Assembly: GCA_024613925.1 (NCBI GenBank)
Contig: GCA_024613925.1_4713.1
Length of the DNA stretch: 64,000 nt
Origin: a phage
Reading direction: 5' to 3' (one strand)
The notes under the pieces are model-generated. The model worked only from the letters and a program-made list of their open reading frames with translations, was not told the DNA's origin and made no database searches. Below, one piece after another: positions 1 through 64,000 of the stretch (positions are counted from its first letter, which is position 1; every line of letters starts with the position of its first letter). Made by a program: the position numbers and the translations under genes.

Positions 1-1
1 C

Positions 2-667
2 GTAAGCTTTGCGAAGCTCTATCAAGTTGACAACAGCGCAATTACCAAACGTATGCGACAGATCATGACCGAAGGTCCGGTCATGACCGATGAACTTTTG
101 CGTGAGTATGCAAACGAACTGGGTGAAACGAACTCCCGCACGTTGGATCTGTCCGACAACGGTTCTGTTATCATTGAGCTTGAAGTGCCGAAGATTTCAC
201 GACAAATCGCCATGGGTGAACGTTGGTTAAGCGATACCTTGGAAGATCTGCGTGATATTCTATCGCGTCCGTCAATGACCGAAGAAGAGCGTGATCGTGT
301 TATTCGTGAACGTCAGTTCTATAGCTGGATGCGTCAGTATGATGCATGGATCAAATCGATGCATGTGTCAGTAAACGGTACCATGCGTCGTGTAAGCGAT
401 GCGGATACGGCAACGGTATTAGCACAGCTGTCTCGTGACAGCGACCTTCGTGAACGCTATATCGATGGGCTGATGCAATTCATCGGTGATTCGACGATTG
501 CGCTCGCAGCAATGCCTGCCTGGAAATGTCCGAAATGTAATGCCGATATTGCTGACAATCTGCGCGACCAGAAATACTACGATCTGATTGCTTTGGATGT
601 ACCCCAGCTTTTTTTTACCCTAAACTCCGTCCAATCTCTTCAGGAGGGGATGGACGCGGTATTCTAA
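2..667 (+). CDS. hypothetical protein, 5' end outside window (C-terminal CxxC pair WKCPKC)
   Basis: Reading frame open from window edge to TAA 665-667; first ATG at 53. Confidence 0.5.
   Translation, partial: VSFAKLYQVDNSAITKRMRQIMTEGPVMTDELLREYANELGETNSRTLDLSDNGSVIIELEVPKISRQIAMGERWLSDTLEDLRDILSRPSMTEEERDRVIRERQFYSWMRQYDAWIKSMHVSVNGTMRRVSDADTATVLAQLSRDSDLRERYIDGLMQFIGDSTIALAAMPAWKCPKCNADIADNLRDQKYYDLIALDVPQLFFTLNSVQSLQEGMDAVF
609..616 (+). other. T8 homopolymer forming a U_UUU_UUU -1 slippery heptamer (610-616) in the zero frame of ORF 2..667
   Basis: Read directly: codons CTT TTT TTT ACC in frame of ORF 53..667; the -1 frame is open from 556 to 1089. Confidence 0.9.
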
Positions 668-729
668 TCGATCCGCGATACGGGTTACATGACGGACAAC
701 TTGTTCGTAATGATGAAAAAATCTGGGAA

Positions 730-1089
730 TTGCTGTTAGCGCGTAAAGGCGACGGCGGCATGAAACTGAACATCGAAATGGGTATTGCGTACGATACCAT
801 GTTTGGTTTGTACGACCGCGTTAACGAATGGACACCGTTGAAATGGGTGGCTCAGCATCCCGCTGAAGATCCCTGGGACAGATTAGGGATTAAACCCTTA
901 ATCGAGGATTATGTTCGATTCGGTATTAAAGAGTTCATGACGCTGGATGCGTTTTTAAAAGCACCGTATCCTTACGCGCAAACGGTACTCAAAATCGCAC
1001 AAGACGAACTGCGGAAACGTAGTGCGGTACTGGACGACGATGAGGACAAGTTACGACGAGAAGAAGAACGTTTACGAAACGGAAAATAA
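730..1089 (+). CDS. hypothetical protein; possibly the -1 frameshift extension of the upstream ORF rather than an independent gene
   Basis: Frame open from 556; first in-frame start is TTG at 730 with no ATG until M at ~760; TAA at 1087-1089. Confidence 0.4.
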   Translation: MLLARKGDGGMKLNIEMGIAYDTMFGLYDRVNEWTPLKWVAQHPAEDPWDRLGIKPLIEDYVRFGIKEFMTLDAFLKAPYPYAQTVLKIAQDELRKRSAVLDDDEDKLRREEERLRNGK

Positions 1090-1090
1090 A

Positions 1091-1600
1091 ATGGCGAGAT
1101 TTACCAGTTTGATTGGGTTGGATATTTGGGAAACACCGGCTGACGTTCGGGTTATTCCTGTCAACACCGTCGGTGTGATGGGACGCGGTCTTGCCAAGCA
1201 GGCGGCCGATCGTGTACCCGGTCTTCTTGAAGCGTACCGTAAGCAATGTCAAGATGGGTTTAAGGTGGGCGAAGTCGTGTCATATCAGCATGGCGAGAAC
1301 GATCAGCTCACCTACGTGTTGTTTCCATCAAAATCGGATTGGCGCGAAAAAACACGACGTGAGTATATCGTTAATGGTTTACTGGCGTTAAAAGCGTGGT
1401 TATTGGAGCTTCAGTTCGAAAGAGACGGCTTCTCATACCACCGTCCGGCTGAACCGTTGATTGTCGCAATTCCTCCGGTTGGTTCTGGTTGCGGTAATAT
1501 CGGTTACGGACAATCCGAAACAATCCAGCCTCAATGGGTACGCGCACAAATCAAACAGTATCTTGCCACCGTGCCAAACGTTCATTTCTACTTGTTCTAA
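1091..1600 (+). CDS. macro domain protein (ADP-ribose binding/hydrolase fold)
   Basis: Motifs VIPVNTVGVMGRGLAKQ and PPVGSGCGNIGY resemble macrodomain Gly-rich signatures; ATG at 1091 one nt after upstream stop. Confidence 0.55.
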   Translation: MARFTSLIGLDIWETPADVRVIPVNTVGVMGRGLAKQAADRVPGLLEAYRKQCQDGFKVGEVVSYQHGENDQLTYVLFPSKSDWREKTRREYIVNGLLALKAWLLELQFERDGFSYHRPAEPLIVAIPPVGSGCGNIGYGQSETIQPQWVRAQIKQYLATVPNVHFYLF

Positions 1601-1616
1601 TGCAACGGTAACATAA

Positions 1617-1648
1617 CCCTCTCCCTTCCCTTACGGGTTGGGAGAGGG
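1617..1648. terminator. GC-rich hairpin between convergent genes (ccctctccc...gggagaggg), followed by CTTATGCTG
   Basis: 9-bp perfect stem with inner ccc/ggg pairing, read from sequence. Confidence 0.55.
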
Positions 1649-1665
1649 CTTATGCTGTTATGTTA

Positions 1666-2040
1666 TTAATGTTCGTTCCAGATGGCATCTTCCGGTGGAA
1701 CAATAGGATCTTTCTTCGGCATTGATGGCACTTCATGACGATGTTTACGGAACTGCCTATCAATAACCTCACGAAGCCGGTACGCGTCAACCCATGTTGA
1801 TTTATTGAACAGCTCCAACGTCACGGTTAATCGTGTTCTTGACATTGAATAGCTTTTCTTTGCAATCAAATTGGGATAATTCAGTTGAGCGAACCACGCA
1901 CGTATCTGTGCTTCGGTAAAAGCGATGCTGTAATAACTAAGTTTACCGTCATTAAAATCGTGCGCGTGGGTGTAGCGTCCAGCGTAACGCCAGACAAGAT
2001 GCACATTCAGATCGATCCATGGTGGGGTGGTATCAGCCAT
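1666..2040 (-). CDS. hypothetical protein
   Basis: 124-aa ORF, start abuts upstream gene stop. Confidence 0.5.
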   Translation of the reverse strand: MADTTPPWIDLNVHLVWRYAGRYTHAHDFNDGKLSYYSIAFTEAQIRAWFAQLNYPNLIAKKSYSMSRTRLTVTLELFNKSTWVDAYRLREVIDRQFRKHRHEVPSMPKKDPIVPPEDAIWNEH

Positions 2041-2049
2041 GTGTTACCC

Positions 2050-2619
2050 TCAACGATTCTTCATCACTTTACCCAGGCTTTCGATATTATCCCAAAAGCG
2101 ATTTTTACTTGGCGCATCGCCAACGATAACCGACATCAAATCGCGACGTTCACGACTGATGATGCCCTGTGATTTCCAGATCACCATCGTCCAGCAAGCT
2201 GCCAGAACGAACAGATGGTTAATGCTCGGTTTGGTTTGCGCGATGAACGCAAGCCATGCCCAGATACCGGTATATACTAGCGTCACTAAAAAGAGGGAGA
2301 TTGTCGCAATGACAACAACGAAGTTTTGGACAGCGGGTTGATTCGCGTTATCATGAATAGCGGTAAGATCGGGAAGGTTACCTTCAACTGAACTCGTTTC
2401 ATCGATTTCCAATTCTTCGATTTCTTTTCGTGTGTCGGGAGCTAATCCGGCATCATCAAGATGCTTTTTTAACCGCTGTATACTTAATCGTTGACCGACA
2501 GGAATGTTGATGTTGTCGTAACTATTAAGCGCATCAACCAGGGAGCGCCCGTCAACGAGAACCAAGCTCGCAGTACCCATTGTCTGCGGTTTTATTTTGT
2601 AAAGGTCTTTTACTTTCAT
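2050..2619 (-). CDS. membrane protein (C-terminal hydrophobic helices)
   Basis: 189-aa ORF; hydrophobic stretches FVVVIATISLFLVTLVYTGIWAWLAFI. Confidence 0.5.
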   Translation of the reverse strand: MKVKDLYKIKPQTMGTASLVLVDGRSLVDALNSYDNINIPVGQRLSIQRLKKHLDDAGLAPDTRKEIEELEIDETSSVEGNLPDLTAIHDNANQPAVQNFVVVIATISLFLVTLVYTGIWAWLAFIAQTKPSINHLFVLAACWTMVIWKSQGIISRERRDLMSVIVGDAPSKNRFWDNIESLGKVMKNR

Positions 2620-2640
2620 GTAGACACCACCTCCAACGTG

Positions 2641-5253
2641 TTAAGCGTCTGGTGTAAAATCAAAAGGAATGTCCGTACGAATGACATCATAGCGTTTTCC
2701 GAGGAAATAAAACTCTTCGGGAACCTGACCGGGAATAATGCTATCGCCGATGAACTGCGGATACGCCCAGATGTACTGAGTGAGTCCTTCGAACATATCC
2801 AGGTTATTTGCGTGGTTGCCCATGATACGTTTCCAGAGTTCGCGTTTATACGGTGTTTTAACATCGAACCCATAAAGCGGTGCAAGATCTTCACCAGGAA
2901 CAAATCCCAGGTAATAGTGAATCTGACTAACCGGGAAACCAAGCGTATCTCGCGGAATGGTGATCGCTTGCTCTGCCTTGGTGACATGCGTCTCAATAAT
3001 CCAGTCGTAACACTCCGAATAGAACCGATCGAATTTCTCTGGATTATACCACGCTTTGGGAAGATTCAGTTTCTCCGTGAACGCGTTCGACATGATCGTC
3101 GGCAAGAACGGAAGAATACCGGTTTTGATCTGCGTGTATTTCGATTTTACCCGGTTAACCAAATTCCAGCAACTGTATCCTAACTGTTCGTTACAAAACT
3201 CAACGTAGAGATCGTAGTCACCGCCGGATAATGGGTTGTTGATGTCACCGATGTCTGCGGCATATTTGTTGGGATATCGGTTATTGAAAGCCAGTTTGGT
3301 CTGGTAGTCGTAGATACACGGTTTGTTGTTCGCTGTATTGATCCACCACCAAGGTTCACCTACCTGCACACAAATGTCCTGGACATGAGGGTAGATGATA
3401 TCAGCGAATGCCGTTAACACATCCCCTAACCACGCCATCGCCTGTTGGTTACATGGAGACAGCAACCAAGATGGTGGCGTATATCCGGTTGCTGCGATGT
3501 TTCCTTCCCAATCCTGCTGCGCCCACTCGAACGGGCATGCGGTACTCATCAATTCGTAACTTAAACTGATGGTGACAGAGAAATGGTGTTTTGCAGCATA
3601 TGCGGCGAAAGCTTCATGCCACGCAATACAGGCCGGATTTAATACATCCGTGGTGTTTACCAGTAACTTACCTGCACTTGGCGTCCAGACAGTATCGTAG
3701 AAATGCGACATGCCAACATAATGCACTAATTCATCTTGATATCCCGCATAAACCAGGTTCTCAAATACGCGCTCCGGCGTGATGTTGTAATGGTCATCAT
3801 AAGCAGTTATCGCACGAAGTTCGTGTGGTGTACAGTGGTGGCGACTAACCGTCATTTCCTGATACACCCCATCGATAGGAAGAATCTCGAGGGTTAAGCC
3901 GAGGTCGATTGGCGTTTCCAGATAGGTCGTTTCAGTCGCACCTTCCTTATAATGTCGAGAACTCATGCTGAACATCAACGACGCTACCGATTCGAGTTCG
4001 ATAGGCTCGTCAGCATAGAACCCCGCCATTGCGTCATTGAAATCGATCGTCACGATTGCGCTTCTACCGTCTTCAGAGACATCGGTCGCATATCGGGTTA
4101 ATGAGATATACTGACGGCTATCGTCTTTGTGTACGACGGTTAAAACCGGCGGGTGTTCGGTATCTGCAAAGTTACGCTGGTCGCCAGTAAACGTGACCTT
4201 CGCTTTAAAGATCAAACCGAGTAACGATGTCATGGGATCATACGCAATACTGCCGTGATCCAGCGTATCCGTTGTCCGCCATTCTATCCCGACCAACCCG
4301 TTAGCGGTATGGCATCGCATATACGCATTAAGTGTCATGTCCTCACTGACAACCGCGAAGTTCTCTGTTGACTGACCGTTGATAATCCAATACATCGGTT
4401 GCCAGAGGTTACGCGTACCTTTTGCGTAGTGGTAGGTTGGTGCGCCTTTGGGATTGCCATTATTAAGATGAAATACAGCAGTACCTTGATAATGGTCGTT
4501 CGTATTAATCGGAACACTGTAAGCATCACCGAGGTCCGTACGTTCGACCTTCGTGACTGTTGCGTTTTCAAACAACCCACGTAACGCCGGTAAACCGATA
4601 TCTTCAGGTGCGTTTTCTCGACGAATCGCATCCGCGATGCGGTGGGCTAAGGCGGGGTAAATGGCATCACCCTGTTGTAGGTTTGCAAGACCTACAAAGC
4701 GATCGGGGTCGATGCCAGCAATCAATAACTCAACATCACCCTTCGTTCTATCGTTGTGAAGATATTTCAGTCCAGTAAGATCGAGGTGCTGAATAAGCGA
4801 CAACAGGTTGTATTTACGGTTTTCAACAGTTAGTACAAGATCGCCTGCCCAAACCAAACTTCCCTCATCCGCTGTTACTTTAACGGATTGTCGGCCTGTG
4901 GTAGACGTTGTTGTCGTTTTATTTAATTGTCCTTGTAGGAAGTCGGTTGCGAGGTCAAAGGCAATGCCGTAACGGTCAGCGACCGCTTGCATGATTTCAC
5001 GTAACTGGGTATCTTCTTCAATGATAATCTTGACAGGTATTCCCAAGAACGCTTTAGCGAGGTCTCGTTTAACCAACGAGACGAATACGGATTTGTAGTA
5101 TCGACTTCCATCTTTCCCTTTAAAAAGAATGGAGGTTGTTTCGGGTGACGATAGAATACGCGCAAATTCAACATCGTCGAAAGTAAGAGAAAGTCCGTTT
5201 TTCTCGTTGACCAATCTTAGTATTTCATTTTGCGCGGTTTCATGTAACTTCAT
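2641..5253 (-). CDS. tail fibre / tailspike-like receptor-binding protein with shared N-terminal adapter module (paralog A)
   Basis: 870 aa; N-terminal ~160 aa homologous to ORFs 10445..10993, 11128..12957, 52953..54410 (motifs RDLAKAFLGIPVK, DRYGIAFD). Confidence 0.6.
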   Translation of the reverse strand: MKLHETAQNEILRLVNEKNGLSLTFDDVEFARILSSPETTSILFKGKDGSRYYKSVFVSLVKRDLAKAFLGIPVKIIIEEDTQLREIMQAVADRYGIAFDLATDFLQGQLNKTTTTSTTGRQSVKVTADEGSLVWAGDLVLTVENRKYNLLSLIQHLDLTGLKYLHNDRTKGDVELLIAGIDPDRFVGLANLQQGDAIYPALAHRIADAIRRENAPEDIGLPALRGLFENATVTKVERTDLGDAYSVPINTNDHYQGTAVFHLNNGNPKGAPTYHYAKGTRNLWQPMYWIINGQSTENFAVVSEDMTLNAYMRCHTANGLVGIEWRTTDTLDHGSIAYDPMTSLLGLIFKAKVTFTGDQRNFADTEHPPVLTVVHKDDSRQYISLTRYATDVSEDGRSAIVTIDFNDAMAGFYADEPIELESVASLMFSMSSRHYKEGATETTYLETPIDLGLTLEILPIDGVYQEMTVSRHHCTPHELRAITAYDDHYNITPERVFENLVYAGYQDELVHYVGMSHFYDTVWTPSAGKLLVNTTDVLNPACIAWHEAFAAYAAKHHFSVTISLSYELMSTACPFEWAQQDWEGNIAATGYTPPSWLLSPCNQQAMAWLGDVLTAFADIIYPHVQDICVQVGEPWWWINTANNKPCIYDYQTKLAFNNRYPNKYAADIGDINNPLSGGDYDLYVEFCNEQLGYSCWNLVNRVKSKYTQIKTGILPFLPTIMSNAFTEKLNLPKAWYNPEKFDRFYSECYDWIIETHVTKAEQAITIPRDTLGFPVSQIHYYLGFVPGEDLAPLYGFDVKTPYKRELWKRIMGNHANNLDMFEGLTQYIWAYPQFIGDSIIPGQVPEEFYFLGKRYDVIRTDIPFDFTPDA

Positions 5254-5275
5254 TAAAAACCTCAGCCCTTTAGAA

Positions 5276-5917
5276 TTAAATGTACTGCTTACCGCCCACG
5301 AAGGAAGTTAACCAGTTACCCGAAACAAGCTGCGAAGCCCAGCCAGGCACTGCCCTACCATTCTGGCTCATGATGTTACCACACCAACCAGGGAATCCGG
5401 GACGGATGTAATAGAAAGTTAAATTGTAGAGATGGCAATTCCATACCGCAACGTTATGTTTACCAGAAACCGCTTTAAAGACAAACGCAACGGGTAAAGG
5501 CGACGATAACAATTCAGTCACAGGAACAGCTGACCAGTTCGCATTCGCGTTCCACGGCTGCCATGTGTGTTTGCGCGAGTCACAGTTAACGTTACCGTTG
5601 TTACCGCGCCCACCCGCATGCCACCATAGCGACGGACTCATGTTCTTAAGTGAGGTAAATTGCTGCGGTGGAATATTAGGAATGATAACAGGGTTGGTAC
5701 CTTGTCCGTGTTTCTTTTCTTTTGCGTTTACATACCCACTTATCGATTCGAGGTATTTGACACCAGGATAATTGTTCTGGACTTGTGTCGCAATATCACG
5801 AACGTCGAACGTCCAGCAGATCATGGTGTTGTAGTAAGCGTCGGTGTTATCGTGCCATGAGTTACCATCTTGTAAACGTGCGCCGCTATTCGGTGTTTTA
5901 TCTGTACTTATAGCCAT
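5276..5917 (-). CDS. hypothetical protein (Trp/Asn/Gly-rich), in fibre module
   Basis: 213-aa ORF between lipoprotein gene and paralog A. Confidence 0.5.
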   Translation of the reverse strand: MAISTDKTPNSGARLQDGNSWHDNTDAYYNTMICWTFDVRDIATQVQNNYPGVKYLESISGYVNAKEKKHGQGTNPVIIPNIPPQQFTSLKNMSPSLWWHAGGRGNNGNVNCDSRKHTWQPWNANANWSAVPVTELLSSPLPVAFVFKAVSGKHNVAVWNCHLYNLTFYYIRPGFPGWCGNIMSQNGRAVPGWASQLVSGNWLTSFVGGKQYI

Positions 5918-6056
5918 GGTCTTGTCCTATACGTTGGTGGTTGAAATGGCGGATATCGGATGCATGCTGGACGTGAACCCTATAATTCGCGCTATCGCCA
6001 TTTTCTACCTCGTTTCTATTCTCAAAAAGGAAATTTCATACGATGACGCCATAGCA

Positions 6057-6086
6057 GCTCCTCCTTCCCTGACGGGTTGGAGGAGC
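6057..6086 (-). terminator. GC-rich hairpin (gctcctcc...ggaggagc) downstream of lipoprotein gene
   Basis: 8-bp stem plus inner ccc/ggg; core ttccctNacgggttgg shared with hairpin at 1617. Confidence 0.5.
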
Positions 6087-6094
6087 ATACTTAA

Positions 6095-6601
6095 TTACTT
6101 ACTGATAACCTCAACGGAATCCGGGTCGGCGATCAGCGCACGATCGGTAGAACAATTGAAGAAGACCATACCAACACCATCACCGTTCGAGTTCAGGGTT
6201 GAACTTGCGTAAGACAGGGTTGGTTTATTCATGCGGTAGAAGCGTTCGCTGGTTGTGGTATTGAACCCCAGATCAACGTAGTCTTTCACCGTGGTGTACA
6301 ACTGTGTGGACTCGAAAACGGTTACCGGAGAGTCAACGGTAAACTGACTGCCTTCATCCACAACCAGAACTTTATCGTTCCAGATTTCAGTGGTTGAGAA
6401 CTTCGGTTTCCAATGTTCGAATTCCTGGGTTGCACCCCAGCAAGAATACACAGCGAGATTGCTGTTCTTCTCGACAGGTTTCAACCCCACCAGTTGTGTC
6501 AGGTCTTTATCCAGGTTCGGTAAACCTTCCAGCGTAGCACACCCACCCAGAGAAAGCACCATCAACATACCAAGAACGATCGTGCAAAGTTTCTTCATCA
6601 T
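6095..6601 (-). CDS. lipoprotein (signal peptide with lipobox LSLGGC)
   Basis: N-terminus MMKKLCTIVLGMLMVLSLGGCATLEG. Confidence 0.6.
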   Translation of the reverse strand: MMKKLCTIVLGMLMVLSLGGCATLEGLPNLDKDLTQLVGLKPVEKNSNLAVYSCWGATQEFEHWKPKFSTTEIWNDKVLVVDEGSQFTVDSPVTVFESTQLYTTVKDYVDLGFNTTTSERFYRMNKPTLSYASSTLNSNGDGVGMVFFNCSTDRALIADPDSVEVISK

Positions 6602-6641
6602 CGGATTTCCTTATGTGTAACGGGAGTGATCTCCATAGTAA

Positions 6642-7226
6642 TTACACAGTTGTAGGAAATTCCGGCCAATCGATATTTGGTGCTGTTGATGTGTCAACGC
6701 GATGCAGAGCCACCCGATACTTTTTCCATGCCGTCAACATGGACACCTCTTCTTCCGTTGCGATCTCCAGATCCACAGCATCCTGAAGTGGCGTAATATG
6801 ATCATTCGCCGCCTTCATCAGACTGTTTTTTGTTTCTTCCGCCTCCCGGATCCGGAACAGTTTTTCTGCTTCCGTATCCTTCACCCAGGCTGTGCCGTCC
6901 CACTTCTGAAACTCCCCTTCCGGCGATAACCAGGTAACATTTTCCGGTAACGGACCGAGTTCAGAAATAAATAACGCGTCGCCGGAAGCCACGTCATAAA
7001 CCGTTTTACCCCGATGATCTTCAACGAGATGCCACGATTCATTTTCATTGTTAAAAACTGCCACAAAACCAGCAGGAATTTCCGGTGGGGCGATATCTGT
7101 AGAATTAGCTGGCAGACCTGTATGAGGCGGAATATATGCATCACCTTCACCAATAAATTCATTAGTTCCGGCCAGCAGATTATAAATTTTTATGGTCCGT
7201 GGTTGTTCACTCATTCTGAATGCCAT
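6642..7226 (-). CDS. tail fibre assembly protein (Tfa-type chaperone)
   Basis: C-terminal region [45 protein letters not shown] typical of lambda/P2-type Tfa; start ATG overlaps fibre stop (TAATG). Confidence 0.8.
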
Positions 7227-10200
7227 TATGCAAGCCTCACGATGTAGTTAAATGCAATGTTTTTGACGGTGTTTTCCGCGTTACCCGTAGCGTTAACGGT
7301 GATGGTGTGTCCATGTGATCCAATCGCAACCGAGTGCGTATGCGCACCAATACCTACAGTATGTGCATGTGCGCCAGAACTTGCTGCAGTACCAGACAGC
7401 GAGTGGGTATGTGCTCCATCTGATGATGTCTTCCCTGATATACGGGTCATACCTGAGCCACCTTCCAGTGGTACAATTGGTGCTTTGACTGAAACCTGGG
7501 TATAACCGTTAGGAAAGAGTGCACCATTATTAGAATTCGTATATGGTCCAGAACTCCGGTGTTGGTGCCCACCTGCACTATTTGCAGTCCCGCTCACACT
7601 GTGTGTATGTGCCCCGGTGTTATTCGTGGATTTAGTGCCGTAATCAAACGACGATGTGGTTTTCGTCCCCAAATCCGTATTGGATGCGCTGGCGCTATGG
7701 TTGTGCGATTTTATGCCGTCCTGTTCCTGAGACAATACGGCACGACCACTGGCAGGTTTGCCCTTAATCGTCCAGCCACGCATATCAGGAATAACGCCTG
7801 ACGGATAAGCCACTGCAAGTTTCGGGTATACAGATTTGTCAAAAGTCTGCCCTTGCATCAGAGCATAACCAGACGGAACGGTATCTGAAGGCCATGGAAT
7901 AGGCGCGCCAACAGGCAACTCCGGAGGTGCGGTAAACTCACCCAACTCCTTTATTGCCTCAATAAGTAGAGCTATTTGGGCAGAGATAGAGACCGTTAAA
8001 ACGTCCTCACCATTAGCGTCTTTATAAGTAGAAACTGCTTCAGGTAACACTTTTTGTAAGGTTTGTGCTACAACGCCAACCTCACGATGAACATTAGTGG
8101 ATTTAAAGTTCTCCTTTTTGTCGTATATTAAACCTGACAATTTCTTTACCTTCTCCAATGCATTAGTTATTGGAGAGAAATTACTTTTCAGCCGGGCGTC
8201 TGATCGTGTATAAACTTCGTTAAAGTTACCGTTCCCATCACAATCTATATTTCCAGTAACGTTGAGAGGTACATAGCTTTGAACAGCCTCTCTCGTAAAG
8301 CGTAAAACGTGGTCATAATCGGCGTAAACATCTAGAACGCCGTCCCCGTTCTGCTTAAAGCCGGTGTCATCATCCCCTAAAGCTATGGAGTTCTCACCTA
8401 AATGATTCTCGGTTCCAATACCCAGATTATCGCTTAAAATACTATCAATAGCAAATATTGAATGAGAACAATAAAACCCTCGTCCATTGTTAAAATCCAA
8501 AATGGTTTGTGCGTTCGTGCTTTCTGTCGCGGGATTAGTTGCTCCCCACTTATAGGTTGTTTGACCGACGGTATAATTCTTGGTCGGAACACTAACCGAT
8601 AACCCTTCTTCGGCAAAAACTTGAATAGGGAAAGCCCTACCTTCGACGTAAAAAACGCTGCACACATCATCATCTTCCGCACCTGTTACAATGGAATGGA
8701 TTGCGCGCTCATCAGTATCATATATCGAAAAATACCCTGCTGCGTATGAACCACGATCAGTCCAACCGCCCGGCATTACCGTTCCATTGAATTCGCAGTT
8801 ATTCATTGCATAATCACCACTGGCAGATGTGGTTGTAATAACCACTCTGGAAGCCAGTTCGCCAGTGCTACCAGTGGAACGCCGGAAAATAACTGGATAC
8901 CACTTTCCGCCAACGGCTTTAGACGGCGCGTTAAATACGTACTGCCGCATTCCTTTTTTCTTATCCACCTCGTCTTTGCTGTAAACATTAATGTTACTCA
9001 GGAAGCGACCCTTATCAGGAATATCTGCGCCGTTAGAACTGCGTTGCATAGCGCCCGCAGCTTTATCAACAGTGGTTTTCAAACCCAGGAAGTTAATGAT
9101 ATCGGCCGTCGACCCTTTCGCTAACAAATCACGCGCAGTCGAGGTGAAATCCGCTAACCCTACCTGATTACTACCGGTAAAATAAGGGAGTTTATTCGCT
9201 TCTGTTGTTAGGTTAGACCACGCCGTGAGCAGCGCGTTCAAAGGTTGTTTACCCGCCAACGTATTGGTTATTGTCGTTGCGAAATTAGGATCGTTCCCTA
9301 AAGCTTGAGCCAGCTCATTAAGCGTATTTAGCGCTTCTGGAGACGAGTCGATCAGTGATGCGATAGCACGCATCACAAATTCCGTGTTGGCAATCTGTCG
9401 ACTGCTATCGTTCTCTGCAGCCGTAGGCGCTGCCGGGATACCGGTGAACACAGGGCTATTAAGATCTGCCTTGAGAGCGATGAGACGTTTAAGTGCGTCG
9501 ACATCGACTTTCAGGTTTTCCCATCCGATGAGAGAACCACCACTGCTGGCATGGTAACGGTTGTACCAGAAGTCACCGTTAACGCCTAAAAAGAATATTC
9601 CCTTCTCTTCGTTTTGTGGGCCGGAACTATTTCGTGACGAGCTGATGTAATTGATTTCAATGAGGCCGTTAAACGTCACTCCCGGGATGATTTTGTTGTC
9701 TCCAGCCGACTGTGATACCTGGTAAATCCCCGGGGTTGCGGCTTTGACCCATGTTAAGAATTCTGTTACTCCAGCGGTACCGCTGAAATTCTTAACGTCG
9801 GTAAGTATTGCCCCATAACCGAACATACCGGGTAGAGCCACTCGTCCGTTGGTGCGGTCACGAATATCTGTTGCAACAACAGGCAATTGTTTACGAACGG
9901 CATTAACCGCTTTAGGCGTGGCCGATTTTGTCTCGTCGTCGCTATCGGTTTCATTACTTAGAATAGTTAAACCGCGCGTAGCAGTCGTTGCATCAGGAAG
10001 AAATGCGTTATCCAACACCTTAAGCTGTATTGCACTCGTATTACTAACAACGACATGCACCTGACAGTTAAGAACGCTGGTTGCGCCTTCGGTAGGCGTA
10101 GGCTTATATCTTTCTGGCGCACTGCAGACGGCAATCAGAACACCTTGGTCATCATACAAACCGATCTCACGTACCCAGAACCCACCTTGACCAGCAGGAA

Positions 10201-10438
10201 TAATACCCTCAACGATAATCCTGGTTGTGCTGTCACCATCCGCATGGATATTAGAAACTTCCCCACGATAAACTTCGTGAACAAGCGCTGTTTGGCTGGC
10301 GTTCGGGGTTGGGATCGAGCCGTTACCATCACCAACGGCAAAGTGTGTGATTTTTAGTTTCTCACCGTCGGGAAGTAACGCAGCGGTGATACGTTCTGCT
10401 CCTTTATCGGTAACTACCGTTATATATGCTGTACTCAT
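7226..10438 (-). CDS. long tail fibre protein with C-terminal His-x-His repeat tip
   Basis: 1070 aa; repeats [38 protein letters not shown]; Gly/Ser/Thr-rich; followed by Tfa gene. Confidence 0.8.
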
Positions 10439-10444
10439 GGTGTT

Positions 10445-10993
10445 TTATCCTGGATAAATAGTGATGATATCACCAATGACGGTTGTGGCACCGGCGTAAA
10501 GATGAGCCGGGGATACATCGTGTTGGTTTGTCACAGTAAGATCCAATCGACCACGCCAAACCATGGAGGTATTCGCGATGGGGATAGAGATCTTTTTGGA
10601 TATATCGTCACGAAAATCAATAACAGTGGCAAGGGTAACTGCATCAAAATCGACGTCGGGGTCAAAGACGAACCCGTATCGATCTGAAATCGCCCGAATA
10701 ATCGCATGTATAGTTGTTGTCTCAACGGACTCTAAAACGATTTTTACCGGTATTCCTAAAAATGCCTTCGCGATATCGCGTCGAGCGTAAACGATAAAAC
10801 TTTCACCGCACCACTTTGTTCCTTCATTTGCTGTGACGATCACTTTTGCCCTGTTAGCACCAGAACTCCCATCCAATGTTAATGTAAGATCGGAGCTGCT
10901 GAACACGCTACCGTTACGTTGGTTTATCAACGTAATCAGTTCGTCTTTCCATGGCGGGTAAAGTGAACGCATAAGCGCACCCTCCTCCAACAA
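10445..10993 (-). CDS. stand-alone N-terminal adapter module protein (paralog B) immediately upstream of long fibre gene
   Basis: 182 aa, homologous only to the N-terminal module of paralogs A/C/E (RRDIAKAFLGIPVKIV, SDRYGFVFD); stop 6 nt before fibre ATG. Confidence 0.55.
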   Translation of the reverse strand: MLEEGALMRSLYPPWKDELITLINQRNGSVFSSSDLTLTLDGSSGANRAKVIVTANEGTKWCGESFIVYARRDIAKAFLGIPVKIVLESVETTTIHAIIRAISDRYGFVFDPDVDFDAVTLATVIDFRDDISKKISIPIANTSMVWRGRLDLTVTNQHDVSPAHLYAGATTVIGDIITIYPG

Positions 10994-11127
10994 TCAAATT
11001 AAATTGTAAACGCCTCGAGACCGGAGTGCGATTCGAGGTAAACGTAAACAGTCCAGACGACCGCATAAAATTCCGCGCATATTGCCCCTCTATCCCGACA
11101 AAGCGAGATAGAGGGAGGATAATACTT

Positions 11128-12957
11128 TTATGCTGCTACGTATCCCGGCCAACGTTCTCTTGGCCAGTTTGTTGCGCCCTGCCCAACGTTGTCCTTACCA
11201 GAAATTACATTACTTACGTCCCAACCGCTAAGGTCTTGGTTAAATGCGGTGTTATCGCGCATCATGAGATCGATCTCACGTAGTGACTGGGTATTCCAGC
11301 CGGAAATGTCTTGGTTAAATGCTTTATTGGAGGCAAACATGTTAGTCACGTTCTGTAATTTTGATGTGTTCCAACCACCGATATCACTATTGAACGACGT
11401 GTCCGAGAACATGCCTGCGGCGTTAATGAGGCTGTCTGTTTTCCAGTTAATCAGCTTGTCACCATCGAGCGCCCTGCAACCACCGAACATAAAACTCATA
11501 TCGTTAACTTTGGATACATTCCATTTATCTAACCCGTTACCAACGAACGCGTAACAAGACTGGAACATCCAGCTCATATCGGTAACCCGACTCACATTCC
11601 ATTTACTGAAGTCGAGGTTAAGTTTCTGACACCCTAAGAAGGTTTCACACATACTGGTGATACGACTAACATCCCACTCTTGGATGTTGGGGTCGTTAAG
11701 CGTCGTTAAATAGTTGAACAATTTGTCTAACGACGTCCATTTCTCTGGGATACGGTTTGGTACTGTATGAAGCGATGAAAGGTTATTGGTTGATGGAGAG
11801 CGGAACATGCCGTTATCCCAATTTACGATCTCCGTAATTTCGTACCCTCTGATCGTCTGAGTAGCGTAACCATCTTTCACCGTACCTGTAGCGACGATGG
11901 TATATTCACCAGTGTCCGCATAATCGTGGACGTAGGCATTGTTGCTGGCGGTCTCCGTCGTCTTAGTCCCATCACCCCAATCGATATTGACGTTATCCCA
12001 CCCACCTAGTTTGAACTGTACTTTGCCTCCGGTGGCTTTTAGGATGTATTTACCCCCATTGTCTGTATAATAACAGACAACCATTGGACCGTACAGATTA
12101 CCTATCTGCCAATCATCCTTTTGCGTTATTGCGATTTGCGCCGCACCACGCTGTACGAAGAGTACCGTACGATTCTCGGCAGTCTGTAATGTGGTTATTG
12201 CCTGAGCCTTATCGTCCTCGCTAATTTCACCAGACACCACTAAAGCGCTTAACATCCTTTCGAAGTATTCGATCGGTAACTCAGCTCCAACAGACTTATC
12301 AACAGACTGTACAGCAAGATCACCCAATGCTGCAGTGGTAGCCAATGCCAATGAACCCTTGGTCATATCTGTTTCTTGGATGTAATGCAGTCCCGTAAGC
12401 TGGTACGCTTGAATAATAGTAATCAGGTTCAGCGTATCGTTAACGACCTGTACTTGTAAATACCCGGACCACACATAGCTGTCTTCGGCAATTAGTAGAT
12501 CGACTGACTGAATACCTGATGTTTCAAAGGTGATCTTCTCATTAAGATCGGTTTCCAGGAAATCAACCGCGAGGTCGAAATTAATGCCGTACTTTTCAGC
12601 GATGGAATCTACGATATTTCTTAAAGTAACATCTGTGCTTACGATAAAACGTAACGGAATTCCTGTAAACGCTTTAGCAATGTCTCGACGAACATACGTA
12701 AGCGATTGTTCGAAGAAATACGGGCTGTTATCTCCAGGCTTGATGGTTACCTGGCACACTTCAGGATATTCGGCTGGGATGAACGATTCGAATTTAACAT
12801 CGGATTCTTTCAACGAAAGATTGTTATTCCGGTTCACTAACGCCAGAAGATCGGCTTTCCATCCGGGGTAAACTGTAGACATAAGCACTCCAAAGTTCAT
12901 GGGGCGGTAACCGCCCCGTTGGTTAAATTGTTGGTTTAATATCGCGTAATAGGGCAA
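11128..12957 (-). CDS. receptor-binding protein: N-terminal adapter module plus C-terminal BspA-like leucine-rich repeats (paralog C)
   Basis: Repeats WNVSRVTDMSWMFQSC, WNVSKVNDMSFMFGGC, GWNTSKLQNVTNMFAS, SGWNTQSL, SGWDVSNV; true start probably downstream near MSTVYPGWK. Confidence 0.65.
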   Translation of the reverse strand: MPYYAILNQQFNQRGGYRPMNFGVLMSTVYPGWKADLLALVNRNNNLSLKESDVKFESFIPAEYPEVCQVTIKPGDNSPYFFEQSLTYVRRDIAKAFTGIPLRFIVSTDVTLRNIVDSIAEKYGINFDLAVDFLETDLNEKITFETSGIQSVDLLIAEDSYVWSGYLQVQVVNDTLNLITIIQAYQLTGLHYIQETDMTKGSLALATTAALGDLAVQSVDKSVGAELPIEYFERMLSALVVSGEISEDDKAQAITTLQTAENRTVLFVQRGAAQIAITQKDDWQIGNLYGPMVVCYYTDNGGKYILKATGGKVQFKLGGWDNVNIDWGDGTKTTETASNNAYVHDYADTGEYTIVATGTVKDGYATQTIRGYEITEIVNWDNGMFRSPSTNNLSSLHTVPNRIPEKWTSLDKLFNYLTTLNDPNIQEWDVSRITSMCETFLGCQKLNLDFSKWNVSRVTDMSWMFQSCYAFVGNGLDKWNVSKVNDMSFMFGGCRALDGDKLINWKTDSLINAAGMFSDTSFNSDIGGWNTSKLQNVTNMFASNKAFNQDISGWNTQSLREIDLMMRDNTAFNQDLSGWDVSNVISGKDNVGQGATNWPRERWPGYVAA

Positions 12958-15900
12958 TATAATAGCCTAATCCTCGGAGGATCTCTCCACTCCAGAAACC
13001 AAAATACATTCCGTCTCTGCCGAGATTAGCGCTATCTGGTGCAGGACTCCACCCACCATTCATTACGTCATCAACGGTGTAGCGGTTGATGTAGTTCTCA
13101 ACGATTTCGTTATACGCATTAACCGCAACAGAATAGCCTTTATCGTTGGGATGTCCGTACAACATTGCTAACGACGCACCCGCCAACCATAATCCTGCCA
13201 TATGACCAGTAAAATCATTAGGGATAAAAGCAGGGGGTTTATCCATCGGAAAATCCGTAGGAGATTGATAAGCGTTTTCCTGTTGATACGTAAACAAGAA
13301 ATCGATCCAATGGCTGATGTAAGTGGTTAACTTCTCAGGGACGGCTAAACCACGATCGAGCAGTCCAGCATAAAGCCTCACCGCTGAGAAGAAAGCCCTC
13401 GGCTGATAACCAGACCATGCCGTCTGATCGCCGAAGTGGTACATCGTAAAATCATTAACTTTTGATCCGCTTGGCGCATCCCAACGATCCCACACGTACG
13501 CACTTGCCCCTGGCCCTAAAACCCCGAATTTCTGATAATACCACTGCTGCGAGTCATACCAGAAATTCACAACATTCTGAATCATGAGGTCACGTCGTTC
13601 AGCCGATACGTCCATATCCAGGAAGACCCATGGATGTTGGTAGCCGGGATAAGGCTGACCACGCCAACTGTCGAACGTCGGTGCGTTAGGGACATAGTTG
13701 TTCGAGAACGGAATAATACCCGGAGTATAAGGCAATGGATCCAGACGTTGGTTGACAATCGTACAATCGCCAACACGCAGTGTGCCCTCCGCCTCAAAGG
13801 TTGCTTTTAACGTAAACAGCATGGTATATCCGTCATCCGTGGTGTAAGTTGACGGTGGATTGTTGATGGCGTAAAGCTTAAATACCCCTTCAGCGATATC
13901 GCCGTCGTCAGGCAAGAACAGAATTTCAGTTGAACCATCGCCCCACACAGGTGCAGAAGGTTTAGGGTCAGTATCAGCGTGGCCCGGTTGATACCCTGAG
14001 AGCGTCCATCCGTTCGCCGAAAGCGTCAATGTATTTCTTGCTGTGGTGGCCGGTAGCATATACCACCATCGCCAGCCGTTTGTATCTTCTACACGAACGT
14101 TGTAGTCAATCGACGCGAAATAACTGACCTGCCTTACGATCTGTTTTGCGGTCGGATTGAATTCAAATTGCCCGCCTGCCGCAGTAAGCTGCGCTTTTAG
14201 GAACAACCCATCCCAGGAATCTTCCACCGCTTCGCTGAATTCTGTTGTGATGGCGACATCATCTTTCCAGCCGACTTTATCAGCCGATATCAACACAGAA
14301 CCTGTAACAGCATCGCCGGTTGGCGTTGAAGCTTCATCAACCGCATCAGCAGGAATCAACGAGCCTATTTTGAAATCCCATTCTTTCGGCTCGGCACTGG
14401 AAGGTAACACCAGCTTGTACGTTTTGGCTTTCGCTTCGGTTTTGTCCAAAGAAAGCGATAATGAGATCTCAACCGGAATTGCAATACCCGCTGTATCTTT
14501 ACCACCGCAGGTTACACGAAGAATTGAATCACGATTGACGCGGAACGGAATAGCCTGCTGTTCAAGGTAAATTTGTGCTGAGGATGCTTGAATCACGATC
14601 CAGCCGTCAGTATCACGTGTAATTGTGAACGGTGCTTTCGATGGATAGGTATACGTGTAAGCGATACCGTCGGTGTCGTAACGATCGGTTCCTTTTACCT
14701 GACGGAAGAACTTATCGTTGGCGTCGATACGAGTATATTCTTCAATCGTAAACAACGATGCCTTGTACGCTTTCTGATAGCGCTCCTGCTGCGTTAAACT
14801 GTATAAGGTGTAGGCTGCTTCACAAAACCACTGTTCAGCGTCTGACGCGTTTCCCATGTAGTCTCTGGTGACCGGCACCTGGATCGGTCGGTTATGCTGA
14901 CACTCGTTCGTTTTGATGAGGTATCCGCCATATTCAACAGGAACGCGGGGTGCCCACGCAACCAAATAAGAACCGCTGACGGACTTATCTTTGAGTACGA
15001 TGGTGCCCACCTCATCGTCAGTACACGCTTCAAGATCGTCCCCGCCCACACTTACGTATCGTTTTGTGCGTAACGCAACTTTCTCGATAGGGAACACCGT
15101 ACCCTTTGTATCCCAGTCAATCGTCCCATCATCATTGGTTTTGAACACATCGGCGTTCAAATTCTGCCAGCCGAGTTTACCCTCATAGACCTGAACAACA
15201 AGATCCATGTATTCCCCGAACGTTGGTGCCCCATGTGTTATTTTCCCGATACCGTTGGTGAATGTAACCGCGGTGTCATGGAAACCGCCATGTGTCGGGT
15301 AATCGTTTTTTGCAAGAGGATAATGGGCCAACACCGGCTGTTTACCATTAACAATCCAGTTAGCGATCCAGCGTGCCGGTGTATCCGGTGGTTCAAGACC
15401 CGCATAGAACGCTTTTATATACGCATCGAACGATGCCTCCGCTAATGTGAGATAGTGCGCTTTAAGCTTGGTATCATCCGTTGTATGACTGAATATACCC
15501 GCACCCAGAATTAACAACGACTGTCCTTCTGTTGTTGCGTCACCATCCGGTTGTGCTTCTTGTCGTGTTGCTGCAATGAAATGACGGTTGTTTACCATGA
15601 CCCCGCTTTCATTTAACACGTAATGATCGGTTTCTGGATCGGTAAACGTTCCTGTGTTTCGGGTTAAGAATCTTGCATGGCCATAACCAACGAAATTAAC
15701 CGGCGACGCTGTAATCATCCATTTACCGATAAGTTGAGCAACATCATTATAACGCTCGGATGCGGTGATTTGTTTCACGTACCAGTCTTTACGGTTAAAT
15801 GTCCAAAGCAGGAAGTAATAAGTTGTATCGATTTCCATCACTGGGAACGTCGGCGTTAACGGCTCCAGCATTAAGTAGTTGCTCCAGTCAATCTGTCCGC

Positions 15901-16519
15901 CAACAACCGATGGGGTAATCTCTAATAACTGACACCATTCATAACGGTCCGGTACACTACTGGACGTTGTTGGTAAAGGTAACTTGTATACGCCGGTACG
16001 ATTCAGATCGAACGCTTTTCTAGCCGATCCTAAATCAACATAAATACTCGATGATGCGCTTGCACTATACGCTCCCAAAGCACCTAGCGTTGACCGATAC
16101 ATTGAGATGAACAACGTATCTTTCCAGTACGGGTTATCCTTGGTTGGTTCTAAAGCGATTTGTGCGGAGATGCTGTTCTGTGTCCCTAACTGGTATGTTG
16201 CATTTAAAGATTCTTCCGTGAAATAACTTTCTGCAATTGCCAGATGGAACTGCTCGTTCAATAATGCGAGTGCGGCGCGTCCAGTAACATCCTCATTACC
16301 GGTTTCTTTTTTCATGATCGCGCCGAACGGAAACAATGTCGCGAATGACCGTTTTGGTTTATTAACCGTAACCGTCCCTGTGTAATTTCCAACACCATCA
16401 AGTTTTTGACTATCGCCAACAGCAGTGACTGCGATACCATCAGCCGGGATATCTGTTTTATTTAGTATATTGAGTTGGTCAACCAGATCCTGCTTATCGT
16501 CAGGTAAGAATGTCGCCAT
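12923..16519 (-). CDS. large (1198 aa) virion-associated protein of unknown function, possibly enzymatic tailspike
   Basis: Long ORF with SD GGTGGAG upstream of ATG; preceded by adapter-only ORF 16533..17363. Confidence 0.5.
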   Translation of the reverse strand: MATFLPDDKQDLVDQLNILNKTDIPADGIAVTAVGDSQKLDGVGNYTGTVTVNKPKRSFATLFPFGAIMKKETGNEDVTGRAALALLNEQFHLAIAESYFTEESLNATYQLGTQNSISAQIALEPTKDNPYWKDTLFISMYRSTLGALGAYSASASSSIYVDLGSARKAFDLNRTGVYKLPLPTTSSSVPDRYEWCQLLEITPSVVGGQIDWSNYLMLEPLTPTFPVMEIDTTYYFLLWTFNRKDWYVKQITASERYNDVAQLIGKWMITASPVNFVGYGHARFLTRNTGTFTDPETDHYVLNESGVMVNNRHFIAATRQEAQPDGDATTEGQSLLILGAGIFSHTTDDTKLKAHYLTLAEASFDAYIKAFYAGLEPPDTPARWIANWIVNGKQPVLAHYPLAKNDYPTHGGFHDTAVTFTNGIGKITHGAPTFGEYMDLVVQVYEGKLGWQNLNADVFKTNDDGTIDWDTKGTVFPIEKVALRTKRYVSVGGDDLEACTDDEVGTIVLKDKSVSGSYLVAWAPRVPVEYGGYLIKTNECQHNRPIQVPVTRDYMGNASDAEQWFCEAAYTLYSLTQQERYQKAYKASLFTIEEYTRIDANDKFFRQVKGTDRYDTDGIAYTYTYPSKAPFTITRDTDGWIVIQASSAQIYLEQQAIPFRVNRDSILRVTCGGKDTAGIAIPVEISLSLSLDKTEAKAKTYKLVLPSSAEPKEWDFKIGSLIPADAVDEASTPTGDAVTGSVLISADKVGWKDDVAITTEFSEAVEDSWDGLFLKAQLTAAGGQFEFNPTAKQIVRQVSYFASIDYNVRVEDTNGWRWWYMLPATTARNTLTLSANGWTLSGYQPGHADTDPKPSAPVWGDGSTEILFLPDDGDIAEGVFKLYAINNPPSTYTTDDGYTMLFTLKATFEAEGTLRVGDCTIVNQRLDPLPYTPGIIPFSNNYVPNAPTFDSWRGQPYPGYQHPWVFLDMDVSAERRDLMIQNVVNFWYDSQQWYYQKFGVLGPGASAYVWDRWDAPSGSKVNDFTMYHFGDQTAWSGYQPRAFFSAVRLYAGLLDRGLAVPEKLTTYISHWIDFLFTYQQENAYQSPTDFPMDKPPAFIPNDFTGHMAGLWLAGASLAMLYGHPNDKGYSVAVNAYNEIVENYINRYTVDDVMNGGWSPAPDSANLGRDGMYFGFWSGEILRGLGYYIALLRDIKPTI

Positions 16520-16532
16520 TATTTACTCCACC

Positions 16533-17363
16533 TTAATCGTAACTAAAATAAAGTTTGCTGCTGACGCCGCTATCGGAATGAGGTTTTAACACCAGAACAG
16601 AGCTTCCGAACGACGGAAGTATTGGAACATCTAAATCGTTCGCGTCAGCAACTTTTCCATTATAAACGACACTGGCTGTTGTGATGAGTTCCCAAGCTGA
16701 GGTATAACTCATTGAAATCAGCGATGAGGCTAAACGGAATGCGTTGTATCCTTCTGGACTATCTCCAACCGACATCGAACGTATCGCATCTTGCGGCGGT
16801 AAATTTAGCTTGATACCGTAAGTGCTGAATGTGTGGAAATCCCCTTGTTTACTATCTTCTGGATAGTACGAGGTTAGTGGTTCTCGCACCGTAAACAGTT
16901 CGCTAATATCGGTACTTACCGCTTTTCGTGCGAGGAATTGAAACGTACCGTACCACGATGCCGATGCATCAGAACGAACGGGAACAGATATGGTTTTCTC
17001 GCCGCTTTCAAATTTAACCTGTGATGCTAACGCTGAAGAATCAAAGATCGTTAAATCGATCTTCAACCCATACTTCTTAAACAGCTGCGTTAAGCAATCT
17101 GCTATCGTCGTCTTATCAGCAACGACAATAAAAGGTTGGTGTTTGATAAAGAGCTTATTAATGTCTCGACGTTGAAGATAAACCTGTACGGGGTCTTCGA
17201 CGTAGTAAACCGATTGTGGTGCGGGGGCTATAGAAAGGCGTAACCGACCCGATGCACCATACCAGGCTGGCGTTAACGTAATGTCTGACAGGGATAACGG
17301 ATGCTGGAGATAGGTGTTTATTTTAGATAACACTTCCTCCTGCCATGATGCTTCAGGATACAT
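16533..17363 (-). CDS. divergent adapter module protein (paralog D)
   Basis: 276 aa; weaker similarity to adapter module (RRDINKLFIKHQP, FKKYGLKIDL). Confidence 0.5.
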   Translation of the reverse strand: MYPEASWQEEVLSKINTYLQHPLSLSDITLTPAWYGASGRLRLSIAPAPQSVYYVEDPVQVYLQRRDINKLFIKHQPFIVVADKTTIADCLTQLFKKYGLKIDLTIFDSSALASQVKFESGEKTISVPVRSDASASWYGTFQFLARKAVSTDISELFTVREPLTSYYPEDSKQGDFHTFSTYGIKLNLPPQDAIRSMSVGDSPEGYNAFRLASSLISMSYTSAWELITTASVVYNGKVADANDLDVPILPSFGSSVLVLKPHSDSGVSSKLYFSYD

Positions 17364-17421
17364 GCTGACCTCATAGATGATCGTTGATAGGAAAGAGACC
17401 TAATTCATACCATGGGAACCT

Positions 17422-17475
17422 TAAAAAAAAGAAAAATAGGAAAACGGTGTTCATCCTTTTAGGGATGAACACCGT
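17422..17475 (-). terminator. intrinsic terminator: 13-bp perfect stem followed by U-rich tract on minus strand
   Basis: acggtgttcatcc/ggatgaacaccgt stem 17444-17475; minus strand then reads TTTCCTATTTTTCTTTTTTTT. Confidence 0.7.
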
Positions 17476-17494
17476 GTACCGTTATATCGAACGA

Positions 17495-18070
17495 TTAATG
17501 AGGAATCAGATCGTTAAGCTTTTCTTCTTCAATGACAAAGAAGTTGTTCTGGTCGTCTAAATCTGTTAACAGGACTTGCCCAACAGTAAAGCAAGTTCCG
17601 CCTTTCTTAGGCACCCATACAGGCTCGTTCGTTACCTTATCGGGATACCATTTGAAACGATTGGTATCTAAGAAGAACGCTGCTTTGTTCGCTTTATCGG
17701 TTGAACGATAGCTAACTAGCGCAGGCCACTCAATCCAGGTGTTTGTGCACGGCACATGTAAAGGATACCATGCGCGCCAGCGTTTGCCTGGCCTGTTAGG
17801 ATCAACCCAATACTCGGCAGTCAATACAGCATCTTTATAATGTTTCTGCATTAACATTTCGAGCACAAGCTCATTGCCTTTTGATGCGTCTAAAGTCACT
17901 TCCGTCATATAAAGAGATTTAGGTAATTCAGACTGTTTTGCGGGTGTTACAACACCGGTAACCAACGGTCTGCTCGGTTTACGTTTCTGTTCTTTCCGAC
18001 GTGTGTAAAAGAATAGTCCGATAGATACAGCAACAAGTATAATAAACAACACTACCTTAATCCAACTCAT
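17495..18070 (-). CDS. membrane-anchored protein (N-terminal TM helix)
   Basis: N-terminus MSWIKVVLFIILVAVSIGLFFY then basic stretch. Confidence 0.5.
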   Translation of the reverse strand: MSWIKVVLFIILVAVSIGLFFYTRRKEQKRKPSRPLVTGVVTPAKQSELPKSLYMTEVTLDASKGNELVLEMLMQKHYKDAVLTAEYWVDPNRPGKRWRAWYPLHVPCTNTWIEWPALVSYRSTDKANKAAFFLDTNRFKWYPDKVTNEPVWVPKKGGTCFTVGQVLLTDLDDQNNFFVIEEEKLNDLIPH

Positions 18071-18855
18071 TCGTCAATATCTCCTTCCACAAACAGAGTC
18101 AATTTGATTTCAGGGTCATAGAACATGGTAATCACATCATCTTGCTCTACTGAACGCTGTGCTGTCCATATTAACTGTTCATCCCGAATATCAAATTTAT
18201 GTCGTTCGTCACTCACCACAGCTTCCGCATCAACGTAGTGGTAAACATCACCGAGAGGATTCTCAATCCAGCCGCGTACCATCAAACGTTCTTTTTGTTT
18301 ACGTGTAAAGAAGCGATAAGGATCTTCGCACGTGCGCCACACGTCCCCGTTCTCGTTAACCAACTCATCATAAACTTTAGAGAGTTCGTCGGGTACCGGA
18401 ATCAAAATGTTATCTTGATAGTTCGACCAGAAACAACGTACATCTTGGATCAACTCATCGCCTGGGAGTTTAGTCGCTATGTTACTATAATCGATTTCAA
18501 CAGTATCGATATCAGGACGGGTAAACGGAAGAGCGTCTAGGTTTCCCACCATGACCTCGATACTATCATGATGAACACGAATCCATCCATCGAACCATCT
18601 GTACCCATCAGCTTGATATAACGTTGTGTGATAAGTGACGACGTTAATATCCTCGAACGATTCTAATAAGGCTTTAGCGGCTAAAAGCGGCGAAAAGTTC
18701 TTTGATTGTCCTGGTTTACGTATTTCTTCTTTGATGAACAATTTACCAAGCGCCGGGTGTTCGATAACAAAACCACAGGAGAGCATGATGCTTCCTTGAT
18801 AACGTGCTTCTTGCATTTTCCATTCCTTAAACAAAGTGTGTCTTTTACGCGACAT
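18067..18855 (-). CDS. hypothetical protein
   Basis: 262-aa ORF, 4-nt overlap with downstream gene. Confidence 0.5.
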   Translation of the reverse strand: MSRKRHTLFKEWKMQEARYQGSIMLSCGFVIEHPALGKLFIKEEIRKPGQSKNFSPLLAAKALLESFEDINVVTYHTTLYQADGYRWFDGWIRVHHDSIEVMVGNLDALPFTRPDIDTVEIDYSNIATKLPGDELIQDVRCFWSNYQDNILIPVPDELSKVYDELVNENGDVWRTCEDPYRFFTRKQKERLMVRGWIENPLGDVYHYVDAEAVVSDERHKFDIRDEQLIWTAQRSVEQDDVITMFYDPEIKLTLFVEGDIDE

Positions 18856-18892
18856 GATTACTAGTACACAGGTTACTGAATTTCTGTAAAAG

Positions 18893-19423
18893 TTAATGTT
18901 TGTTCTTTACGAACTCTATCGCCTCCAGAATACCAGCGTTTAATCGTTGACCGCGTTCCTCCATTGTCCCGCCATCGCGATGTTTGAAATTAACCGAGTG
19001 GATATCCCAAGCCCAGTAATGTGTCTCCGGCGTGTCGTCTTCTTTGGTGGGATCGCTCAATCTGTTAACCCCAATTCGCCAAATATAATCAGCGGGTTGT
19101 CGTCGTAAGCATTCACCTATAGCGTCTATATAAGACAACCCTTCGGTCGTCACAGCGACGACAACGTGTGGGTGTTTTTTGACTTCTTTGGTTGTTTGTT
19201 TGCCGTCCAATGTCACGCTGATCTTTTGAATTTCGTGTCCTTCGCACGACCATATCGGTGCAATACCTGGCGCATCTAACAACGCCTGGCATGCGGGTAA
19301 TATACCAGGTTCAATGACTCCTTCCTTGATAGCCATCCGTGCGCGTTCTTTGAATATCGCTAATTGTTCTTCGGTGACAACAAAAGAAAACATAATTACT
19401 CCTTTCTGGTTCTTCCCCTCCAC
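18893..19423 (-). CDS. hypothetical protein
   Basis: 176-aa ORF. Confidence 0.5.
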   Translation of the reverse strand: MEGKNQKGVIMFSFVVTEEQLAIFKERARMAIKEGVIEPGILPACQALLDAPGIAPIWSCEGHEIQKISVTLDGKQTTKEVKKHPHVVVAVTTEGLSYIDAIGECLRRQPADYIWRIGVNRLSDPTKEDDTPETHYWAWDIHSVNFKHRDGGTMEERGQRLNAGILEAIEFVKNKH

Positions 19424-19465
19424 AGCTTCAGGAAGAGAAGAACCGTTTGTTACGTTGCTAAGTAA

Positions 19466-19723
19466 TTAAAAGGCGTTGATTGGATTGTTCAATGCTTTAT
19501 CGCGGATTTGAATTGCTGCTCGCATTGCTTTCTGATACGAATCGTAAGCATCAACAGAAACCGTCATATCAACCAATTTCTCTAATACGGATTCAGCCGC
19601 TTTTACGCGGATGCGGAACTTGGTGATGGCGTTATCTTTGTTACGATAAACCGTGATATGGTGCAGCGGTTGAACGTTAGTTTTATTTGTTTTAACGGAT
19701 TTAGTTGCTTTGATCGTTTTCAT
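19466..19723 (-). CDS. hypothetical small protein
   Basis: 85-aa ORF. Confidence 0.4.
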   Translation of the reverse strand: MKTIKATKSVKTNKTNVQPLHHITVYRNKDNAITKFRIRVKAAESVLEKLVDMTVSVDAYDSYQKAMRAAIQIRDKALNNPINAF

Positions 19724-19778
19724 GATGATTTCCTTCTTTATTAGGATAATTACGTTTTAGTCAGTTTAACAGCATAAA

Positions 19779-19803
19779 CCCTTCCTGCGTAAGGCAGGAA
19801 GGG
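19779..19803 (-). terminator. GC-rich hairpin (cccttcctgc...gcaggaaggg) followed on minus strand by TTTATGCTG
   Basis: 10-bp stem read from sequence. Confidence 0.55.
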
Positions 19804-19817
19804 CATACGGATTTGTT

Positions 19818-20315
19818 TTACGTGTGTCGTCGTTTACCAAAGAAAATGTGGCTGTCTACCACGGTGATATTGGTAGCATGTTTTCTGAAATGTTTAGGGC
19901 GAAGATGTTTCGTGTTAAAGAATACGGCTCCTCGTGTTGGGTCGGCTTTATGGTAAGCCGCAATGTCAGTATAACGTAATGTTGCGACCTCTCGTGCTAT
20001 TGCTCTTGCTCGCTCAAAAGCAGCATGATCGCGTATGATAATACGCCTTTGTTTTGTCCAGGGGAATTGACCTCTTTGCAGTACGACGTCTTTGACGTTC
20101 GTAGGGAATCGGTAGTCCATAGATCGATTATGTATTAAAAACGCCACGGAGTATTGCCCTTTTACAGATTCGCCTCTGGCTTCCATATACACGGCGCATG
20201 CGACGATCTCTTTCCGGCAATCGATTCTAGGTCCTGCGTTCACTGATGCTTGACTGAACGGTGTGATAAGCAACATAACAAGCCCTAAAATCAACGTGTG
20301 TAAAATACCTTGCAT
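19818..20315 (-). CDS. SleB-like cell wall hydrolase with N-terminal signal peptide (candidate lysis enzyme)
   Basis: Motif CAVYMEARGE typical of SleB/Hydrolase_2 family; signal peptide ending SQA; SD GAGGT. Confidence 0.6.
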   Translation of the reverse strand: MQGILHTLILGLVMLLITPFSQASVNAGPRIDCRKEIVACAVYMEARGESVKGQYSVAFLIHNRSMDYRFPTNVKDVVLQRGQFPWTKQRRIIIRDHAAFERARAIAREVATLRYTDIAAYHKADPTRGAVFFNTKHLRPKHFRKHATNITVVDSHIFFGKRRHT

Positions 20316-20856
20316 CTTAATAACCTCACGATAAGGTGCTGTCCACTGGCGTCTTGATAACGCATCCCGTCATCGGGTTGTTCTATTCAGCGGGCAGCAG
20401 GTTAGCGTCAGATGTTTGCCCGACATCCACGACAGAAATAAACGGTACTGAAAATACGGTCTCCTCTGGTTTGGCAATAAACATAACGTTGGATAACAGA
20501 ACCCATTTCCCGCATCCAACGCGGTAAAGGTGTACATCGTTTGAATTCATATAGTTTCTCAAAGATGTTAACCTCTACCGTCGAGCCATAGGTTGTATTT
20601 ATCCCGAACATACGGATCGCGATAAATACGTCGATAGACTTGATGTGGTATAAACTCGCAATGTACGAGTTCGTCGCTTAATTTATGACGTCGTTCCATA
20701 ACGTTGTGAATACGACGTATCTCCCGGATATTAAAGGTTGTTTTATTCAAGAGAATAGACATAATGGCGGATCGATGATCCAGATTAAAGATCGCCATCA
20801 CGCTTCGTATCTCGCGTAAAACAACTTCCCTATCGACAAGGATGCGATTAGTTAAC

Positions 20857-21249
20857 TTAAGATTCTCCGTGATACCCATAACCTTCATCCTCGACACGTC
20901 GACACCTCGGTAAAAATAAACACCAGCTTGTTGCACTGAGGATCGCCGTTGCGATGATACTTGCGATATCACCCAGTCGAGCATCGACCTGCCACATAAC
21001 AAGCATAAAAAGCCACATAACAAGCATAAAAAGAACGTACGCGAACCCATACACGATAAACCGTTTGATGTTGCGCGTCGACCCCGTACAAATATACAAA
21101 AGGGGAAGCTGCCCTATAACACAAACGATGGTTCGGATAACGTAATAAACGCGTTCCGTCGTTGTTTCAAAATCGATATTCGTTGCAGAAATCCCGATCA
21201 TTATAAAAGTGAAAAAGAAATAGATTTTTGCGTATGTCTTTAAACTCAT
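20857..21249 (-). CDS. multi-pass membrane protein containing a 21-bp in-frame tandem duplication
   Basis: Hydrophobic segments; duplication 20991-21032 encodes repeated MLVMW. Confidence 0.45.
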   Translation of the reverse strand: MSLKTYAKIYFFFTFIMIGISATNIDFETTTERVYYVIRTIVCVIGQLPLLYICTGSTRNIKRFIVYGFAYVLFMLVMWLFMLVMWQVDARLGDIASIIATAILSATSWCLFLPRCRRVEDEGYGYHGES

Positions 21250-21265
21250 GGCTTTTCCCGATCGT

Positions 21266-21499
21266 TTATTTGTGTTTTCCTACATTCCTCAACAAGGTAA
21301 CGATAACGAATACCGCTATCATCAAGAAGACGAACCATAACCCTACGTTAATTCGAGCAGCAGGTTCATCGACCATGAAGAACATCATCCCACAAAACCC
21401 AATGACCATCCATGCTAGAACCATCCCCGTTAATCCCCGTAGTAGCATATGTCCCATCATGAACTCCTTCTTACTTTTTCTGATAAAGCGATGATTCAA
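21266..21499 (-). CDS. small two-TM membrane protein (holin-like)
   Basis: 77 aa with two hydrophobic helices and basic C-terminus. Confidence 0.4.
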   Translation of the reverse strand: MNHRFIRKSKKEFMMGHMLLRGLTGMVLAWMVIGFCGMMFFMVDEPAARINVGLWFVFLMIAVFVIVTLLRNVGKHK

Positions 21500-21633
21500 A
21501 TTTTAGAAACATCCCTAATGCGAATGCGAGTAATATCGCACGTACCCACATACCTCCTTGACAACTGTTGTACAACATAAAGACCAGAGCGATGCCGCCC
21601 ATATGCAGGCGGCACTTATCGAACAGTGTTGGT

Positions 21634-21861
21634 TTATACATAAGAGATCAATCGTTGAATGATTTTTACTTTGCCTTTACCTGGACCTTTCTTGCGGCGA
21701 TTCAACAGACGGATACTGTTTCCAGTTACGGTGTCGCCATCATAATCAGCCTGGAACTGTGATAAAAAAGCAGGCTGTATCGGATCGACACCAGGATTGC
21801 TATAGAAAGGATTGAGACTTAAAAGAGGATTAGCTGGAATCATCGTATTGTCCTTACTCAA
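21634..21861 (-). CDS. small basic protein with RRKKGPGKGK motif
   Basis: 75-aa ORF; motif shared with ORF 38457..38648. Confidence 0.35.
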   Translation of the reverse strand: MSKDNTMIPANPLLSLNPFYSNPGVDPIQPAFLSQFQADYDGDTVTGNSIRLLNRRKKGPGKGKVKIIQRLISYV

Positions 21862-22212
21862 TTATTTACCCAGATAGAGGTATTCACCACCCTGAACAAC
21901 CCCGGTTGCTGGATCAACAAGTATACGAACCCGCGCGTAGGTCTTGAAAGAGGGGTTGAAAACTTCGAAGTCTGCCACTTTCAATTTCACGCTGGGGTTG
22001 GTAGGGTTCTTAACTCCGGGAAGTTCTTTCGGGGTACCAAAATCAACACCACATTCTTCAAGGTCTGCTGGTGTCATGCTCTCCATGGCCATGTAGATTG
22101 CTTTTGCTTTATCGTAAACTTCTGGGCTATCCAGCAACCCAGCCTGTGCTGAACCGACAACACTACCGAACAGAATAGCAATAGCAACAAACAATTTAGT
22201 TAACGTTTTCAT
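21862..22212 (-). CDS. secreted protein (signal peptide)
   Basis: N-terminus MKTLTKLFVAIAILFGSVVGSAQA. Confidence 0.5.
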   Translation of the reverse strand: MKTLTKLFVAIAILFGSVVGSAQAGLLDSPEVYDKAKAIYMAMESMTPADLEECGVDFGTPKELPGVKNPTNPSVKLKVADFEVFNPSFKTYARVRILVDPATGVVQGGEYLYLGK

Positions 22213-22248
22213 GATATTTTCCTCGAAAGTAAAATGTTACAATACCTA

Positions 22249-22671
22249 TTAACGTACGGCCGCTACGCTGTTAGCGCATGCCTGAATATCATCGGTATTT
22301 ACGATGATGGTTTCGTTAAACGCACGAATACGCGCACGACGTGCTTCTTTAAGGCTGGCGATTGCGCTAGCAGCTTGATCTGTATTCGCAAGGCTAATAA
22401 CCGGGATCAAACGCATGTCAGGACTGCAGATATTCAATGCTTGGTATACACGCCCATTGATTCCTACGGTATCAGACATCGGATAGTGCGCGCTGCATTG
22501 AAATTGACCCATGACAACAAGCGAACGATCGGAGATACCAATCTGATAACGCCCGTCTTCGCTGTAGGCGTAGCAGTTATTCCCACGAGCCATCCAGTTA
22601 GCCTGTGCTTGCGTGCTAACAAAAGCCAGAGTGGTAACGATAGCGAATACGATATTTTTGAGCAGTTTCAT
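22249..22671 (-). CDS. secreted protein (signal peptide)
   Basis: Start placed at MKLLKNIVFAIVTTLAFVSTQAQA because hairpin 22706-22727 lies inside the longer ORF extension; SD GAGGA upstream. Confidence 0.5.
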   Translation of the reverse strand: MKLLKNIVFAIVTTLAFVSTQAQANWMARGNNCYAYSEDGRYQIGISDRSLVVMGQFQCSAHYPMSDTVGINGRVYQALNICSPDMRLIPVISLANTDQAASAIASLKEARRARIRAFNETIIVNTDDIQACANSVAAVR

Positions 22672-22705
22672 GATAAAGATCCTCGTTGAAATAAAATCGG
22701 TATAA

Positions 22706-22727
22706 AGGCCCCCATTTAGGGGGACCT
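22706..22727 (-). terminator. GC-rich hairpin (ccccc/ggggg core)
   Basis: aggccccc atttag gggggacct. Confidence 0.45.
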
Positions 22728-22729
22728 GA

Positions 22730-23047
22730 TTAGTTTGCACGTAAGAAATGACCCAGAACCGTTACGATTGGAAACAGTCCTGTAACAGTACCATCGCCCG
22801 AAAACATCATCATTGTTCCGTTAACGGTGATGAAACGGATGTCGGTTGCGGACCCATCGATAGCGACAAAACGCATCGAGTTCGGTGGAAGGTCCTCAAC
22901 CACTTCCACGAGATACTCGCGATTATCAAAGGCTTCTTTAACACGACGCATGAAACGAATCAATGTTCCTTCAGCGTCGGCTTCCAAATGGCCTAAGATA
23001 TCGCGATTATTACGAACAGCGAATACAGCCATTTTAAACATACACAT
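22730..23047 (-). CDS. hypothetical protein
   Basis: 105-aa ORF downstream of 24-nt conserved motif. Confidence 0.45.
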   Translation of the reverse strand: MCMFKMAVFAVRNNRDILGHLEADAEGTLIRFMRRVKEAFDNREYLVEVVEDLPPNSMRFVAIDGSATDIRFITVNGTMMMFSGDGTVTGLFPIVTVLGHFLRAN

Positions 23048-23113
23048 CTTGACATCCTTTTATATTGGATTGATTGCTAATAATTCAAGGTGAAGCTGAT
23101 TACTGCATTGCTT

Positions 23114-23137
23114 CACCTAAGTAATATAGCCGTGAAA
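23114..23137 (-). promoter_or_regulatory. conserved 24-nt intergenic motif, copy 1 (minus-strand reading TTTCACGGCTATATTACTTAGGTG), adjacent to hairpin 23088-23118
   Basis: 23/24 identical to 50604-50627; both upstream of minus-strand genes. Confidence 0.35.
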
Positions 23138-23155
23138 ATTAATGTATTAACCCAT

Positions 23156-24112
23156 TCACGCTTTTGCTAAGTAGGGTTGGATCTCATTAATCCGTTTAAC
23201 CACAACCTCAGGGAAAAGTTTGAGTATTTCATCAGGTGGTATCGCACCTTCTGTCCAACGATAGCGTTCAACCATCTCGATGCGTGGACTCCCTCCGACG
23301 TCAGCGATACGAAAGATGCAGGCGATGCCTAAATCGAAACATACGCTGTATATATCTTCCGTGCCTCCTTTATCAGCAAGTATTTTCGCAAAATGCTCGT
23401 TATCGGGAAGAATGGCTAAATTACGGATACACCAAACATTATTCCCCATTTCTTCAAGTTTTGGGTAGGTTAAAGTGTGCCCGTATTGTGTCAACCATCG
23501 ATGATTTTCGAGGTAGAAGTCCTTATCCCCTGGCCGATAACCCAGTATCACTCCCGTGTAGAAGAGATTGGGCATATCGAGCAGTTCTTGAATCGTTGGA
23601 CCCGTATGCTCCCAAAGACAGATTTGTTTACGGTCTATATCGTAATCTGTGACGTTACTCACCTCCCAACTTATCGTAAGTTCGTCGACAACGTGCCAAC
23701 CTAAAGCATGTTCGCCACCAAGCAGATTAACAATGGCTGATATTTCATACTTGTCAAATACGCCTAAATTACGCGGTGGTTGCATCGTACGTAATGGCTC
23801 CCACAGCACACTGTAATCATAGAGCAAATGGCGACATAAACTTTTTGTTAGCGGTGTCTGTTCGGTGAACAGCGGAAGAATTACCGTATCTAACAGTGGA
23901 CGTAATGGATGGTTGTCAGGTGGTAGAGGAGAAACCAGACGACCTCCTTCTTTGGGGTAATCGAGACCAAACCCGTAACGCTCCGAAATGAGCGCAATCA
24001 ACACTTTTGCTACGCGGTTACGTAGCATGCGATGGATATCATCACTGTAACTGAATTTCGGTTTATTACCGCAAACGAAGGTGAAGTATCTGGGCGTTAG
24101 CACAGCCATCAT
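23156..24112 (-). CDS. hypothetical protein
   Basis: 318-aa ORF. Confidence 0.5.
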   Translation of the reverse strand: MMAVLTPRYFTFVCGNKPKFSYSDDIHRMLRNRVAKVLIALISERYGFGLDYPKEGGRLVSPLPPDNHPLRPLLDTVILPLFTEQTPLTKSLCRHLLYDYSVLWEPLRTMQPPRNLGVFDKYEISAIVNLLGGEHALGWHVVDELTISWEVSNVTDYDIDRKQICLWEHTGPTIQELLDMPNLFYTGVILGYRPGDKDFYLENHRWLTQYGHTLTYPKLEEMGNNVWCIRNLAILPDNEHFAKILADKGGTEDIYSVCFDLGIACIFRIADVGGSPRIEMVERYRWTEGAIPPDEILKLFPEVVVKRINEIQPYLAKA

Positions 24113-24119
24113 CTTTCCC

Positions 24120-24566
24120 TCAATCTAAATAGTACGTGATGGATAGGTCTTTTCCATCGAATACGATATCCGTGCAATCGTGGATCGTCGGTAATACCAT
24201 TTTTGCCGCTATTGGGACGTACGCCTGCAGCTCCACGAAGTTATTCATGCGGAACGCACGACGTACCATCAGCGGTGTTAGTGTAAACGTTACGCTAACG
24301 TTACCGCTTGGGAGCAGGTGCATTATCGCATGCCCGTGATCGCACCAGCAATGGTTTTCGATCCATCCGGTGTAAATCAGAATGTCTTTATCTTCGTCGT
24401 AATAAGCAATGCCGGTCTGCTTTAAGTGGCTGGTAAATCGAGAGGCTTGCTCGTAGCCTGCACGCAACATTCGAGCAACCAGTCGAGTATTGTTAGCGAT
24501 TCGATTCTGTTCGTTGGTTTTTGTGGTTTTGAAAATTTCGATACGTTCTGCTTTTGTAATTTGCAT
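24120..24566 (-). CDS. hypothetical protein
   Basis: 148-aa ORF. Confidence 0.5.
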   Translation of the reverse strand: MQITKAERIEIFKTTKTNEQNRIANNTRLVARMLRAGYEQASRFTSHLKQTGIAYYDEDKDILIYTGWIENHCWCDHGHAIMHLLPSGNVSVTFTLTPLMVRRAFRMNNFVELQAYVPIAAKMVLPTIHDCTDIVFDGKDLSITYYLD

Positions 24567-24571
24567 GATTA

Positions 24572-24985
24572 CTAACCTAATGAATTGCGTTTAAATAATT
24601 GGATGTATGGGGTACCAAATAAAGGGCTATATGAATGTATTCGGTTCTCCTCCGATTCGTAATACTCGATAGGCCACGATATTGGTTTAGGTAGACGATC
24701 TAATGCTTGCAACACAGCAAGTTTAACATCATTACTTTCGATCGGATACGGAAGTACCGTCGACGAACAGAACACACGTGTTCGATGTAAATAAATGAGA
24801 TGCTGCTGTAGCTTAGACAAACGCCTACGTTTGATTAAGAAACCGATTACGCGGCAATCGGGGTGATCGTAGTGATAACGTGCGCTATCGAAATAAACCT
24901 GTTCTCCTCTAACAATGAGGTACTTTATTGCACGTATGAAAGAGTAACGGCGTAATTCTCCATTAGCCAACATAACACGAATCAT
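24572..24985 (-). CDS. hypothetical protein
   Basis: 137-aa ORF. Confidence 0.45.
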   Translation of the reverse strand: MIRVMLANGELRRYSFIRAIKYLIVRGEQVYFDSARYHYDHPDCRVIGFLIKRRRLSKLQQHLIYLHRTRVFCSSTVLPYPIESNDVKLAVLQALDRLPKPISWPIEYYESEENRIHSYSPLFGTPYIQLFKRNSLG

Positions 24986-25584
24986 TACTTAGGTTCCAGT
25001 GTTGGTCCAAACAACCAGAATGTCAGGCGCTGATAGACCTGCTCAACGACTGCGGCTTCTGTTTGCTCTTCCAGTGCTTTCCCTTTCTTATGTTGTATTT
25101 CTGGCGGGATGTCTCCGCTGTAAACATACTCTGTTGAGAAGTCCCACGCCAACCGTTTACCGAAAGTGGGTAAGAACACCTCTTCGAATCGGAACGCTTT
25201 CGAATTCCAATGAAGTAGCTGATCGGATTCAACATGTAAAGCTTTATTACGTTTGCTTGGCACGTTTCCGAAGTACTGAACGATAGCTGATTTCATAACC
25301 CGATCTGCGAAGTCTTTGGCTTCGGCCTCATCGAGGGGAGGCAGACGATGCGACAGATTCAGCTTGCGTTGTTCAACATCGATCTTACGCATCGCTTTAA
25401 TCAAATCACCAGGAACGATTTTACCTTTATGTCCTTCCTGTCGATGTACGAAACACCCCTGGAATAACACGCAAAGCTCTTGAGGCGCGCTGCTTTCCAT
25501 TCGTCCGTAAGCAACGATCACCGATCGACGACGATCGATAACTTCGCGGATAAACCGCGGCTCAGTAATACTCACCACTGTCAT
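24985..25584 (-). CDS. hypothetical protein
   Basis: 199-aa ORF; 1-nt stop/start overlap with downstream gene. Confidence 0.5.
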   Translation of the reverse strand: MTVVSITEPRFIREVIDRRRSVIVAYGRMESSAPQELCVLFQGCFVHRQEGHKGKIVPGDLIKAMRKIDVEQRKLNLSHRLPPLDEAEAKDFADRVMKSAIVQYFGNVPSKRNKALHVESDQLLHWNSKAFRFEEVFLPTFGKRLAWDFSTEYVYSGDIPPEIQHKKGKALEEQTEAAVVEQVYQRLTFWLFGPTLEPK

Positions 25585-25629
25585 TTAAAGCCCTCTTTAT
25601 CTTTTTTCCATTTCTCTTTACATAACCAC

Positions 25630-26355
25630 TTAAGACGTTGCCATCTTATCTTCCAGAGACTTCTTCGGTAAACCATGGATAACTCCTTCCGGGGTTAAGA
25701 ACACGCAGTCTGGATTCTGCGTTCGTGAACGGTCGTCTGGACTGTTCAACGAAAACAACAACGCAGAAATACCTTTTGTCCGGTTTAACGTCGCTACGAT
25801 CACGTCAAGCTGCCGTAGCGCATCCGATACGGTTCGATGCGGAACGATTCGTGACTGTTTGAAGCTGGCTAACCGCCAAGTCTCGAACAAACAACGCAGT
25901 TTAAACACGTCGGACGGAATAGCTGTAGATCCCTGTTCGATAACCTCAACCCGATCCGCTTCAGGATAACCTACAGCAACCGCACTAAAGTGTCTTACCC
26001 CATTATGAAAATCATCGATAGACGCTTCAGCGTATTTACATACCGTACCAGAAACGACCATCACTTTTGCTAAACCGCGATAATTGATCGTTAACGGAAT
26101 ACGAAATACGCGTAAAGCATGTTCCGGATTTAATGAGACGTCATTCACTTTCGCAGATACCAGCGCACCTCGTTCATATCGAGCTTTGAACGGCAGTCCA
26201 TTATAAACGGGATTGATCACAACGCCCCCTGGGGAGGCGTTAGCGTTAAGATGAATGTTAAGCCAATCGGATACTTCCTGTCTGCTGGTTACGATTAACA
26301 TAAAACGGTCCTCCATTTCTTTTCCTTCATTCATGGCGCATATCTTCCAAATCAT
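25630..26355 (-). CDS. hypothetical protein
   Basis: 241-aa ORF. Confidence 0.5.
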   Translation of the reverse strand: MIWKICAMNEGKEMEDRFMLIVTSRQEVSDWLNIHLNANASPGGVVINPVYNGLPFKARYERGALVSAKVNDVSLNPEHALRVFRIPLTINYRGLAKVMVVSGTVCKYAEASIDDFHNGVRHFSAVAVGYPEADRVEVIEQGSTAIPSDVFKLRCLFETWRLASFKQSRIVPHRTVSDALRQLDVIVATLNRTKGISALLFSLNSPDDRSRTQNPDCVFLTPEGVIHGLPKKSLEDKMATS

Positions 26356-26977
26356 CCTTTTGTTTTGTAAATTCTGATTGCTTGCGATAAACCGTCCATG
26401 AGTCGTATATACCGTAAAAGTTCAAATGACGTGCATTTAAGTTCACAGTAAATTCTTCCACAGAGGCAAAATCAGAACGAAGCATCGAATGGAAGGTGTC
26501 GTCTCCGGTACAGCCTCCGTATCCTTCACCCTGATAGACCAAAAGCTGGTGAGGTTGGATACGTGCGGTAACCAATGCCGCTTGTGGTTTGTCGTAAGGC
26601 GGCCACGACAGTAAAATAACGTCGTACTGTGAAAGATCGATGTTTGTATAGTCGGCTTGCTGGATATCATCGATAAACGGATGGGGATGTACTGTAACAT
26701 CGTACGCGGTAATATCCTCCACGCCGAGTTTGCGTAACACGTATGTCAGGTAACCTGTCCCACAACCCAAGTCAGCGACACGTCGTCCGTAACAGATGTT
26801 CGCCAACTGGAGCGCGGTATCCATGGTTAACAACGACCATCCGACATGCTGAGTATATTCTTCACGCACAATCCATTGTTGATGGTGCGTCATCGGTTCT
26901 AAGATAGCAGCAAGCTGCTGGTACGGCAACGGCATTTTGGTTTCGCCTTGCGTGAGTAATGCGATAACATCGTTCAT
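26327..26977 (-). CDS. SAM-dependent methyltransferase with xPPY motif (amino-methyltransferase family)
   Basis: Motif I VADLGCGTGYL and motif IV-like ILLSWPPY; start set at MNDVIAL (SD AAGGAA) since hairpin 27003-27021 lies in the longer extension. Confidence 0.55.
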   Translation of the reverse strand: MNDVIALLTQGETKMPLPYQQLAAILEPMTHHQQWIVREEYTQHVGWSLLTMDTALQLANICYGRRVADLGCGTGYLTYVLRKLGVEDITAYDVTVHPHPFIDDIQQADYTNIDLSQYDVILLSWPPYDKPQAALVTARIQPHQLLVYQGEGYGGCTGDDTFHSMLRSDFASVEEFTVNLNARHLNFYGIYDSWTVYRKQSEFTKQKDDLEDMRHE

Positions 26978-27002
26978 TCTGTTTCCTTTTATCGGCATAA
27001 GC

Positions 27003-27021
27003 CCTCCCGGCATGGGAGGGT
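27003..27021 (-). terminator. GC-rich hairpin ccctccc ggcat gggaggg
   Basis: 7-bp stem; followed on minus strand by TTATGCC. Confidence 0.5.
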
Positions 27022-27118
27022 ACAATTATTCATTTATGTGGGTAAAGGTGTGGATCGGCGGCCGTTGAGGCGATAACGCAATAGAACGGCCGTTCATTAA
27101 TAACTACGGTTTTGATGT

Positions 27119-27625
27119 TCATGCTAAAATTCCTTCATTACCTAACAGTCGATTACGATGACGTCGGTACATTTGACAAAGTGTTGTGATTTGATAATGT
27201 TTGTTGTAACGTACCTCGATACGTTTTTGCACCTCTTTCCATGGAAGTTTATCGTATTGCCGATAACGATGGATTTCATTTAACATACGAAGACGAGTAG
27301 GATCGGTGTTCTTTATCGTCGTGAGCTTCACGCGTTGATATCCACGCTGTAGTCCCGATTCGGAATACGTGACGTCAAACTCATCCTGAATGATGGTGAT
27401 GATCTCCCGCCACCGACGGTTCTCGCCGTCACGTAAATGGACAACCCGCGATAAGATATCGTTCCGATTACGATGACTCAGTTTGATGTTAAGCATTGAA
27501 GCAATCGCGCTAATTGCTCTCTGACTCCGTCCTAACGCTTCACCGATTTCTTTCGATGTCATGACGCCCGCGTTTCGGCGTATGAATGCGATTTCGGTTG
27601 TTGTGTATTCTTTACCTGCTGCCAT
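27119..27625 (-). CDS. HTH DNA-binding protein, tandem paralog 1 of 6 (GcrA/Myb-like HTH)
   Basis: TTTEIAFIRRNAGVMTSKEIGEALGRSQRAISAIASMLNIKL; C-terminal W/YQR motif shared with neighbours. Confidence 0.55.
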   Translation of the reverse strand: MAAGKEYTTTEIAFIRRNAGVMTSKEIGEALGRSQRAISAIASMLNIKLSHRNRNDILSRVVHLRDGENRRWREIITIIQDEFDVTYSESGLQRGYQRVKLTTIKNTDPTRLRMLNEIHRYRQYDKLPWKEVQKRIEVRYNKHYQITTLCQMYRRHRNRLLGNEGILA

Positions 27626-28191
27626 TTCTTACCACGTGTGTTATAATAGTAACGCTGACAAAGATGTGTGTGACGATACTCCCGTTTGAACTCGACGCTG
27701 ATAATGCGAGCAACTTCTCTCCAGTTAACCCCTTCACGTCGAAGTGCTGTAATACGGTCTGAAATTCTGCACCATTCATCCGGGTCGTATCGTCGTAGCT
27801 TGAGTCGTCGTATTACGGAGGCGACACTCGCTCTCGATCGGCCAAGATGATTTGACAGCTGTTTAACCGAGTATCTGTGGATATTGTCACGAATATAGGA
27901 AATCTCGTTGTCCGTATATGCCTCATTGGTTCTCGACGAAGGGAACAGCATATACAGCTTATTCTTAATCGCGCTTTCTGTGCGTTGAAATACAGCAGCC
28001 AGCTCACTAACCGGTGGTCTGGGTATCCGGTCCGCGTAATCCTCGAGGCGTGAGAGTTCCTCATCTGTCCAGCGATGGTACTTGCGCATGGGCAACTCCT
28101 TTGTTTTTCGTGTAGTAACACCAACGTTGATACAACGCATGTTTATTCGTTGTAATCCCAAATTTAACAACAACGTCGTAGGTAATAACAT
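27559..28191 (-). CDS. HTH DNA-binding protein, tandem paralog 2 of 6
   Basis: WTDEELSRLEDYADRIPRPPVSELAAVFQRTESAIKNKLY plus second HTH; true start likely downstream (MRKYHRW). Confidence 0.55.
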   Translation of the reverse strand: MLLPTTLLLNLGLQRINMRCINVGVTTRKTKELPMRKYHRWTDEELSRLEDYADRIPRPPVSELAAVFQRTESAIKNKLYMLFPSSRTNEAYTDNEISYIRDNIHRYSVKQLSNHLGRSRASVASVIRRLKLRRYDPDEWCRISDRITALRREGVNWREVARIISVEFKREYRHTHLCQRYYYNTRGKKWQQVKNTQQPKSHSYAETRAS

Positions 28192-28564
28192 CCCAATTTT
28201 GGGTGACGTTAAGTCGTTCCGCGATAAACGCGATAATCGCTTCCCGTTCTTGCTTGGTTAGCGCACGACGAATTCCGTTAAGCCGTATAAACTGACGAAC
28301 CGAGTCATACGAACGGTTTAAATCGTACGCAATCTCCCGCAGCGATTTTTGTCTGATTACCGACTTGATGTATGTGCGTTCTTCTTCCGTATACGGCCGA
28401 TGCTTTTGACGTTGACGTATTCCCAAACGCCCCAGACGCGCGTCGACGCTGGCGCGTGTTCGCCCTGTCCGTTGCGCGATTTCATCAATCGTCATCGATG
28501 TGTTCAAATACAGATGCGTAACATCTTTCAGCTCGTCGTCACGCCACGGTCGAGATCGTCCCAT
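28061..28564 (-). CDS. HTH DNA-binding protein, tandem paralog 3 of 6
   Basis: WRDDELKDVTHLYLNTSMTIDEIAQRTGRTRASVDARLGRLGI; C-terminal ALYQRW. Confidence 0.55.
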   Translation of the reverse strand: MGRSRPWRDDELKDVTHLYLNTSMTIDEIAQRTGRTRASVDARLGRLGIRQRQKHRPYTEEERTYIKSVIRQKSLREIAYDLNRSYDSVRQFIRLNGIRRALTKQEREAIIAFIAERLNVTQNWDVITYDVVVKFGITTNKHALYQRWCYYTKNKGVAHAQVPSLDR

Positions 28565-29042
28565 CTTGTATCCCTCTTTTCTTTCTATGATGCCACCAAC
28601 GCTGATAGACAGCTTGCTTCGTACGTGTTATACCGAAATGCGCATTAACCCGTTCAGCAATGTGGTGCCAATCCTGCGTTTCTTCCAACAATGTATCAAC
28701 GAAGGCTATGAAGATCTTAGTATCAGCCTCGCTTAACCGCTTGAAACCATGACGATGTGCTATCGTTCTGATACTGTTTGGATCCCTGTTTAAATCGCGT
28801 GCGAGTTGTTTGTAACTTTTGTGTTTGCAGTGTGCTCTGATATATTCCAACTCATCGACGCTGAAACGTTTATGTGGTTTACGACGTTCAACATTTAAGT
28901 ATACCAACCTCGATTTAATTGCACCGTACGTTGTTTCCATGATTTCTGCGATTTCACGGATTTTTAATTTCGGGTGACGATAGTACAATTCCAGCAACTG
29001 TTCATCATCCTTACGATTCCATCGTCGTACTGGAGGTTTCAC
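28539..29042 (-). CDS. HTH DNA-binding protein, tandem paralog 4 of 6
   Basis: WNRKDDEQLLELYYRHPKLKIREIAEIMETTYGAIKSRL; C-terminal AVYQRWW. Confidence 0.55.
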   Translation of the reverse strand: MKPPVRRWNRKDDEQLLELYYRHPKLKIREIAEIMETTYGAIKSRLVYLNVERRKPHKRFSVDELEYIRAHCKHKSYKQLARDLNRDPNSIRTIAHRHGFKRLSEADTKIFIAFVDTLLEETQDWHHIAERVNAHFGITRTKQAVYQRWWHHRKKRGIQDGTISTVA

Positions 29043-29055
29043 AACGAGATTTCTC

Positions 29056-29523
29056 CTATTCTACGCGTTTTAATGCTTGAGTGTAGTAGAGGCTATGAAC
29101 ACCGCTTAACGTGTAATGGGTGTTAAATTCGTTATTGATGATATTCCGTATTCTCTCCCAGGTGTTATTCTCTTTTCTAAGGGTGTGTATTCGATAATAA
29201 ATCATCTCTCGACGTTGCGCTTTGCATGCAACAATGCCATAACGGTAGCAGAGTTTAGCGATTGCGTCCACGCTACGATTGAACATCGCTGCAGCTTCTT
29301 TTACGCTATGCGTCTTAAGATAATCAGCTAACATCACACGTTCTTCGAAACAGCAATAGCGGTGACGCGACATGAGTTTCCAGCGCTTGCGATTGCGGTT
29401 AATTCGACCTTGAACAGAGCCTTCTGTTCGGTCAAGCCGTGCCGCAATCTCTTGCATCGGGATACCGTTTCGGTACAGGGTAATCAATATCGCGTCTTCT
29501 TCGGGTGTCCAGTCCTTGACCAT
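29056..29523 (-). CDS. HTH DNA-binding protein, tandem paralog 5 of 6
   Basis: WTPEEDAILITLYRNGIPMQEIAARLDRTEGSVQGRINR. Confidence 0.55.
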   Translation of the reverse strand: MVKDWTPEEDAILITLYRNGIPMQEIAARLDRTEGSVQGRINRNRKRWKLMSRHRYCCFEERVMLADYLKTHSVKEAAAMFNRSVDAIAKLCYRYGIVACKAQRREMIYYRIHTLRKENNTWERIRNIINNEFNTHYTLSGVHSLYYTQALKRVE

Positions 29524-29535
29524 AGCGCCACCCCA

Positions 29536-32271
<2,736 letters not shown>

Positions 32272-32306
32272 GATGGGAGGGACACAGGCAATACACTTTT
32301 ATTTCG

Positions 32307-32939
32307 TCAAGACTTCACGACGCATTCGACTTCGTCGTTCATATAAGCTTCGTATAACGACAGCACTTCCTTCATTTTAATTTCAGGTAACGCAACGGAA
32401 CGAATCGCTTTCAGGATATTCCGTGTTTGATGGTGTTTAACCTTCGCTTCACGGGATTTACAGAATTGACGAATACAGGTATTAACCTTACCGCCTTCTG
32501 CACGTTCGAGGGCGACATGCAGTTTCAGGTCAAGTAATACTTCCGTGAGTTCCTGGGTGGCAGGATCGTTACGAATAAGCCGCACCGTCCGTTCATCTGG
32601 ATTCAGCATCTCGAGGAACTGAAGCTTGATCTGTTCGGGTACGGGTTTCGTGTTCATCATGATGGCATCAAGCTGTTCCTTAACACCCGGCTCATTGAAC
32701 ACGTAACGTTCGATGCTTACGACGTGTGCTTTTCCTGACTCGCCATAAACCGCCATCGCACGATAGTCATCAAACAACACAGCATACAACAAATCCTGTT
32801 CCGGTCCGATGGTACCATCCATGAGCTTCGGCGCATGCTTCTTCAGGAAGCCATAGCGAACAGCCTCATCCGGCATGAGCGTCCACGCATTAACGGGTTG
32901 CTTTACGAGTTCCATGTAACACCTCATCAAGATTATCAC
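32307..32939 (-). CDS. hypothetical protein
   Basis: 210-aa ORF. Confidence 0.5.
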   Translation of the reverse strand: MIILMRCYMELVKQPVNAWTLMPDEAVRYGFLKKHAPKLMDGTIGPEQDLLYAVLFDDYRAMAVYGESGKAHVVSIERYVFNEPGVKEQLDAIMMNTKPVPEQIKLQFLEMLNPDERTVRLIRNDPATQELTEVLLDLKLHVALERAEGGKVNTCIRQFCKSREAKVKHHQTRNILKAIRSVALPEIKMKEVLSLYEAYMNDEVECVVKS

Positions 32940-33210
32940 TTACACCTGGCGGTACCACGATACCAGTACGAATCACAGCAGCAACTTCCTGCATGCCTTT
33001 ACCCTTCAACGCATAGGTTTCATATACCGTATTACGACGCGTCGTTAACCCAACAAATTTACATACAACCATGTTGTTTTCTGAAAGGTAGGCGGTGTCG
33101 AGTTCACCGTGCAACAATTCTTTTTCTTTGGTGTCAATACCCAATAACGCAATTTGATAAGCTGAAAGTTTCCAATAACGCATGTTATCACCCAAACTGT
33201 TAAGAAGCAT
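32890..33210 (-). CDS. hypothetical protein (start probably downstream of track start)
   Basis: 106-aa ORF overlapping neighbour by 50 nt. Confidence 0.35.
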   Translation of the reverse strand: MLLNSLGDNMRYWKLSAYQIALLGIDTKEKELLHGELDTAYLSENNMVVCKFVGLTTRRNTVYETYALKGKGMQEVAAVIRTGIVVPPGVSDNLDEVLHGTRKATR

Positions 33211-33616
33211 CCTGTTTAATGTTGATGAGTATTTCCGTTCGAACCGGATTAGTCAGCACGGCACGCATGCGTTCAAGCATCATTGGGTTATCCGTAACCA
33301 CCACATCGGCGTAACACAACGGATGACTTTCGAACGCTTCGGTGTCACTTACTAACAGAACACCCATCACATTTACGTATTGCGGTATGCGACCACGAAT
33401 GCGTTGCCACATGTCTTGAGTAAGGTCCTCGCTTTCTAATGCAACCACGACAACAGGACTGATATTTACCGGGAAACGCGGATGCACCGTGCGGCGAAAG
33501 GTTACCCAGCTTTCGACGTGGGATAATGCAAGTTCGAGAGAACAGCACTTTGGAGAAATCTGTATGTTTATTTGCTGAATCAATGAAAGGGGGTTTTGTA
33601 CAGTCGCTTCAGCCAT
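33200..33616 (-). CDS. hypothetical protein
   Basis: 138-aa ORF, 1-nt gap to upstream gene. Confidence 0.45.
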   Translation of the reverse strand: MAEATVQNPLSLIQQINIQISPKCCSLELALSHVESWVTFRRTVHPRFPVNISPVVVVALESEDLTQDMWQRIRGRIPQYVNVMGVLLVSDTEAFESHPLCYADVVVTDNPMMLERMRAVLTNPVRTEILINIKQDAS

Positions 33617-34594
33617 TTACTTTTTCCTGAAAATTAATGTCGGTAAGCCGTTTCTTACAGCATAATACAACACTAAGAGGTTAATCTTGCCAGCGGATAC
33701 CGTAAGCATTTTACGACGACGTGGTAAACTAACCGGTACGGTAGATGCCATCGTTGCGCTGTTCTTGAACGTTTGGGAATAACGTCGCAGCGATGCTTCA
33801 CCTAACAATGGAAGGAACAGATCCTCAGTAAGAATATCATCGCAGATATACGTAATCGCAAGTAACGGCGGATTCCACTCGTTCAGGAACTCGAAAATCT
33901 CGTTTGCGATACCCAGCGCGTTATTGGGAAGCGGAACCTCACGAACGTATTTCTGATTGCCTTTATCCAGCAGGATTCTTGACATACAGTAATCGTGGAT
34001 TATACCCGAAATATCATCCGCTGTTTCTGCGCTCTGCATCAACGCCTGTGCTTCTTCCCAGGTCAGTTGACGTTTTGTTTCGTAGTAGGTTGGTTTCAAA
34101 ACCGCGTAAAAATCGTGGATTAAGCGACCAACGTCCCCGCGGGTTTTCTCCGCCAACGCGATCGCGTATGCTTTCTTCTCCGCATCCGTTAAGATCTGAT
34201 TGCGCCACAGCTCGTATTCGTCTAACAGCTCGGTATATTTAGCTGTCCATTCAGAGGAAAGATAATAACCAATACTGTCAATCAATGCGTGCGTTAAAAC
34301 ACCCAGACGCTCCCGTCTTGGATCGACCGACGGCTCATAGACAAAAGGTAGCTTCGGTTTTTCAAAGCCGCTGGCTACGACGGTATCTGAAAAAGCGTTA
34401 GCGAAAACACCCATCGGTTTCCACGACGTAAGGAGATCCTGATACAGCATTGGATGAACGTTATTAATCGCTGTGAGTTTGTCATCGAAAAGACTCACGC
34501 TTGGATGTTCGGCATTCGCAAGCTCAAAATAAATTCTTTCGAGCAATGCCTTTACCGCATCGCGTGTCTTATCGATTGGGCCAACAGAAGCCAT
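33617..34594 (-). CDS. hypothetical protein
   Basis: 325-aa ORF. Confidence 0.5.
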   Translation of the reverse strand: MASVGPIDKTRDAVKALLERIYFELANAEHPSVSLFDDKLTAINNVHPMLYQDLLTSWKPMGVFANAFSDTVVASGFEKPKLPFVYEPSVDPRRERLGVLTHALIDSIGYYLSSEWTAKYTELLDEYELWRNQILTDAEKKAYAIALAEKTRGDVGRLIHDFYAVLKPTYYETKRQLTWEEAQALMQSAETADDISGIIHDYCMSRILLDKGNQKYVREVPLPNNALGIANEIFEFLNEWNPPLLAITYICDDILTEDLFLPLLGEASLRRYSQTFKNSATMASTVPVSLPRRRKMLTVSAGKINLLVLYYAVRNGLPTLIFRKK

Positions 34595-34608
34595 GTAAAT
34601 TATCCTCG

Positions 34609-34875
34609 TTAAAAAGTACCCATGATCGATAGGGCAATATGGTCTTTGTTCGCACGCGCTTGTAACGACATATCAAGACCGCTTTTCTTAATATGCCAAC
34701 GTGCCACCAGTTCCGGTTGGTCAACGGAATACAGCCCTTCTCGATGTTGATTCAACCATTTAGCAATTGGATGCAATTTATCAGGATCGACCACACCCAA
34801 TTCCAACCCACCGGGTGTTAATGGTTTAGAATAAAAGTCAAGTGCGTTCCGTAAAAAGTCATCCTCGATGCTCAT
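34609..34875 (-). CDS. hypothetical protein
   Basis: 88-aa ORF; ATG overlaps stop of small upstream ORF (ATGA). Confidence 0.45.
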   Translation of the reverse strand: MSIEDDFLRNALDFYSKPLTPGGLELGVVDPDKLHPIAKWLNQHREGLYSVDQPELVARWHIKKSGLDMSLQARANKDHIALSIMGTF

Positions 34876-34988
34876 CGTAGCATACCTACCATGCCGATTA
34901 CAGCAAACAGTACGCCGACAGCGCTATACGCAAGCAGCGCTTTAGCAACCCAAGTTTTTATTTCTGTATACTCTTCATTATTCACCAT
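34872..34988 (-). CDS. small hydrophobic peptide (38 aa), below ORF-track size cutoff
   Basis: Hand translation MVNNEEYTEIKTWVAKALLAYSAVGVLFAVIGMVGMLR; stop overlaps next ATG. Confidence 0.35.
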   Translation of the reverse strand: MVNNEEYTEIKTWVAKALLAYSAVGVLFAVIGMVGMLR

Positions 34989-35065
34989 GTTTCACCTCGT
35001 TCGGCTGTTGTCTGATCTCATACCTTTACTTAAGCGTATCCCCCGTCATTAAGACGGGGTGTTTA

Positions 35066-35440
35066 TCACCAGAGACGATTACCTTCCTCGTCCCACCAAG
35101 CAATCGCTCGTGTCGACTCGAATGTGTTAGGGCGTAACGTCATGCCCTTGTGGTCAACGATTAACCGCAACTCAGTACCGAACCATTCAATCGAGATAAA
35201 CAAACCCTTCCGAATGATTGCTTGATAACCTGATAGCCGCTCAAAGAGTCGTTGAAAGATCTCATCGTGCCCACACGACACTAATGCTTCTGAATAGCGT
35301 CGCATCGATATTGCATCGCTAGGTAAGCGTGTTTTACAGTCCCACCATAACACAGCGTACATCAGTGCAGCATTACGCAATCGTAGCGATTGAACCGGTG
35401 TTAATTGTCGTCCTTCAACATCGTCGATAATAACGTACAT
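35066..35440 (-). CDS. hypothetical protein
   Basis: 124-aa ORF. Confidence 0.45.
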   Translation of the reverse strand: MYVIIDDVEGRQLTPVQSLRLRNAALMYAVLWWDCKTRLPSDAISMRRYSEALVSCGHDEIFQRLFERLSGYQAIIRKGLFISIEWFGTELRLIVDHKGMTLRPNTFESTRAIAWWDEEGNRLW

Positions 35441-35674
35441 TGCGTCTTATTCCGCACTTGTTTCCTTAACATGGACACATTCCGCATCGATAGTCACACC
35501 GGTAGAACGACTGGTCTCGTGGGTAGAATCAAATCCGCTGTTGAACAACATGGCGAACGTGTTATTATCCATACGAGCAAAGGTCTCCGCAATACGATCG
35601 GGATGAAAATCGGTGCGGTTGATGGTCGATTTCACAAAAACTCCTATAAACAATTTAATTATTGGTATTAAAGA

Positions 35675-36160
35675 TTAAAGCAGGATCTGCGGACAGCAGC
35701 ATGATTCGTAACCGCCTTCATGTGGTAACGTATTGCTGGTGTCAGGCCAAACAAGCTGAATACCTGCAACTTTTTTACCATATCGAGCGAAAGCCGCTAT
35801 CGCATACACTTCGTTGAAGGATTCAATATCCTCGATTTCGCGTACGTCAAGACGCAAGGTTTCACCCGTACCTTTCAGAGTTAGATTACCATCGAACGCG
35901 CCTAACGGGATGGTCTTTGCCTTCACCATGAAGTTACCCAGTTTGTTGATTGCTGAACCGAGGGCAGGGCAGTAACCGGATACGAAGATTTCCGGCATTC
36001 CGTATTCGGTTAGACCAACAGTATACATAAAGCCAGGCTCGTCGCTTCCCTCATCAGGAGCGACACTGATAATAGCCCATTGCTTTTTCTCGATATATTC
36101 TTCGATAAAATCGTCCAGTTTTGAAAAATTGTTTTCATTAAGTTTAACAGTGTTACTCAT
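35675..36160 (-). CDS. hypothetical protein
   Basis: 161-aa ORF. Confidence 0.5.
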   Translation of the reverse strand: MSNTVKLNENNFSKLDDFIEEYIEKKQWAIISVAPDEGSDEPGFMYTVGLTEYGMPEIFVSGYCPALGSAINKLGNFMVKAKTIPLGAFDGNLTLKGTGETLRLDVREIEDIESFNEVYAIAAFARYGKKVAGIQLVWPDTSNTLPHEGGYESCCCPQILL

Positions 36161-36446
36161 GTTCTTTATCCTTTAATGCGTTTTCTAACCAGCGGACATA
36201 ACTTTCACGATAAAGGTGAATGTGTCTTTTACCGTCGCGAAAGTTAGGGTCAATAAGATGAATCGCAGCATGGGTTGAAGTCATCGCATGCTGTAAATGT
36301 TTTCGTGTTAATCGCCCAAGTTTTACCCAGCGTTGAATATACCGTGCGTCTGCTGCTAAACAGGTACGTTCATCGATGAAGGGTACCAATACCTGAACGA
36401 TACTACCGTAATACACCATCGAGCTGTTGAACATCTGCGTCTCCAT
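36153..36446 (-). CDS. hypothetical protein
   Basis: 97-aa ORF. Confidence 0.45.
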   Translation of the reverse strand: METQMFNSSMVYYGSIVQVLVPFIDERTCLAADARYIQRWVKLGRLTRKHLQHAMTSTHAAIHLIDPNFRDGKRHIHLYRESYVRWLENALKDKEHE

Positions 36447-36464
36447 GCAAATGGATGGGGTGGA

Positions 36465-36773
36465 TTAGTGAAGAATTACTGTTTGCGACCCTTTCTCGTA
36501 TTCGGTAAGTAACTCGTCGTACCGACGATCAACTGCCTTGATTGCATTATCGATCTCTGTCATGTCTGATGCAACAGATCGTTTCGCTTCCAGTCGATAT
36601 ACTAACGCATCACGCATACCCTCGGCTGCAGCGAGTTCACAGGTTGCTTGATGTTTATTATCCGAAAAGATGAAGAATGGTTTGTTCTCTTCATCAGCCA
36701 GGAAGTAGTTACGAATCTCAACCAACCTTTCATCTGGAACCAGATCGCAATTGTTTTCGTTCATTCTCATCAT
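36465..36773 (-). CDS. hypothetical protein
   Basis: 102-aa ORF. Confidence 0.45.
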   Translation of the reverse strand: MMRMNENNCDLVPDERLVEIRNYFLADEENKPFFIFSDNKHQATCELAAAEGMRDALVYRLEAKRSVASDMTEIDNAIKAVDRRYDELLTEYEKGSQTVILH

Positions 36774-36778
36774 CTCTC

Positions 36779-37105
36779 TTAAAGTTTTAACGTGTTGACG
36801 CCGCTTATAAAGGCGTTGATTTCATTGTCGATGTCGCCAGTTTGCTCGATAATCTTCTCCACCATCAATCTTGGTTTGTTGTAAGCAATACTTACAGCAT
36901 CGGGACCATTTCCATACATGCTCGCGACGTAAATTCGAAGTTCTTTTAAACGATCGAGCAACAACTGCGCGATTTCCAGAACTTCTTCTGTGGCGGTCTG
37001 TGTGTTGCATTCGCGTAACTTGTGCTCTAACAGCGAAGTCGCAGCATCGAGCATGGATGTGTATTTACGATAGTTATAAATATCAATTATAGCTGTCTGA
37101 TTCAT
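36779..37105 (-). CDS. hypothetical protein
   Basis: 108-aa ORF. Confidence 0.45.
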   Translation of the reverse strand: MNQTAIIDIYNYRKYTSMLDAATSLLEHKLRECNTQTATEEVLEIAQLLLDRLKELRIYVASMYGNGPDAVSIAYNKPRLMVEKIIEQTGDIDNEINAFISGVNTLKL

Positions 37106-37116
37106 ACATACGCTAC

Positions 37117-37485
37117 TTATTTGTTAGGGTCTATTAGCGTCAGATACAACGTATACAGATCGGTAATCCCTTTTCTAATATACCGTGCTTGAAGACGTCT
37201 CATATCCCGGGTTTTATAAGGGAAATCAGGATCCATATACAAACGATAATTCGCTTTCATTAAAACCAACACATCCTCTATAAACCGAAGATATTGCTTG
37301 ATAGCTGGGTCTGTATCATACGCGTAATGGCGCGCCCCACCGAATCCCAATTCCCTGTTCAGCTCTCTTAGTCGTATCGATACTAATCCGAAATCAACAA
37401 GCTCGACGAGCTGACGTAAATTACGATTAAACCAATATCGATACCAAAATGACTGTATACCCCAACCAGTTCTATTTAACTTCAT
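37117..37485 (-). CDS. hypothetical protein
   Basis: 122-aa ORF. Confidence 0.45.
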   Translation of the reverse strand: MKLNRTGWGIQSFWYRYWFNRNLRQLVELVDFGLVSIRLRELNRELGFGGARHYAYDTDPAIKQYLRFIEDVLVLMKANYRLYMDPDFPYKTRDMRRLQARYIRKGITDLYTLYLTLIDPNK

Positions 37486-38116
37486 TGATACCTTCTATTA
37501 GTTGTACAGCAACTTCTTTTTCGGTGCTATAAAAGAACTTGCGGTGGAACTGAACAAGAAGCTTTTCGAATTTACATTGAACGATCTTTTTGCGTTCGAT
37601 GTGACCCAGGGAGAGCAAAGCACCCATGCAACGTACCGCTTGTTCGAGAACCTGTTTCGCGGTATCGTGATCGTCCGGTAACGGTAAATCTTCCTCGTCA
37701 TCTTTAGCGATAAGACGTCTAATGATGTTATCGATACGTATCTCATCACCGTTAATGAAAGCGCCTTTCTCCCACTCTTCAAATCGTTGATGGATTCGAC
37801 GTTGTAAGTTGGCCCTGTCTTCCATTAACTCTTTCAACTGGCTTTCTAAGTGGGATACGGTACGACGGTCGGTATCAGTGAAGTTTTCCGATTCTTTATA
37901 CCACCAATCATTACGCGCTTGTAGGTCATTGATGCGAGAAATCGTCCGACGACACTCGTTAACAAACACATCACCGTTCGATAGCCCCGTACCGAAATAG
38001 CATTTGTATTTATAACGCATAACACGGATTAAACGTTTCGCTAGAAAACCTTGTTTCTCCAGTTTCTTCTTCAGTTGTGCGTATTTCTCTTCTTTTGTTT
38101 CCGCGATATCTTTCAT
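37472..38116 (-). CDS. hypothetical protein (charged, probably coiled-coil)
   Basis: 214-aa ORF. Confidence 0.5.
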   Translation of the reverse strand: MKDIAETKEEKYAQLKKKLEKQGFLAKRLIRVMRYKYKCYFGTGLSNGDVFVNECRRTISRINDLQARNDWWYKESENFTDTDRRTVSHLESQLKELMEDRANLQRRIHQRFEEWEKGAFINGDEIRIDNIIRRLIAKDDEEDLPLPDDHDTAKQVLEQAVRCMGALLSLGHIERKKIVQCKFEKLLVQFHRKFFYSTEKEVAVQLIEGINEVK

Positions 38117-38460
38117 GCCATATTCTCCGTTATATGCTCTAAACTGTTACGTATACTTTTCAATCGATGGTTAAATCCGGAACGATAACATTTCCGTACA
38201 ACCCTTGGCGCTCGCACTTTATTCGCCTGATGAAGCTGTTCATTCACCTGCGACGCTATACGTAAACGTTCTAATAAAGACCTCAACCGAACGACAACCA
38301 ACGGTTGTTCTTTCACCTTCTCTAGTTTGAGTAAAGAGTCAATATGAAACTTTATATCGATAATCTGATTCCTGTTTTTGCGGTACTGATGAATATACCA
38401 GCATCGACGAAAATAAGTGATGCTAAGCATAGGGTAGATCCTCTTCAACGCTATCTTCAA
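38113..38460 (-). CDS. hypothetical protein
   Basis: 115-aa ORF, 4-nt overlaps both sides. Confidence 0.45.
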   Translation of the reverse strand: MKIALKRIYPMLSITYFRRCWYIHQYRKNRNQIIDIKFHIDSLLKLEKVKEQPLVVVRLRSLLERLRIASQVNEQLHQANKVRAPRVVRKCYRSGFNHRLKSIRNSLEHITENMA

Positions 38461-38648
38461 TAATACACCGGATTAGGCGCTTTATGGCATTTATAAATAC
38501 TTACTTTCTTCTGTCTGCCTTTACCTGGGCCACGTTTAACGCGTTTGTTATAAACACGATCCAAATATCGAGTGGCGATAAATCGGGATGAATATATCGG
38601 GTCGATATATTCTAGCGTACCTGCTTCTGTCACTTCGAGACATTGCAT
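38457..38648 (-). CDS. small basic protein with KRGPGKGRQKK motif
   Basis: 63-aa ORF; motif shared with ORF 21634..21861. Confidence 0.4.
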   Translation of the reverse strand: MQCLEVTEAGTLEYIDPIYSSRFIATRYLDRVYNKRVKRGPGKGRQKKVSIYKCHKAPNPVYY

Positions 38649-38673
38649 GCGTAACCTCTCTTTCCACTAAAAG

Positions 38674-38880
38674 TCAGTCCAACATAAGCCATGGCATCGC
38701 TTTCGCGATAGAATCCACCGCAGCATTTGCGATCCTTCGTTCAGTCGTTGGTACCACATGCGCCACGAACCGTTTTCCTTTATTGCAACCTTTCTTGTGT
38801 TTTCCTTTGACCAAACGAACACCAATCATGTCGTTGATAACATGATTTAGTATATGGCGCTGTAGAGAATTAATCATCAC
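38674..38880 (-). CDS. hypothetical small protein
   Basis: 68-aa ORF. Confidence 0.3.
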   Translation of the reverse strand: MMINSLQRHILNHVINDMIGVRLVKGKHKKGCNKGKRFVAHVVPTTERRIANAAVDSIAKAMPWLMLD

Positions 38881-39046
38881 TTTTACTCCAGGCAGAGAAG
38901 ATTCTCGGTTTTAGTTCTATCTGTCCGCATATCCAGGTGTATCTCCATTTACCTTTACGGGGACCTTTCTTATTTTTAACACCTATCAGAATACGATAGG
39001 GGTATGACCAGGCCATTCTAAACTCCTAAAATAAATCTCGATATTC

Positions 39047-39340
39047 TTAATGCAATTGCTTCTTAAAACCTAATTTAAGAAGCGTCATTCTCTTGTCGAT
39101 GGTATCCAATGCTTCCAGCAAGGATTCACGCTGTTCTTTCGTAAGCGTATCGACGCGTAGACGCTCGTTAATTCTCGTCTTAAGCTGTATATGCATGGTT
39201 TGTGTAAGTATGCTATCAGCTTCTATCTCGTAACTATTCTTCGGTGGGGGTAATGCTGCAATAACACCAACGAGATAACAACCGAGAATGGTCATTCGTT
39301 TATCCATTGCTTCTAGCAGCTCAGAACTTACTTCATCCAT
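39047..39340 (-). CDS. hypothetical protein
   Basis: 97-aa ORF. Confidence 0.45.
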   Translation of the reverse strand: MDEVSSELLEAMDKRMTILGCYLVGVIAALPPPKNSYEIEADSILTQTMHIQLKTRINERLRVDTLTKEQRESLLEALDTIDKRMTLLKLGFKKQLH

Positions 39341-39341
39341 G

Positions 39342-39617
39342 TTAATCCTCCATGAGTTCCTTTATTTCTTTTACGATCTGTGTAATACGCGACGGTGTAA
39401 AGCCGTACCGTTTAGCTATTTCCTTATTGCTCGTGCCATTTAAATGGTCGCGATATATCATTGCACGATTTAGTATTTTGATATCGTCAGAAAGTTCTAA
39501 TAGTCTAGCGACCTCACGATCGTCAAGTTTGTTTTTCGTGTTTAAGCTATGTTCTATTACGCTTAACTCAGCCTTACAACTCTTGATAAAATCACCAACG
39601 GTGGTAATAACTTGCAT
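39342..39617 (-). CDS. small HTH DNA-binding protein
   Basis: HLNGTSNKEIAKRYGFTPSRITQIVKEIK resembles sigma-70 region-4 / LuxR-type HTH; SD AGGTGA. Confidence 0.5.
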   Translation of the reverse strand: MQVITTVGDFIKSCKAELSVIEHSLNTKNKLDDREVARLLELSDDIKILNRAMIYRDHLNGTSNKEIAKRYGFTPSRITQIVKEIKELMED

Positions 39618-39636
39618 AAATCACCTATTTCCGTGT

Positions 39637-39660
39637 TGCGGGTGGATGCGCCCACCCGCA
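39637..39660 (-). terminator. hairpin tgcgggtgg atgcgc ccacccgca downstream of thyA-like gene
   Basis: 9-bp perfect stem. Confidence 0.55.
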
Positions 39661-39668
39661 TCGTTAAT

Positions 39669-40688
39669 TTACACCGCCACCTTAGCCTTGATAGCCGGAT
39701 GTGATTGATATCCAACGAACACAAAGTCTTCGTAACGGTAATCCGTAATACTTTCCGGTTTACGTACGATTGTTAGCTTCGGTAATGGGTACGGCTCACG
39801 ACCGAGCTGCTCTTTAACCTGTTCGAAGTGGTTGTGATAGATGTGGCAATCCCCACCCGTCCACACGAACTCACCAACGTCCATATTCAGCTGTTGGGCA
39901 AGCATATGCGTCAGCAACGAATATGATGCGATGTTGAACGGTGTTCCGAGCAACACGTCCTGTGATCTGGCTAACAGCATACAAGACAAGGCACGTGTTG
40001 GTACGTTATGCGCATTCAACCAAAGTTCCGTTTCACTATGTCGTACATCATCCGTAACCCACTGAGTTCTTAATACGTCGTTGCGTTGAACATAATCAAC
40101 GCGTTCATCGACTGTGAGTTCGTGGGTATAGAACTGATAGAAACTGTGGCATGCGGGAAGCGCCATATCGTCTAAATCGCCTACGTTCCACGCGCTAACG
40201 ATGATCCGTCGAGAATCAGGATCTTCTTTAAGCTGATGTATCACGTTTGCAATCTGATCGTGAGGTTTAACATACACGAGGTGTTTTAGCATACCGTCAT
40301 TAAGAATGCCGCAATACTCATAGCCGCGTTGCATCAACTCACGAGTACGTTCTGTATCGTGCGGAACAACCACTTTGTAGTCGATCCATTCCCGCCATTG
40401 TTTGCCGTAAATCGGTCCTAGATTCCCTTCTTCGTCAGCCCATTCATTCCAGATACGAACACCGTTATCTTGAAGATAAACAACGTTTGTGTCACCGTTA
40501 AGAAACCAGAGCAGTTCGTGGATAACGCTCTTAAGGTGAATCTTCTTGGTGGTTACCAGCGGGAATCCTTTCTTCAAGTCAAAACGCATTTGACGCCCGA
40601 ATACGGAACGGGTTCCGGTACCTGTACGATCGGCCTTATCGCGACCATTATCCATGATGTCTTGCAAAAGGTCCAAATACTGTTTCAT
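39669..40688 (-). CDS. thyA: thymidylate synthase family protein with ~55-aa insertion after the active-site Cys motif
   Basis: [21 protein letters not shown] (PCH active site), [31 protein letters not shown]; 339 aa vs ~264 aa typical. Confidence 0.7.
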
Positions 40689-40897
40689 TTTAATCCTCTA
40701 AGTGTTTCGAGTAGTTCCTGAAATTTATAACGATATTTAGGATTGCTTAACGTGTAACAGCAACCATGTAACACGTTATACGCGTAATCAACTTGTAAAC
40801 CACGAACCTTCGGATCCAATGATAGATTCAACGGCGCATTATCAAAAATCCATGCTTCAATGTTCTTCTTGGATTCCTTCGTTAACATCGTTTTCAC
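40685..40897 (-). CDS. hypothetical small protein
   Basis: 70-aa ORF; 4-nt overlap with thyA start. Confidence 0.45.
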
Positions 40898-41019
40898 CTC
40901 GTCGTAAAAGTAAATAGAGTTTTGTCGAGACGCCCTAATTACTTACAACGTCGGTTCTCCTGGCTTCAGAGAATTCTTAAAATCCGTTAGTTTTGATGGA
41001 CGGGATATGGCAGCATAAA

Positions 41020-41040
41020 AGCCTCCCATTACGGGAGGCT
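41020..41040 (-). terminator. GC-rich hairpin agcctccc atta gggaggct, followed on minus strand by TTTTATGCTG
   Basis: 8-bp stem. Confidence 0.55.
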
Positions 41041-41052
41041 CCATCAATCAAC

Positions 41053-41601
41053 TTATTTCACGAGAACAGCGAATTCGAGAACGTAAATAATTTCGTCATC
41101 CATCGGATTTGTTGTGGTATAGCCAGCAAATTGATAACCCATATCCGCGATAAAATCGCTAAGTTTATCAATATCGCCTACATTGATACGATCGTCAACA
41201 GACAGACGACATTTACGGGTTATGCCGCATCCGCGAGGAACGCAAGATAACACAGTTAGGAAATGCGCGATCTGGTTATTGGTTGCGAACTGTGCATAAT
41301 CGTCGTAGCGTTTAAGGTCTTTCATCACAGACTCTACTGTCATACGGCGACCAGGTGACACGTACTCAGAATAAGAATAAGCTGCGATCGTGCGGCGGTC
41401 TTCAGTTAAGTAAGTGTTCCCTTCAGGATGATAACTCTCGATTGTTCCGTCTTCATAGGCGACGGTCACAACAGGTGCGCCGTACTCGTCGCGACCAAAA
41501 TCAATTTTACATTTATCCGAAAGCGGTAGAACTGTACAAGGCTTTGCGTTGTTCTCATCTGGAAGATCGTAACCGCTCATCATTTTCAAAAACATAGACA
41601 T
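41053..41601 (-). CDS. hypothetical protein, paralog of 41688..42221
   Basis: Shared motifs NNAKP and TIAAYSYS/TIATYAYS. Confidence 0.5.
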   Translation of the reverse strand: MSMFLKMMSGYDLPDENNAKPCTVLPLSDKCKIDFGRDEYGAPVVTVAYEDGTIESYHPEGNTYLTEDRRTIAAYSYSEYVSPGRRMTVESVMKDLKRYDDYAQFATNNQIAHFLTVLSCVPRGCGITRKCRLSVDDRINVGDIDKLSDFIADMGYQFAGYTTTNPMDDEIIYVLEFAVLVK

Positions 41602-41653
41602 AATAGAACCTCATGATAATAGATAATAGAAATGATAGATAGTACAACAAATT

Positions 41654-41677
41654 GAGGGGGTATTATCCCACCCCCTC
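41654..41677 (-). terminator. hairpin gagggggt attatccc accccctc
   Basis: 8-bp stem. Confidence 0.5.
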
Positions 41678-41687
41678 GTAGGGATTA

Positions 41688-42221
41688 TTATCTGACGACT
41701 GCGGTGATTTTGCCATCCATGCCGTCGTAATATGCTGTTAACTTACCAGTAAACAACTCTTCTAAAAGATGATTTACATCACTAACAAAGTTAGGATTGC
41801 CCGCTTTTACAAACTCGATATGACGCGTTTGTTTTACATCACGATCGATTAAACGGATTTCCAACAACGCACAAATAAGGCTATCGTTAAGTTTGCCATT
41901 CAAATCCAACGCTTTCCCATACGTCGTAGCACGGACGTCTGCATACATACGGTCAACATCATCCTTCCCAAAACCACAGGAATAGGCATACGTTGCGATG
42001 GTGTTACCATTGTCCATCACATAAACGTTACCACCTGGGTAATCGATAAATCGTTGATCCTTATCACCATGAGCGACGAACTCCAGTGTCGGTCTACCCA
42101 TCGAATCACGGTTGAATTCAATTGTGGTCAAGCGATCTGGTACCACATGCAACGTAAACGGTTTCGCATTGTTACGATCACTGGTATCGCAGTTGCCCAT
42201 TACTTTTACAATAACACTCAT
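41688..42221 (-). CDS. hypothetical protein, paralog of 41053..41601
   Basis: 177-aa ORF; shared motifs with neighbour. Confidence 0.5.
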   Translation of the reverse strand: MSVIVKVMGNCDTSDRNNAKPFTLHVVPDRLTTIEFNRDSMGRPTLEFVAHGDKDQRFIDYPGGNVYVMDNGNTIATYAYSCGFGKDDVDRMYADVRATTYGKALDLNGKLNDSLICALLEIRLIDRDVKQTRHIEFVKAGNPNFVSDVNHLLEELFTGKLTAYYDGMDGKITAVVR

Positions 42222-42330
42222 GTTTTATTCCTTAGTAGTCCTAGTAGTAGTATTGAGGAATTTCACCTCATTAGATAGTCTAATTTAGTAATGTTTTACT
42301 GAGCTATTGTTAACCCCAATACGAGCATAA

Positions 42331-42362
42331 CCCTCCTCCAACCCAACAGGGAAGGAGGAGGG
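42331..42362 (-). terminator. GC-rich hairpin ccctcctcc...ggaggaggg with inner ccc/ggg; followed on minus strand by TTATGCTCG
   Basis: 9-bp stem. Confidence 0.55.
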
Positions 42363-42371
42363 AATATGCTG

Positions 42372-42686
42372 TTATTCTGTTTTCGGTGTTGAACCGTTCT
42401 TCTTGAAGTCGGATTCGTATTTCACGTTAGAATCGAGAACCTCACGAACGGTTTTATCTGTACAACCACGAGCGATGTACGCATTAAGATCGTCGCGTAA
42501 TTTACGCATCGTTGTTTTATTAGCATCAGAAATATCTGACTTGGTAAGACGGAATGCAATTGCATCACGAACTTTATTCAGCGTTGCTGGGTTATTACGC
42601 TGTTCTGCAAATACCGCTTTGATGAATGTACCGCTATCTTTCGAAGCGATGGCTGCATCAAGAATTTCAATATGCTTTTCAGACAT
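42372..42686 (-). CDS. hypothetical protein
   Basis: 104-aa ORF. Confidence 0.5.
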   Translation of the reverse strand: MSEKHIEILDAAIASKDSGTFIKAVFAEQRNNPATLNKVRDAIAFRLTKSDISDANKTTMRKLRDDLNAYIARGCTDKTVREVLDSNVKYESDFKKNGSTPKTE

Positions 42687-42737
42687 CTTCTTTCCTTTAA
42701 TAAACGATCATCGTCATATTCATTGCGCAGGGTGCTA

Positions 42738-44063
42738 TCACTTCAGTAGCTTAGACGTCGCCATGCTTCGCGCTAACGCAACGTCATACGCATCCATGAT
42801 TGCGTCACCGATAGCGGTATGACGGATCAGCGGAATACCCATGTCTGGATACTCTTTGGTGCCTAAGATGGATACCGGTTTGTCTTGATACGCAGCAATC
42901 ATCGAACGAATATCCTGAACCTGGTTATAACGACAAACTGGCTTAAAGCCCGCTTTACGGAACCAATGCTCTAATTGAGGCCAATCTGTTTCACCGCGAG
43001 CAAGATAATAGAAGGTATCTTTACCGTAGTATTCGGTCATTTTGTCACGAATACTGTTGACGAACGCATTTACTTCGGCGATGGCTTCTTTATAACCCAT
43101 TGCCTTACAATGTTGAAAACAATAGTCGCGCGCTTCCTTTGGTGCTTTGGTTTGCCACCATTCTACTGTTGATTCACTGATACGACCACCGTCAGCGATT
43201 TGACCATGAACGTCAGGGAAGATATCTATACGCGGACCGTTAACAATGGATTCTGGATTAGCCAGATCGAAGAACACGATACCGATTTCCAGCAATACTC
43301 CATTCTTTTCCAGACTAAGGTTTTCAACATCTAAACAAAATGCAGGCTTCTCTACCGCTAACGGCTCGAACGAATGGTTGCTGGTATCCGATTCGGTTTT
43401 AAGTTCGACGACAACCGGATCGGTATCCGTAGGTTTCAGTTCTACTACAGCATCATCGAGTCCCGATAATGAAAAATAGTCTTCGAAGAAATCGGGTATC
43501 GTCATACCATGCAAATTGATATCGCAATCTTCCAACCATTGCTTCAACTGGTGCTCACCGGCATGAATCGCTAAACGGCATGGTCCGGAACGATCATCTA
43601 GCGCTGCATCGATCCAGAAGAAAGCACGTATAAGTAAGTAAGGATTATACTCCGCGATGATTTCTTGGCTAGCCGAGAAATCGTACACCATTAGTTGTAT
43701 TATTCCCTTACGTGTGTTATACGGATCAACTTTCAATCGACGCACTATTTCTTCTACGAATTCCAGCGCACGCGTGTACGATGTGGACCCACCTTGTTCA
43801 TACGAACATATACCCGTCAAAAGTTCCTTATAGGACGCATATGGAACCATAGGCGATAATTTGTACGACAGTTCAGTATTGTAATTATCGCATAATTTCT
43901 TCGGGGCGATAGCATCCTGTATCGCTGTAATAAACGCCGGTCCATCAATATCAAACAACCATCCTTGACGCCGGTATGCAGTGTATCGTAATAACGCACC
44001 GATAACTGCCTGGGGCGGTGTATATTCTTTCCCGTTAATTTCAAACAGTAGTTTGCTCATCAT
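42738..44063 (-). CDS. protein with C-terminal DEDDh-type 3'-5' exonuclease domain and unknown N-terminal domain
   Basis: FCLDVENLS (Exo I D-x-E) and HTAIGDAIMDA (Exo III H-x-A-x-x-D-A). Confidence 0.5.
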   Translation of the reverse strand: MMSKLLFEINGKEYTPPQAVIGALLRYTAYRRQGWLFDIDGPAFITAIQDAIAPKKLCDNYNTELSYKLSPMVPYASYKELLTGICSYEQGGSTSYTRALEFVEEIVRRLKVDPYNTRKGIIQLMVYDFSASQEIIAEYNPYLLIRAFFWIDAALDDRSGPCRLAIHAGEHQLKQWLEDCDINLHGMTIPDFFEDYFSLSGLDDAVVELKPTDTDPVVVELKTESDTSNHSFEPLAVEKPAFCLDVENLSLEKNGVLLEIGIVFFDLANPESIVNGPRIDIFPDVHGQIADGGRISESTVEWWQTKAPKEARDYCFQHCKAMGYKEAIAEVNAFVNSIRDKMTEYYGKDTFYYLARGETDWPQLEHWFRKAGFKPVCRYNQVQDIRSMIAAYQDKPVSILGTKEYPDMGIPLIRHTAIGDAIMDAYDVALARSMATSKLLK

Positions 44064-44075
44064 AACACCTTTTCA

Positions 44076-44411
44076 TTATTCTGGTTTATCTGTTGTCAGG
44101 CCGAGTCCAGCCAATATCACGTAGTCGTACCAAGCTTTTACTTTTGCTTTCGCTTCATCTAAACTATCAGCGTTGATGTGCGGAAACTCCTCGTTGATTG
44201 GGAAAGGTAAATCGCAGTCGTAGCTGGTATAATCCTTCCAGCCTTTCCATTCGATAGTTAGAGAACCAAAAACGGTCTCAGCGACAACATGGTTATAGCG
44301 ACAGTTTTCACATGGCGCGCGCTCTTCCGACCAAACAAGCTCATGCTGCGCTAAAAGTTGTTGTACGACCGATAATGGCTGCTCTTCATTAAGTTCGATA
44401 CTGTCTATCAT
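44076..44411 (-). CDS. hypothetical protein
   Basis: 111-aa ORF. Confidence 0.45.
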   Translation of the reverse strand: MIDSIELNEEQPLSVVQQLLAQHELVWSEERAPCENCRYNHVVAETVFGSLTIEWKGWKDYTSYDCDLPFPINEEFPHINADSLDEAKAKVKAWYDYVILAGLGLTTDKPE

Positions 44412-45004
44412 CGCATACCCTCCTTTTCCTTATCGTAATCGCTGCAAATATTGACAAACGCCGTATTATCAGACAGCCTGCTGACCATCTGACGTATTGC
44501 GGCCAATGGTTCAAGTTTAGGATTGATTGATTCACCGGTCAACGCGCTTATTGCTCGTGTGATCTCAACCAAATTAACGTTCGGGTCTTTGTCATCAATA
44601 ATGAGCAGATTCTTCGCTGGTTTCTGACGACGTTTGATGATCAACAAATACGTGATGAGGTTCTCACGCCAAGCATCAGAATCCAGATTACGTATTACGG
44701 TTAACGCGCGACGTTCTTCCGCCCATGATGGTTTCTCACGGATAACGGGCATGTAAGATAATTGCTCAGCAAGCCCTTTCAAACTGACACGGTTGGTGCC
44801 ACCAGGATGCTCACTAATCCGCAACATCTCGGTTAACAAACGGACGTAGGCGGCCGTTGTCGAAACACCCCGCAGCGGCAGGAACAAATTATGTCCTGGA
44901 ACCCCATCATGACTCAGCGGTGCGATATATGCCATGAATCGCCGAATATCATCGTCGGTCTGTTCTCCAGCAACGAACTTAAACGCTTCACGTAAAACGC
45001 TCAC
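44408..45004 (-). CDS. hypothetical protein
   Basis: 198-aa ORF. Confidence 0.5.
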   Translation of the reverse strand: MSVLREAFKFVAGEQTDDDIRRFMAYIAPLSHDGVPGHNLFLPLRGVSTTAAYVRLLTEMLRISEHPGGTNRVSLKGLAEQLSYMPVIREKPSWAEERRALTVIRNLDSDAWRENLITYLLIIKRRQKPAKNLLIIDDKDPNVNLVEITRAISALTGESINPKLEPLAAIRQMVSRLSDNTAFVNICSDYDKEKEGMR

Positions 45005-45290
45005 TATGACGTCTCCTTAATGTTTCTTGTATATGCAGTCTCTCCGGCAGGTACAGACGTTTGTACAGATCAACTAACAGATAACGCATAACGGAAGCAA
45101 CCACCAGGTATTCGCCTTCAGCTTCCGAATAACGTATCATGTTAATCGGGTAGTTCAAATAAGAATAAGAAAAGAGATCATCGTTGGTGAGGCGATGATC
45201 TTCAAGATACTGACGAAACAATTTTGCTAAGGCATCGTACTCCATTCCGTAGTAACACAACGACACCTGTCTTGCAGATAGTCGTTTCAT
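44988..45290 (-). CDS. hypothetical protein
   Basis: 100-aa ORF. Confidence 0.45.
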   Translation of the reverse strand: MKRLSARQVSLCYYGMEYDALAKLFRQYLEDHRLTNDDLFSYSYLNYPINMIRYSEAEGEYLVVASVMRYLLVDLYKRLYLPERLHIQETLRRRHSERFT

Positions 45291-46129
45291 GCTGGGTTAC
45301 CTTTTAGTTTTCCACGTACCATGTCGACAACGCGTGAGGGATCAGAAATAACAGTGGCGATAAGATGATCGATAGGTAAGTCGAGAATGATATTCTTCAG
45401 CTGGAAAGCCGTATCTTTACGACGCACGCCGTAGAACACGCCATCTTTAAACACAACCTCGTACGAAATGGGGAGCTGGCTAATAACCGTGTTAGCGTAA
45501 TCACCCAACCACATCGACCCCGCCATCAGATGCGCACAAACCGCATGACTAATACGCACATCTTTGTTCTTCCGGCTAACGTCTTTGGTTTTCGACATGG
45601 TGACCAGAAGCTCACCGATCTTACTCAGCATATCGTCGTATACCCCAAAGAACTTAATCAGTTGTCGGGCACCTAACGATATATATGTTTCTCGCGGTAA
45701 GACACAACACACCTGCGGTAACGTTCCAACCCCATAGACACAACTGTGTGGTGATAATGGGAGCAAATCAGCAACCGCGTTCTTGATGTTGTTATACTCA
45801 ACGATGTCGTTGAACGGTGAAAGACCTTTCGTAATCGGTTTATCGATCGCCACATCGAACTCCGCGAACGTCCATGCTGCTTTACGGGGTTTCCCTTTCT
45901 GGTACGGTGGAGCCAGTACCGCGACAACACGAAGTCGATGTTCATGGGTATCACGTAGCTTAAGTTGGATACCCTCATCGCCACCCTCACGCACAAGCGA
46001 GTAGCGGCTTGCGCAGTCATCACATACCACCGTTGGTTCGTGTTGACCGTATGCTGCAAGCATCGGTTTACTAAGATCTTTATCACAGTGTTTACAGCGA
46101 TGATCCTGTTCCTGATAACTGATTTTCAC
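45287..46129 (-). CDS. hypothetical protein with N-terminal zinc ribbon
   Basis: CKHCDK...CDDC. Confidence 0.5.
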   Translation of the reverse strand: MKISYQEQDHRCKHCDKDLSKPMLAAYGQHEPTVVCDDCASRYSLVREGGDEGIQLKLRDTHEHRLRVVAVLAPPYQKGKPRKAAWTFAEFDVAIDKPITKGLSPFNDIVEYNNIKNAVADLLPLSPHSCVYGVGTLPQVCCVLPRETYISLGARQLIKFFGVYDDMLSKIGELLVTMSKTKDVSRKNKDVRISHAVCAHLMAGSMWLGDYANTVISQLPISYEVVFKDGVFYGVRRKDTAFQLKNIILDLPIDHLIATVISDPSRVVDMVRGKLKGNPA

Positions 46130-46144
46130 ACCGAGACCCCTTTG

Positions 46145-47101
46145 TTAATGCAAGACACGATCTGCCGGAATTATCGAGGCATTGCTGTCGGACAGATTCG
46201 TCGCTTTACGATCAGGACTGAATCGACGCGCATTCTCTTCATGGTGGTTGACAGGGTTATCCTGTTTTAACAGTTCCATTGCCTCATCAAACGTTAGTTC
46301 CCGAAATCCTCTTGGATAGAGGAACAGGGGTTCATCAACATCCAACCCTTTAACAAACCCGTGCGACAACCAGACGCTACCATCAGCACTGTAAAGAACC
46401 GGCTCAACGTCATAATCCAAGACGTATTGATACCAATAATTAAACAGTTGAGCAATCCACCGATTACGTAATAAGTAATCGATCACAACCGCACTACGCA
46501 CGCTGTGACACCAGCCCATCTTACCATCGACTTTCTGCAACAACGTACCCTCATTTGCTTGATGAATAACCGCATTAAATAACCACGCAAGATCGGTTGC
46601 GAAAAGTGCGGCTTCTTGAATATCGCTAATGTAACGCACGGGTATCGTCAGATGCGTGCGGTAATGCGACATCGCCTCTTCGTAGTTGTCTCCTTCGATG
46701 CAGAGAGTCCCGTTTGGTGACAGATGCCCTTGATTCAACGACTGACCAATATAAAGATCGGCGATCGCGTTAATATGTTCGACGGTGCCCAAGGTTAACT
46801 CGGACATAAAACAATCGACATCAACAGCCATCGATGTACTGGAAACAAACGGATTGGCTGGGCGAGTTGTATTAGAGAAAATAATCGACCAAATCGCTTC
46901 ATGCTTTTCATCCGATGGCAAAAACGAAATATGGCGTTCTGCGCTGTTATCGACAACAAATACCTTTACGGTTTTCAAGCAGTTAGTACAAACGTAGCAC
47001 GTGTTCGGCAACGGCATATCCGAAAACATATCGTAACGAATCGATGCCAGCGAAATGTCATGTCCGCAATGAGGGCATGTCGTATCAATAAGCGTTTTCA
47101 T
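46145..47101 (-). CDS. hypothetical protein with N-terminal zinc ribbon
   Basis: CPHCGH...CYVCTNC. Confidence 0.5.
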   Translation of the reverse strand: MKTLIDTTCPHCGHDISLASIRYDMFSDMPLPNTCYVCTNCLKTVKVFVVDNSAERHISFLPSDEKHEAIWSIIFSNTTRPANPFVSSTSMAVDVDCFMSELTLGTVEHINAIADLYIGQSLNQGHLSPNGTLCIEGDNYEEAMSHYRTHLTIPVRYISDIQEAALFATDLAWLFNAVIHQANEGTLLQKVDGKMGWCHSVRSAVVIDYLLRNRWIAQLFNYWYQYVLDYDVEPVLYSADGSVWLSHGFVKGLDVDEPLFLYPRGFRELTFDEAMELLKQDNPVNHHEENARRFSPDRKATNLSDSNASIIPADRVLH

Positions 47102-47331
47102 TATTGAATTCCTTTTGATAAGAATAACTGAATATCGGTAAACTGTTCTTCAGGAACATCGTCAGCAGCCGTTAGAACCTTATGGCCGTGTTCATTGAGG
47201 TAAGCTTCCCGTAGACAACGATGACGTCGATTGGCTTCCTGGAACTCAGTGTCCGTCATGTAAACCAGCGTAAACTTCGAACGTTTATTCGGATTATATC
47301 TCTTATTACGTTTCTTTGGTTTCTTCGCCAT
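47101..47331 (-). CDS. small basic protein
   Basis: Start placed at MAKKPKKRNKRY (SD GAGG); hairpin 47343-47372 lies in longer extension. Confidence 0.4.
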   Translation of the reverse strand: MAKKPKKRNKRYNPNKRSKFTLVYMTDTEFQEANRRHRCLREAYLNEHGHKVLTAADDVPEEQFTDIQLFLSKGIQ

Positions 47332-47342
47332 AATAGCCTCGT

Positions 47343-47372
47343 GAAGGTGGATGGGCACACCCATCCACCTTC
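47343..47372 (-). terminator. hairpin with 13-bp perfect stem gaaggtggatggg caca cccatccaccttc
   Basis: Read from sequence. Confidence 0.6.
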
Positions 47373-47379
47373 CTCCATG

Positions 47380-47901
47380 TTAAAGTGCGTTCATTTCTTC
47401 AGGTGTGCGTACAGTACGCGTGTTGGGATCAACCATTGCTGGCACGCCCGCTGGGCATTTACGGACATCGATTCGCATCTCCGGTTCGATCGGACGAACG
47501 CGATACGTTTTGCCGTCATCGGTTAACACCGAAATGGTCAACGCCTGATTCAATTCACTAACGAAGTTCACCAAACGTTGTTGTCCGCCCTTCGACCAGA
47601 AGTTAAGATCGGTTTCTCCATTGAAATAACTGATTCCATCAGCGGTTCCAATCGTGATTTTAACGATACCTGGATAGTCACGAAGAAGAGGTGCCTGATA
47701 ACCTTCATCTTCCGTATCCAGTTTTACCCACGCGCCTCCCGTAGACAAGCAGTTAACTTCCAGGGCGGTTGGTGCACTGACTTCTGCTGATGACCAGGTA
47801 TACATCGTGCCTAGTTTAGCGTGCCCAGTTTCCAGTTCGCTATAATCCCAAGCATGTGCTGAAGCCGTAATAAACAAAGTCGCAAGAAACAACTTTTTCA
47901 T
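47380..47901 (-). CDS. secreted protein (signal peptide)
   Basis: MKKLFLATLFITASAHA. Confidence 0.5.
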   Translation of the reverse strand: MKKLFLATLFITASAHAWDYSELETGHAKLGTMYTWSSAEVSAPTALEVNCLSTGGAWVKLDTEDEGYQAPLLRDYPGIVKITIGTADGISYFNGETDLNFWSKGGQQRLVNFVSELNQALTISVLTDDGKTYRVRPIEPEMRIDVRKCPAGVPAMVDPNTRTVRTPEEMNAL

Positions 47902-47955
47902 TCTTTCGATTCCTATTAAAAGTGACCGATTTCTGTGGTCGAGATTGCTAATAAA

Positions 47956-48417
47956 TTAATTCCGGTTTTGTTTCCGTATTGCACGGTTACGTTTACGTTC
48001 TTGGTCTTTGATGACACCAAGAAACTTCTTTAATTCTGACGGTTCGAGTGTACCCTCACGTACCACACCGTTTTGTTCGATATGGTACGACCAATAACCA
48101 ACTTCAGCCGTTAAGGATAACGTTGTCGGTTGCTCATCGGGTAACGATCGGGGTGAGAAAATAAAGAGTAATTCAAAAGGCATTTCTCGGCTGATGGTGG
48201 GACGGATACTAACGTCAAGCCCCTCCCATCGCTGAGGTTTAAATATTCCTCCGGCGGCGATGATTGTCTCCGAGCGCTGGTCTACAAGCTCAGCTAATTC
48301 ACGATCATCATTGAAATAAATATCGTGAAGGATATCCGTATCGATAAAAAACCCGCGATCCGAATCGTGACGAACAATGGAATTCTTCATTCTAACGCCT
48401 TTATTGTTTGTTTTCAT
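47956..48417 (-). CDS. hypothetical protein
   Basis: 153-aa ORF. Confidence 0.5.
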   Translation of the reverse strand: MKTNNKGVRMKNSIVRHDSDRGFFIDTDILHDIYFNDDRELAELVDQRSETIIAAGGIFKPQRWEGLDVSIRPTISREMPFELLFIFSPRSLPDEQPTTLSLTAEVGYWSYHIEQNGVVREGTLEPSELKKFLGVIKDQERKRNRAIRKQNRN

Positions 48418-48466
48418 GTCCTATACGAACATGAAAAACCGTTAATTTTTACCATAGCCGCGTGTG

Positions 48467-48742
48467 TTAAAAATCCACACCGCGACCCGTCATCGACGAA
48501 GGAACCGCGCGATAATAGAAGTAGATGTAATGGTCACGATGGCTAAAATAGTTTTTGCAAGCATAGAACTCTCCAGATCCAATGAATGATTTAATACGTG
48601 TAACTTGAGGGTGTCGTGTGAGTAACGCCTGTAGAACGATTTCCATTTGGTGTGCGCTCAAACCCGGTCGAGCTGCGACATGATAATGAAGCTCCTTAAG
48701 AAATCGCTTCCAGGGGTCAGGTTGTGTCGATGATCGAGACAT
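48467..48742 (-). CDS. hypothetical protein
   Basis: 91-aa ORF. Confidence 0.45.
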   Translation of the reverse strand: MSRSSTQPDPWKRFLKELHYHVAARPGLSAHQMEIVLQALLTRHPQVTRIKSFIGSGEFYACKNYFSHRDHYIYFYYRAVPSSMTGRGVDF

Positions 48743-48779
48743 CTTTATCTCCTTAACAGGTGCTGGTAACGCAGCATAA

Positions 48780-48799
48780 GCCCTCCCCGAAGGGAGGGC
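48780..48799 (-). terminator. GC-rich hairpin gccctccc cgaa gggagggc, followed on minus strand by TTATGCTG
   Basis: 8-bp stem. Confidence 0.55.
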
Positions 48800-48808
48800 G
48801 GTTAACGA

Positions 48809-49366
48809 TCACTCCATCCATACTTCTTCGTCGTAATGATTTTCTATCGCATTACGCCAAAAACGCACGGTGTCCAAACTAATCGGTGCGTAAAAGTGTT
48901 GGTCAACGCCTACGTTAAGTCCGTTGGCCTTCGCTAACATACAACGATGAATATGCCCGAATAGATTAAAGTAGCCTGGATTTCTTTCGCTGGGCTTATG
49001 GCATAGCCAGTAGGATTCGTCATTGCTAATCGGCAACACCAACGGGTGTTCATAAACAGCAGCAAACCCCATACCGAGCAGTTTATCACGCCACGCTTCG
49101 AAGCTTAATCCTGTCGCTTTGTATGCGTCTTCGTCCCAATTCCCCAATACCAATTGAACCTGGATATCAGAACGAATGGCTTCCACGAACTCGAACTTAC
49201 CCCAATCACCTAAATGCCACAACACACTGTTCTTTGGAAGCTTGTTGATGGCTTTCAGCATATGCTGGTTCATATCGGCGACGCTTGCGAACGGACGGCG
49301 TGAATACGTCCATGTACGCTCGCTATCAAAATGGGTATCCGACATAAAGAAGATGGGTGGGGTCAT
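48809..49366 (-). CDS. metallophosphoesterase (calcineurin-like phosphatase)
   Basis: SDTHFD, LGDWGK, GNWDE, FGHIH motifs. Confidence 0.7.
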   Translation of the reverse strand: MTPPIFFMSDTHFDSERTWTYSRRPFASVADMNQHMLKAINKLPKNSVLWHLGDWGKFEFVEAIRSDIQVQLVLGNWDEDAYKATGLSFEAWRDKLLGMGFAAVYEHPLVLPISNDESYWLCHKPSERNPGYFNLFGHIHRCMLAKANGLNVGVDQHFYAPISLDTVRFWRNAIENHYDEEVWME

Positions 49367-49845
49367 TGATCTAATTGCTCCAGAAACGCACGACCCGATT
49401 TACTTGCTTTTAAATGCTGTTCTGCGGAAGTAAGCAGAAGATCGGTTGGTGTGAATGCAGCGCTACCTTTCCACGCTGTTTTCAGTTTGCCCTTTTCGAT
49501 ACTGAACTGAATCAGTTGCTGGGTACCGAAGTTAAGCGTGTTCGTCGCGGCGCTAAATACACCACCCATCATGCTGTAACCAAAGACTTTCACGTTTTCC
49601 GTGTAGAAGTCATTGTCGATCAATTTGTTCTGGAGCTCGAGTTGGTCGGACGGCAGCAATCCCCCATCAAAGATGCTTAAAATACCAGCCAGGCGATACA
49701 TACTCACCTTTCCTGAAACACCCACCACGTAATTGCCGTACACGGTTTCTTCCAGTTTAGCAACAACGGTGCGATCGTCGGAGGTTTTCATCGAAACCTC
49801 AATACCATCACCAACTTCTGTTAATGTTAAATCAACGATACTCAT
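49363..49845 (-). CDS. hypothetical protein
   Basis: 160-aa ORF, 4-nt overlap. Confidence 0.5.
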   Translation of the reverse strand: MSIVDLTLTEVGDGIEVSMKTSDDRTVVAKLEETVYGNYVVGVSGKVSMYRLAGILSIFDGGLLPSDQLELQNKLIDNDFYTENVKVFGYSMMGGVFSAATNTLNFGTQQLIQFSIEKGKLKTAWKGSAAFTPTDLLLTSAEQHLKASKSGRAFLEQLDQ

Positions 49846-49867
49846 TCATTATTCTCCGCTTTCATGT

Positions 49868-50554
49868 TTAACACATGATTTCACCATGTTTCTTTTCAAC
49901 ATACGTATAAACGTCATCCAAATAAGCAATGAGTTTATCACGATCCGCACACAGCGATTTAATCACCGCAATCTCTTTCATATAAAGCTGCTGACCTAAC
50001 GCCGGATAGGTAATCCAAGCGTAGCCGTCAGGCGCAAATTTAGAAATAAGATAATCAGCGGTTTCCTGCAAGGCGAACTCTTTGCTCATCTGGCCGTAAC
50101 GGTGTTCGATTGCACGGATACCAAAACGTTCGCTATCAAGACGACCCATATCCGCCAGACGAAGCACCTGAGAAGCAACCGAGCTACGTGGACCAGAGTA
50201 CGAGGCGCGGTGTTCAGCAATAAGTACGCGTATCTCCTCGATGTCTTCCGGTGTGAAAATATGCTGCTCGTTACGAAGCAGGATAACCGATGCACGAATA
50301 CCCCCGATAAGGTGGTGGTATGTTCTGTTTTCGTGGCAAGCGATATCATGCATAAAAGCAGCGGTTAATAGACGACGACGTTCCGTAGGTCTGATGATCC
50401 CAACCACATCAGCAAGTTCATTTGCCAGTTCAACAACAGCAAGCACATGTTCTTCTTGATGGGCAAGATCGTTCTTCCGAATATTTTCAATTACTTCAGC
50501 GCGAGTTTCCTGAGATAAGAAATTTAAACAATCCAACGAATATAAAGATTTCAT
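49868..50554 (-). CDS. HD-domain phosphohydrolase
   Basis: EEH...AAFMHDIACH...D pattern. Confidence 0.5.
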   Translation of the reverse strand: MKSLYSLDCLNFLSQETRAEVIENIRKNDLAHQEEHVLAVVELANELADVVGIIRPTERRRLLTAAFMHDIACHENRTYHHLIGGIRASVILLRNEQHIFTPEDIEEIRVLIAEHRASYSGPRSSVASQVLRLADMGRLDSERFGIRAIEHRYGQMSKEFALQETADYLISKFAPDGYAWITYPALGQQLYMKEIAVIKSLCADRDKLIAYLDDVYTYVEKKHGEIMC

Positions 50555-50603
50555 CGCACGTACCTCTTTGAATCGGTAGATAGATTAATAGATATTGATT
50601 ACT

Positions 50604-50627
50604 CACGTAAGTAATATAGCCGTGAAA
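50604..50627 (-). promoter_or_regulatory. conserved 24-nt intergenic motif, copy 2 (minus-strand reading TTTCACGGCTATATTACTTACGTG), ~50 nt upstream of HD-domain gene start
   Basis: 23/24 identical to 23114-23137. Confidence 0.35.
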
Positions 50628-50706
50628 GGATTTGTGTTGGTCCGTTTCGATGCCTATCGTATTTTATGGATTGTCGAATGACGTCATTTTAAGGGACATC
50701 CCCGGC

Positions 50707-50740
50707 CTCCTCCCCAGGAAAGGTGTGGGGAGGAGTTTTT
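50707..50740 (+). promoter_or_regulatory. GC-rich hairpin ctcctcccca...tggggaggag followed by TTTTT, in divergent intergenic region upstream of helicase gene
   Basis: 10-bp stem plus T5 on plus strand; no plus-strand gene upstream within window. Confidence 0.4.
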
Positions 50741-50770
50741 ATCATACATTCTATTAAATCGAGCGCGATT

Positions 50771-52852
50771 ATGTTGGATAGAATCAATCGTTTAATGAAC
50801 CGAATAACGGTTAAAAATCAGAGTAACAATACCGTGCATATCGGGGGTATCGATGCCTGGCGTCTTTCAGATGACATTCAGCGAATATGGGGTACCTCCC
50901 GATTTATGAAACATATGTTTCGTAATTTCTCTTCTAGTGGACTCAGTCTCCACAACTTTTACCTTCCCGATTTCGTTTATATTCTCGAAACGATCATCGA
51001 GGCAAAGAATACTCGCAGTAATAAACGCATGCTGAAACACCTTATTGAGGTACTGCTGCAGGAAACCTGGTTGCAAAATACCACAATCGAGCAACCTGCA
51101 ATCCTCGATAAAGCACGCATGAACAAAATGCTAACGCTCTCCCTGTTCGATTATCAAGATGAGTTTATCGACATCTATAACCGTAACGTACCTAAATATC
51201 GACTGAAAGGATACGTGTGCGCGATGGGTGCGGGTGCGGGTAAAACAATCACCGCATTGGCTTTAAGCGCCGCAATGAACGTCGATGTATTTGTGGTTTG
51301 CTGTCCTAAGAACACCATGCGTTCAGCATGGCAATCCGATGTAAACAAAGCCATCGTTGACCCTGCAACAGAAACCGCGTTCTGGTCAGATACAATGCCC
51401 CCATCACAGCTGCAGAAAAGCGATAAGTATTATTTTCTGCATTACGAGTCGATGGGTTTATTAAACGAAGTAATGATCAAGCATAAACGCACAGCGAAGC
51501 GCGTGTTGATCGTGGTTGACGAAAGCCATAACTTCAACGACAAGAACAGCCAACGTTCCCAACGACTGGTTGATCTCGTACAGACGATGCGTCAGACCAT
51601 GAATGCGGATGTGCATGTCTTGTTTATGTCGGGTACGCCTGTTAAACAGATGGGTTCTGAGATGATCCCCTGTTTAGGTTGTATCGACCCGATGTTCCAA
51701 GGACAGGTGGTCGATAGCTTCAAAGCAATTTACGGTTTAACCAGCAGTCGCGCTAACGATATCCTCAGACATCGTCTTGGGTTCATGATGCATGTCGTAC
51801 CTAAAGAGGCTTACCGTAAAACCCGTCCGGAAGTTCAGGATGTTTACGTGAAGCTTCCTAACGGTAGCGATTATACCATCTCGAGCATTCGTGACGATAT
51901 GGCGATATTTGTACGCGATCGGGCGAAGTATTACAAGGATAACTGGGGGCATTACAGAAAGATTTTTGATGACGCGTTGGACTACTATCGCAAGACTATT
52001 CGTACCGATGGTGAACGTAAAGAGCTATCTCGATACGAATCGATTGTTGCTCGTTTCCAGAAAGGTTACGACCCCGTCAGAGACAAAGAAGATGCGATGT
52101 TCTGCAACACGTTTGAAAAACGAGCGATCATGCCGGTTCTTCCTTCCGATTTAAGGGTTGCTTTCAAAGACGCCAAGAGCGTCATCAAGTACGTTGGGTT
52201 GAAAATTCAGGGTGAAGCGTTGGCGCGTGTTCTAGGTGCAGCCCGCATTCGGTGTCATGTCGACATGGTGGAATACATCGACTTCGAAGGGTACATCAAC
52301 AACGCTGAAGCCAAGGTGTTGATCTTCACGTCGTATGTTCAGGTGGTTGAGCGCGTCGACAACCTGCTTCGTGATGCGGGTTTCTTACCTGAACCCATTT
52401 ACGGGAAGACCAACAAGAACATCAACCAGATACTTGTTCGTCTACGGGACGATCCTGACAGCGGTCCCGCTATCGCAACATTTGATAGCTTAGCTGAAGG
52501 GGTTCCGATGCTGATGTGTAATGTGGGTCTTTTCCTGAACAACCCGTGGCGTTCGTCCGATGAAATCCAAGCCATCAGCCGTCTCGATCGTGTAGGGCAA
52601 ACGCAACCTGTTCGGATTTATCGTTTCATGTTGGATACAGGAAGCGAGGGTAACGTTTCTACACGTAGCCACGAAATCATGGAGTTAAGTCGGCAGCTTG
52701 TTGAAGAAATCACGGGTGTCAAATACGTGGTGAACAAGCAAGACGATGTTAACTTGCAAGAAACGTTGGCGATGGAAGGATACGATCAATACGTTACCGT
52801 AAACACCACGGAATACGATATTAAACCGCGACCTGCGTTCTTGGAATGGTAA
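50771..52852 (+). CDS. SNF2-family (SF2) helicase/ATPase
   Basis: Walker A GAGAGKT, DExH VVDESHN, C-terminal QAISRLDRVGQ; start set at ATG 50771 downstream of hairpin. Confidence 0.7.
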   Translation: MLDRINRLMNRITVKNQSNNTVHIGGIDAWRLSDDIQRIWGTSRFMKHMFRNFSSSGLSLHNFYLPDFVYILETIIEAKNTRSNKRMLKHLIEVLLQETWLQNTTIEQPAILDKARMNKMLTLSLFDYQDEFIDIYNRNVPKYRLKGYVCAMGAGAGKTITALALSAAMNVDVFVVCCPKNTMRSAWQSDVNKAIVDPATETAFWSDTMPPSQLQKSDKYYFLHYESMGLLNEVMIKHKRTAKRVLIVVDESHNFNDKNSQRSQRLVDLVQTMRQTMNADVHVLFMSGTPVKQMGSEMIPCLGCIDPMFQGQVVDSFKAIYGLTSSRANDILRHRLGFMMHVVPKEAYRKTRPEVQDVYVKLPNGSDYTISSIRDDMAIFVRDRAKYYKDNWGHYRKIFDDALDYYRKTIRTDGERKELSRYESIVARFQKGYDPVRDKEDAMFCNTFEKRAIMPVLPSDLRVAFKDAKSVIKYVGLKIQGEALARVLGAARIRCHVDMVEYIDFEGYINNAEAKVLIFTSYVQVVERVDNLLRDAGFLPEPIYGKTNKNINQILVRLRDDPDSGPAIATFDSLAEGVPMLMCNVGLFLNNPWRSSDEIQAISRLDRVGQTQPVRIYRFMLDTGSEGNVSTRSHEIMELSRQLVEEITGVKYVVNKQDDVNLQETLAMEGYDQYVTVNTTEYDIKPRPAFLEW

Positions 52853-52860
52853 TTAAGAAG

Positions 52861-52886
52861 CTCTGCCTGATGTCAGGCAGAGCTTT
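52861..52886 (+). terminator. hairpin ctctgcct gatgtc aggcagag followed by CTTTATGCTG
   Basis: 8-bp stem 9 nt after helicase stop. Confidence 0.55.
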
Positions 52887-52912
52887 ATGCTGCGTTCGCT
52901 GCAAAATCGTAT

Positions 52913-52926
52913 GACGTATATACGTC
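52913..52926 (+). promoter_or_regulatory. perfect 14-bp palindrome gacgtatatacgtc, 27 nt upstream of fibre gene start
   Basis: Read from sequence. Confidence 0.3.
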
Positions 52927-52952
52927 GTAATTATTAAAATAGGGCAGAATAC

Positions 52953-54410
52953 ATGAAACTCAAACAAAGCTGGAAAGACGAACTTCTCGCGTTAGTAAAT
53001 AGCAAAAACGGTTTACAGCTGACATTAGCCGACGTAAAATTTGAACTAACTGAACCGGTAAGCGAAGTGCCCGGAACGGTTGTTGTTACGATCAAACCGA
53101 ACGATAATAGCCGTTACTTTAACGAGCAGTCTCTGACCTACATCCGTCGAGACATCGCTAAAAACTTCACCGGGATCCCGTTACGGGTTATCGTTAAAAA
53201 TGATACTGCTGTACGGGATATCATCAACACGATCGCCGAACGTTACGGATTAGTATTTGACACAACCGTCGACTTCCTCGAATCCGAGCTGAATAAACAA
53301 ATTACGTTCGAAGACACCGGTATTAAAGACATTACGGTTCCGGTTGCAAACACGTCTTATGTTTGGGCTGGTAATCTTCAGTTCAATATCGCTAACGATA
53401 CGTTGAGCTTGATTACAATCATCAAGCAAACCAATCTTACGAATCTGGTTTATCTGGATGGTGTTGAAGCTGACACATCGGGTTCGTTACTATTAGCGAC
53501 GGCCTCGATTATTGACGATACCGGAAATACCGAAGCGGCTGAAGGTATCCTTGACGCCGCGTACTTCCAGAATGTCCTGAACGTCATGGTTCGTTATGGT
53601 GATATTACCAGCGAACAAATGCAACAAGCAATGCAGACAATTAACCAAAGCGAAGACGCACGTAAAGTAGTGACGAGGTCATACGGTGACGTCGAATTAC
53701 TGGTAACCGCCAAGAAAGATTGGGTTATCGGTAGCCTTAAGGGTGTTATGGCTGTTGTTCGCGTTCTACCTAAACCAATCCAATACGTTTTTAAAACAAA
53801 AGGCGGCAGCGTTGCAATGTCATTAGCAGGTTGGAAAAATGTTTCCATCGATTGGGGTGATGGGACTAAGACGACGGAGACCGCCAGCAATAATGAATAT
53901 CGGCACTACTATGCGGACGGTGACACTACAGAACGTACGGTCGTCGCTACGGGTACTCCCTCCATAATCGTCGATACATCCGCAATGCATGGCTTCATTG
54001 GTGAAAACATCACTGAAATCGTTGACTGGAACAACGGATTACCTTACGCCCCAGTATACCTTTCGAGGTACAATTTAATTAAGGTTCCCGATTATATCCC
54101 GTCATATTGGACATCGTTAAATGGTATGTTTATGCAATGCCGCGCTCTTAACGACGTGAACATCACCAAATGGAACACCAGCAACATTACTTCAATGGAT
54201 AACCTCTTCTACAATTGCGCTGCGTTCAATCAGCCGATCGGTTCGTGGGATGTTTCGTCTGTTAAGAGTGTAAACAATATGTTGTCTGGGTGCTCCGCGT
54301 TCAATCAGGATCTGAGTGGTTGGACATTCCCGGCAGGCACTTCACACATCGACTACGACAACACTACCCACGCATGGCAGTCCGATTACAAACCACACTT
54401 CACCGAGTAA
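52953..54410 (+). CDS. receptor-binding protein: N-terminal adapter module plus C-terminal BspA-like leucine-rich repeats (paralog E)
   Basis: N-terminus closely matches paralog C (SLTYIRRDIAKNFTGIPLRVIV, AERYGLVFD); repeats KWNTSNITSMDNLFYNCAAFNQPIGSWDVSSVKSVNNMLSGCSAFNQDLSGW. Confidence 0.65.
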   Translation: MKLKQSWKDELLALVNSKNGLQLTLADVKFELTEPVSEVPGTVVVTIKPNDNSRYFNEQSLTYIRRDIAKNFTGIPLRVIVKNDTAVRDIINTIAERYGLVFDTTVDFLESELNKQITFEDTGIKDITVPVANTSYVWAGNLQFNIANDTLSLITIIKQTNLTNLVYLDGVEADTSGSLLLATASIIDDTGNTEAAEGILDAAYFQNVLNVMVRYGDITSEQMQQAMQTINQSEDARKVVTRSYGDVELLVTAKKDWVIGSLKGVMAVVRVLPKPIQYVFKTKGGSVAMSLAGWKNVSIDWGDGTKTTETASNNEYRHYYADGDTTERTVVATGTPSIIVDTSAMHGFIGENITEIVDWNNGLPYAPVYLSRYNLIKVPDYIPSYWTSLNGMFMQCRALNDVNITKWNTSNITSMDNLFYNCAAFNQPIGSWDVSSVKSVNNMLSGCSAFNQDLSGWTFPAGTSHIDYDNTTHAWQSDYKPHFTE

Positions 54411-54431
54411 AAAAAAAAATAGTTAGCACAT

Positions 54432-54464
54432 CTTCCTCCCTACCCATAACGGGCGGGGAGGAAG
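54432..54464. terminator. GC-rich hairpin cttcctccc...gggaggaag between convergent genes; A9 run at 54411-54419
   Basis: 9-bp stem with inner ccc/ggg; followed on plus strand by TTTATGTC. Confidence 0.55.
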
Positions 54465-54481
54465 GTTTATGTCAATTTAAT

Positions 54482-54820
54482 TTAGAACCAGAGTTCTTTC
54501 ATGAGATAGGCTTCCATATCGTAGATAAGCCATTCGTCAGGGATTTCTAAAGGATCGTCTTCGGTTAAGGTCAGCATGTGCAGAGCGAACGCACGCTTAA
54601 TATCGTTCAGCAGTTTCTCGTCGTCGTAACCTTCGGGTAGTTTACGGTCAACCAGCTGGGTTTGTTTATAGACGTCGCGGAACGCTTCAGGGCTGTGTTT
54701 ATCCATCGGGAATTGTTCAGCAGCCTGAACCATCGAAAGCGTCCAGCTTACAACATTGTAACGCTCACCGTTAATTTCACTGAACTGATCATCGATTAAA
54801 CAGATTTGTTGTACGTTCAT
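54482..54820 (-). CDS. hypothetical protein
   Basis: 112-aa ORF. Confidence 0.45.
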   Translation of the reverse strand: MNVQQICLIDDQFSEINGERYNVVSWTLSMVQAAEQFPMDKHSPEAFRDVYKQTQLVDRKLPEGYDDEKLLNDIKRAFALHMLTLTEDDPLEIPDEWLIYDMEAYLMKELWF

Positions 54821-55710
54821 TCATTTTCTCCATTCTTATCTTGGTCGCAATCACACTCTTCGATGTCTTTCTTACTTAAACGTAAGACACTGAGTGCAGC
54901 ATGCTTAAGTTCTTGCAACGCGCTTTTCAGCTGACCTTCTTCATCGAAATCAAAATACTTCTCGTTGTAGCTTAACGCTGGAATCATATTTACGAGAGGT
55001 TCGATGGCGGGCATCAGCATTTCAATGACGACCTTAGGATCAACAAAGCGATCGAACCCTTCAGGAAGTTTGCTCGCTACAACCTTATCGTTTTTGATGT
55101 AGAATTTGTTCTTGAACAAATCGTCAAGAATAGCATTCTCTTCATCCGTACGTTTTGCGTAAGGACGATCGATCATCTGCACAAACACACCGCTCAACGC
55201 TTCAGGCAACGTCGGATTTTCACGAAGATAAGTTCCAGCCGGAATTTCAATATCGATCTTCGTCCACTCAACAACCTGATGGTCTCGCGTATAGATGACG
55301 TCAACTTCCCATGCCAGGCCATCAGCGCTTTCTACGGTGTAACGTGTTTTCGCCTGTCCTTCAGGAGCCATGCGTTCGATCGCGTCAAACATCTCGACTG
55401 GAATTTCGACTTCGCTTTCCGTTGCGTCACCTGGACCACGATACACCTTCGTGGTCATGATGTATTTCGGTTCTTCGTTATCGATCTGTATCGCACGTGC
55501 TCGTACTTGACCTTTCACACCACCAACAGCCGTGTTATCAAACAACCATTGATGTTGCACCATATGTTCGATTTTTGATGCGACTTGACGAAGACGTTCA
55601 ACACCGTCTTCAGCCAGTTTGCCAAAGAAGACCAGCTCACGTTCCTGCTGTGTCTCACCACTTAACATCATTAAATTGGCGATTTGTTTCACGCCTCTTA
55701 CTTGTGACAT
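54817..55710 (-). CDS. hypothetical protein
   Basis: 297-aa ORF. Confidence 0.5.
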   Translation of the reverse strand: MSQVRGVKQIANLMMLSGETQQERELVFFGKLAEDGVERLRQVASKIEHMVQHQWLFDNTAVGGVKGQVRARAIQIDNEEPKYIMTTKVYRGPGDATESEVEIPVEMFDAIERMAPEGQAKTRYTVESADGLAWEVDVIYTRDHQVVEWTKIDIEIPAGTYLRENPTLPEALSGVFVQMIDRPYAKRTDEENAILDDLFKNKFYIKNDKVVASKLPEGFDRFVDPKVVIEMLMPAIEPLVNMIPALSYNEKYFDFDEEGQLKSALQELKHAALSVLRLSKKDIEECDCDQDKNGENE

Positions 55711-55779
55711 ACATGCTCCGGTTATAAGGGCCTACATCGAGGCCCCTCATTGATTTTTTGATTCCATCAAACGCTATCG

Positions 55780-57354
55780 TTACAATTCAAAATCTTCATC
55801 GATAACGCGCTGGGTAAGCACTTTGTCGCTGAAGAACTCCACCTTGCGCTGATGGTATTTACGGTGCGCTTCAATAGAAGTACATACCAGATACCAGAAC
55901 GTTGGTGTCATTCCTTCAAACTTCCCTTTCAGCTGACGCAGTCGCCCCAACACCTGAATGTTACCGGTTCGTGACCCCATCGCTAATGTCATGAACGTCA
56001 TCACCAAGTCAGGAAGGTCGATACCTGTACCTGCCGATTTCACGGTTGTAACGCTGATATCGTTATCCAACAAGACCATGAAATCTTCTTCAGCAGTATA
56101 AGGACCAATCTCTAACTCAGGAATACGTTCACTGAGATAATGCGATAACGACTTACACATATCAACGGTTGCACAATACACCAGCATCTTCATACCTTCC
56201 TGATACTGGTTCATGAAACCTTTGATGATAACCGTATAGATAAAGTTGAAATAGGCGAGTTTGAGTTGCTTGTTCTTCATGATAGACTGTTCGAATATCG
56301 TGTGAGAATAAGAACCCCCAAACCCTTTGTATCTGACTTTATCTGTACTGCGTAGTCGATACGTCACGGCATTTACCGCAATGTATTTCTTGTATTCGCA
56401 TTTCGCATAACGCGCTTCTTTCGGATACATCAAATACAACATCCGCTCGATGAACGGATCGTCAGACACCGCTGTTGCCGACAGATAGATGATTTCCGGA
56501 ATATTTGCATAGCACTTCACTTTGAACAAGAAATGCAAGGCTTCATGGCATTCATCGTGGATCAACAACCCAATACCTGTTTTCTCCCAGAACTCGGCGG
56601 GATGGAAAACATAAGGTGCGACACAATTGTTCTTTTCATAATCGGTTATGTATCTCTGAAACATGTTCAGCGAGAATAACGCAATTTTGAAATCCAGCTC
56701 ACCTTGTTCCACCAACGTCTGGAATTCCAGCATGCTGTAACGAGGAATGTCTGGATGCGGTGGGTCAGATTGGGCTGTACCGCGTATCTCGATAACATCG
56801 CCTGGTTCCATACCGAAGAAACTTAGCAACGAGCTGCGCCATCCAGGCATGTATCTCGGTGACAGAATAATGCCCGTCCGTACACCACGTCGGAAGGTGA
56901 TCTCCTGCGACATGGCTGTTTTACCACTGCCCGTGCCTGCGGTGTTTAGGCTCATTCTGAAGGGGGTATCCTTACCCCCATCCATGTACTCCAACCATTC
57001 TTGCTGATCTTCGCGCCACGGGAACTTCCATTTCTTTACGAACTCCACTTCCTTACCTGGCACCGGATCGTGATAAACGATTTCCAACCACTCTTTTCGG
57101 ATTCCTCGAGAGAAGATAAAATCCAAAAACGATTTCAACTGTTCACGGAGTAAGTATACCTCGCTATAATCGCTTCTTGCCGCGGCATACGTGTTTATGG
57201 TATCGGTAACCATTCTCCGTGTACGAGGGTCACGTCGTTTCCTCAGATGCAAACAACGGTCTCGAAGGTAATGGCCGATAAGATGGGCAAATCGAAGTCC
57301 GTATCCGCTCAGCCTCATGCCATGCGAGAAGACGTCGATACGAGCTAACTTCAT
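55780..57354 (-). CDS. DEAD/DEAH-box-like SF2 helicase
   Basis: Walker A GTGSGKT, motif II LIHDECHE, motif III SAT, TAT... GRLRQ. Confidence 0.65.
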   Translation of the reverse strand: MKLARIDVFSHGMRLSGYGLRFAHLIGHYLRDRCLHLRKRRDPRTRRMVTDTINTYAAARSDYSEVYLLREQLKSFLDFIFSRGIRKEWLEIVYHDPVPGKEVEFVKKWKFPWREDQQEWLEYMDGGKDTPFRMSLNTAGTGSGKTAMSQEITFRRGVRTGIILSPRYMPGWRSSLLSFFGMEPGDVIEIRGTAQSDPPHPDIPRYSMLEFQTLVEQGELDFKIALFSLNMFQRYITDYEKNNCVAPYVFHPAEFWEKTGIGLLIHDECHEALHFLFKVKCYANIPEIIYLSATAVSDDPFIERMLYLMYPKEARYAKCEYKKYIAVNAVTYRLRSTDKVRYKGFGGSYSHTIFEQSIMKNKQLKLAYFNFIYTVIIKGFMNQYQEGMKMLVYCATVDMCKSLSHYLSERIPELEIGPYTAEEDFMVLLDNDISVTTVKSAGTGIDLPDLVMTFMTLAMGSRTGNIQVLGRLRQLKGKFEGMTPTFWYLVCTSIEAHRKYHQRKVEFFSDKVLTQRVIDEDFEL

Positions 57355-59357
57355 AACGTGATTACATCCTCCGGTTTAGGTTCTTTACGCGGTAACAGCA
57401 TGTAGTCGATCGGATGATCCGGCTTCATGGTTGGGATATAACTGTTCGGGTTTTGGAACGCATCCAGCTGCTCTTGGTGAGCGAACTTCATACTCAAGGA
57501 GCGCATGTTCATGTTCTTCTTGAAGGTACTGAAGTATCGTGTTGTTCCCTGTTTCGGCATGCGATAATCTTTCGTGTGTGGCGAACGAATCATGCTGGCG
57601 TAGAGAATAACATCGAGATGCGAAAGGTTCATTCGCAGACGCTGGGCACACAGACGATGCCAATAGTACAGCACGTTTGCAACTTCCTCCGGTGTTGCTT
57701 CGTCTTCCGAGAGGAATCCGGCACTGAAAGAACATTTCCCGAATTTGAACTCACGTTCGATTTCTTTTGCGTACTCCATCATGTTTTTGTGGATTAACGG
57801 CATCTGGAATAACGTACGTGAATTGTCCCAGTGTTTCAAGTCGAAAATCACAATCCCGTCAGACGTCACTTCCCAGCTATGGCGTTTGAGGTAACGGATA
57901 AACGCTTTACTCGGTACAACAGGACGACCACAGAAATCGAAATTGACTTTGAGCTTACGATAGCTTTCATCTTTCCTGTCGTAAATCTCCATATCGCAAA
58001 GCGTCATGTTAAACAGACGTTGCGGTATCAGCGAACTGATTTCTTCCGCTTCCGCTACGTCATACAACATGTTCGCAAGACCTAACTTCATCTTAATCAA
58101 CACGTGTTTACCTTTCAGCTCACGTGCGAGTTTGATGTCGTTCATGTTCTGGCTGTAGCGAAGGATATGTTGATATTCCGGTGGGATTGGTGCTGTGGAT
58201 ACCGTTGACGAACCATCGTGATGTTTGGTAGAAAGAATGTTCTGCGTTACCTGTTGCGAACAGGTACGTGCTGCACCATCACCGACATTATCAGTCAATG
58301 CGAAGTTATGACTTAATTCACCGTAACACGTCGTACATACCCCAGCAGGATCGGGATGATGACAATAGTTAACGGAGCGCATGCGTACCGTCGTACCAAT
58401 CAATTCTTTCATGTGTGGCTGTATCGCTACCAACGAACCGTCATCACGAATAATGAATCGACCGTGGAAGCCACGCAGGTCGGTCTCATCACGGATTGGC
58501 ATCGGGATGGTCTCTTTACTACCACAATCACCAGGATGGAGTCGCTGTACAACCGCCGTCGCTATCTGAAGTTCACGACCGAAATATTCAGACTTTTTAA
58601 TCTGCTCTTTGTTGAACAGCAACGATTTCGCCGCAGAACGACTTTCTTTCAAGCTGTCAGGAAGAGAGATCAAACCGGCTGCATACGACCGCATTACCGG
58701 ATCGCGGAATATCTCGGAGTTAATATCGGTCAAGAATCCACGCATCCCAATACACTGCAGCACCTGCCCAATCGAAACGTGTTCGGTTCTTACCGCACGT
58801 GCAATAGGGTTTGCATGTAGCGTTTTATCGGTGCTCAGTACCTTCGTCAGTTTCTTGTATGCGCTTTCAATGCCTTCGCGGGTGGGTTCCGCTTCGGCGA
58901 TGATTTTCTTAACTTCGGGATGTACGGTAATCTGATAAAAATCGTCCGCGCAAATCGTTGTTACGTATTCCTCCAACGCATACGTAAAGAAGTTATATAC
59001 ATTGTTAAACATATCGAACAATGCTTTCCAGAGAACCTCACGATTCTCTTGCGGATAAGCATACATGCATTGACGATACGCGGCGCTTTGCAACGCAACC
59101 GATGAACCCGCTGTGAACTTGCGTTTATCAACCAGGTTCTCTTTTGTCAGTGGGGTCTCAGGATACATGCGATGCACAGACCAGTGCATGTAACTAAAGA
59201 AAATGCGTCGCGCACGCAATTCATGAACGCCATCGTCCATCTCGATATACACACGGTCATTAGGCTGTGCCCACTCGAACACCTCATCAACCGGCCAATG
59301 CATAAGCTCGCGTGCCCTCACACGACGTTTCGTGGTGGTTGTCTGTGTTGTAATCAT
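57351..59357 (-). CDS. RNA polymerase beta-prime-like subunit, C-terminal portion (bridge helix and trigger-loop region)
   Basis: By-eye alignment to bacterial RpoC: GMRG (bridge helix) and RSVNYCHHPDPAGVCTTCYGEL...GDGAARTCSQQVTQNILSTKHHDG vs RSVVSCDTDFGVCAHCYG...IGEPGTQLTMRTFHIGG. Confidence 0.6.
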   Translation of the reverse strand: MITTQTTTTKRRVRARELMHWPVDEVFEWAQPNDRVYIEMDDGVHELRARRIFFSYMHWSVHRMYPETPLTKENLVDKRKFTAGSSVALQSAAYRQCMYAYPQENREVLWKALFDMFNNVYNFFTYALEEYVTTICADDFYQITVHPEVKKIIAEAEPTREGIESAYKKLTKVLSTDKTLHANPIARAVRTEHVSIGQVLQCIGMRGFLTDINSEIFRDPVMRSYAAGLISLPDSLKESRSAAKSLLFNKEQIKKSEYFGRELQIATAVVQRLHPGDCGSKETIPMPIRDETDLRGFHGRFIIRDDGSLVAIQPHMKELIGTTVRMRSVNYCHHPDPAGVCTTCYGELSHNFALTDNVGDGAARTCSQQVTQNILSTKHHDGSSTVSTAPIPPEYQHILRYSQNMNDIKLARELKGKHVLIKMKLGLANMLYDVAEAEEISSLIPQRLFNMTLCDMEIYDRKDESYRKLKVNFDFCGRPVVPSKAFIRYLKRHSWEVTSDGIVIFDLKHWDNSRTLFQMPLIHKNMMEYAKEIEREFKFGKCSFSAGFLSEDEATPEEVANVLYYWHRLCAQRLRMNLSHLDVILYASMIRSPHTKDYRMPKQGTTRYFSTFKKNMNMRSLSMKFAHQEQLDAFQNPNSYIPTMKPDHPIDYMLLPRKEPKPEDVITL

Positions 59358-59502
59358 TATTACTTTCCGATTTAAATGGTTTTATCATACGGTTTACCAA
59401 TTCCGTTGGAATTTACTATCATCATGATAGCATCGGGAATCCCTTCTCTTAGGTTATGTAGGTGTTAATATATCTCCACTACCGGAGTAAAAGTCGGCAA
59501 CA

Positions 59503-59988
59503 TTACCCGGCTTTCTGTCGTAGAGCGTACGGATCCATAGCGTCTGATATATCCGAAACAACCGTGAGAATGAAGCCCTTTATCTGTCTCACTTCGGTCA
59601 CACGCAATCCTTTATCGTTACGATATACGTTTTCTTCACCAACCAACTTTGGTCGGATAACATAAACGCCATCAACAAACGGGAATGTCGAATACGGATA
59701 AACACCAATAGAAATGATGTTTGGATAATCGCCTCGAAGGTCACGTCCGAACTTATCGACTCGACCATAAATCGTTCCATCCGCACCCTCCACTTCAATG
59801 AGGTCGTTACGAATATCCTGAAATAGCTGTTCTAAGGTGTCGACAGGATACGTATATGCGACGCCTAACGCAGGATCCTCGATCGTTTTGACATTGAATC
59901 CGTTAAGCCAAACAATCCGTTCATTCGCCCATGTTTCTTCATATACCGTTAACCCATCGCCGTATATGTTGGCGTGTACTATCTCCAT
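59503..59988 (-). CDS. hypothetical protein
   Basis: 161-aa ORF. Confidence 0.45.
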   Translation of the reverse strand: MEIVHANIYGDGLTVYEETWANERIVWLNGFNVKTIEDPALGVAYTYPVDTLEQLFQDIRNDLIEVEGADGTIYGRVDKFGRDLRGDYPNIISIGVYPYSTFPFVDGVYVIRPKLVGEENVYRNDKGLRVTEVRQIKGFILTVVSDISDAMDPYALRQKAG

Positions 59989-60102
59989 AATCTCATTTCC
60001 TCTTCTACGTAGAAATAGATGACATGTTGGATATACGTTGCCTTTGCATATATTGCTTTATTTCCGTCAGAAATAACGGAAAATAAAAACAACGACATAA
60101 TT

Positions 60103-60132
60103 CCCTCCCACCTCCACATGGGAGAGGGAGGG
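60103..60132 (-). terminator. GC-rich hairpin ccctccc...cacatggg...gggaggg, followed on minus strand by AATTATGTC
   Basis: Imperfect stem read from sequence. Confidence 0.5.
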
Positions 60133-60145
60133 TTATTCGTGTTTA

Positions 60146-60508
60146 TTATTCTACGCTGTCTTCTTCCGTATCGTCCTCTTCAGAACCATCGAATGTTTTC
60201 ATTGTGACGGTGGTATCCCAGTTAGCTGCGTAATCGGCCATCGCTTCACGCAATGCTTCTTCACCAGCATCACCAGCCAGGTCAAGTACAACCAAACCCT
60301 GTGCGACGTTTTGAGCAACGGTATCAATAACGGTTGCATCTTCTTCAAAACTACGTACGGGTTCAATGGTACCTACATCAACAGCGTAGTTCGTGGTTGC
60401 TGTAAACACGGCGACTTGTAGCGCATTGCTATCTTCATCATGCAGTGCTGCTTCAATACCGATTGGACGAGCCAGTTCTTGCAGTGTTAATTTGCGAATT
60501 AAGTTCAT
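60146..60508 (-). CDS. hypothetical acidic protein
   Basis: 120-aa ORF. Confidence 0.45.
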   Translation of the reverse strand: MNLIRKLTLQELARPIGIEAALHDEDSNALQVAVFTATTNYAVDVGTIEPVRSFEEDATVIDTVAQNVAQGLVVLDLAGDAGEEALREAMADYAANWDTTVTMKTFDGSEEDDTEEDSVE

Positions 60509-60530
60509 TATGTTTTTCCTCAGGTGAATG

Positions 60531-60881
60531 TTAGCAATCGTTTAAAACTTTTTCGATACGATGGTTGACGAATTCATTGAACGACTCTTCGGCTTGTTCG
60601 ATAATTTCATCAACATCGATATCTAATTGTTGGGGTTGGATAACATGCTCTTTCATGGTTTCCAGCCAGTATTCAGCTTTAACCATAACGTTAGCGACGT
60701 GTTCGACCTGGCTGCGTATGTCGACGATCTGGCAATCAGGATTGTTAATATCGATGATGTGTCCGTGGTGTTTGATAAACCCTAACTTATTCGACGCCCT
60801 TACCGCATCGCGGGCAAGGTCTTGCAAGATTAAATTATTGACGTAGTTCACTGCTATGGAACGATTTTCTTTATCACTCAT
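60531..60881 (-). CDS. hypothetical protein
   Basis: 116-aa ORF. Confidence 0.45.
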   Translation of the reverse strand: MSDKENRSIAVNYVNNLILQDLARDAVRASNKLGFIKHHGHIIDINNPDCQIVDIRSQVEHVANVMVKAEYWLETMKEHVIQPQQLDIDVDEIIEQAEESFNEFVNHRIEKVLNDC

Positions 60882-60960
60882 ACCAGGGATCCTCTTTTAA
60901 GTGTTCACATTCTAGTGTTAAGCAGTTAAAATAAACCGTCCCTTTAATCAGCATAAACAT

Positions 60961-60989
60961 CCTCCTCCCACCACATGGGCAGGAGGAGG
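60961..60989 (-). terminator. GC-rich hairpin cctcctcc...cacatggg...ggaggagg, followed on minus strand by TGTTTATGCTG
   Basis: 8-bp stem. Confidence 0.55.
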
Positions 60990-61000
60990 CGTAATATGCA

Positions 61001-61411
61001 TCAGAAAGGAGGACGATCTTTAAATTCTAGCAATGTATCTTCGAAGCAAGCGATAAGTTCAGACTGCAATTCGGTACGGCCTTGTTCACCGAAGAGTTCC
61101 AGCAACATTAACCCCCGAGCGGTCTTCGTAGCAACCTCTTCGCAGATGCGGAGATCGCGAACTTCATCATCGCCGACATCTTTACGTAACTGCGCTGCAA
61201 TGGGCTTAAGATTGCCGTTTTCATCGTGTTCGTCACGAAATGCATCATAAGCCGCATCGATGTTCGCGATCCGTGTCAATCCTTCAGAATCCCGCCAGTC
61301 TCGATATAATCCAAGCAGACGGTTATGATTCTTCGTTTTGACGTTCGGTGCTGGAAGGTTGCGCAACAGATGTGGTGTAATCATTGCTATCACGCTATCC
61401 GAATGATCCAT
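61001..61411 (-). CDS. hypothetical protein
   Basis: 136-aa ORF. Confidence 0.45.
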   Translation of the reverse strand: MDHSDSVIAMITPHLLRNLPAPNVKTKNHNRLLGLYRDWRDSEGLTRIANIDAAYDAFRDEHDENGNLKPIAAQLRKDVGDDEVRDLRICEEVATKTARGLMLLELFGEQGRTELQSELIACFEDTLLEFKDRPPF

Positions 61412-61422
61412 CGTATACCTCG

Positions 61423-63591
61423 TTAGCTTTCGCAGTCATCTGCGTCGATGATTTGTCCGCCAGCAACGTTCAGTTGATGATACAGAATCCTCAACGCACG
61501 GTTGCCGCCAATTGGATACTTCTCGAAGTTGGTCGCAATAGGAATCGCTGACGGTTTATCGGTCGCATAGATGCTTTCAGTGATGCTATCCACCTGTTTT
61601 GGATTGTTCGCATAATCCATAAAGACGCTTGCGAACCATCCGCCAGCAAAGGCGGTAACTTCGCGATGCTCAGATTCACCACAGTAACGAGTTGGTTGCT
61701 CTTTACCCGGAGAACTGTATTTATCGCTATTACTGAGTTTCGACGGTAATCCGTGCGCTTGCAGTTTAGGAATACCCACCGCTGACCAATCGTTCGCCGT
61801 CTTCTCCAGCATCATGATGTACGTGTCACCGATCGCAATATCGTTCTTGGTTGTCCGCCACTGCCCGGAACGCCCACGATACCGTACAGGACCTTTCTTC
61901 AACGGGAACTCACGAATCAGATTCTCCATACGTTCTGAACCTGCTGCGATACTGTCCGTCGGGATATAAACTTCCGTACCGTGGCGTTGTACGTACCGTA
62001 AATGATCCCATTTATCCTCATCCGTGATACAGTATTTTTCAACAACCTGTTCCACGAATTCAGGACTGACGATATAGTAGTAGCGCATCAGTGTGTTCCA
62101 AGCGGTCTCCAGATCGCCTGCATCCATCACCGGTTTCAGTTCACGCATGATCTGATCACCAACGCCGTTGATGTACGGTGCGTTAACACGACTTAAACTC
62201 ATCCTTTTGATTACCGTACTATCGTCGAACATGAAGTCCGCAACATTACCCCATTGGTCAACCGGCATTTCATCGTCTTCCATGATGTCGGTTACAACGA
62301 ATTTATCACCCGCCATACCGGTGAATTTAAACCCGATACCTGGAACAACGTCATACGTGTACGTGATGGTCACACGCCAATCATCGAGATTCTCTTTGCG
62401 GTAATCGCGGGTCGGTAGCACATGACGTAGCTGTCCGTTGGGATTGCGGATATCAATACCATGTTCAGCATCAGCCAGGTTCAACCACCACATCACCGTT
62501 TGATGATGACGTATCGGCGTACCAACGCGTTCACGTTCGTACTTACGAACAGCATCCTGAATTCGGGTGTAAAGCAAACCGATCGCGTTCTCGTATTTCA
62601 GGAATTGACGATACGGAGGACGCATCTTCTCTTCCATCATAATCGCACGCTCGCGGGCTTGACGTCCAGAACGACGATGTCGATCGCTGACAACATCGAT
62701 ATCCGTTACACGCGCATTCGGTTCCGCGTAAGTGAGATCATCGTAAACATAATCCACACGCTGAAGGTTACACGTCATCATGTCAACAACGCTGAGGATA
62801 GGATCGATTTCGCGTGTTGCTGCAAGCAACCCATCTTTACGAATACGCTCGCCGTTCTCGGGTATTGCTTGGTATACTTCGTCATCACCGTAGAGATTGA
62901 TTGGGTATCGCGATTTACCTGACGTGATTGTTCGCTTCTCAATACCTGTGCTGGTGAAATGCTTCAATACACCACGACGGGCAACGCCACCATCTTCAAT
63001 ACATTGGTAGAAGCTACCGAAACACACCTTGCAATCGCGACCGTAACCCCACTCACGTGTTTCTTGATTGATCGCTGGGCTTTCCATCAAACGAGAATAT
63101 CGCGGTACGATCTGGCCTCGACGGAGGGAATGGAACAAGTTGGTTGGTCGAAAACGGAAACCGTACTGCTGATGCATGATGTGATGCTCAGGCACTTCAA
63201 GCAAGCGTAGCTCGTGACGGTTACCATCCTCTTGGTTTTCGTACAGCACGTAATGCATCGTGTTTGTTTTGATGCTGTTTGCTGTATGCCCCGGTTGGAA
63301 ACGTGGGATGATATCTATGATGCGAGATTCGACTGGAAACTCTACTGACCACGTGTTCTGTCCGTACTGGTATTCGATCCCCGTCGTCAGTCGGGACGGT
63401 TTCGCATCTTTGATAACCAACGCTTGGCTAAGATGTCCACCAAACATCGCAGCGCGCTGTGCTGAGTTATAATGCAATAGCCCGTTAAGTCCAGTCCCTA
63501 CGCCAGTATACTCCTGTTTAATGGGAATGATTTTACCTTCAGCGATTGCCTGCTTCACAGATTCATAAAGAGGTTTTTCTTTATAATGCAT
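61423..63591 (-). CDS. RNA polymerase beta-like subunit (C-terminal portion homologue)
   Basis: Weak by-eye similarity to RpoB C-terminal regions (GMAGDKFVVTDIMEDDEMPVDQWGNVADFMFD; YIMMLEKTANDWSA...GESEHREVTAFAGGWFASVFMDY); start set at MHYKEK (SD AGGAAG) rather than track start 63756. Confidence 0.45.
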   Translation of the reverse strand: MHYKEKPLYESVKQAIAEGKIIPIKQEYTGVGTGLNGLLHYNSAQRAAMFGGHLSQALVIKDAKPSRLTTGIEYQYGQNTWSVEFPVESRIIDIIPRFQPGHTANSIKTNTMHYVLYENQEDGNRHELRLLEVPEHHIMHQQYGFRFRPTNLFHSLRRGQIVPRYSRLMESPAINQETREWGYGRDCKVCFGSFYQCIEDGGVARRGVLKHFTSTGIEKRTITSGKSRYPINLYGDDEVYQAIPENGERIRKDGLLAATREIDPILSVVDMMTCNLQRVDYVYDDLTYAEPNARVTDIDVVSDRHRRSGRQARERAIMMEEKMRPPYRQFLKYENAIGLLYTRIQDAVRKYERERVGTPIRHHQTVMWWLNLADAEHGIDIRNPNGQLRHVLPTRDYRKENLDDWRVTITYTYDVVPGIGFKFTGMAGDKFVVTDIMEDDEMPVDQWGNVADFMFDDSTVIKRMSLSRVNAPYINGVGDQIMRELKPVMDAGDLETAWNTLMRYYYIVSPEFVEQVVEKYCITDEDKWDHLRYVQRHGTEVYIPTDSIAAGSERMENLIREFPLKKGPVRYRGRSGQWRTTKNDIAIGDTYIMMLEKTANDWSAVGIPKLQAHGLPSKLSNSDKYSSPGKEQPTRYCGESEHREVTAFAGGWFASVFMDYANNPKQVDSITESIYATDKPSAIPIATNFEKYPIGGNRALRILYHQLNVAGGQIIDADDCES

Positions 63592-63622
63592 AGGACTTCC
63601 TATTATCGAATTGAGGTACGTC

Positions 63623-63976
63623 ATGTCTAACACGCCCCTGAACGACTTTCTTAAGACAAACCCCGATGACCTCATCCACGATCTTGATTTCAGGAACGTT
63701 GTTGAGATGCATCTGGAATATTTCAAAAATGCCGGACTGGTCTCTACGATAGACATACCACCCGAACGTGCCTACGAATTCGATGGTAACTTTTATGGAT
63801 TGTGCCGTGTTCTGCTCGGTGAGGGCAGTGAACCAATGCACTGGATAACCATGAGACTCAATGGCTATCGTGACCCCACGGAATACACCGCCGATGTTCT
63901 AACCATGAAGATTGTCGATACAAGCGCAATCAACACATTAAAACAACAGTACCGCACAATCCACTACAGCGCTTAA
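63623..63976 (+). CDS. hypothetical protein (plus strand)
   Basis: ATG at 63623 with SD GAGGT; ORF runs to 63976. Confidence 0.35.
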   Translation: MSNTPLNDFLKTNPDDLIHDLDFRNVVEMHLEYFKNAGLVSTIDIPPERAYEFDGNFYGLCRVLLGEGSEPMHWITMRLNGYRDPTEYTADVLTMKIVDTSAINTLKQQYRTIHYSA

Positions 63977-64000
63977 GATAACCCTCCCACAGCGTAAAGC

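Follow-up and report, generated by a model that had tools for sequence, protein, structure and literature searches.

DUF7941 proteins with a DUF285-type leucine-rich repeat end in a Goslar-like jumbo phage: two old paralogs as candidate accessory adhesins

What kind of protein ends in tandem repeats of about 25 residues in such a phage, and how did two genes for it come to lie on opposite strands? The question arose from a sequence-only reading of a 64,000-nt stretch of phage DNA (contig GCA_024613925.1_4713.1, the window). Two open reading frames, 11128..12957 and 52953..54410, had been described there as fibre paralogs with BspA-like, DUF285-type leucine-rich repeats (LRRs), and duplication with subsequent relocation or inversion had been suggested. 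Both reading frames were present, on opposite strands and about 40 kb apart, and the repeat motif W-N/D-x-S-x-V...M..MF..C.AFNQD-L/I-SGW had been read correctly. The window was collinear with the jumbo chimallivirus Escherichia phage Goslar at 95–96% identity (~95%). The two genes are called A and B below.

The span 11128..12957 is the maximal reading frame of gene A, which begins with a TTG codon at 12957 and overlaps the upstream gene. The true start is probably the ATG at 12882 (MSTVYPGWKADLL), given the GGAG that precedes it, the alignment with the N-termini of two paralogs and the modal ortholog length; the 584 residues counted from this ATG were the modal length in 50 ortholog clusters of A, which spanned 579–590 aa. 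Gene A (11128..12882, minus strand) was divided into four parts. The N-terminal DUF7941 module covers residues 1–170 (12373..12882) and had low AF2 pLDDT values of 26–66. A mostly alpha-helical linker region follows at residues 171–238 (12169..12372), according to the AF2 secondary structure (pLDDT 68–94). Residues 239–354 (11821..12168) form a predicted beta-sandwich with a PKD-like W-G-D-G motif (pLDDT 63–96, block means). The remainder, residues 355–584 (11131..11820), is a DUF285/PARCEL LRR solenoid with an N-cap, seven units of 21–26 aa and a C-cap. The Pfam PKD model (PF00801) scored 19.0 bits on residues 255–347, below its cut-off of 23.5 (E 0.0014, match within 283–344). The I-D-W-G-D-G motif was invariant, and the models of this PKD-like domain gave a beta-sandwich. 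Gene B (52953..54410, plus strand, 485 aa) likewise consists of a DUF7941 module, a linker, a PKD-like sandwich and an LRR domain at residues 359–485 (54027..54407), with three units between an N-cap and a C-cap. The AF2 models of both proteins were confident from about residue 200 on, whereas the DUF7941 module was poorly predicted in both (pLDDT 25–75, 10-residue block means). Scans for sigma-70 promoters and terminators gave nothing above shuffled sequences, as expected where a phage transcribes with RNA polymerases of its own.

The family of the repeats was evaluated with profile models and by their periodicity. DUF285 (PF03382) scored 155.7 bits in A (E 5.4e-46) and 80.1 bits in B (E 1.4e-22) against a cut-off of 25, and NCBIfam TIGR02167 ("26-residue PARCEL repeat"), with a cut-off of 30 bits, gave 66.8 in A and 37.7 in B. 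The BLOSUM autocorrelation of the C-terminal parts was strongest at shifts of 25/26 residues (z about 5) and showed harmonics at 50/51, and no 25/26 peak was found in the N-terminal control. The DUF285-type assignment thus held, in both family and period. W-anchored units numbered seven in A (residues 382–553) and three in B (386–456), each flanked by caps, and the 99 aa by which A exceeds B equal four repeat units. TRF detected no tandem repeat at the DNA level; hence, the periodicity exists at the protein level only. An antisense ORF of 121 aa (11189..11554, plus strand) lies over units 3–7 of A, and none lies over the repeats of B. The BspA label was apt in a loose sense, since the Goslar ortholog of B is named "BspA family LRR surface protein" in RefSeq, where the family name is used for DUF285 proteins, and DUF285 matched. 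In the strict sense it failed, because LRR_5 (PF13306, the repeat of T. forsythia BspA) matched neither C-terminal domain even at E<=10.

The predicted fold was a right-handed curved LRR solenoid that could be superimposed on solved LRR proteins. At E<=1e-3 the matches comprised 55 predicted viral structures that carry a DUF285, BspA or 26-residue-repeat annotation, and the structure matches also included the bacterial LRR effectors IpaH, SspH1, SlrP, YopM and XopL. A phmmer and alignment-profile search of PDB sequences returned 0 matches and found no solved structure of a DUF285 repeat; the profile likewise gave no solved structure for the DUF7941 module. The repeat had been considered unusual for enterobacterial phages. 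It was indeed rare overall (112 of 50,697 phage records) but recurrent in jumbo phages of Enterobacterales, namely Goslar, Klebsiella N1M2, Kosakonia Kc263, Serratia Yubaba/Sureiya, Erwinia AH04, Edwardsiella pEt-SU and Citrobacter Tr1.

The other end of both proteins places them in a family of the window. DUF7941 (PF25613) scored 85.8 bits in A, 89.3 in B and 58.8 in gene C, with a cut-off of 27, and the window's counterparts of gp086, gp092 and gp093 could be aligned to the module of A and B. At least six genes of the window carry the module, one of them by preprint assignment only. Gene A lies within the tandem DUF7941 cluster gp093–gp092–A–gp091–fibre, in which every gene is on the minus strand from gp093 to C. 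Gene C, the gp091 ortholog (10445..10972, 175 aa from ATG), is a bare DUF7941 module and the next gene in tandem after A; here and in five other genomes, A immediately precedes gp091 and the tail-fibre gene. The gp092 ortholog (12923..16519, 1198 aa, PHROG "tail protein") is directly upstream of A; it had no Pfam match, and gp092 is counted as a DUF7941 protein in the preprint (bioRxiv 10.64898/2026.04.21.720040). The cluster continues with the gp093 ortholog (16533..17363, 276 aa, a DUF7941 protein), and the gp086 ortholog (2641..5253, minus strand, 870 aa) joins DUF7941 to NCTSP_N and TIM-barrel_NCTSP domains. Further homolog searches with the N-terminal module yielded only 3 and 14 close relatives. 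Tail-fibre, collar and chaperone domains were all present in the neighbouring gene 7226..10438, whereas neither Pfam nor PHROG matched such domains or a fibrous repeat in A or B. A and B are paralogous along their full length, as the description as fibre paralogs had implied, but with a DUF7941 N-terminus and at least six such genes in the window they are not classical tail fibres.

Ten DUF7941 proteins have been described in Goslar; purified Goslar gp22 formed filaments in negative stain, and PhiKZ gp127 was located at the peripheral baseplate (bioRxiv 10.64898/2026.04.21.720040). Oligomerisation or baseplate attachment through DUF7941 was proposed there for Goslar gp22 and PhiKZ gp126/gp127 only, and the "cloud" of DUF7941 filaments is a proposal based on negative-stain images of one paralog and AlphaFold predictions. 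Gene B is, by sequence and position, the ortholog of Goslar gp161: across 6 kb around B the DNA matched Goslar at 94.9% identity, and B and gp161 were collinear. The same preprint classes gp161 as DUF7941+LRR and detects it in virion preparations, with 27 peptides, 54% coverage and about 111 copies per virion by mass spectrometry. The non-virion proteins chimallin (about 126) and PhuZ occurred in that preparation at similar abundances, which makes the virion association of gp161 insecure. The slot of B is isolated between helicase and RNA-polymerase genes and is kept in Goslar and GCA_961210045.

The history of A is different in Goslar. A segment of 1,746 nt (11140..12885) had no counterpart there, and both of its flanks abutted Goslar position 103564. 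The upstream hairpin of A, its GGAG, five leader codons (15 nt) and its last 11 nt were left behind. Five other Goslar-like contigs carried A at the same slot. Gene A is the normal occupant of this slot and was lost in Goslar by a clean 1,746-nt deletion; an insertion of A in the window phage was rejected because of the remnants in Goslar and the occupied slot in the five diverged genomes. Since Goslar lacks A and still infects E. coli, the gene can be dispensed with, on the laboratory host at least. Orthologs of A formed about 50 clusters with 370 member sequences, and those of B formed 38 clusters with 235 members; in other genomes A was fused to gp091. Megablast gave no match for the A region among the complete E. 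coli genomes in RefSeq, and a search of IMG/VR gave only four loci. The Goslar-like contigs came from gut and faecal-type samples.

The relation between A and B was then resolved into an old and a recent component. The two proteins were 47% identical over 447 aa and their synonymous sites were saturated, which marks them as old paralogs. Within this diverged background, a 44-nt tract in the sandwich of A (11942..11985, minus strand) was identical at 44 of 44 positions to a tract in B (53847..53890, plus strand), and the pair forms the core of a 95-nt inverted repeat (11914–12008 / 53824–53918). Third-position identity in the surrounding patch reached 0.8–0.87 (15-codon windows) compared with a background of about 0.3. 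In GCA_961210045, codons about 302–345 of A and B were 100% identical (about 130 nt), and at least three allele classes were common to A-type and B-type proteins. These patterns indicate that short tracts in the PKD-like domain are still exchanged between A and B by gene conversion. A diversity-generating retroelement was rejected as the source, because the flanking mismatches affected all four bases and not adenines alone; moreover, the variants resembled discrete alleles. Nothing supported an inversion of the 41 kb that separate the two inverted tracts, since the sole other genome with both loci had the same relative orientation. The recent events are the loss of A in Goslar and the conversion between A and B, and the duplication is old. 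The scenario of duplication followed by relocation or inversion did not hold for A, which sits in a tandem DUF7941 cluster at a slot kept in five other genomes, and the slot of B is conserved as well.

Conservation was uneven along both proteins. The overall dN/dS of A was 0.17, which indicates a functional gene. Its DUF7941 module was the best conserved part among orthologs (dN/dS 0.13), with an entropy of 0.05–0.36 compared with 0.7–1.2 in the sandwich, where segment 281–340 was the most variable. Between B and gp161, the N-terminal module had a dN/dS of 0.07 and the fast-diverging LRR domain one of 2.5 (region 356–485; Fisher p 0.048), the latter being a single pairwise comparison of borderline significance. 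In the repeats, the least variable positions were W1, V3, V6, M12, F13, F19, N20, Q21 and L23, and M9, C16, D22 and S24 were moderate only. Entropy over orthologs was at most 0.20 at positions 1, 3, 6, 19, 20, 21 and 23 and at least 0.9 at positions 8, 10, 11, 15, 17 and 18, with 10, 11, 15 and 17 the most variable. The alignments thus show a distal half that has diversified, in which framework residues are kept and defined positions vary. Such a pattern of conservation is typical of host-recognition proteins.

On this basis, A and B are probably modular accessory adhesins of the DUF7941 family whose distal end binds the host. By analogy with its paralogs in the literature, the DUF7941 module would dock on or into the head-to-tail DUF7941 filaments that have been proposed to radiate from the peripheral baseplate. 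The helical linker would then hold out the PKD-like sandwich and the LRR solenoid, with seven units in A and three in B. The sandwich and the LRR may together be the ligand-binding end, and this distal end would most likely take part in the first, reversible contact with a component of the host surface.

The same architecture could serve other partners. Bacterial surface proteins of the BspA/DUF285 type serve as adhesins on animal hosts, and A and B might likewise sit on the virion and attach not to a bacterial receptor but to non-host material, for instance gut mucus, extracellular matrix or particles. This would keep the phage near its hosts, a role also proposed for Ig-like capsid decorations. 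The pairing of PKD-like and DUF285 domains recalls surface proteins of Flavobacteria that join PF03382 to PKD and to T9SS sorting domains (54% of A aligned at 30% identity); the gut and faecal-type origin of the Goslar-like contigs and the dispensability of A for plaque formation in Goslar point the same way. We nevertheless consider adhesion to such material unlikely, because the gene lies in the fibre/baseplate module and the fast, allele-like diversification of sandwich and LRR in close phages is more in keeping with an arms race against variable bacterial surfaces than with attachment to conserved mucins. A structural role, in which the LRR makes protein–protein contacts inside the virion and caps, cross-links or anchors the DUF7941 filaments or the tail fibre, would suit the position of A between the fibre gene and other DUF7941 genes, and the converted tracts could reflect the fit of A and B to one common partner. 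Interfaces are normally conserved, yet the distal domains were the most variable and the LRR of B had dN/dS>1; moreover, the slot tolerates the full loss of A in Goslar and fusions of A with C elsewhere. A connector of this kind is therefore improbable.

Still less is to be expected of a role away from the virion surface. A and B might be packaged and injected, or act within the cell, as LRR effectors on a host protein, for example in anti-defence or takeover. Gene B lies apart from the structural cluster, gp161 was about as abundant as the contaminating chimallin, and host proteins are the targets of many bacterial LRR effectors. However, the N-terminal module is common to peripheral-baseplate proteins of PhiKZ and to gp086/gp092-type proteins with glycosidase-like domains, A is embedded in the fibre module, and PKD-like and DUF285 domains typically occur together in extracellular proteins, which makes an effector very unlikely. 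The adhesin reading also has a bolder, speculative form, to which we give rather little credence. In this form, A and B would recognise hosts as a pair that is coupled and exchangeable. Repeated conversion between the two inverted loci, over 40 kb, would move PKD-loop alleles from one gene to the other, and one phage would display matched binding modules on two LRR arms, one long and one short. The presence or absence of A would act as a host-range switch among Goslar-like phages, and DUF285 LRRs would be a primary specificity determinant of the chimallivirus "fibre cloud".

Chimalliviruses are considered for therapy, since the phage nucleus shields them from most host defences and adsorption is the main remaining barrier. 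The sole structural and proteomic study of the group used Goslar, whereas most wild relatives sampled carry A. If the LRR proteins help to recognise hosts, part of the clade's adsorption apparatus is missing from its reference phage, and A is an obvious candidate for host-range engineering. The compact three- and seven-unit versions of DUF285 are also convenient targets for structure determination, given that the sequence search found no solved example.

Related repeats are known from several systems. In giant viruses of eukaryotes, DUF285/"BspA family" and FNIP LRRs (Aureococcus anophagefferens virus, Megaviridae, CroV Crov539, PDB 7zal) have the same repeat fold (Foldseek E 1e-10 to 1e-11, 25–33% identity) but other hosts and other N-terminal contexts. 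BspA-type LRRs in the strict sense (Tannerella forsythia BspA; PDB 4fs7, BACOVA_04585; 6mlx, TpLRR), the LRR_5 family that matched neither A nor B, were structurally no nearer to A than plant receptor kinases or internalins. The PARCEL/DUF285/TIGR02167 surface lipoproteins of Mycoplasma and Listeria (Roske et al. 2010, PMC2996958) share with A and B the HMM families, the 25–26-residue period and a conserved framework with variable hydrophilic positions. That family is also marked by coding DNA with dyad symmetry and an overlying antisense ORF; of the two phage genes, only A has an antisense ORF over its repeats. Unlike the lipoproteins, A and B have no lipoprotein signal, carry a phage-specific N-terminal module and show no detectable tandem similarity in their repeat DNA. 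The giant DUF285 proteins of OBP-like jumbo phages (Pseudomonas phage OBP_145, 1713 aa; Klebsiella N1M2_118; Serratia Yubaba_00370) have C-terminal repeats 37–42% identical to those of A and genes that adjoin a baseplate gene, and some of these phages infect Enterobacterales; they are three times longer, have far more repeats (six Pfam stretches in OBP_145) and no DUF7941 module by Pfam. The nearest system is Goslar gp161, which has the slot and architecture of B at 81% aa identity and, like B, three repeat units. To A it is a paralog with the same four-part layout and ~47% identity; A has seven units and, unlike gp161, lies in the fibre/DUF7941 cluster. Since A is missing from Goslar, the published structure and proteomics of that phage are uninformative on it. 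The kind of protein that B represents is thus already known from gp161, and A is its longer sister gene, absent from the reference phage.

The window comes from a phage closely related to the jumbo chimallivirus Escherichia phage vB_EcoM_Goslar (237 kb; hereafter Goslar, whose proteins carry gp numbers), with which it was collinear at 95–96% identity across most of the compared stretch. Both ORFs that the sequence-only reading had named as fibre paralogs were present. Gene B (52953..54410, + strand, 485 aa) is orthologous to Goslar gp161 and has already been described. Gene A, lost by the reference phage, is a new protein of that kind and the longer of the two. The maximal ORF of A (11128..12957, − strand) is TTG-initiated. 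The real start is probably the ATG at 12882, which yields a 584-aa protein: it follows a GGAG, the resulting N-terminus aligns with those of the paralogs (MSTVYPGWKADLL / MKLKQSWKDELL / MRSLYPPWKDELI), and the modal length of the A-type ortholog clusters is the same (584 aa; n = 50, range 579–590 aa).

Pfam searches and AlphaFold2 models built on ortholog alignments gave A and B the same layout from N- to C-terminus: a DUF7941 module, a helical segment, a beta-sandwich and a DUF285 solenoid. The N-terminal module matched PF25613 (DUF7941, cut-off 27) at 85.8 bits in A and 89.3 bits in B. The first 170 residues were poorly modelled in both proteins, and the predictions became confident at about residue 200 and stayed so up to the C-terminus, with the pLDDT of 10-residue blocks mostly above 80 (A 63–98, B 58–97). 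In the sandwich, the motif I-D-W-G-D-G was invariant, and the PKD score stayed below its threshold (19.0 vs 23.5 bits). Foldseek returned no match in the PDB, and PDB sequences searched with phmmer and with an alignment profile gave 0 matches, so no solved DUF285 structure was detected by sequence search. Against predicted viral structures, Foldseek returned 55 matches at E ≤ 1e-3, annotated DUF285, 'BspA family' or '26-residue repeat', from Klebsiella phage N1M2, Aeromonas phage D3, cyanophages, Aureococcus anophagefferens virus and Megaviridae.

The assignment of DUF285-type leucine-rich repeats (LRRs) to two paralogs was borne out. Pfam DUF285 (PF03382, cut-off 25 bits) matched A at 155.7 bits (E 5.4e-46) and B at 80.1 bits (E 1.4e-22), NCBIfam TIGR02167 (currently named 'PARCEL repeat') was above its cut-off as well, and the proteins aligned end to end with 47% identity. 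The proposed period of about 25 residues was also recovered: substitution-matrix autocorrelation of the C-terminal part peaked when the offset was 25 or 26 residues (z about 5) and showed harmonics at 50 and 51, and the N-terminal control had no comparable peak. The BspA label agrees with the NCBI naming of DUF285 proteins, but Pfam LRR_5 (PF13306) did not match the A/B repeat at any threshold, and hence the repeat is not BspA-type in the strict sense. With units anchored on the conserved tryptophan, A had seven (residues 382–553) with a cap at either end, and B had three (residues 386–456); the difference in protein length, 99 residues, equals four units. No DNA-level repeat was found with TRF, which argues that the units are old. 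W1, V3, V6, M12, F13, F19, N20, Q21 and L23 varied least and form the framework, M9, C16, D22 and S24 were moderately variable, and the bulk of the variation fell at positions 10, 11, 15 and 17. A 121-aa ORF (11189..11554, + strand) ran antisense to units 3–7 of A; DUF285 coding tracts are often overlain by ORFs on the opposite strand (PMC2996958), and this one is probably a by-product of the repeat codon pattern, not a gene.

Alignment of the window to Goslar showed that A is absent there. The alignment stopped at 11139 and restarted at 12886, with both edges abutting one Goslar base. Goslar keeps the upstream hairpin GGGGCGrTTACCGCCCC followed by ATGAACTTTGGAGTG, which contains the ribosome-binding site of A, and the last 11 nt of the gene (GTAGyAGCATAA); the remnant is five codons, MNFGV*. 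A ribosome-binding site without its gene and a retained 3' end indicate that A was deleted in the Goslar lineage, not inserted in the window phage, and the distribution of A among relatives agrees. Clustered at 90% identity, A-type proteins fell into about 50 groups with 370 members in all, 59–91% identical to A and many on 235–248-kb contigs; the B type comprised 38 clusters (235 members). The dN/dS of A against its GCA_961210045 ortholog was 0.17 overall and 0.08 in the LRR, and such purifying selection marks a working gene. The perfect hairpin GGGGCGGTTACCGCCCC (12890..12906, − strand), between the gp092-like gene and A and kept beside the Goslar scar, is not a canonical intrinsic terminator because it lacks a T-run.

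Five other Goslar-like contigs carried A in the corresponding slot, immediately upstream of the gp091 ortholog and tail-fibre gene, and in three of them it was preceded by gp093 and gp092 orthologs. The gp092 (1198 aa) and gp093 orthologs were missing and A was kept in GCA_961210045.1 (CAUIQD010000007.1; locus L013) and in ERZ19210725 NODE_6 (locus L019), so the DUF7941 cluster varies by presence or absence of whole genes. The slot of A is recombinogenic: A/gp091 chimeras occurred on one IMG/VR contig and in two protein clusters (P0122 and P0123), with the N-terminal ~80 residues of A joined at a conserved RRDIAKAF-GIP motif to the rest of gp091. The chimeric genes encode 176–182 aa and imply unequal recombination between tandem DUF7941 paralogs, removing the distal domains of A. 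The contig copy lies at 2983..3531 of IMGVR_UViG_3300045988_173921 (locus L011), followed by a Tfa-like ORF with no large tail-fibre ORF (≥150 aa); this contig may be misassembled.

The proposed history of duplication followed by relocation or inversion needs correction. The A/B background (nucleotide identity about 50%, third-position identity about 0.3) makes the duplication old, and no support was found for relocation or inversion of A. The isolated slot of B between helicase genes was also present in Goslar and GCA_961210045, and in GCA_961210045.1 both genes lay on one 235,874-nt contig in the same relative orientation as in the window. Against this background, 44 nt were exactly identical between 11942..11985 (−) and 53847..53890 (+), where none are expected by chance. 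This tract forms part of the window's longest inverted repeat (95 nt, 80%), and the surrounding patch reached a third-position identity of 0.80–0.87 in 15-codon windows. In GCA_961210045.1, A and B were 100% identical over codons about 302–345, and the A-type and B-type ortholog sets had at least three allele classes of the shared segment in common. These tracts reflect recurrent gene conversion between the paralogs, and it falls in the protein part most variable among orthologs. The clean deletion scar, the A/gp091 chimeras and the A–B conversion tracts are new details. Another long inverted repeat (6043..6085 / 42333..42375, 43 nt, 79%) contained GGAGGAG-rich sequence.

More than two paralogs were present: Pfam DUF7941 matched five genes, namely 2641..5253, gene C (the gp091 ortholog, 10445..10993), A, 16533..17363 and B, and the gp092-like gene (12923..16519) aligned weakly with the module. 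DUF7941 was defined as a chimallivirus-specific family in the 2026 Goslar virion preprint, with ten Goslar members (gp22, 23, 31, 33, 34, 86, 91, 92, 93 and 161); purified gp22 formed filaments, and PhiKZ gp126/gp127 were placed at the peripheral baseplate (bioRxiv 10.64898/2026.04.21.720040). Its authors proposed a 'DUF7941 fibre cloud' for host recognition, with carbohydrate-binding, glycosidase or LRR domains on gp86, gp92 and gp161; its main text makes no mention of DUF285, BspA or PARCEL.

Among orthologs, the N-terminal module was almost invariant (entropy 0.05–0.16 in B-type proteins, dN/dS 0.06–0.13) and the sandwich and LRR diversified. B was 81% identical to gp161 at the protein level, and the surrounding DNA 95%; in a single comparison, their LRRs had 40.5 non-synonymous vs 4.5 synonymous differences (dN/dS 2.5, Fisher p 0.048). 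Host-recognition proteins usually pair a conserved anchor with variable tips and are encoded in a fibre or baseplate module. On this pattern and location, we lean towards A and B being accessory adhesins, in which the DUF7941 module would dock the protein onto a baseplate-associated filament system, leaving the PKD-like and LRR end to bind a ligand on the host surface. Less likely, the variable end binds non-host material, or the proteins serve as an internal structural connector or as injected or intracellular LRR effectors. For gp161, Table S4 of the preprint gives 27 peptides, a coverage of 54% and about 111 copies per virion; chimallin (about 126 copies) and PhuZ were found in that preparation too, which documents contamination at the level of gp161 (bioRxiv 10.64898/2026.04.21.720040).

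The distal tail-fibre module was swapped relative to Goslar (6642..10438 vs Goslar 98471..102861), and 6683..9174 had no similarity to Goslar. The Peptidase_S74 chaperone domain of the 1070-aa fibre was internal (residues 746–802), followed by a Collar domain and then by His-rich GAHTHS-type repeats spanning about 180 residues; this domain is normally C-terminal and self-cleaving, so the 270 residues after it are odd. A Caudo_TAP assembly gene (6642..7226) follows, and fibres in this slot of other Goslar-like genomes had 834–1268 aa. Many 235–248-kb Goslar-like contigs came from draft bacterial assemblies and gut metagenomes, and records of A-type sources were labelled Escherichia coli, Salmonella enterica, Shigella flexneri and Enterobacter hormaechei (NCBI). 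Complete E. coli RefSeq genomes gave no match, and the phage collection searched contained Goslar alone of the clade, which suggests that it belongs to a sizeable clade that is uncultured or in a carrier state.

The supposed rarity of the repeat held in part. With the C-terminal 237 residues of A as a tblastn query, DUF285-like matches occurred in 112 of 50,697 phage records, 43 of them Synechococcus ACG-2014f isolates. The other matches listed were mostly large-genome phages (OBP, Yubaba/Sureiya, N1M2, Kc263, AH04, pEt-SU, Aeromonas D3/D6/LAh10, Lak, Vibrio and PAU); Campylobacter (CP21-like, 175–183 kb), Listeria and other records also matched. PARCEL/DUF285 ORFs had been noted earlier in jumbo phages, e.g., Vibrio phage pir03. 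Hence, DUF285 is rare among phages overall but recurrent and previously annotated in large phages, several infecting Enterobacterales. In OBP-like phages, the repeats are C-terminal on a protein of 1,700–1,950 residues whose gene lies beside a baseplate gene; unlike A and B, these proteins had no Pfam DUF7941 match.

What the first reader, a model, noticed from the sequence alone, without database searches (positions are those of the whole stretch)
19818..22740. Candidate lysis or envelope cluster: SleB-like hydrolase, small TM proteins and two signal-peptide proteins
A signal-peptide SleB-type cell-wall hydrolase is followed within 1.2 kb by a multi-pass membrane protein and a 77-aa two-TM protein (holin-like), then two small secreted proteins. 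No lipoprotein/TM spanin pair is obvious, so the lysis mechanism may be non-canonical.
Basis: partly seen in the sequence, partly recalled or inferred. Interest (0 to 1): 0.45.

Follow-up and report, generated by a model that had tools for sequence, protein, structure and literature searches.

The report
Phage envelope operon with secreted hydrolase

Summary
The window is 94.8% identical to Escherichia phage Goslar, and 19818-22740 corresponds to Goslar gp098-gp104, all on the minus strand.

The cluster encodes:
- a Sec-signal SleB/CwlJ-type hydrolase (Pfam Hydrolase_2, catalytic Glu kept);
- a 3-4-TM protein;
- a two-TM protein of 63-64 aa;
- two signal-peptide proteins.

Conserved GC-rich hairpins sit just upstream of gp104 and just after the hydrolase stop codon, so the cluster is one discrete unit. 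It is conserved in ten Goslar-like genomes.

Calling it "the lysis cassette" is not established:
- The endolysin conserved across this phage lineage (GH108 plus PG_binding_3, Goslar gp024) lies outside the window.
- No protein here matches a known holin family.
- There are no spanins.
- The multi-pass membrane gene varies from 0 to 2 copies.
- Secreted SleB-like hydrolases in other large phages do not sit in lysis cassettes.

Two new leads came up. The two secreted proteins occur fused in one E. coli island protein, so they probably work as a pair. A roughly 350-nt block upstream of the hydrolase gene is 96-100% conserved while flanking genes are 52-86% identical.

Interest is moderate to low. 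Best guess: an auxiliary wall-weakening or lysis-timing module.

The parts
22706..22727 (-). GC-rich hairpin (GGUCCCCC-UAAAU-GGGGGCC) followed by a U-rich tail, just after the gp105-like gene. It is the likely upstream boundary (terminator) of the unit.
   Evidence: Folds at -14.8 kcal/mol, z -2.6. The divergent L015-L018 lineage has an unrelated upstream gene, yet carries a different GC-rich hairpin at the same position. L017 shows a two-sided compensatory change there (GGCCCTC/GAGGGCC to GGTCCTC/GAGGACC).
22249..22671 (-). gp104-like protein, 140 aa. Sec signal peptide (AQA|N) and four conserved Cys. Periplasmic beta-sandwich.
21862..22212 (-). gp103-like protein, 116 aa. Sec signal peptide (AQA|G). 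Periplasmic helix plus four-strand sheet (cystatin/PepSY-like fold).
21634..21843 (-). gp102-like protein, 69 aa. No TM. Variable N-terminal half and an invariant basic C-terminus (IRLLNRRKKGPGKGKVKI...).
   Evidence: AAGGA Shine-Dalgarno. Present in all ten genomes. No family hits.
21471..21641 (-). ORF56, a 56-aa small membrane protein not annotated in Goslar. Its ATG overlaps the gp102 stop (ATGTATAA). Its 5' part contains a conserved hairpin at 21592-21615.
   Evidence: Intact in all ten genomes with conservative hydrophobic substitutions. It is called as a gene in other assemblies. One hydrophobic segment at residues 30-48. Hairpin folds at -16.5 kcal/mol, with its stem invariant across lineages.
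21266..21460 (-). gp101-like protein, 63-64 aa, two TM segments. Acidic loop (DEPAAR) and basic C-terminus (RNVGKHK). Class II holin or pinholin-like topology, but no family membership.
   Evidence: TM segments at residues 4-22 and 38-56. AAGGAG Shine-Dalgarno. Homologues occur only in Goslar-like phages, at 76-98% identity. No Pfam, PHROGs, NCBIfam or PADLOC hit.
20857..21249 (-). gp100-like protein, 130 aa, 3-4 TM segments. Dispensable and variable in copy number. In this window it carries an in-frame 21-nt tandem duplication (20991-21033) inside a TM segment.
   Evidence: TM segments. Duplication shown. The gene is absent from the UViG contig and L026. L017 has an extra 114-aa distant paralogue (E 7e-7). 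It is 46% identical between lineages.
20568..20879 (-). gp099-like protein, 103 aa, basic (19 K+R), no TM. It exists as two allelic types, about 57% identical, that have been exchanged between lineages.
   Evidence: The only family signal is a weak, sub-threshold resemblance to the winged-helix regulator CaiF (E 0.034). No PDB match by sequence.
20250..20599 (-). Ultraconserved block. It covers the last ~30 nt of gp099, the 252-nt gap (20316-20567) and the first ~65 nt of the hydrolase gene. Probably a leader for the hydrolase gene; function unknown.
   Evidence: The 252-nt gap is 99.2% identical to L015/L018, and the whole block is 94-100% identical in 50-nt bins, while flanking genes are 64-85% identical. 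The block is single copy and occurs only in Goslar-like phages. No Rfam match. No covariation is available to test a fold. The small ORFs inside it are not supported as coding.
19818..20315 (-). gp098-like protein, 165 aa. A Sec-exported SleB/CwlJ-type peptidoglycan hydrolase and the last gene of the unit.
   Evidence: Pfam Hydrolase_2 at 59.5 bits. PHROGs 'endolysin' phrog_938, E 7e-16. Aligns to the SleB catalytic domains 4f55 and 4fet with the YxE(A/S)RGE motif kept. N-terminal core plus SQA|S. It is 98% identical to Goslar gp098, which RefSeq annotates as 'endolysin'.
19778..19804 (-). Strong hairpin followed by UUUAUG, 14 nt after the hydrolase stop codon. The likely terminator that closes the unit.
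   Evidence: Folds at -24.5 kcal/mol, z -5.2, with 0 of 200 shuffles as stable. It is 100% paired in 7 distinct sequences, with one compensatory pair (U-A, U-G, C-G).

Best explanation
The region is one operon-like unit of a Goslar-type chimallivirus, and most of its products go to the cell envelope.

Shown:
- Eight tightly packed or overlapping genes lie between two conserved terminator-like hairpins.
- Three products have Sec-type signal peptides: a SleB/CwlJ-type wall hydrolase, an IalB-like beta-sandwich protein and a cystatin/PepSY-like protein.
- Three products are small inner-membrane proteins.
- Two products are small basic cytoplasmic proteins.
- The two non-enzymatic secreted proteins occur fused in one E. 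coli protein.

Inferred mechanism:
- This is an auxiliary wall-weakening or lysis-timing module. It works alongside the lineage's conserved cytoplasmic GH108 endolysin, which is encoded elsewhere.
- The hydrolase reaches the periplasm through Sec, without needing a holin.
- Its output is limited by the ultraconserved leader in front of its gene.
- Its activity is restrained by the paired periplasmic proteins, or released when the 63-aa two-TM protein depolarises the inner membrane in the manner of a pinholin.
- No spanin is involved.
For: - Identity of the locus and gene map.
- Hydrolase family, catalytic motif and signal peptide. Homologues in Arash, CR9 and KB57 all have classical signal peptides. 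The Vequintavirinae homologue CB7_83 is reported to have a signal peptide and to be toxic in E. coli (data not shown there), and CR3_087 is cited as implicated in lysis (PMC7344957).
- Unit boundaries and coupling: hairpins; Shine-Dalgarno sites and overlapping start/stop codons.
- Conservation of gp104, gp103, gp102, ORF56, gp101, gp099 and gp098 in ten genomes.
- Topology of the two-TM protein.
- Non-random clustering of envelope proteins.
- gp104 plus gp103 domain fusion in P0014.
- gp103 has an inhibitor-type fold, including a match to YpeB, the partner of SleB in Bacillus.
- A gp103 homologue lies next to genes of the peptidoglycan O-acetylesterase type.
- Goslar has no BLAST-level homologue of the phiKZ holin, regulator or spanins, and nothing membrane-bound lies beside its GH108 endolysin. 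Its lysis control genes must therefore be somewhere still unrecognised.
- The predicted leader fold pairs the hydrolase Shine-Dalgarno sequence.
Against: - No experiment of any kind bears on this cluster.
- No protein here matches a holin, antiholin or spanin family.
- The N-terminus of the two-TM protein is not conserved as a dual-start motif.
- gp100 is dispensable.
- The hydrolase is not part of the chimallivirus core. Relatives such as SPN3US carry the GH108 enzyme, and none appears among the listed best matches of the hydrolase search.
- In other phages the secreted SleB-like gene lies among early-type genes, far from the spanins, and a separate candidate wall-degrading enzyme is present (PMC7344957).
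- gp103 and gp104 relatives live in bacterial islands without lysis genes.
- The leader structure has no covariation support, and several substitutions break predicted pairs.
- The expression timing of the unit is unknown.
Confidence: 0.4

Rival explanations
1. Superinfection exclusion or envelope conditioning rather than lysis. The small membrane proteins and secreted proteins would protect the infected cell against secondary phages, as T4 Imm (a small two-TM protein) and Spackle (a secreted inhibitor of the incoming tail lysozyme) do. The secreted hydrolase would alter the wall for the same purpose.
For: - gp103 has a fold typical of extracellular or periplasmic inhibitors: cystatins, PepSY propeptides and colicin M immunity protein.
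- gp103 and gp104 relatives occur in E. coli mobile islands, one of them amid TIR and AbiGi defence-type genes.
- gp100 varies in copy number and gp099 has been swapped between lineages, which is typical of accessory conflict genes.
- Secreted SleB-like genes in other phages sit in early-type regions.
- The properties of T4 Imm and Sp are stated from my own knowledge of the T4 literature.
Against: - There is no sequence or fold similarity to Imm or Sp.
- No PADLOC hits.
- Secreting an active wall hydrolase is an odd way to exclude other phages.
- The hydrolase gene is the most conserved coding gene of the unit against Goslar (98.6% nucleotide identity).
Confidence: 0.25
2. A set of unrelated accessory genes that share a transcript in a hyperplastic region. 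Under this reading there is no joint function, and the hydrolase is a stand-alone auxiliary enzyme.
For: - The surrounding 50 kb consists of small minus-strand genes of unknown function.
- Neighbouring genes gp096, gp105 and gp108 are deleted or replaced in close relatives.
- gp099 and gp100 have been exchanged or lost.
- The 252-nt gap separates the hydrolase gene from the other genes.
Against: - Seven of the eight genes keep their order in all ten genomes, across lineages in which gp103 is 65% and gp099 about 57% identical at the protein level.
- The clustering of envelope-directed products is unlikely by chance.
- gp104 and gp103 are fused elsewhere.
- Hairpins bracket exactly this set of genes.
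Confidence: 0.2
3. Wall remodelling to accommodate the infection. A secreted lytic transglycosylase-type enzyme would loosen the sacculus so that the cell can swell around the large phage nucleus and the virion bouquets. Lysis itself would be carried out by the GH108 endolysin.
For: - The hydrolase is exported by Sec and so could act throughout infection.
- A separate, conserved endolysin exists.
- Swelling of Goslar-infected cells is something I recall from the Goslar cytology literature. I did not verify it here. The only bulging I read about concerns the unrelated jumbo phage Sharanji (PMC11895373).
Against: - Other nucleus-forming phages lack this enzyme.
- The same enzyme family is common in 140-kb phages that do not form a nucleus.
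- There is no direct evidence.
Confidence: 0.12

Closest known systems
Secreted SleB-like cell-wall hydrolases of large virulent enterobacterial phages (Vequintavirinae CB7_83, CR3_087, CR9 gp095; Salmonella phage Arash gp62c)
   Same: Same Pfam domain (Hydrolase_2) and a similar size (149-176 aa). All have a classical N-terminal Sec signal peptide. None is encoded in a holin-endolysin-spanin cassette, and a second wall-degrading enzyme is encoded elsewhere in the genome (PMC7344957).
   Different: Only 29-45% identical. Here the gene closes an operon of envelope proteins and is preceded by an ultraconserved 250-nt leader. In the other phages its neighbours are phosphatases, an RNA ligase, a helicase and small hypothetical genes.
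Pinholin plus SAR endolysin systems (phage 21 S21-68/R21; P1 Lyz)
   Same: The endolysin is exported by Sec independently of the holin. A small two-TM, N-in/C-in membrane protein with a basic C-terminus is encoded nearby. The logic is that membrane depolarisation, rather than a large hole, unleashes the enzyme.
   Different: The hydrolase N-terminus is not SAR-like. Only 18% of its core is Gly/Ala/Ser/Thr, and a cleavage motif follows. The roughly 60% figure for the P1 and R21 SAR domains is my own recollection. There is no sequence relation to S21 or to any holin family. There are no spanins. The genes are 1 kb apart, with two other genes between them.
Signal-peptide endolysins of Gram-positive phages (Oenococcus fOg44 Lys44)
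   Same: A cleavable Sec signal peptide on a phage muralytic enzyme, with activity thought to be held in check until the membrane is de-energised (my own knowledge of the literature).
   Different: Different catalytic domain, Gram-negative host, and no demonstrated holin partner.
phiKZ lysis cassette (i-spanin gp141, o-spanin gp141.1, class IIIb holin gp142, regulator gp143, endolysin gp144; PMC12894885)
   Same: Same virus family. Both loci lie beside tail genes of the DUF7941 type. In the window, a single-TM protein (17495-18070) directly precedes a DUF7941 protein (16533-17363), just as phiKZ gp142 precedes gp143.
   Different: No BLAST-level homologue of gp141-144 exists in Goslar or the window. 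The enzyme here is a secreted SleB-type hydrolase, not a soluble SLT-type transglycosylase. There are no spanins.
Bacillus SleB-YpeB pair
   Same: A SleB-type catalytic domain together with a small extracytoplasmic protein of PepSY/cystatin-like fold encoded nearby.

Membership tests
SleB/CwlJ cell-wall hydrolase family (Pfam PF07486 Hydrolase_2) | Match to the family profile above the curated threshold | tested here: met
   59.5 bits against a cut-off of 27, covering profile positions 1-100 of 100. NCBIfam spore_SleB scores only 41 bits against 236, so the protein is not the spore enzyme itself.
SleB/CwlJ cell-wall hydrolase family (Pfam PF07486 Hydrolase_2) | Catalytic glutamate in the YGE(S)RGE motif | tested here: met
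   gp098 'avYMEaRGE' aligns with 'avYGEsRGE' of 4f55 and 4fet. That this Glu is the catalytic residue is from my own knowledge of the SleB structure papers.
Canonical multigene lysis cassette (holin, endolysin, i-spanin, o-spanin) | Holin: a membrane protein belonging to a known holin family or shown to trigger lethally | tested here: not met
   gp101, gp100 and ORF56 match no holin family in Pfam, PHROGs or NCBIfam. Only the topology of gp101 resembles class II holins. Triggering cannot be tested here.
Canonical multigene lysis cassette (holin, endolysin, i-spanin, o-spanin) | Spanins: an N-terminal-TM periplasmic coiled-coil protein with an adjacent or embedded lipoprotein gene | tested here: not met
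   The cluster contains no lipobox. The only convincing lipoprotein in the whole Goslar genome is gp088, whose homologue in the window is at 6095-6601.
Canonical multigene lysis cassette (holin, endolysin, i-spanin, o-spanin) | The muralytic enzyme is the phage's endolysin (required for lysis) | not testable with these tools
   RefSeq calls both gp098 and gp024 'endolysin'. gp024 (GH108) is the one conserved in related chimalliviruses.
SAR endolysin / pinholin system | N-terminal signal-arrest-release domain: weakly hydrophobic, Gly/Ala/Ser/Thr-rich, uncleaved | tested here: not met
   The core ILHTLILGLVMLLITPF is 18% G/A/S/T. It has a Kyte-Doolittle mean of 2.5 over 15 residues and is followed by P-F-S-Q-A|S. 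It looks like a cleavable signal peptide. SignalP was not available.
phiKZ-type lysis cassette | Homologues of gp141, gp141.1, gp142 and gp143 | tested here: not met
   tblastn of the PA7 orthologues against Goslar and the window gives no hit better than E 0.78. Profile-level or fold-level comparison was not done.
SleB-YpeB type hydrolase/partner pair | A PepSY-domain partner protein that binds or stabilises the hydrolase | tested here: inconclusive
IalB (invasion-associated locus B) family | Sequence match to the family; periplasmic beta-sandwich | tested here: inconclusive

The most novel reading that the evidence does not exclude
The operon is a self-contained, holin-independent lysis-timing device. 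A Sec-secreted SleB-type hydrolase is held inactive in the periplasm by a dedicated two-protein partner (gp104 plus gp103, an IalB-like domain and a PepSY/cystatin-like domain that are fused in E. coli island proteins). Its synthesis is gated by an ultraconserved RNA leader of about 250 nt that sequesters its ribosome-binding site. This would be a phage counterpart of the Bacillus SleB-YpeB pair and the missing lysis control of Goslar-type nucleus-forming phages, with no spanins.
Probability: 0.1. Interest if true: 0.65.

Novelty: new variant of a known kind. Interest (0 to 1): 0.35.

Why it matters
The lysis genes of nucleus-forming jumbo phages were defined only recently, for phiKZ (PMC12894885). 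Goslar, the E. coli model for this family, has no BLAST-level homologue of that cassette. I found no paper that assigns Goslar a holin or spanins.

This operon gives concrete candidates that can be tested directly with existing Goslar knock-down tools:
- a secreted hydrolase;
- a protein with pinholin-like topology;
- a pair of periplasmic proteins.

If the operon has nothing to do with lysis, it still raises the question of why more than a thousand large enterobacterial phage records encode Sec-exported SleB-like hydrolases outside their lysis genes.

The ultraconserved leader and the gp104/gp103 fusion are new observations, modest in scale.

Tried and rejected
1. The 160-aa ORF 20568-21050 is interrupted in Goslar, so the real gene is the 103-aa 20568-20879.

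2. Coding potential of the 252-nt gap.
- ORF55 (20370-20537) loses its stop and frame in L016 and L017.
- ORF67 (20408-20611) looked promising with five genomes, with 3 synonymous and 2 conservative changes. With ten genomes it shows 3 synonymous against 6 non-synonymous events, and it has no start codon in L027.
- Both were rejected.

3. A known RNA family in the gap. Rfam in E-value mode finds nothing there, and there are no tRNAs.

4. A conserved RNA fold for the gap. RNAalifold gives a fold with no compensatory pairs, and some substitutions break pairs. This is unresolved rather than supported.

5. A repeated or mobile element. The block is single copy and found only in Goslar-like phages.

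6. A SAR endolysin reading was rejected on composition and the cleavage motif.

7. Homology to the phiKZ lysis cassette: none found.

8. Defence or anti-defence families: no PADLOC hit.

9. gp099 as a winged-helix regulator: only sub-threshold hints.

10. gp102 as a cationic 'disruptin'-like peptide. This rests only on its basic C-terminus and was not pursued.

11. A Foldseek search against afdb50 was not available.

12. The sigma-70 promoter scan found no more sites than shuffled sequence gives. These phages use their own RNA polymerases, so that scan is uninformative.

Full report
**What the window is.** Region 19000-23500 is 94.8% identical over its whole length to Escherichia phage vB_EcoM_Goslar, a 237-kb nucleus-forming chimallivirus. 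The window corresponds to Goslar 91.8-156.2 kb. All genes in the finding are on the minus strand and correspond to Goslar gp098-gp104.

**Check of the observation.**
- The 165-aa product of 19818-20315 matches Pfam Hydrolase_2 (SleB/CwlJ catalytic domain) at 59.5 bits against a cut-off of 27. It also matches the PHROGs 'endolysin' family phrog_938.
- It aligns with the solved SleB catalytic domains 4f55 and 4fet with the YxE(A/S)RGE motif intact.
- Its N-terminus has a strongly hydrophobic core followed by P-F-S-Q-A|S, which looks like a cleavable Sec signal peptide.
- 20857-21249 has 3-4 hydrophobic segments, and 21266-21460 has two.
- The products of 21862-22212 and 22249-22671 have classical signal peptides ending in AQA.

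Some corrections are needed.
- The two-TM protein is 63-64 aa, starting at an ATG behind AAGGAG, not 77 aa.
- The second secreted protein is 140 aa, starting at ATG 22671 behind GAGGA, not 163 aa.
- The 160-aa ORF is an artefact, because it is interrupted in Goslar. The real gene there is a 103-aa basic soluble protein at 20568-20879.
- Two further genes belong to the cluster: a 69-aa basic protein (21634-21843) and a 56-aa membrane ORF (21471-21641). Goslar does not annotate the latter, but it is intact in every relative and is called as a gene in other assemblies.

No spanin pair exists. The only convincing lipoprotein in the whole Goslar genome is gp088. Its homologue in the window is at 6095-6601, next to the tail-fibre assembly gene. 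Such a dense run of envelope-directed products is unlikely by chance, with P about 0.001-0.01 in a shuffle of gene labels.

**A discrete unit.** I found nine further Goslar-like genomes or contigs:
- Goslar itself;
- an IMG/VR contig of 237.5 kb;
- four contigs of a more divergent lineage from E. coli assemblies and metagenomes (L015-L018);
- three more contigs (L026-L028), one of them from a Salmonella assembly.

In all ten genomes the order is gp104, gp103, gp102, ORF56, gp101, then gp100 in variable copy number, then gp099, a gap and gp098.

Gene spacing is tight. ORF56 overlaps the gp102 stop (ATGTATAA), and gp099 overlaps the end of gp100.

A GC-rich hairpin with a U-rich tail lies just upstream of gp104, at 22706-22727. 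The divergent lineage has an unrelated upstream gene and a different hairpin sequence at the same place, and L017 carries a compensatory double change in it.

A strong hairpin at 19778-19804 follows the hydrolase stop codon. It folds at -24.5 kcal/mol with z -5.2. It is fully paired in seven distinct sequences and has one compensatory pair. The finding's coordinates therefore coincide almost exactly with one hairpin-bounded unit.

**The parts.**

*Hydrolase.* More than 1000 phage records encode relatives. The best outside Goslar is Salmonella phage Arash at 45% identity, followed by many Vequintavirinae. The homologues in Arash, CR9 and KB57 all begin with classical signal peptides. They sit among small early-type genes such as phosphatases, an RNA ligase and a helicase, not in lysis cassettes. 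The CB7 paper reports that the Vequintavirinae homologue has a signal peptide and is toxic when expressed in E. coli (data not shown there). That phage has a further candidate wall-degrading enzyme and spanins elsewhere, and no classic lysis cassette (PMC7344957). So gp098 is a new member of a known but functionally unresolved family of secreted phage hydrolases.

*gp101.* It has the size, N-in/C-in two-TM topology and basic C-terminus of class II holins or pinholins. It has no relatives outside Goslar-like phages and no family match. Its N-terminus is not conserved as a dual-start motif.

*gp100.* It is absent from two relatives, and L017 has an additional distant paralogue. It cannot be essential.

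*The gp104-gp103 fusion.* An exhaustive profile search with gp103 found a few small secreted relatives and a 336-aa E. coli protein, P0014. The N-terminal domain of P0014 is gp104-like (BLASTP 1e-8, conserved Cys residues aligned). Its C-terminal domain is gp103-like (1e-14). This domain fusion argues that gp104 and gp103 act together. P0014 lies in a CP4-57-like island between a WYL regulator gene and a DUF932 gene, and it is present in 9 of 5426 complete E. coli genomes. Another gp103 homologue follows DUF459 and Ape1-type (peptidoglycan O-acetylesterase-like) genes in a different island. That fits a wall-related role, but it is a single case.

**Is it the lysis cassette?** Goslar encodes two other muralytic candidates. 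The first is gp024, a soluble GH108 plus PG_binding_3 protein. The second is a lysozyme domain in the giant tail protein gp204. gp024 is 43-53% identical to proteins of SPN3US, phiEaH2, Stratton, PaBG and other chimalliviruses. It is therefore the conserved endolysin of the lineage. It lies outside this window and has no membrane protein next to it.

The phiKZ cassette (spanins gp141 and gp141.1, holin gp142, regulator gp143, endolysin gp144; PMC12894885) has no BLAST-level homologue in Goslar. Goslar's holin and its means of disrupting the outer membrane are thus unidentified, and this operon is the densest group of membrane proteins in the genome. That makes a role in lysis plausible, but nothing more.

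I put 0.4 on an auxiliary wall-weakening or lysis-timing role. The rest is divided among superinfection exclusion or envelope conditioning, co-transcribed but unrelated accessory genes, and wall remodelling for cell swelling.

**The ultraconserved leader.** The 252 nt between gp099 and gp098 differ from Goslar at one position. They differ from the divergent L015/L018 lineage at two positions, which is 99.2% identity. In the same comparison gp099 is 65%, gp103 69% and gp098 85% identical at the nucleotide level.

- The conserved block runs from 20599 to about 20250. It has a sharp edge on the gp099 side and decays slowly into the hydrolase gene.
- It is single copy, confined to Goslar-like phages, and matches no Rfam family.
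- The small ORFs inside it are not supported as coding.
- RNAalifold predicts a long helix whose apical part is replaced in L016/L017 and whose base pairs with the hydrolase Shine-Dalgarno sequence. There is no covariation to test this, and some substitutions break predicted pairs.
- Recent recombination at the edge of the swapped gp099/gp100 module is an alternative explanation for the conservation.

I leave this unexplained. A translational leader for the hydrolase is the working idea.

**Verdict.** The 'envelope cluster' reading is supported, and the 'non-canonical lysis cassette' reading is possible but unproven. The hydrolase family and the genes themselves are already in public records: Goslar gp098 is annotated 'endolysin' and the other genes 'hypothetical'. 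What is new is the operon delimitation, the unannotated ORF56, the gp104/gp103 pairing and the conserved leader.

Noticed in passing
window 20250-20599 (minus strand): A block of about 350 nt, consisting of the end of gp099, the 252-nt gap and the start of the hydrolase gene, is 94-100% identical in 50-nt bins to a lineage whose flanking genes are only 52-86% identical. It is single copy, has no Rfam match, and the ORFs inside it are not supported as coding. It could be an RNA leader or a recombination boundary.
   Followed up: partly
window 21471-21641 (minus strand): A 56-aa membrane ORF that Goslar does not annotate is intact in all ten genomes and translationally coupled to gp102. Its 5' part holds a GC-rich hairpin (21592-21615) whose stem never varies, even where synonymous changes were possible.
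   Followed up: partly
window 20991-21033: A perfect 21-nt tandem duplication, absent from Goslar, adds seven residues (FMLVMWL) inside a TM segment of the gp100-like protein.
   Followed up: yes
window 20568-21249; L009, L017, L026: The gp099/gp100 module is mosaic. There are two gp099 alleles, about 57% identical, and one has been moved into an otherwise Goslar-type backbone. gp100 is present in 0, 1 or 2 copies. The neighbours gp096, gp105 and gp108 are deleted or replaced in close relatives.
   Followed up: partly
L020:8001-9011 (E. coli chromosome); L019:2780-3142: An E. coli island protein (336 aa, in 9 of 5426 complete genomes) fuses a gp104-like domain to a gp103-like domain. It lies between WYL and DUF932 genes of a CP4-57-like element. 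A separate gp103 homologue follows DUF459 and Ape1-type (peptidoglycan O-acetylesterase-like) genes.
   Followed up: partly
window 6095-6601 (minus strand): This is the homologue of the only clear lipoprotein of the Goslar genome (lipobox LGGC, 168 aa here). It lies next to the tail-fibre assembly and tail-fibre genes. That position recalls the receptor-blocking lipoproteins of T5-like phages rather than an o-spanin.
   Followed up: no
window 17495-18070 and 16533-17363 (minus strand): A 191-aa protein with one N-terminal TM segment followed by a very basic stretch directly precedes a DUF7941 protein. In phiKZ the single-TM holin gp142 directly precedes the lysis regulator gp143, which gives a weak DUF7941 hit (18.7 bits, below the cut-off). 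This may be an alternative holin candidate 1.7 kb downstream of the hydrolase gene.
   Followed up: partly

Follow-up and report, generated by a model that had tools for sequence, protein, structure and literature searches.

In every jumbo phage that encodes an RNA polymerase, a motif can be found before presumed early operons which is centred near position -10 and which has been confirmed as an early promoter wherever transcripts were profiled (PMC7598289). The early core of phiKZ reads TATATTAC (Table 2 of PMC7058600), and the same source gives TTAWTAVAA_HYWTTTRARR_BTATATTACDWHDGTG as the consensus of phage 201phi2-1, as well as predicted sequences for OBP (BSHAWWWWWTTTYARRYAKATATTATYWWADTG) and for the Klebsiella phage N1M2 (TBYAWWWWWTTTCARRYAKATATTATYWAAGTGWA). 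For 201phi2-1, an AT-rich motif was located by long-read mapping about 10 bp before the start, the conserved positions falling at -10, -20 and -30, and starts mapped by long reads in relatives are accurate to no better than ±2 nt (PMC11512511). The early promoters of AR9, obtained by dRNA-seq, follow the pattern AAATATATATTAT-(6N)-G, in which, as the text implies, the G is the start (PMC5312081). Early transcription of AR9 is insensitive to chloramphenicol and hence independent of new protein synthesis, and it is thus attributed to the virion polymerase (PMC5312081). Further sources on early promoters lend support (PMC8244752, PMC11512511, PMC10914365).

Here, we describe two copies of a 24-nt motif in a stretch of phage DNA of 64,000 nucleotides (the window). 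Judging from the sequence, we assign a probability of roughly 0.87 to the reading that a Goslar-like, nucleus-forming jumbo phage uses both copies, together with a weaker site at 59453-59460, as early promoters. Hereby, the motif would very probably be an early promoter that is read by the virion-carried RNA polymerase.

A repeated intergenic motif in a Goslar-like genome

When two 5-kb samples of the window were compared with GenBank phages, Escherichia phage vB_EcoM_Goslar (MK327938, 237 kb) matched them at 95.4% and 96.5% identity, and no other phage reached this level. Goslar infects E. coli, belongs to the phiKZ-like jumbo phages that form a nucleus and has its own multisubunit RNA polymerases. 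Two RNA polymerase subunit genes are present in the window, both on the minus strand, which shows that transcription machinery is encoded by the phage itself. They were identified via PHROGs, Pfam being nearly silent on them: a beta/beta'-like subunit gene at 57351..59357 (phrog_3015, E = 5.8e-170), whose product has homologues in 305 jumbo-phage records, and a second, beta-like subunit gene at 61423..63756 (phrog_3295, E = 2e-180; weak Pfam match to Rpb2_6). Synteny with an SF2 helicase gene, as in phage RAY, suggests that the subunit encoded at 57351-59357 may belong to the non-virion enzyme. While the subunit genes were found in the window itself, packaging of the polymerase is taken from the Goslar literature, in which all five virion-polymerase subunits were detected in Goslar virions by mass spectrometry (bioRxiv 10.64898/2026.04.21.720040). 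The gene numbers in this 2026 preprint differ from those of the GenBank record, e.g. for chimallin.

Several local differences between the window and Goslar were observed. The coordinate offset between the two is 90,669 at copy 1 of the motif and 92,182 at copy 2, from which it follows that the window is about 1.5 kb net short of Goslar sequence between ~23200 and 50600. At ~6665-7915, within the minus-strand ORFs 6642-7226 and 7226-10438, the resemblance to Goslar is lost: the distal end of the tail fibre and the gene for tail-fibre assembly instead share 87-91% identity with the side-tail-fibre/tfa modules found in lambdoid phages of E. coli, which points to a receptor-binding module swapped relative to Goslar. 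This swap also explains why Rfam gave a single hit in the window, IS009 (6685-6883, 163 bits), which lies inside the tfa gene and is unrelated to the motif. At 20991-21032, a small minus-strand gene contains an exact, in-frame tandem duplication of a 21-nt unit (GCCACATAACAAGCATAAAAA), which is present once in Goslar.

The motif is located at 23114-23137 (copy 1; CACCTAAGTAATATAGCCGTGAAA, plus-strand letters) and at 50604-50627 (copy 2; CACGTAAGTAATATAGCCGTGAAA, plus-strand letters). Both copies were found as a preliminary description of this DNA had listed them, with 23 of 24 positions identical, and a T at 23113 and 50603 lengthens the match to 24 of 25 (96%; repeat finder, 23113-23137 and 50603-50627). 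When up to three mismatches are allowed, exactly two matches occur in the window, compared to 0.00 expected from 100 dinucleotide-preserving shuffles. Among the 20 largest of 32 direct-repeat families, the motif pair is the sole non-tandem repeat above 90% identity. Read on the minus strand, the motif has the form TTTCACGGC-TATATTAC-TTA(G/C)GTGA, with TATATTAC appearing in reverse complement at 23128..23121 (copy 1) and 50618..50611 (copy 2). The preliminary description had likened this reading to the early core of phiKZ-like phages, and this comparison was accurate, TATATTAC being the phiKZ early-promoter core tabulated in PMC7058600.

The ORF positions confirm that both copies are intergenic and upstream of minus-strand genes. 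Copy 1 occupies the spacer that separates the stop codon of ORF 23156-24112(-) from ORF 22730-23047(-), whose ATG is at 23047, and copy 2 that between the ATG at 50554 of ORF 49868-50554(-) and a divergent helicase gene. A larger dispersed repeat, which the preliminary description had named as an outcome that would speak against a promoter, was looked for. Hereby, the similarity between the two copies stops within ~25-45 nt and the flanks are unrelated, so that the motif is not part of such a repeat. In the divergent spacer of copy 2, a GC-rich hairpin with a T-run behind it (CCTCCTCCCCAggaaaggtgTGGGGAGGAGTTTTTAT) is found at 50694-50745 on the plus strand, shortly before the helicase gene, which is on the same strand. 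This hairpin is similar to a conserved terminator motif of phiKZ, BCCYCCCC...GGGRRGG..TTAT (PMC10914365), and corresponds to an annotated terminator in Goslar. Since no plus-strand gene lies upstream of it, this hairpin may stop antisense transcripts or may be a leader structure or attenuator of the helicase gene.

Related sites in Goslar and in distant jumbo phages

In the whole Goslar genome, TATATTAC occurs ten times on the minus strand and never on the plus strand, and eight of these ten occurrences have much longer flanks in common. The preliminary description had proposed a genome-wide search for further copies, and such a search was productive: an iterated position weight matrix, built from the motif and run on the Goslar genome and on the window, converged on 15 Goslar hits, of which 12 are strong (42-51 bits) and two weaker (29-32 bits). 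The remaining, odd hit (28 bits) lies on the plus strand and is unlike the other 14. All 14 strong and weaker sites are minus-strand sites, each followed at a distance of 25-205 nt by a co-oriented start codon; simulated genomes yielded 0-2 hits at ≥14 bits. With the relaxed core TA[CT]AT[AT]A[CT]N5TG, the ratio of minus-strand to plus-strand matches is 13:0 in Goslar and 3:0 in the window, where the third match (19304) is intragenic, comes without the flanks and is probably due to chance. The matrix scores of the window sites are 46 bits for copy 1, 42 bits for copy 2 and 31.7 bits for a third site. Many intergenic copies are thus co-oriented with downstream operons (14 in Goslar, three in the window), these counts partly mirroring the design of the search, since both the matrix and the pattern used for IMG/VR (see below) were derived from the motif itself.

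The third, weaker member of the family (59445..59480, minus strand; core TACATAAC at 59460..59453, predicted start G 59446) precedes the ATG of the polymerase subunit gene 57351-59357 by 89 nt. Its Goslar orthologue at 151634 scores 32.3 bits, and the two motifs differ at a single base, immediately before the predicted start, with an overall identity of only 88% in this region. Another Goslar site, at 172978, is found 66 nt upstream of the chimallin gene Goslar_00189, the product of which is identical to the chimallin of PDB 7SQT. Chimallin has been described as an early protein whose gene the injected polymerase expresses (bioRxiv 10.64898/2026.04.21.720040). An early gene in Goslar and, at the weaker window site, a polymerase subunit gene are thus found downstream of members of this family.

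One Goslar site, outside the window, has its core (49725-49732) inside the annotated CDS Goslar_00047 (MK327938 49584-49772). Downstream of this core, a 25-codon ORF preceded by a GAGGA ribosome-binding site ends, by eye, at the same stop as Goslar_00047. Because this short ORF starts downstream of the site, the annotated start of Goslar_00047 has probably been placed too far upstream.

To follow the motif into more distant phages, orthologues of the HD-hydrolase gene downstream of copy 2 (30-34% protein identity) were taken from a tblastn search against GenBank phages, and five distant jumbo phages were examined. In three of the five, the motif is present upstream of the orthologue, 47-64 nt before the start codon: in Erwinia phage RisingSun (TTTCAAATC-TACATTAC-TAATGTGA, 64 nt), Aeromonas phage ACP1 (TTTTTCAAACA-TATATTAT-TATTGTGT, 50 nt) and Proteus phage 10 (TATATTAT-TAGTGTGT, 47 nt). 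It is absent at the HD-hydrolase gene of Vibrio phage pTD1, where this gene is operon-internal, and no match was found at the HD-hydrolase gene of Klebsiella phage Miami.

In IMG/VR, 106 stretches fit the degenerate pattern TTTCANNNNTATATTACNTNNGTG, in which 18 bases are specified. Most of them are on contigs of >100 kb and many on contigs of >200 kb, and their unconstrained flanks show an A/T-rich upstream block and often a T-run from a preceding terminator. No contig of the size of phiKZ (280 kb) is among these 106 stretches. Across three Goslar-like genomes, the promoter at copy 1 is invariant but for one T>C change which the consensus permits, and the 50 nt upstream of it are heavily substituted. 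The promoter at copy 2 is likewise invariant in the three genomes, and the leader right after GTGAGTAA carries substitutions and an 8-nt indel. The suggestion of the preliminary description that the motif is a candidate phage-specific promoter has thus gained support from the consensus match, from the strand-specific intergenic family and from conservation at an orthologous gene.

Promoter anatomy and alternative explanations

With the conserved G taken as +1, the Goslar-type consensus reads A(-34), A(-29), W-rich, TTsAsG, n, y, TAyATTAC (-14 to -7), yTwnrT, G(+1), A and amounts to ~50 bits in total. The functional element would thus span ~36-48 bp and be longer than the 24-mer, with an A-containing, A/T-rich upstream element near -34 to -23, TTsAsG near -22 to -17 and the core TAYATTAC near -14 to -7, followed by yTwnrT and by an invariant G-A. 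At copy 1 (23113..23148, minus strand) the A-containing element at -34/-29 is followed by TTTCACGGC (~-23 to -15), the core TATATTAC (~-14 to -7) and TTAGGT, which leads to a predicted start at G 23114; at copy 2 (50603..50638, minus strand) the core at 50618..50611 leads to a predicted start at G 50604. Both copies hence carry the core TATATTAC, of the conserved AT-rich kind (8-10 nt, TATATTAC or TAYATTAY, centred near -10) that marks early promoters of phiKZ-like phages, and the consensus contains, in addition, the elements at -20 (T-rich or TTTCA) and at -30 (A/T-rich, TTAWTA-like). A G seven bases past the core is present in all 14 Goslar sites and in all three window sites.

We infer the start position, the reading polymerase and the early timing from these features. 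By analogy with AR9 and 201phi2-1, minus-strand starts are predicted at 23114, 50604 and 59446 (Goslar 113783, 142786 and 151620), with an uncertainty of ~3 nt, which would give leaders of 67 nt (copy 1), 50 nt (copy 2) and 89 nt (third site). In the literature searched, no transcript 5' ends, timing or inhibitor data were found for Goslar or for the phage of the window. The word "promoter" is absent from the Goslar genome paper, the other Goslar papers searched contain no promoter description, and the genome paper and record annotate terminators, not promoters.

From each site, transcription would proceed leftward into blocks of minus-strand genes. After copy 1, these would encode small proteins of unknown function, the first being a 105-aa protein without a family match (22730..23047, minus strand); after copy 2, an HD-domain phosphohydrolase (49868..50554, minus strand; PF01966, E = 5.5e-8) would be followed by other genes of nucleotide metabolism. 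The first strong terminator-like hairpins on the minus strand downstream are located at 17475-17444 (copy 1) and 41677-41654 (copy 2). If these were the first functional terminators, the transcription units might extend over ~5.7 kb and ~9 kb, lengths which are weakly constrained because weaker or factor-dependent terminators would escape detection. No terminator was found upstream of copy 1. Up to the hairpin at 5.7 kb, the unit of copy 1 would take in a gene for a putative cell-wall hydrolase, a function not obviously early, and this counts against an early promoter at this site. Within the leader of copy 1, the sequence CAATCCAATATAAAAGGATGTC with its ribosome-binding site (23051-23072, minus strand) recurs almost exactly before another early-promoter-driven Goslar gene, gp75 (the Goslar positions of the shared sequence being 86626 and 113720); the N-termini of the protein downstream of copy 1 and of gp75 are unrelated.

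The same sequence could in principle be read by the host enzyme, i.e. as a sigma-70 promoter for the first phage genes with TATATT as -10 and the TTAATA-like sequence upstream as -35 hexamer. In line with this, TATATT matches TATAAT at five of six positions, copy 1 reads TTAATA-16-TATATT (nine of 12 overall), and the conserved G is spaced from the -10-like hexamer in a way that fits sigma-70 geometry. However, a scan of both spacers places the match of copy 1 at chance level (one found, 0.9 expected) and yields none for copy 2. In a close relative, the TTAATA of copy 1 is replaced by TCAACG while the rest of the motif is fixed, and the strongest conservation lies outside the hexamers, namely in TTTCAC in the spacer, in the AC after the hexamer and in T-G-A around the start. 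Moreover, the motif is common to phages of Pseudomonas, Erwinia, Aeromonas, Proteus and Bacillus, and infection of the phiKZ type has been described as independent of the host polymerase (PMC7598289). Compared to dinucleotide-preserving shuffles, sigma-70-like sites are also rarer in both regions scanned (15000-23200: 12 vs 17.0 ± 4.2; 40000-50800: 10 vs 21.3 ± 4.6), a deficit that is consistent with selection against initiation by the host polymerase in a host-polymerase-independent programme. Taken together, a host promoter appears very unlikely. That the motif is instead an operator to which a dimeric protein of the phage or of the host binds, with TTCAC-N14-GTGAA around the AT-rich core and without being a promoter itself, is suggested by the four most similar Goslar sites, including the counterparts of both window copies, in which TTCAC and GTGAA are exact reverse complements. 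Other members of the family keep the half sequences but not the palindrome (TTGAGG...CTGA, AACAGG...ATGA), so that there is no selection for symmetry. As the strand bias of 14:0 and the fixed orientation and distance to genes are unexpected of a symmetric site, and as both halves coincide with the published asymmetric promoter consensus (PMC7058600), we regard an operator as scarcely probable.

Little also speaks for a role apart from transcription initiation, be it as an RNA-level leader element or small RNA, or as the remnant of a dispersed mobile repeat. Copy 1 does overlap an 8-bp inverted repeat, and the recurrence of its leader part 23051-23072 before another Goslar gene would be in keeping with such a role, but a scan of the whole window gave no Rfam match at or near either copy, and copy 2 has no structure comparable to that of copy 1. 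The conserved core is situated upstream of the start position seen in related phages, which is at odds with an element acting in the RNA. The motif is not a mobile element, as similarity is lost within ~25-45 nt and the flanks are unrelated, and the orthologous positions of the copies are stable in three genomes; accounts of this kind are thus most improbable. For its virion polymerase, phage N4 uses promoters that form a DNA hairpin directly before the start, with a stem of 5-7 bp and a loop of 3 nt. In the present family, the only inverted repeat that spans the core has a 14-nt spacer and is lost in other members, and stable hairpins are located downstream of the predicted start, not upstream, for which reason an N4-type hairpin promoter was rejected. 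The motif is likewise unlike the middle and late classes of phiKZ, which carry TACT at -22 and TATG at the start, respectively (PMC7598289, PMC8244752).

Apart from the early promoter itself, we considered the inverted repeat at the predicted 5' end of transcript 1 (GGTGAAGC-13 nt-GCTTCACC; 23089..23117, minus strand), which could form a 5'-terminal stem-loop. Compared to UViG_3300011560, both stems are invariant and four substitutions fall into the loop; copy 2 has no such stem-loop at its predicted 5' end. When the first 45 nt from the predicted start were folded, eight of the 14 Goslar leaders, which are unrelated in sequence, reached z ≤ -2.0, with the stem usually beginning at +1/+2. Among 88 unique IMG/VR sites, a stem begins within nt 1-3 in 68%, compared to 44% of shuffles and 32% of a control 60 nt downstream. 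The mean z of these sites is -1.27 (Wilcoxon test against the downstream control, p = 4e-4), the sites not being phylogenetically independent. We saw no mention of 5' hairpins in the phiKZ dRNA-seq paper. That a stem-loop at +1, following GTGA, is a selected part of the early expression signal in Goslar-like and many other phiKZ-type phages is a tentative proposal which we consider rather unlikely. If it held, the hairpin could shield the 5' end from host RNases, could tag transcripts of the early vesicle for export or ribosome loading or, as DNA, could aid promoter escape by the virion polymerase.

Comparison with described early promoters

The promoter class to which we assign the motif is already well known from phiKZ-like phages, the Goslar-type sites being further members, and the understanding of the class thus remains unchanged. 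The sites would, however, provide a map of early-gene promoters with predicted starts for the one nucleus-forming jumbo phage that has been well studied in E. coli (three sites in the window, ~14 in Goslar), and they could be used for engineering early-expressed cassettes and for correcting gene starts. Jumbo-phage polymerases are without sigma homologues, and a promoter-specificity subunit has been described for non-virion enzymes only (reviews, including PMC7598289). For the question of how the virion polymerase recognizes its promoters, the closely similar promoters of an E. coli system would be handy templates in in vitro and structural work.

With phiKZ, the window motif shares the identical 8-nt core TATATTAC, its presence in multiple copies, its position before early operons and a virion-packaged multisubunit polymerase. 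The 'extended -10 box plus T-rich element upstream of -19' described for phiKZ (PMC8244752) corresponds to the TTTCAC upstream of the core in the window. The two differ in their hosts (Pseudomonas vs E. coli) and in their flanks, and 28-32 sites were mapped in phiKZ by primer extension, RNA-seq and dRNA-seq, whereas ~14 are predicted here from sequence. Compared to the 28-41 early promoters in phiKZ and AR9, the ~14 Goslar sites indicate either a smaller family or divergent members that were missed. AR9, a PBS1-like phage of Bacillus, has the same type of core (TATATTAY), and 6 nt again separate this core from a conserved G. In contrast to the Goslar-type phages, it has uracil-containing DNA and no phage nucleus, and the upstream half of its promoters is purely A/T, without TTTCAC.

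The promoters of OBP and N1M2 are, as here, bioinformatic predictions, and their core ends in T rather than C. The succession of TTTCA, 4-5 nt, TATATTAY, 4 nt and GTG(A) is the same, including the trailing GTGA. The consensus of 201phi2-1 has RARR in place of the CACGG of the window, and the Goslar-type sites make use, in addition, of the core variant TACATTAC. Otherwise, the 201phi2-1 consensus fits the window motif TTAATACATTAATTTTCACGGCTATATTACTTAGGTG nearly position by position, with the TTAWTA upstream element, the TTT block, the core and a GTG four bases past the core in common, and copy 1 (TTAATACATTAATTTTCACGGCTATATTACTTAGGTGA) fits the 201phi2-1 string at almost every position.

Follow-up and report, generated by a model that had tools for sequence, protein, structure and literature searches.

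The protein encoded at 26327..26977 on the minus strand of the window (the whole 64,000-nucleotide stretch of phage DNA that was analysed) is, on balance, probably a stand-alone class I SAM-dependent methyltransferase of PHROG 19090 that acts on an acceptor other than DNA. It combines a Rossmann-fold SAM-binding core, in which motif I and the ribose Asp are intact, with a conserved acceptor-side surface, and it is accompanied by no partner. Public databases already list the gene as a class I methyltransferase without a name, and the find is therefore not new. Its modest value lies in three negatives, namely that the 'PPY' motif is here not diagnostic of an amino- or DNA-methyltransferase, that there is no partner, and that the catalytic half resembles nothing characterised. 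Seen in the context of the window only, it is an accessory gene of an ordinary kind.

Gene structure and orthology

The window shares ~96 % DNA identity with Escherichia phage vB_EcoM_Goslar (NC_048170), a nucleus-forming jumbo phage (PMC11895373). The methyltransferase ORF is orthologous to Goslar gp111 (YP_009820796.1; 93 % amino acid identity by tblastn), lies at the equivalent genomic position and does not differ in kind from gp111 or from the proteins of PHROG 19090. In RefSeq, gp111 is labelled only 'class I SAM-dependent methyltransferase', and no paper was found that describes Goslar gp111, PhiCh1 ORF83 or PhiH1_425 as anything more than 'uncharacterized'. Comparison of the gene with those of Goslar and a second relative gave dN/dS values of 0.09-0.15 and the gene is thus maintained by purifying selection; it is a real, selectively maintained gene. 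The ORF, and the DLGCGTG and SWPPY motifs that the first-pass annotation had placed within it, can be read directly from the sequence. The features of the gene and its 5' region are:

26327..26977, minus strand: methyltransferase CDS, 216 aa plus stop, start ATG 26977 (ORF list, tblastn, RefSeq annotation, dN/dS and PHROG)
26978..27025, minus strand: possible N-terminal extension (ATG 26998 gives 223 aa; TTG 27025 gives 232 aa)
27002..27020, minus strand: GC-rich hairpin CCCTCCC / 5-nt loop / GGGAGGG (sequence and RNA fold)

We take ATG 26977, which is preceded by an AAGGA Shine-Dalgarno sequence 6 nt upstream, as the probable start of the gene. The start position in the Goslar gp111 annotation corresponds to ATG 26998; the extension is not kept across the family, and the GGGAGGG Shine-Dalgarno sequence of ATG 26998 is base-paired in the RNA fold within the hairpin that overlaps it. 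This hairpin is situated inside the 141-bp intergenic spacer upstream of the gene, which also contains a second GC-rich hairpin (27033-27067, minus strand; stem GGCCGUU...AACGGCC). No T-run follows either spacer hairpin, terminator prediction did not pick up the one at 27002..27020, and the z-score for the overall fold of the spacer is only -1.6.

Fold prediction and relatives

A class I Rossmann fold with seven-stranded alpha/beta topology is predicted for the protein (AF2 pLDDT 87); helices at the N-terminus precede the Rossmann core, and a single helix lies C-terminal to it. With 216 aa divided among these elements, the protein is compact and has no target-recognition domain, as first annotated. 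The call of a SAM-dependent methyltransferase is likewise upheld, as motif I, the beta2 acidic residue and the seven-stranded fold are all present, and methyl transfer is the probable activity. The protein fits no characterised family, and the earlier view that its substrate is ambiguous from sequence stands. The profile search, which had been named as a check on the annotation, assigned no small-molecule or rRNA methyltransferase family, the outcome that would have counted against it; the search assigned no DNA-methyltransferase family either. All Pfam scores of the query fall under the gathering thresholds. PHROG 19090, annotated as of unknown function, is matched with an E-value of 5.9e-17 (residues 37-198 against profile positions 34-190/191), while a profile search of 1.84 billion representative proteins recovered 8,056 relatives at E<1e-3, with 1,331 at E<1e-30.

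Generic small-molecule methyltransferases (Methyltransf_23/25/11; UbiG, TehB and the halide methyltransferase 8ajp) match only the SAM-binding half of the protein. A profile of the C-terminal half, from motif IV onwards, had zero matches among PDB sequences and Pfam, and the W-P-x-Y and GE(G)xGGC(T)xDD elements have no counterpart in generic small-molecule class I methyltransferases. Fold searches likewise returned generic matches only, with small-molecule rather than protein methyltransferases as the top Foldseek PDB matches. The closest structures in BFVD, once the phage homologues are set aside, are methyltransferases of Klosneuvirinae, Bodo saltans virus and Fadolivirus (TM 0.57-0.65; E 1e-9 to 1e-6), which are nearer than any solved structure; these giant-virus proteins share 12-21 % sequence identity with the phage protein and are likewise uncharacterised. 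The relatives constitute a distinct, uncharacterised and predominantly viral family within the class I SAM methyltransferase superfamily.

Some members of the family have unusual architectures (P0043, P0100, P0141, P0150, P0057, P0099 and P0236 from metagenomes; L116 and L117). These include tandem duplicated domains, the fused and tandem relatives matching the same PHROG 19090, relatives of 1,932-2,030 aa without any other recognisable domain, one NADAR-domain fusion, and a few relatives with C-terminal TPR repeats, one of whose contigs also encodes kinase-LRR and zf_Tbcl zinc-finger proteins. Domain fusions were considered as a clue to the substrate and set aside, the tandems, TPR repeats, giant proteins and single NADAR fusion being too sporadic.

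Conserved residues and motifs

Residue conservation was determined on an alignment of 155 family representatives, and the following elements could be distinguished:

26864..26866, minus strand: Arg38 codon; 145/155, the sole near-invariant basic residue of the N-terminal helical region
26753..26773, minus strand: motif I, D-L-G-C-G-T-G (residues 69-75); glycine loop that binds SAM, following beta1
26699..26701, minus strand: Asp93 codon; 153/155, at the end of beta2 (predicted strand 89-93)
26594..26608, minus strand: motif IV-like S-W-P-P-Y (residues 124-128), directly after predicted beta4, the canonical motif IV position
26498..26530, minus strand: signature loop G-E-G-Y-G-G-C-T-G-D-D (residues 150-160), after beta5
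26402..26413, minus strand: G-I-Y-D (residues 189-192), in the beta6-beta7 connection; family consensus G-I-H-D, D192 in 146/155

The three glycines of motif I, the sole region matched by generic Pfam and NCBIfam methyltransferase models, are kept in 148-154 of the 155 representatives. The position of D93 we take to be that of the acidic residue which binds the SAM ribose in class I methyltransferases, and R38 may contact the SAM carboxylate or the substrate. In the motif IV-like element W125 is invariant (155/155), P126 and Y128 are retained in 152/155 and 142/155, respectively, and the second Pro occurs in just 73/155 (D in 30, C in 20), while the residue before W125 varies (S in 75, C in 56 and V in 8). 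Since the second Pro is present in only these 73 representatives and Ser alternates with Cys and Val, the real motif is [S/C]-W-P-x-Y. The description of the protein as carrying an xPPY motif is thus accurate for the query; it does not carry over to the family, where the pattern is W-P-x-Y and the x of xPPY is an invariant Trp, not D/N/S. Judging from the alignment, the conservation of W-P-x-Y and of the motif I glycines is more than chance.

The loop after beta5 provides the family signature, GE(G)xGGC(T)xDD, which has no match in Pfam or PDB sequences. G150, E151, G155 and C156 are essentially invariant, and D159 and D160 are acidic in 75 % and 84 % of the 155 representatives, respectively. 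The model shows a flexible loop here, with pLDDT <50 at residues 154-156. Further near-invariant positions are L81, T157 and F162. The signature loop served as the peptide pattern for retrieving relatives from IMG/VR and species genomes. Of 248 retrieved proteins, 233 contained both elements (W-P-x-Y...GE...C).

Comparison with amino-methyltransferases

The first-pass annotation had likened the protein to amino-methyltransferases, and it might accordingly be a minimal N6-adenine or N4-cytosine DNA enzyme that methylates the phage DNA and aids evasion of host restriction; we consider this improbable. In amino-methyltransferases, motif IV, (D/N/S)-P-P-(Y/F/W), has to open with D, N or S, and this residue defines the group. 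The order of elements in the window protein, with P-P-Y after beta4 and ~54 residues past motif I, is that of the gamma class, and in HemK/PrmC and gamma-class enzymes, too, motif I precedes an aromatic motif with Pro that comes immediately after beta4. The window protein differs from them in that the catalytic Asn/Asp/Ser is replaced by a Trp found in 155/155 representatives, and in that the second Pro is variable. The layout thus resembles that of amino-methyltransferases, but their defining feature fails, and in sequence terms the PPY merely mimics theirs; it is therefore no evidence for DNA methylation.

Model searches gave a similar picture. The sole amino-methyltransferase model matched is MTS (E 7.5e-4; 19.6 bits against a cut-off of 23), over residues 63-94, which cover motif I only. 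Neither N6_Mtase, N6_N4_Mtase, MethyltransfD12, MT-A70 nor Eco57I was matched by the query in Pfam, and no PrmC_N domain was found. No DNA-methyltransferase model of Pfam or NCBIfam was matched by the query, nor any of Pfam by 44 relatives, and no DNA methyltransferase is found among the top structural matches. With W at the motif IV position and no N6/N4 or HemK model matched beyond motif I, the phrase 'as in amino-methyltransferases' cannot be retained. The sole sequence signal that favours a DNA enzyme comes from weak PADLOC matches to a Type II DNA methyltransferase model and mad2 (23 bits, E ~7e-6), which extend across motifs I-IV (residues 55-129). As PADLOC yields just such weak generic methyltransferase matches, membership of a defence system was rejected.

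In hhalign, the family profile aligns with E. coli PrmC with 93 % probability (residues 64-130 on PrmC 110-188), WPPY being placed on the PrmC NPPY with W125 opposite the Asn. This match is not specific, because the controls UbiG and TehB score equally well (95 % each), and a special kinship with HemK/PrmC was discarded. PrmA reached 92 % and CmoM and PrmB ~55 %, while Dam, RsmA, RsmD and TrmA all remained below 4 %, the value for Dam being 0.3 %. None of the alignments extends past motif IV without leaving out the catalytic loop, and the rankings, which were obtained with single-sequence templates, are weak. We place the protein outside the amino-methyltransferase, R-M and m5U/m5C families.

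Distribution and genomic context of the family

Relatives in cultured viruses are encoded by large phages of Aeromonas, Salmonella, Xanthomonas, Klebsiella, Stenotrophomonas, Pseudomonas and Raoultella, and by the haloarchaeal viruses PhiCh1, phiH and HGTV-1. At least 106 loci were found in IMG/VR, mostly on contigs >50 kb and many on contigs >200 kb, and 22 loci in 185,579 prokaryotic species genomes (one genome per species), most of them on MAG contigs. At least one of the prokaryotic-genome loci has a neighbouring gene in common with viral contigs, which hints at a prophage.

In the inspected contexts, the gene is typically surrounded by series of small hypothetical genes that share its strand. 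All-vs-all BLAST of the ORFs within 6 kb revealed no neighbour cluster common to more than 4/100 loci, and a conserved gene neighbourhood was rejected, as the large co-occurring 'clusters' are only antisense shadow ORFs of the gene itself. One such cluster, an antisense ORF of ~210 aa in 36/100 loci, overlaps the methyltransferase gene and is thus most simply a shadow ORF artefact. Among 150 immediate neighbours no Pfam family is recurrent, the top one being HNH_3 with three matches, which is also the sole nuclease to recur. No adjacent cognate restriction endonuclease or specificity subunit was present in 100 loci and the 150 immediate neighbours.

Individual contexts differ between lineages. 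The HGTV-1 homologue (L029, 4845-5489) is located within an array of >25 tRNA genes, its annotated start overlapping a tRNA-Leu. The PhiCh1 homologue (L030, 4899-5474) and that of phiH each overlap the stop codon of a gene for an N4-cytosine DNA methylase, and the PhiCh1/phiH gene cluster around the homologue also includes a C5-cytosine methylase. The contexts of HGTV-1 on the one hand and PhiCh1/phiH on the other are lineage-specific and point in opposite directions. On two further contigs, of 410 kb and 810 kb (L111 and L112), the family member has as neighbours genes for a TnpB-like protein, a group II intron reverse transcriptase and ClpP, together with a restriction-alleviation gene of the Lar type; the setting resembles the accessory region of a huge phage or of some other large element.

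The position of PhiCh1 ORF83 and PhiH1_425 immediately downstream of, and overlapping, an N4-cytosine DNA methyltransferase gene speaks for a DNA enzyme, whereas the absence of a restriction enzyme or other partner across ~100 loci speaks against it. Goslar DNA is digestible with several restriction enzymes (PMC6563267), which also counts against DNA methylation, though this result is not specific. In PMC12625630, the nucleus shell of nucleus-forming jumbo phages is described as excluding host defence factors. With neither a restriction partner nor a conserved neighbour in these loci, an acidic family, and a phage nucleus described as keeping defences out, the suggested role in evasion of host restriction is not sustained.

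That the protein methylates RNA, be it tRNA or rRNA of the host or of the phage, seems unlikely, if less so than methylation of DNA. A universal target of this kind would fit the spread of the family across viruses of different hosts. The linkage to tRNA arrays suggested by HGTV-1 was nevertheless rejected, as tRNA genes show no enrichment centred on the gene in 80 viral loci, three of which account for most of the tRNA density, and tRNA genes are lacking both in Goslar (PMC6563267) and in the window. The protein has no RNA-binding domain, and the low hhalign probabilities for RsmA, RsmD and TrmA likewise weigh against RNA as the substrate.

Charge

The window protein has a pI of 4.9, and the family as a whole is acidic, with a median pI of 5.1, a median net charge of -10 and 90 % of its members net negative. 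Only two conserved columns are basic (R38 and K199) as against eight acidic ones. In the same computation, E. coli PrmA, PrmB and PrmC gave pI values of 4.3-4.8, a likeness to the window protein, and Dam and RsmA values of 7.8-8.8, with RsmD and TrmA intermediate. The acidic charge, the two conserved basic columns and the lack of a target-recognition domain argue against DNA, and the charge and basic columns also against RNA. This case against nucleic acids is founded on charge and on the weak rankings of single-sequence templates, and is suggestive; RsmD and TrmA too have a pI below 6.

Other activities considered

In TrmA/RumA and in RsmB-type m5U/m5C RNA methyltransferases the catalytic Cys is situated directly after beta5, and we presume a resemblance between this Cys and the loop around C156. 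The protein could on this basis be a C5-pyrimidine methyltransferase, with the invariant Cys156 as nucleophile, acting on RNA or free nucleotides. This appears very improbable, given that C156 lies 5-6 residues past beta5 within a Gly-rich loop and not at the strand end, that the tRNA_U5-meth_tr models of Pfam and NCBIfam are not matched, and that there is no RNA-binding module. The hhalign probability to E. coli TrmA is 3.6 %, for motif I only, and a TrmA-like Cys nucleophile was dropped as unsupported by that alignment.

The protein might also not function as a methyltransferase, and instead sequester or consume SAM or transfer another part of it. Phages are known to target SAM pools, as with the SAM-degrading enzyme of T3, and the substrate pocket matches no known family. 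However, neither the fold nor the motifs depart from those of ordinary methyltransferases, and W125, Y128, E151, C156, D159/160 and D192 are as conserved as the SAM-binding residues. Such conservation of the acceptor-site residues argues for a specific second substrate, and a function other than methyl transfer appears highly doubtful.

Proposed mechanism and acceptor

For a methyltransferase with a non-DNA acceptor, we infer the catalytic activity, the individual residue roles and the acceptor class as follows. SAM would be held by motif I (G71-x-G-x-G75), D93 and probably R38, as in other class I enzymes. The acceptor pocket would be formed by the aromatic pair of W125-P-x-Y128 after beta4, E151 at the end of beta5, the G-G-C156-T-x-D159-D160 loop and D192, with its geometry derived from sequence and secondary structure only. 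The enzyme would work without a partner and most likely methylate a nitrogen nucleophile, borne either by a basic protein or by a small cationic metabolite.

A pocket lined by aromatic and carboxylate groups in an acidic protein is better suited to cationic or amine acceptors than to a polyanionic nucleic acid, and a non-DNA acceptor is favoured for this reason. Taken together, a protein or small metabolite is the likely acceptor. A protein substrate ranks first and is a plausible choice, although it falls short of being probable by itself; a small molecule, in second place, is possible but somewhat doubtful. RNA follows as an unlikely third and DNA comes last, with slim prospects, and other SAM chemistry makes up the remainder. 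Several observations run counter to this ranking. The preference for a protein has against it that the top Foldseek PDB matches are small-molecule enzymes, and further points against the ranking are the pI values of RsmD and TrmA, the PADLOC matches to Type II DNA methyltransferase and mad2 models, the location of the PhiCh1/phiH homologue after an N4-cytosine DNA methyltransferase gene and that of the HGTV-1 homologue inside a tRNA array. There is furthermore no homologue of known substrate, and the invariant Cys is unaccounted for by a simple N-methyltransfer mechanism.

A more far-reaching proposal is that the W-P-x-Y and GE(G)xGGC(T)xDD elements mark a catalytically distinct, essentially virus-specific class which modifies a universal cellular target during host takeover, with the loop Cys being catalytic. 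The target might, for example, belong to the translation apparatus, or it might be a pool of nucleotides or metabolites. Such a class would be shared by large phages and haloarchaeal viruses, its link to giant viruses resting on structural neighbours alone. We regard this proposal as speculative and of low probability.

Since the family numbers in the thousands, with large phages as its main carriers, the identification of one substrate would annotate a sizeable portion of viral dark matter. Once found, the substrate could reveal a host-takeover modification, and only then would the active-site signature be noteworthy.

Neighbouring genes in the window

Compared with Goslar (NC_048170), the region around the gene lacks ~861 bp at ~27030-27035, corresponding to gp112 and most of the gp113 acetyltransferase gene, and ~711 bp with gp120 at ~29859, while the remaining region is collinear at 92-96 % identity. 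The Goslar gp111 locus therefore differs from that of the window in having gp112-gp113 beside it. Functional coupling to the gp113 acetyltransferase was rejected, because gp112 and gp113 are both missing in the window.

Directly upstream of the methyltransferase gene are six tandem paralogous small ORFs (27119-29883, minus strand; ~115-176 aa), which correspond to Goslar gp114-gp119. Each has weak Pfam matches to Myb/SANT, sigma-70 region 4 or other helix-turn-helix domains, and these paralogues form a single BLAST cluster with 11 members in three loci. A 689-aa ORF (29849-31918, minus strand) is the orthologue of Goslar gp121, which is annotated as an NAD-dependent DNA ligase. This ORF clusters by BLAST with an ORF at a Lachnospiraceae locus (L018) that also carries a methyltransferase of the family.
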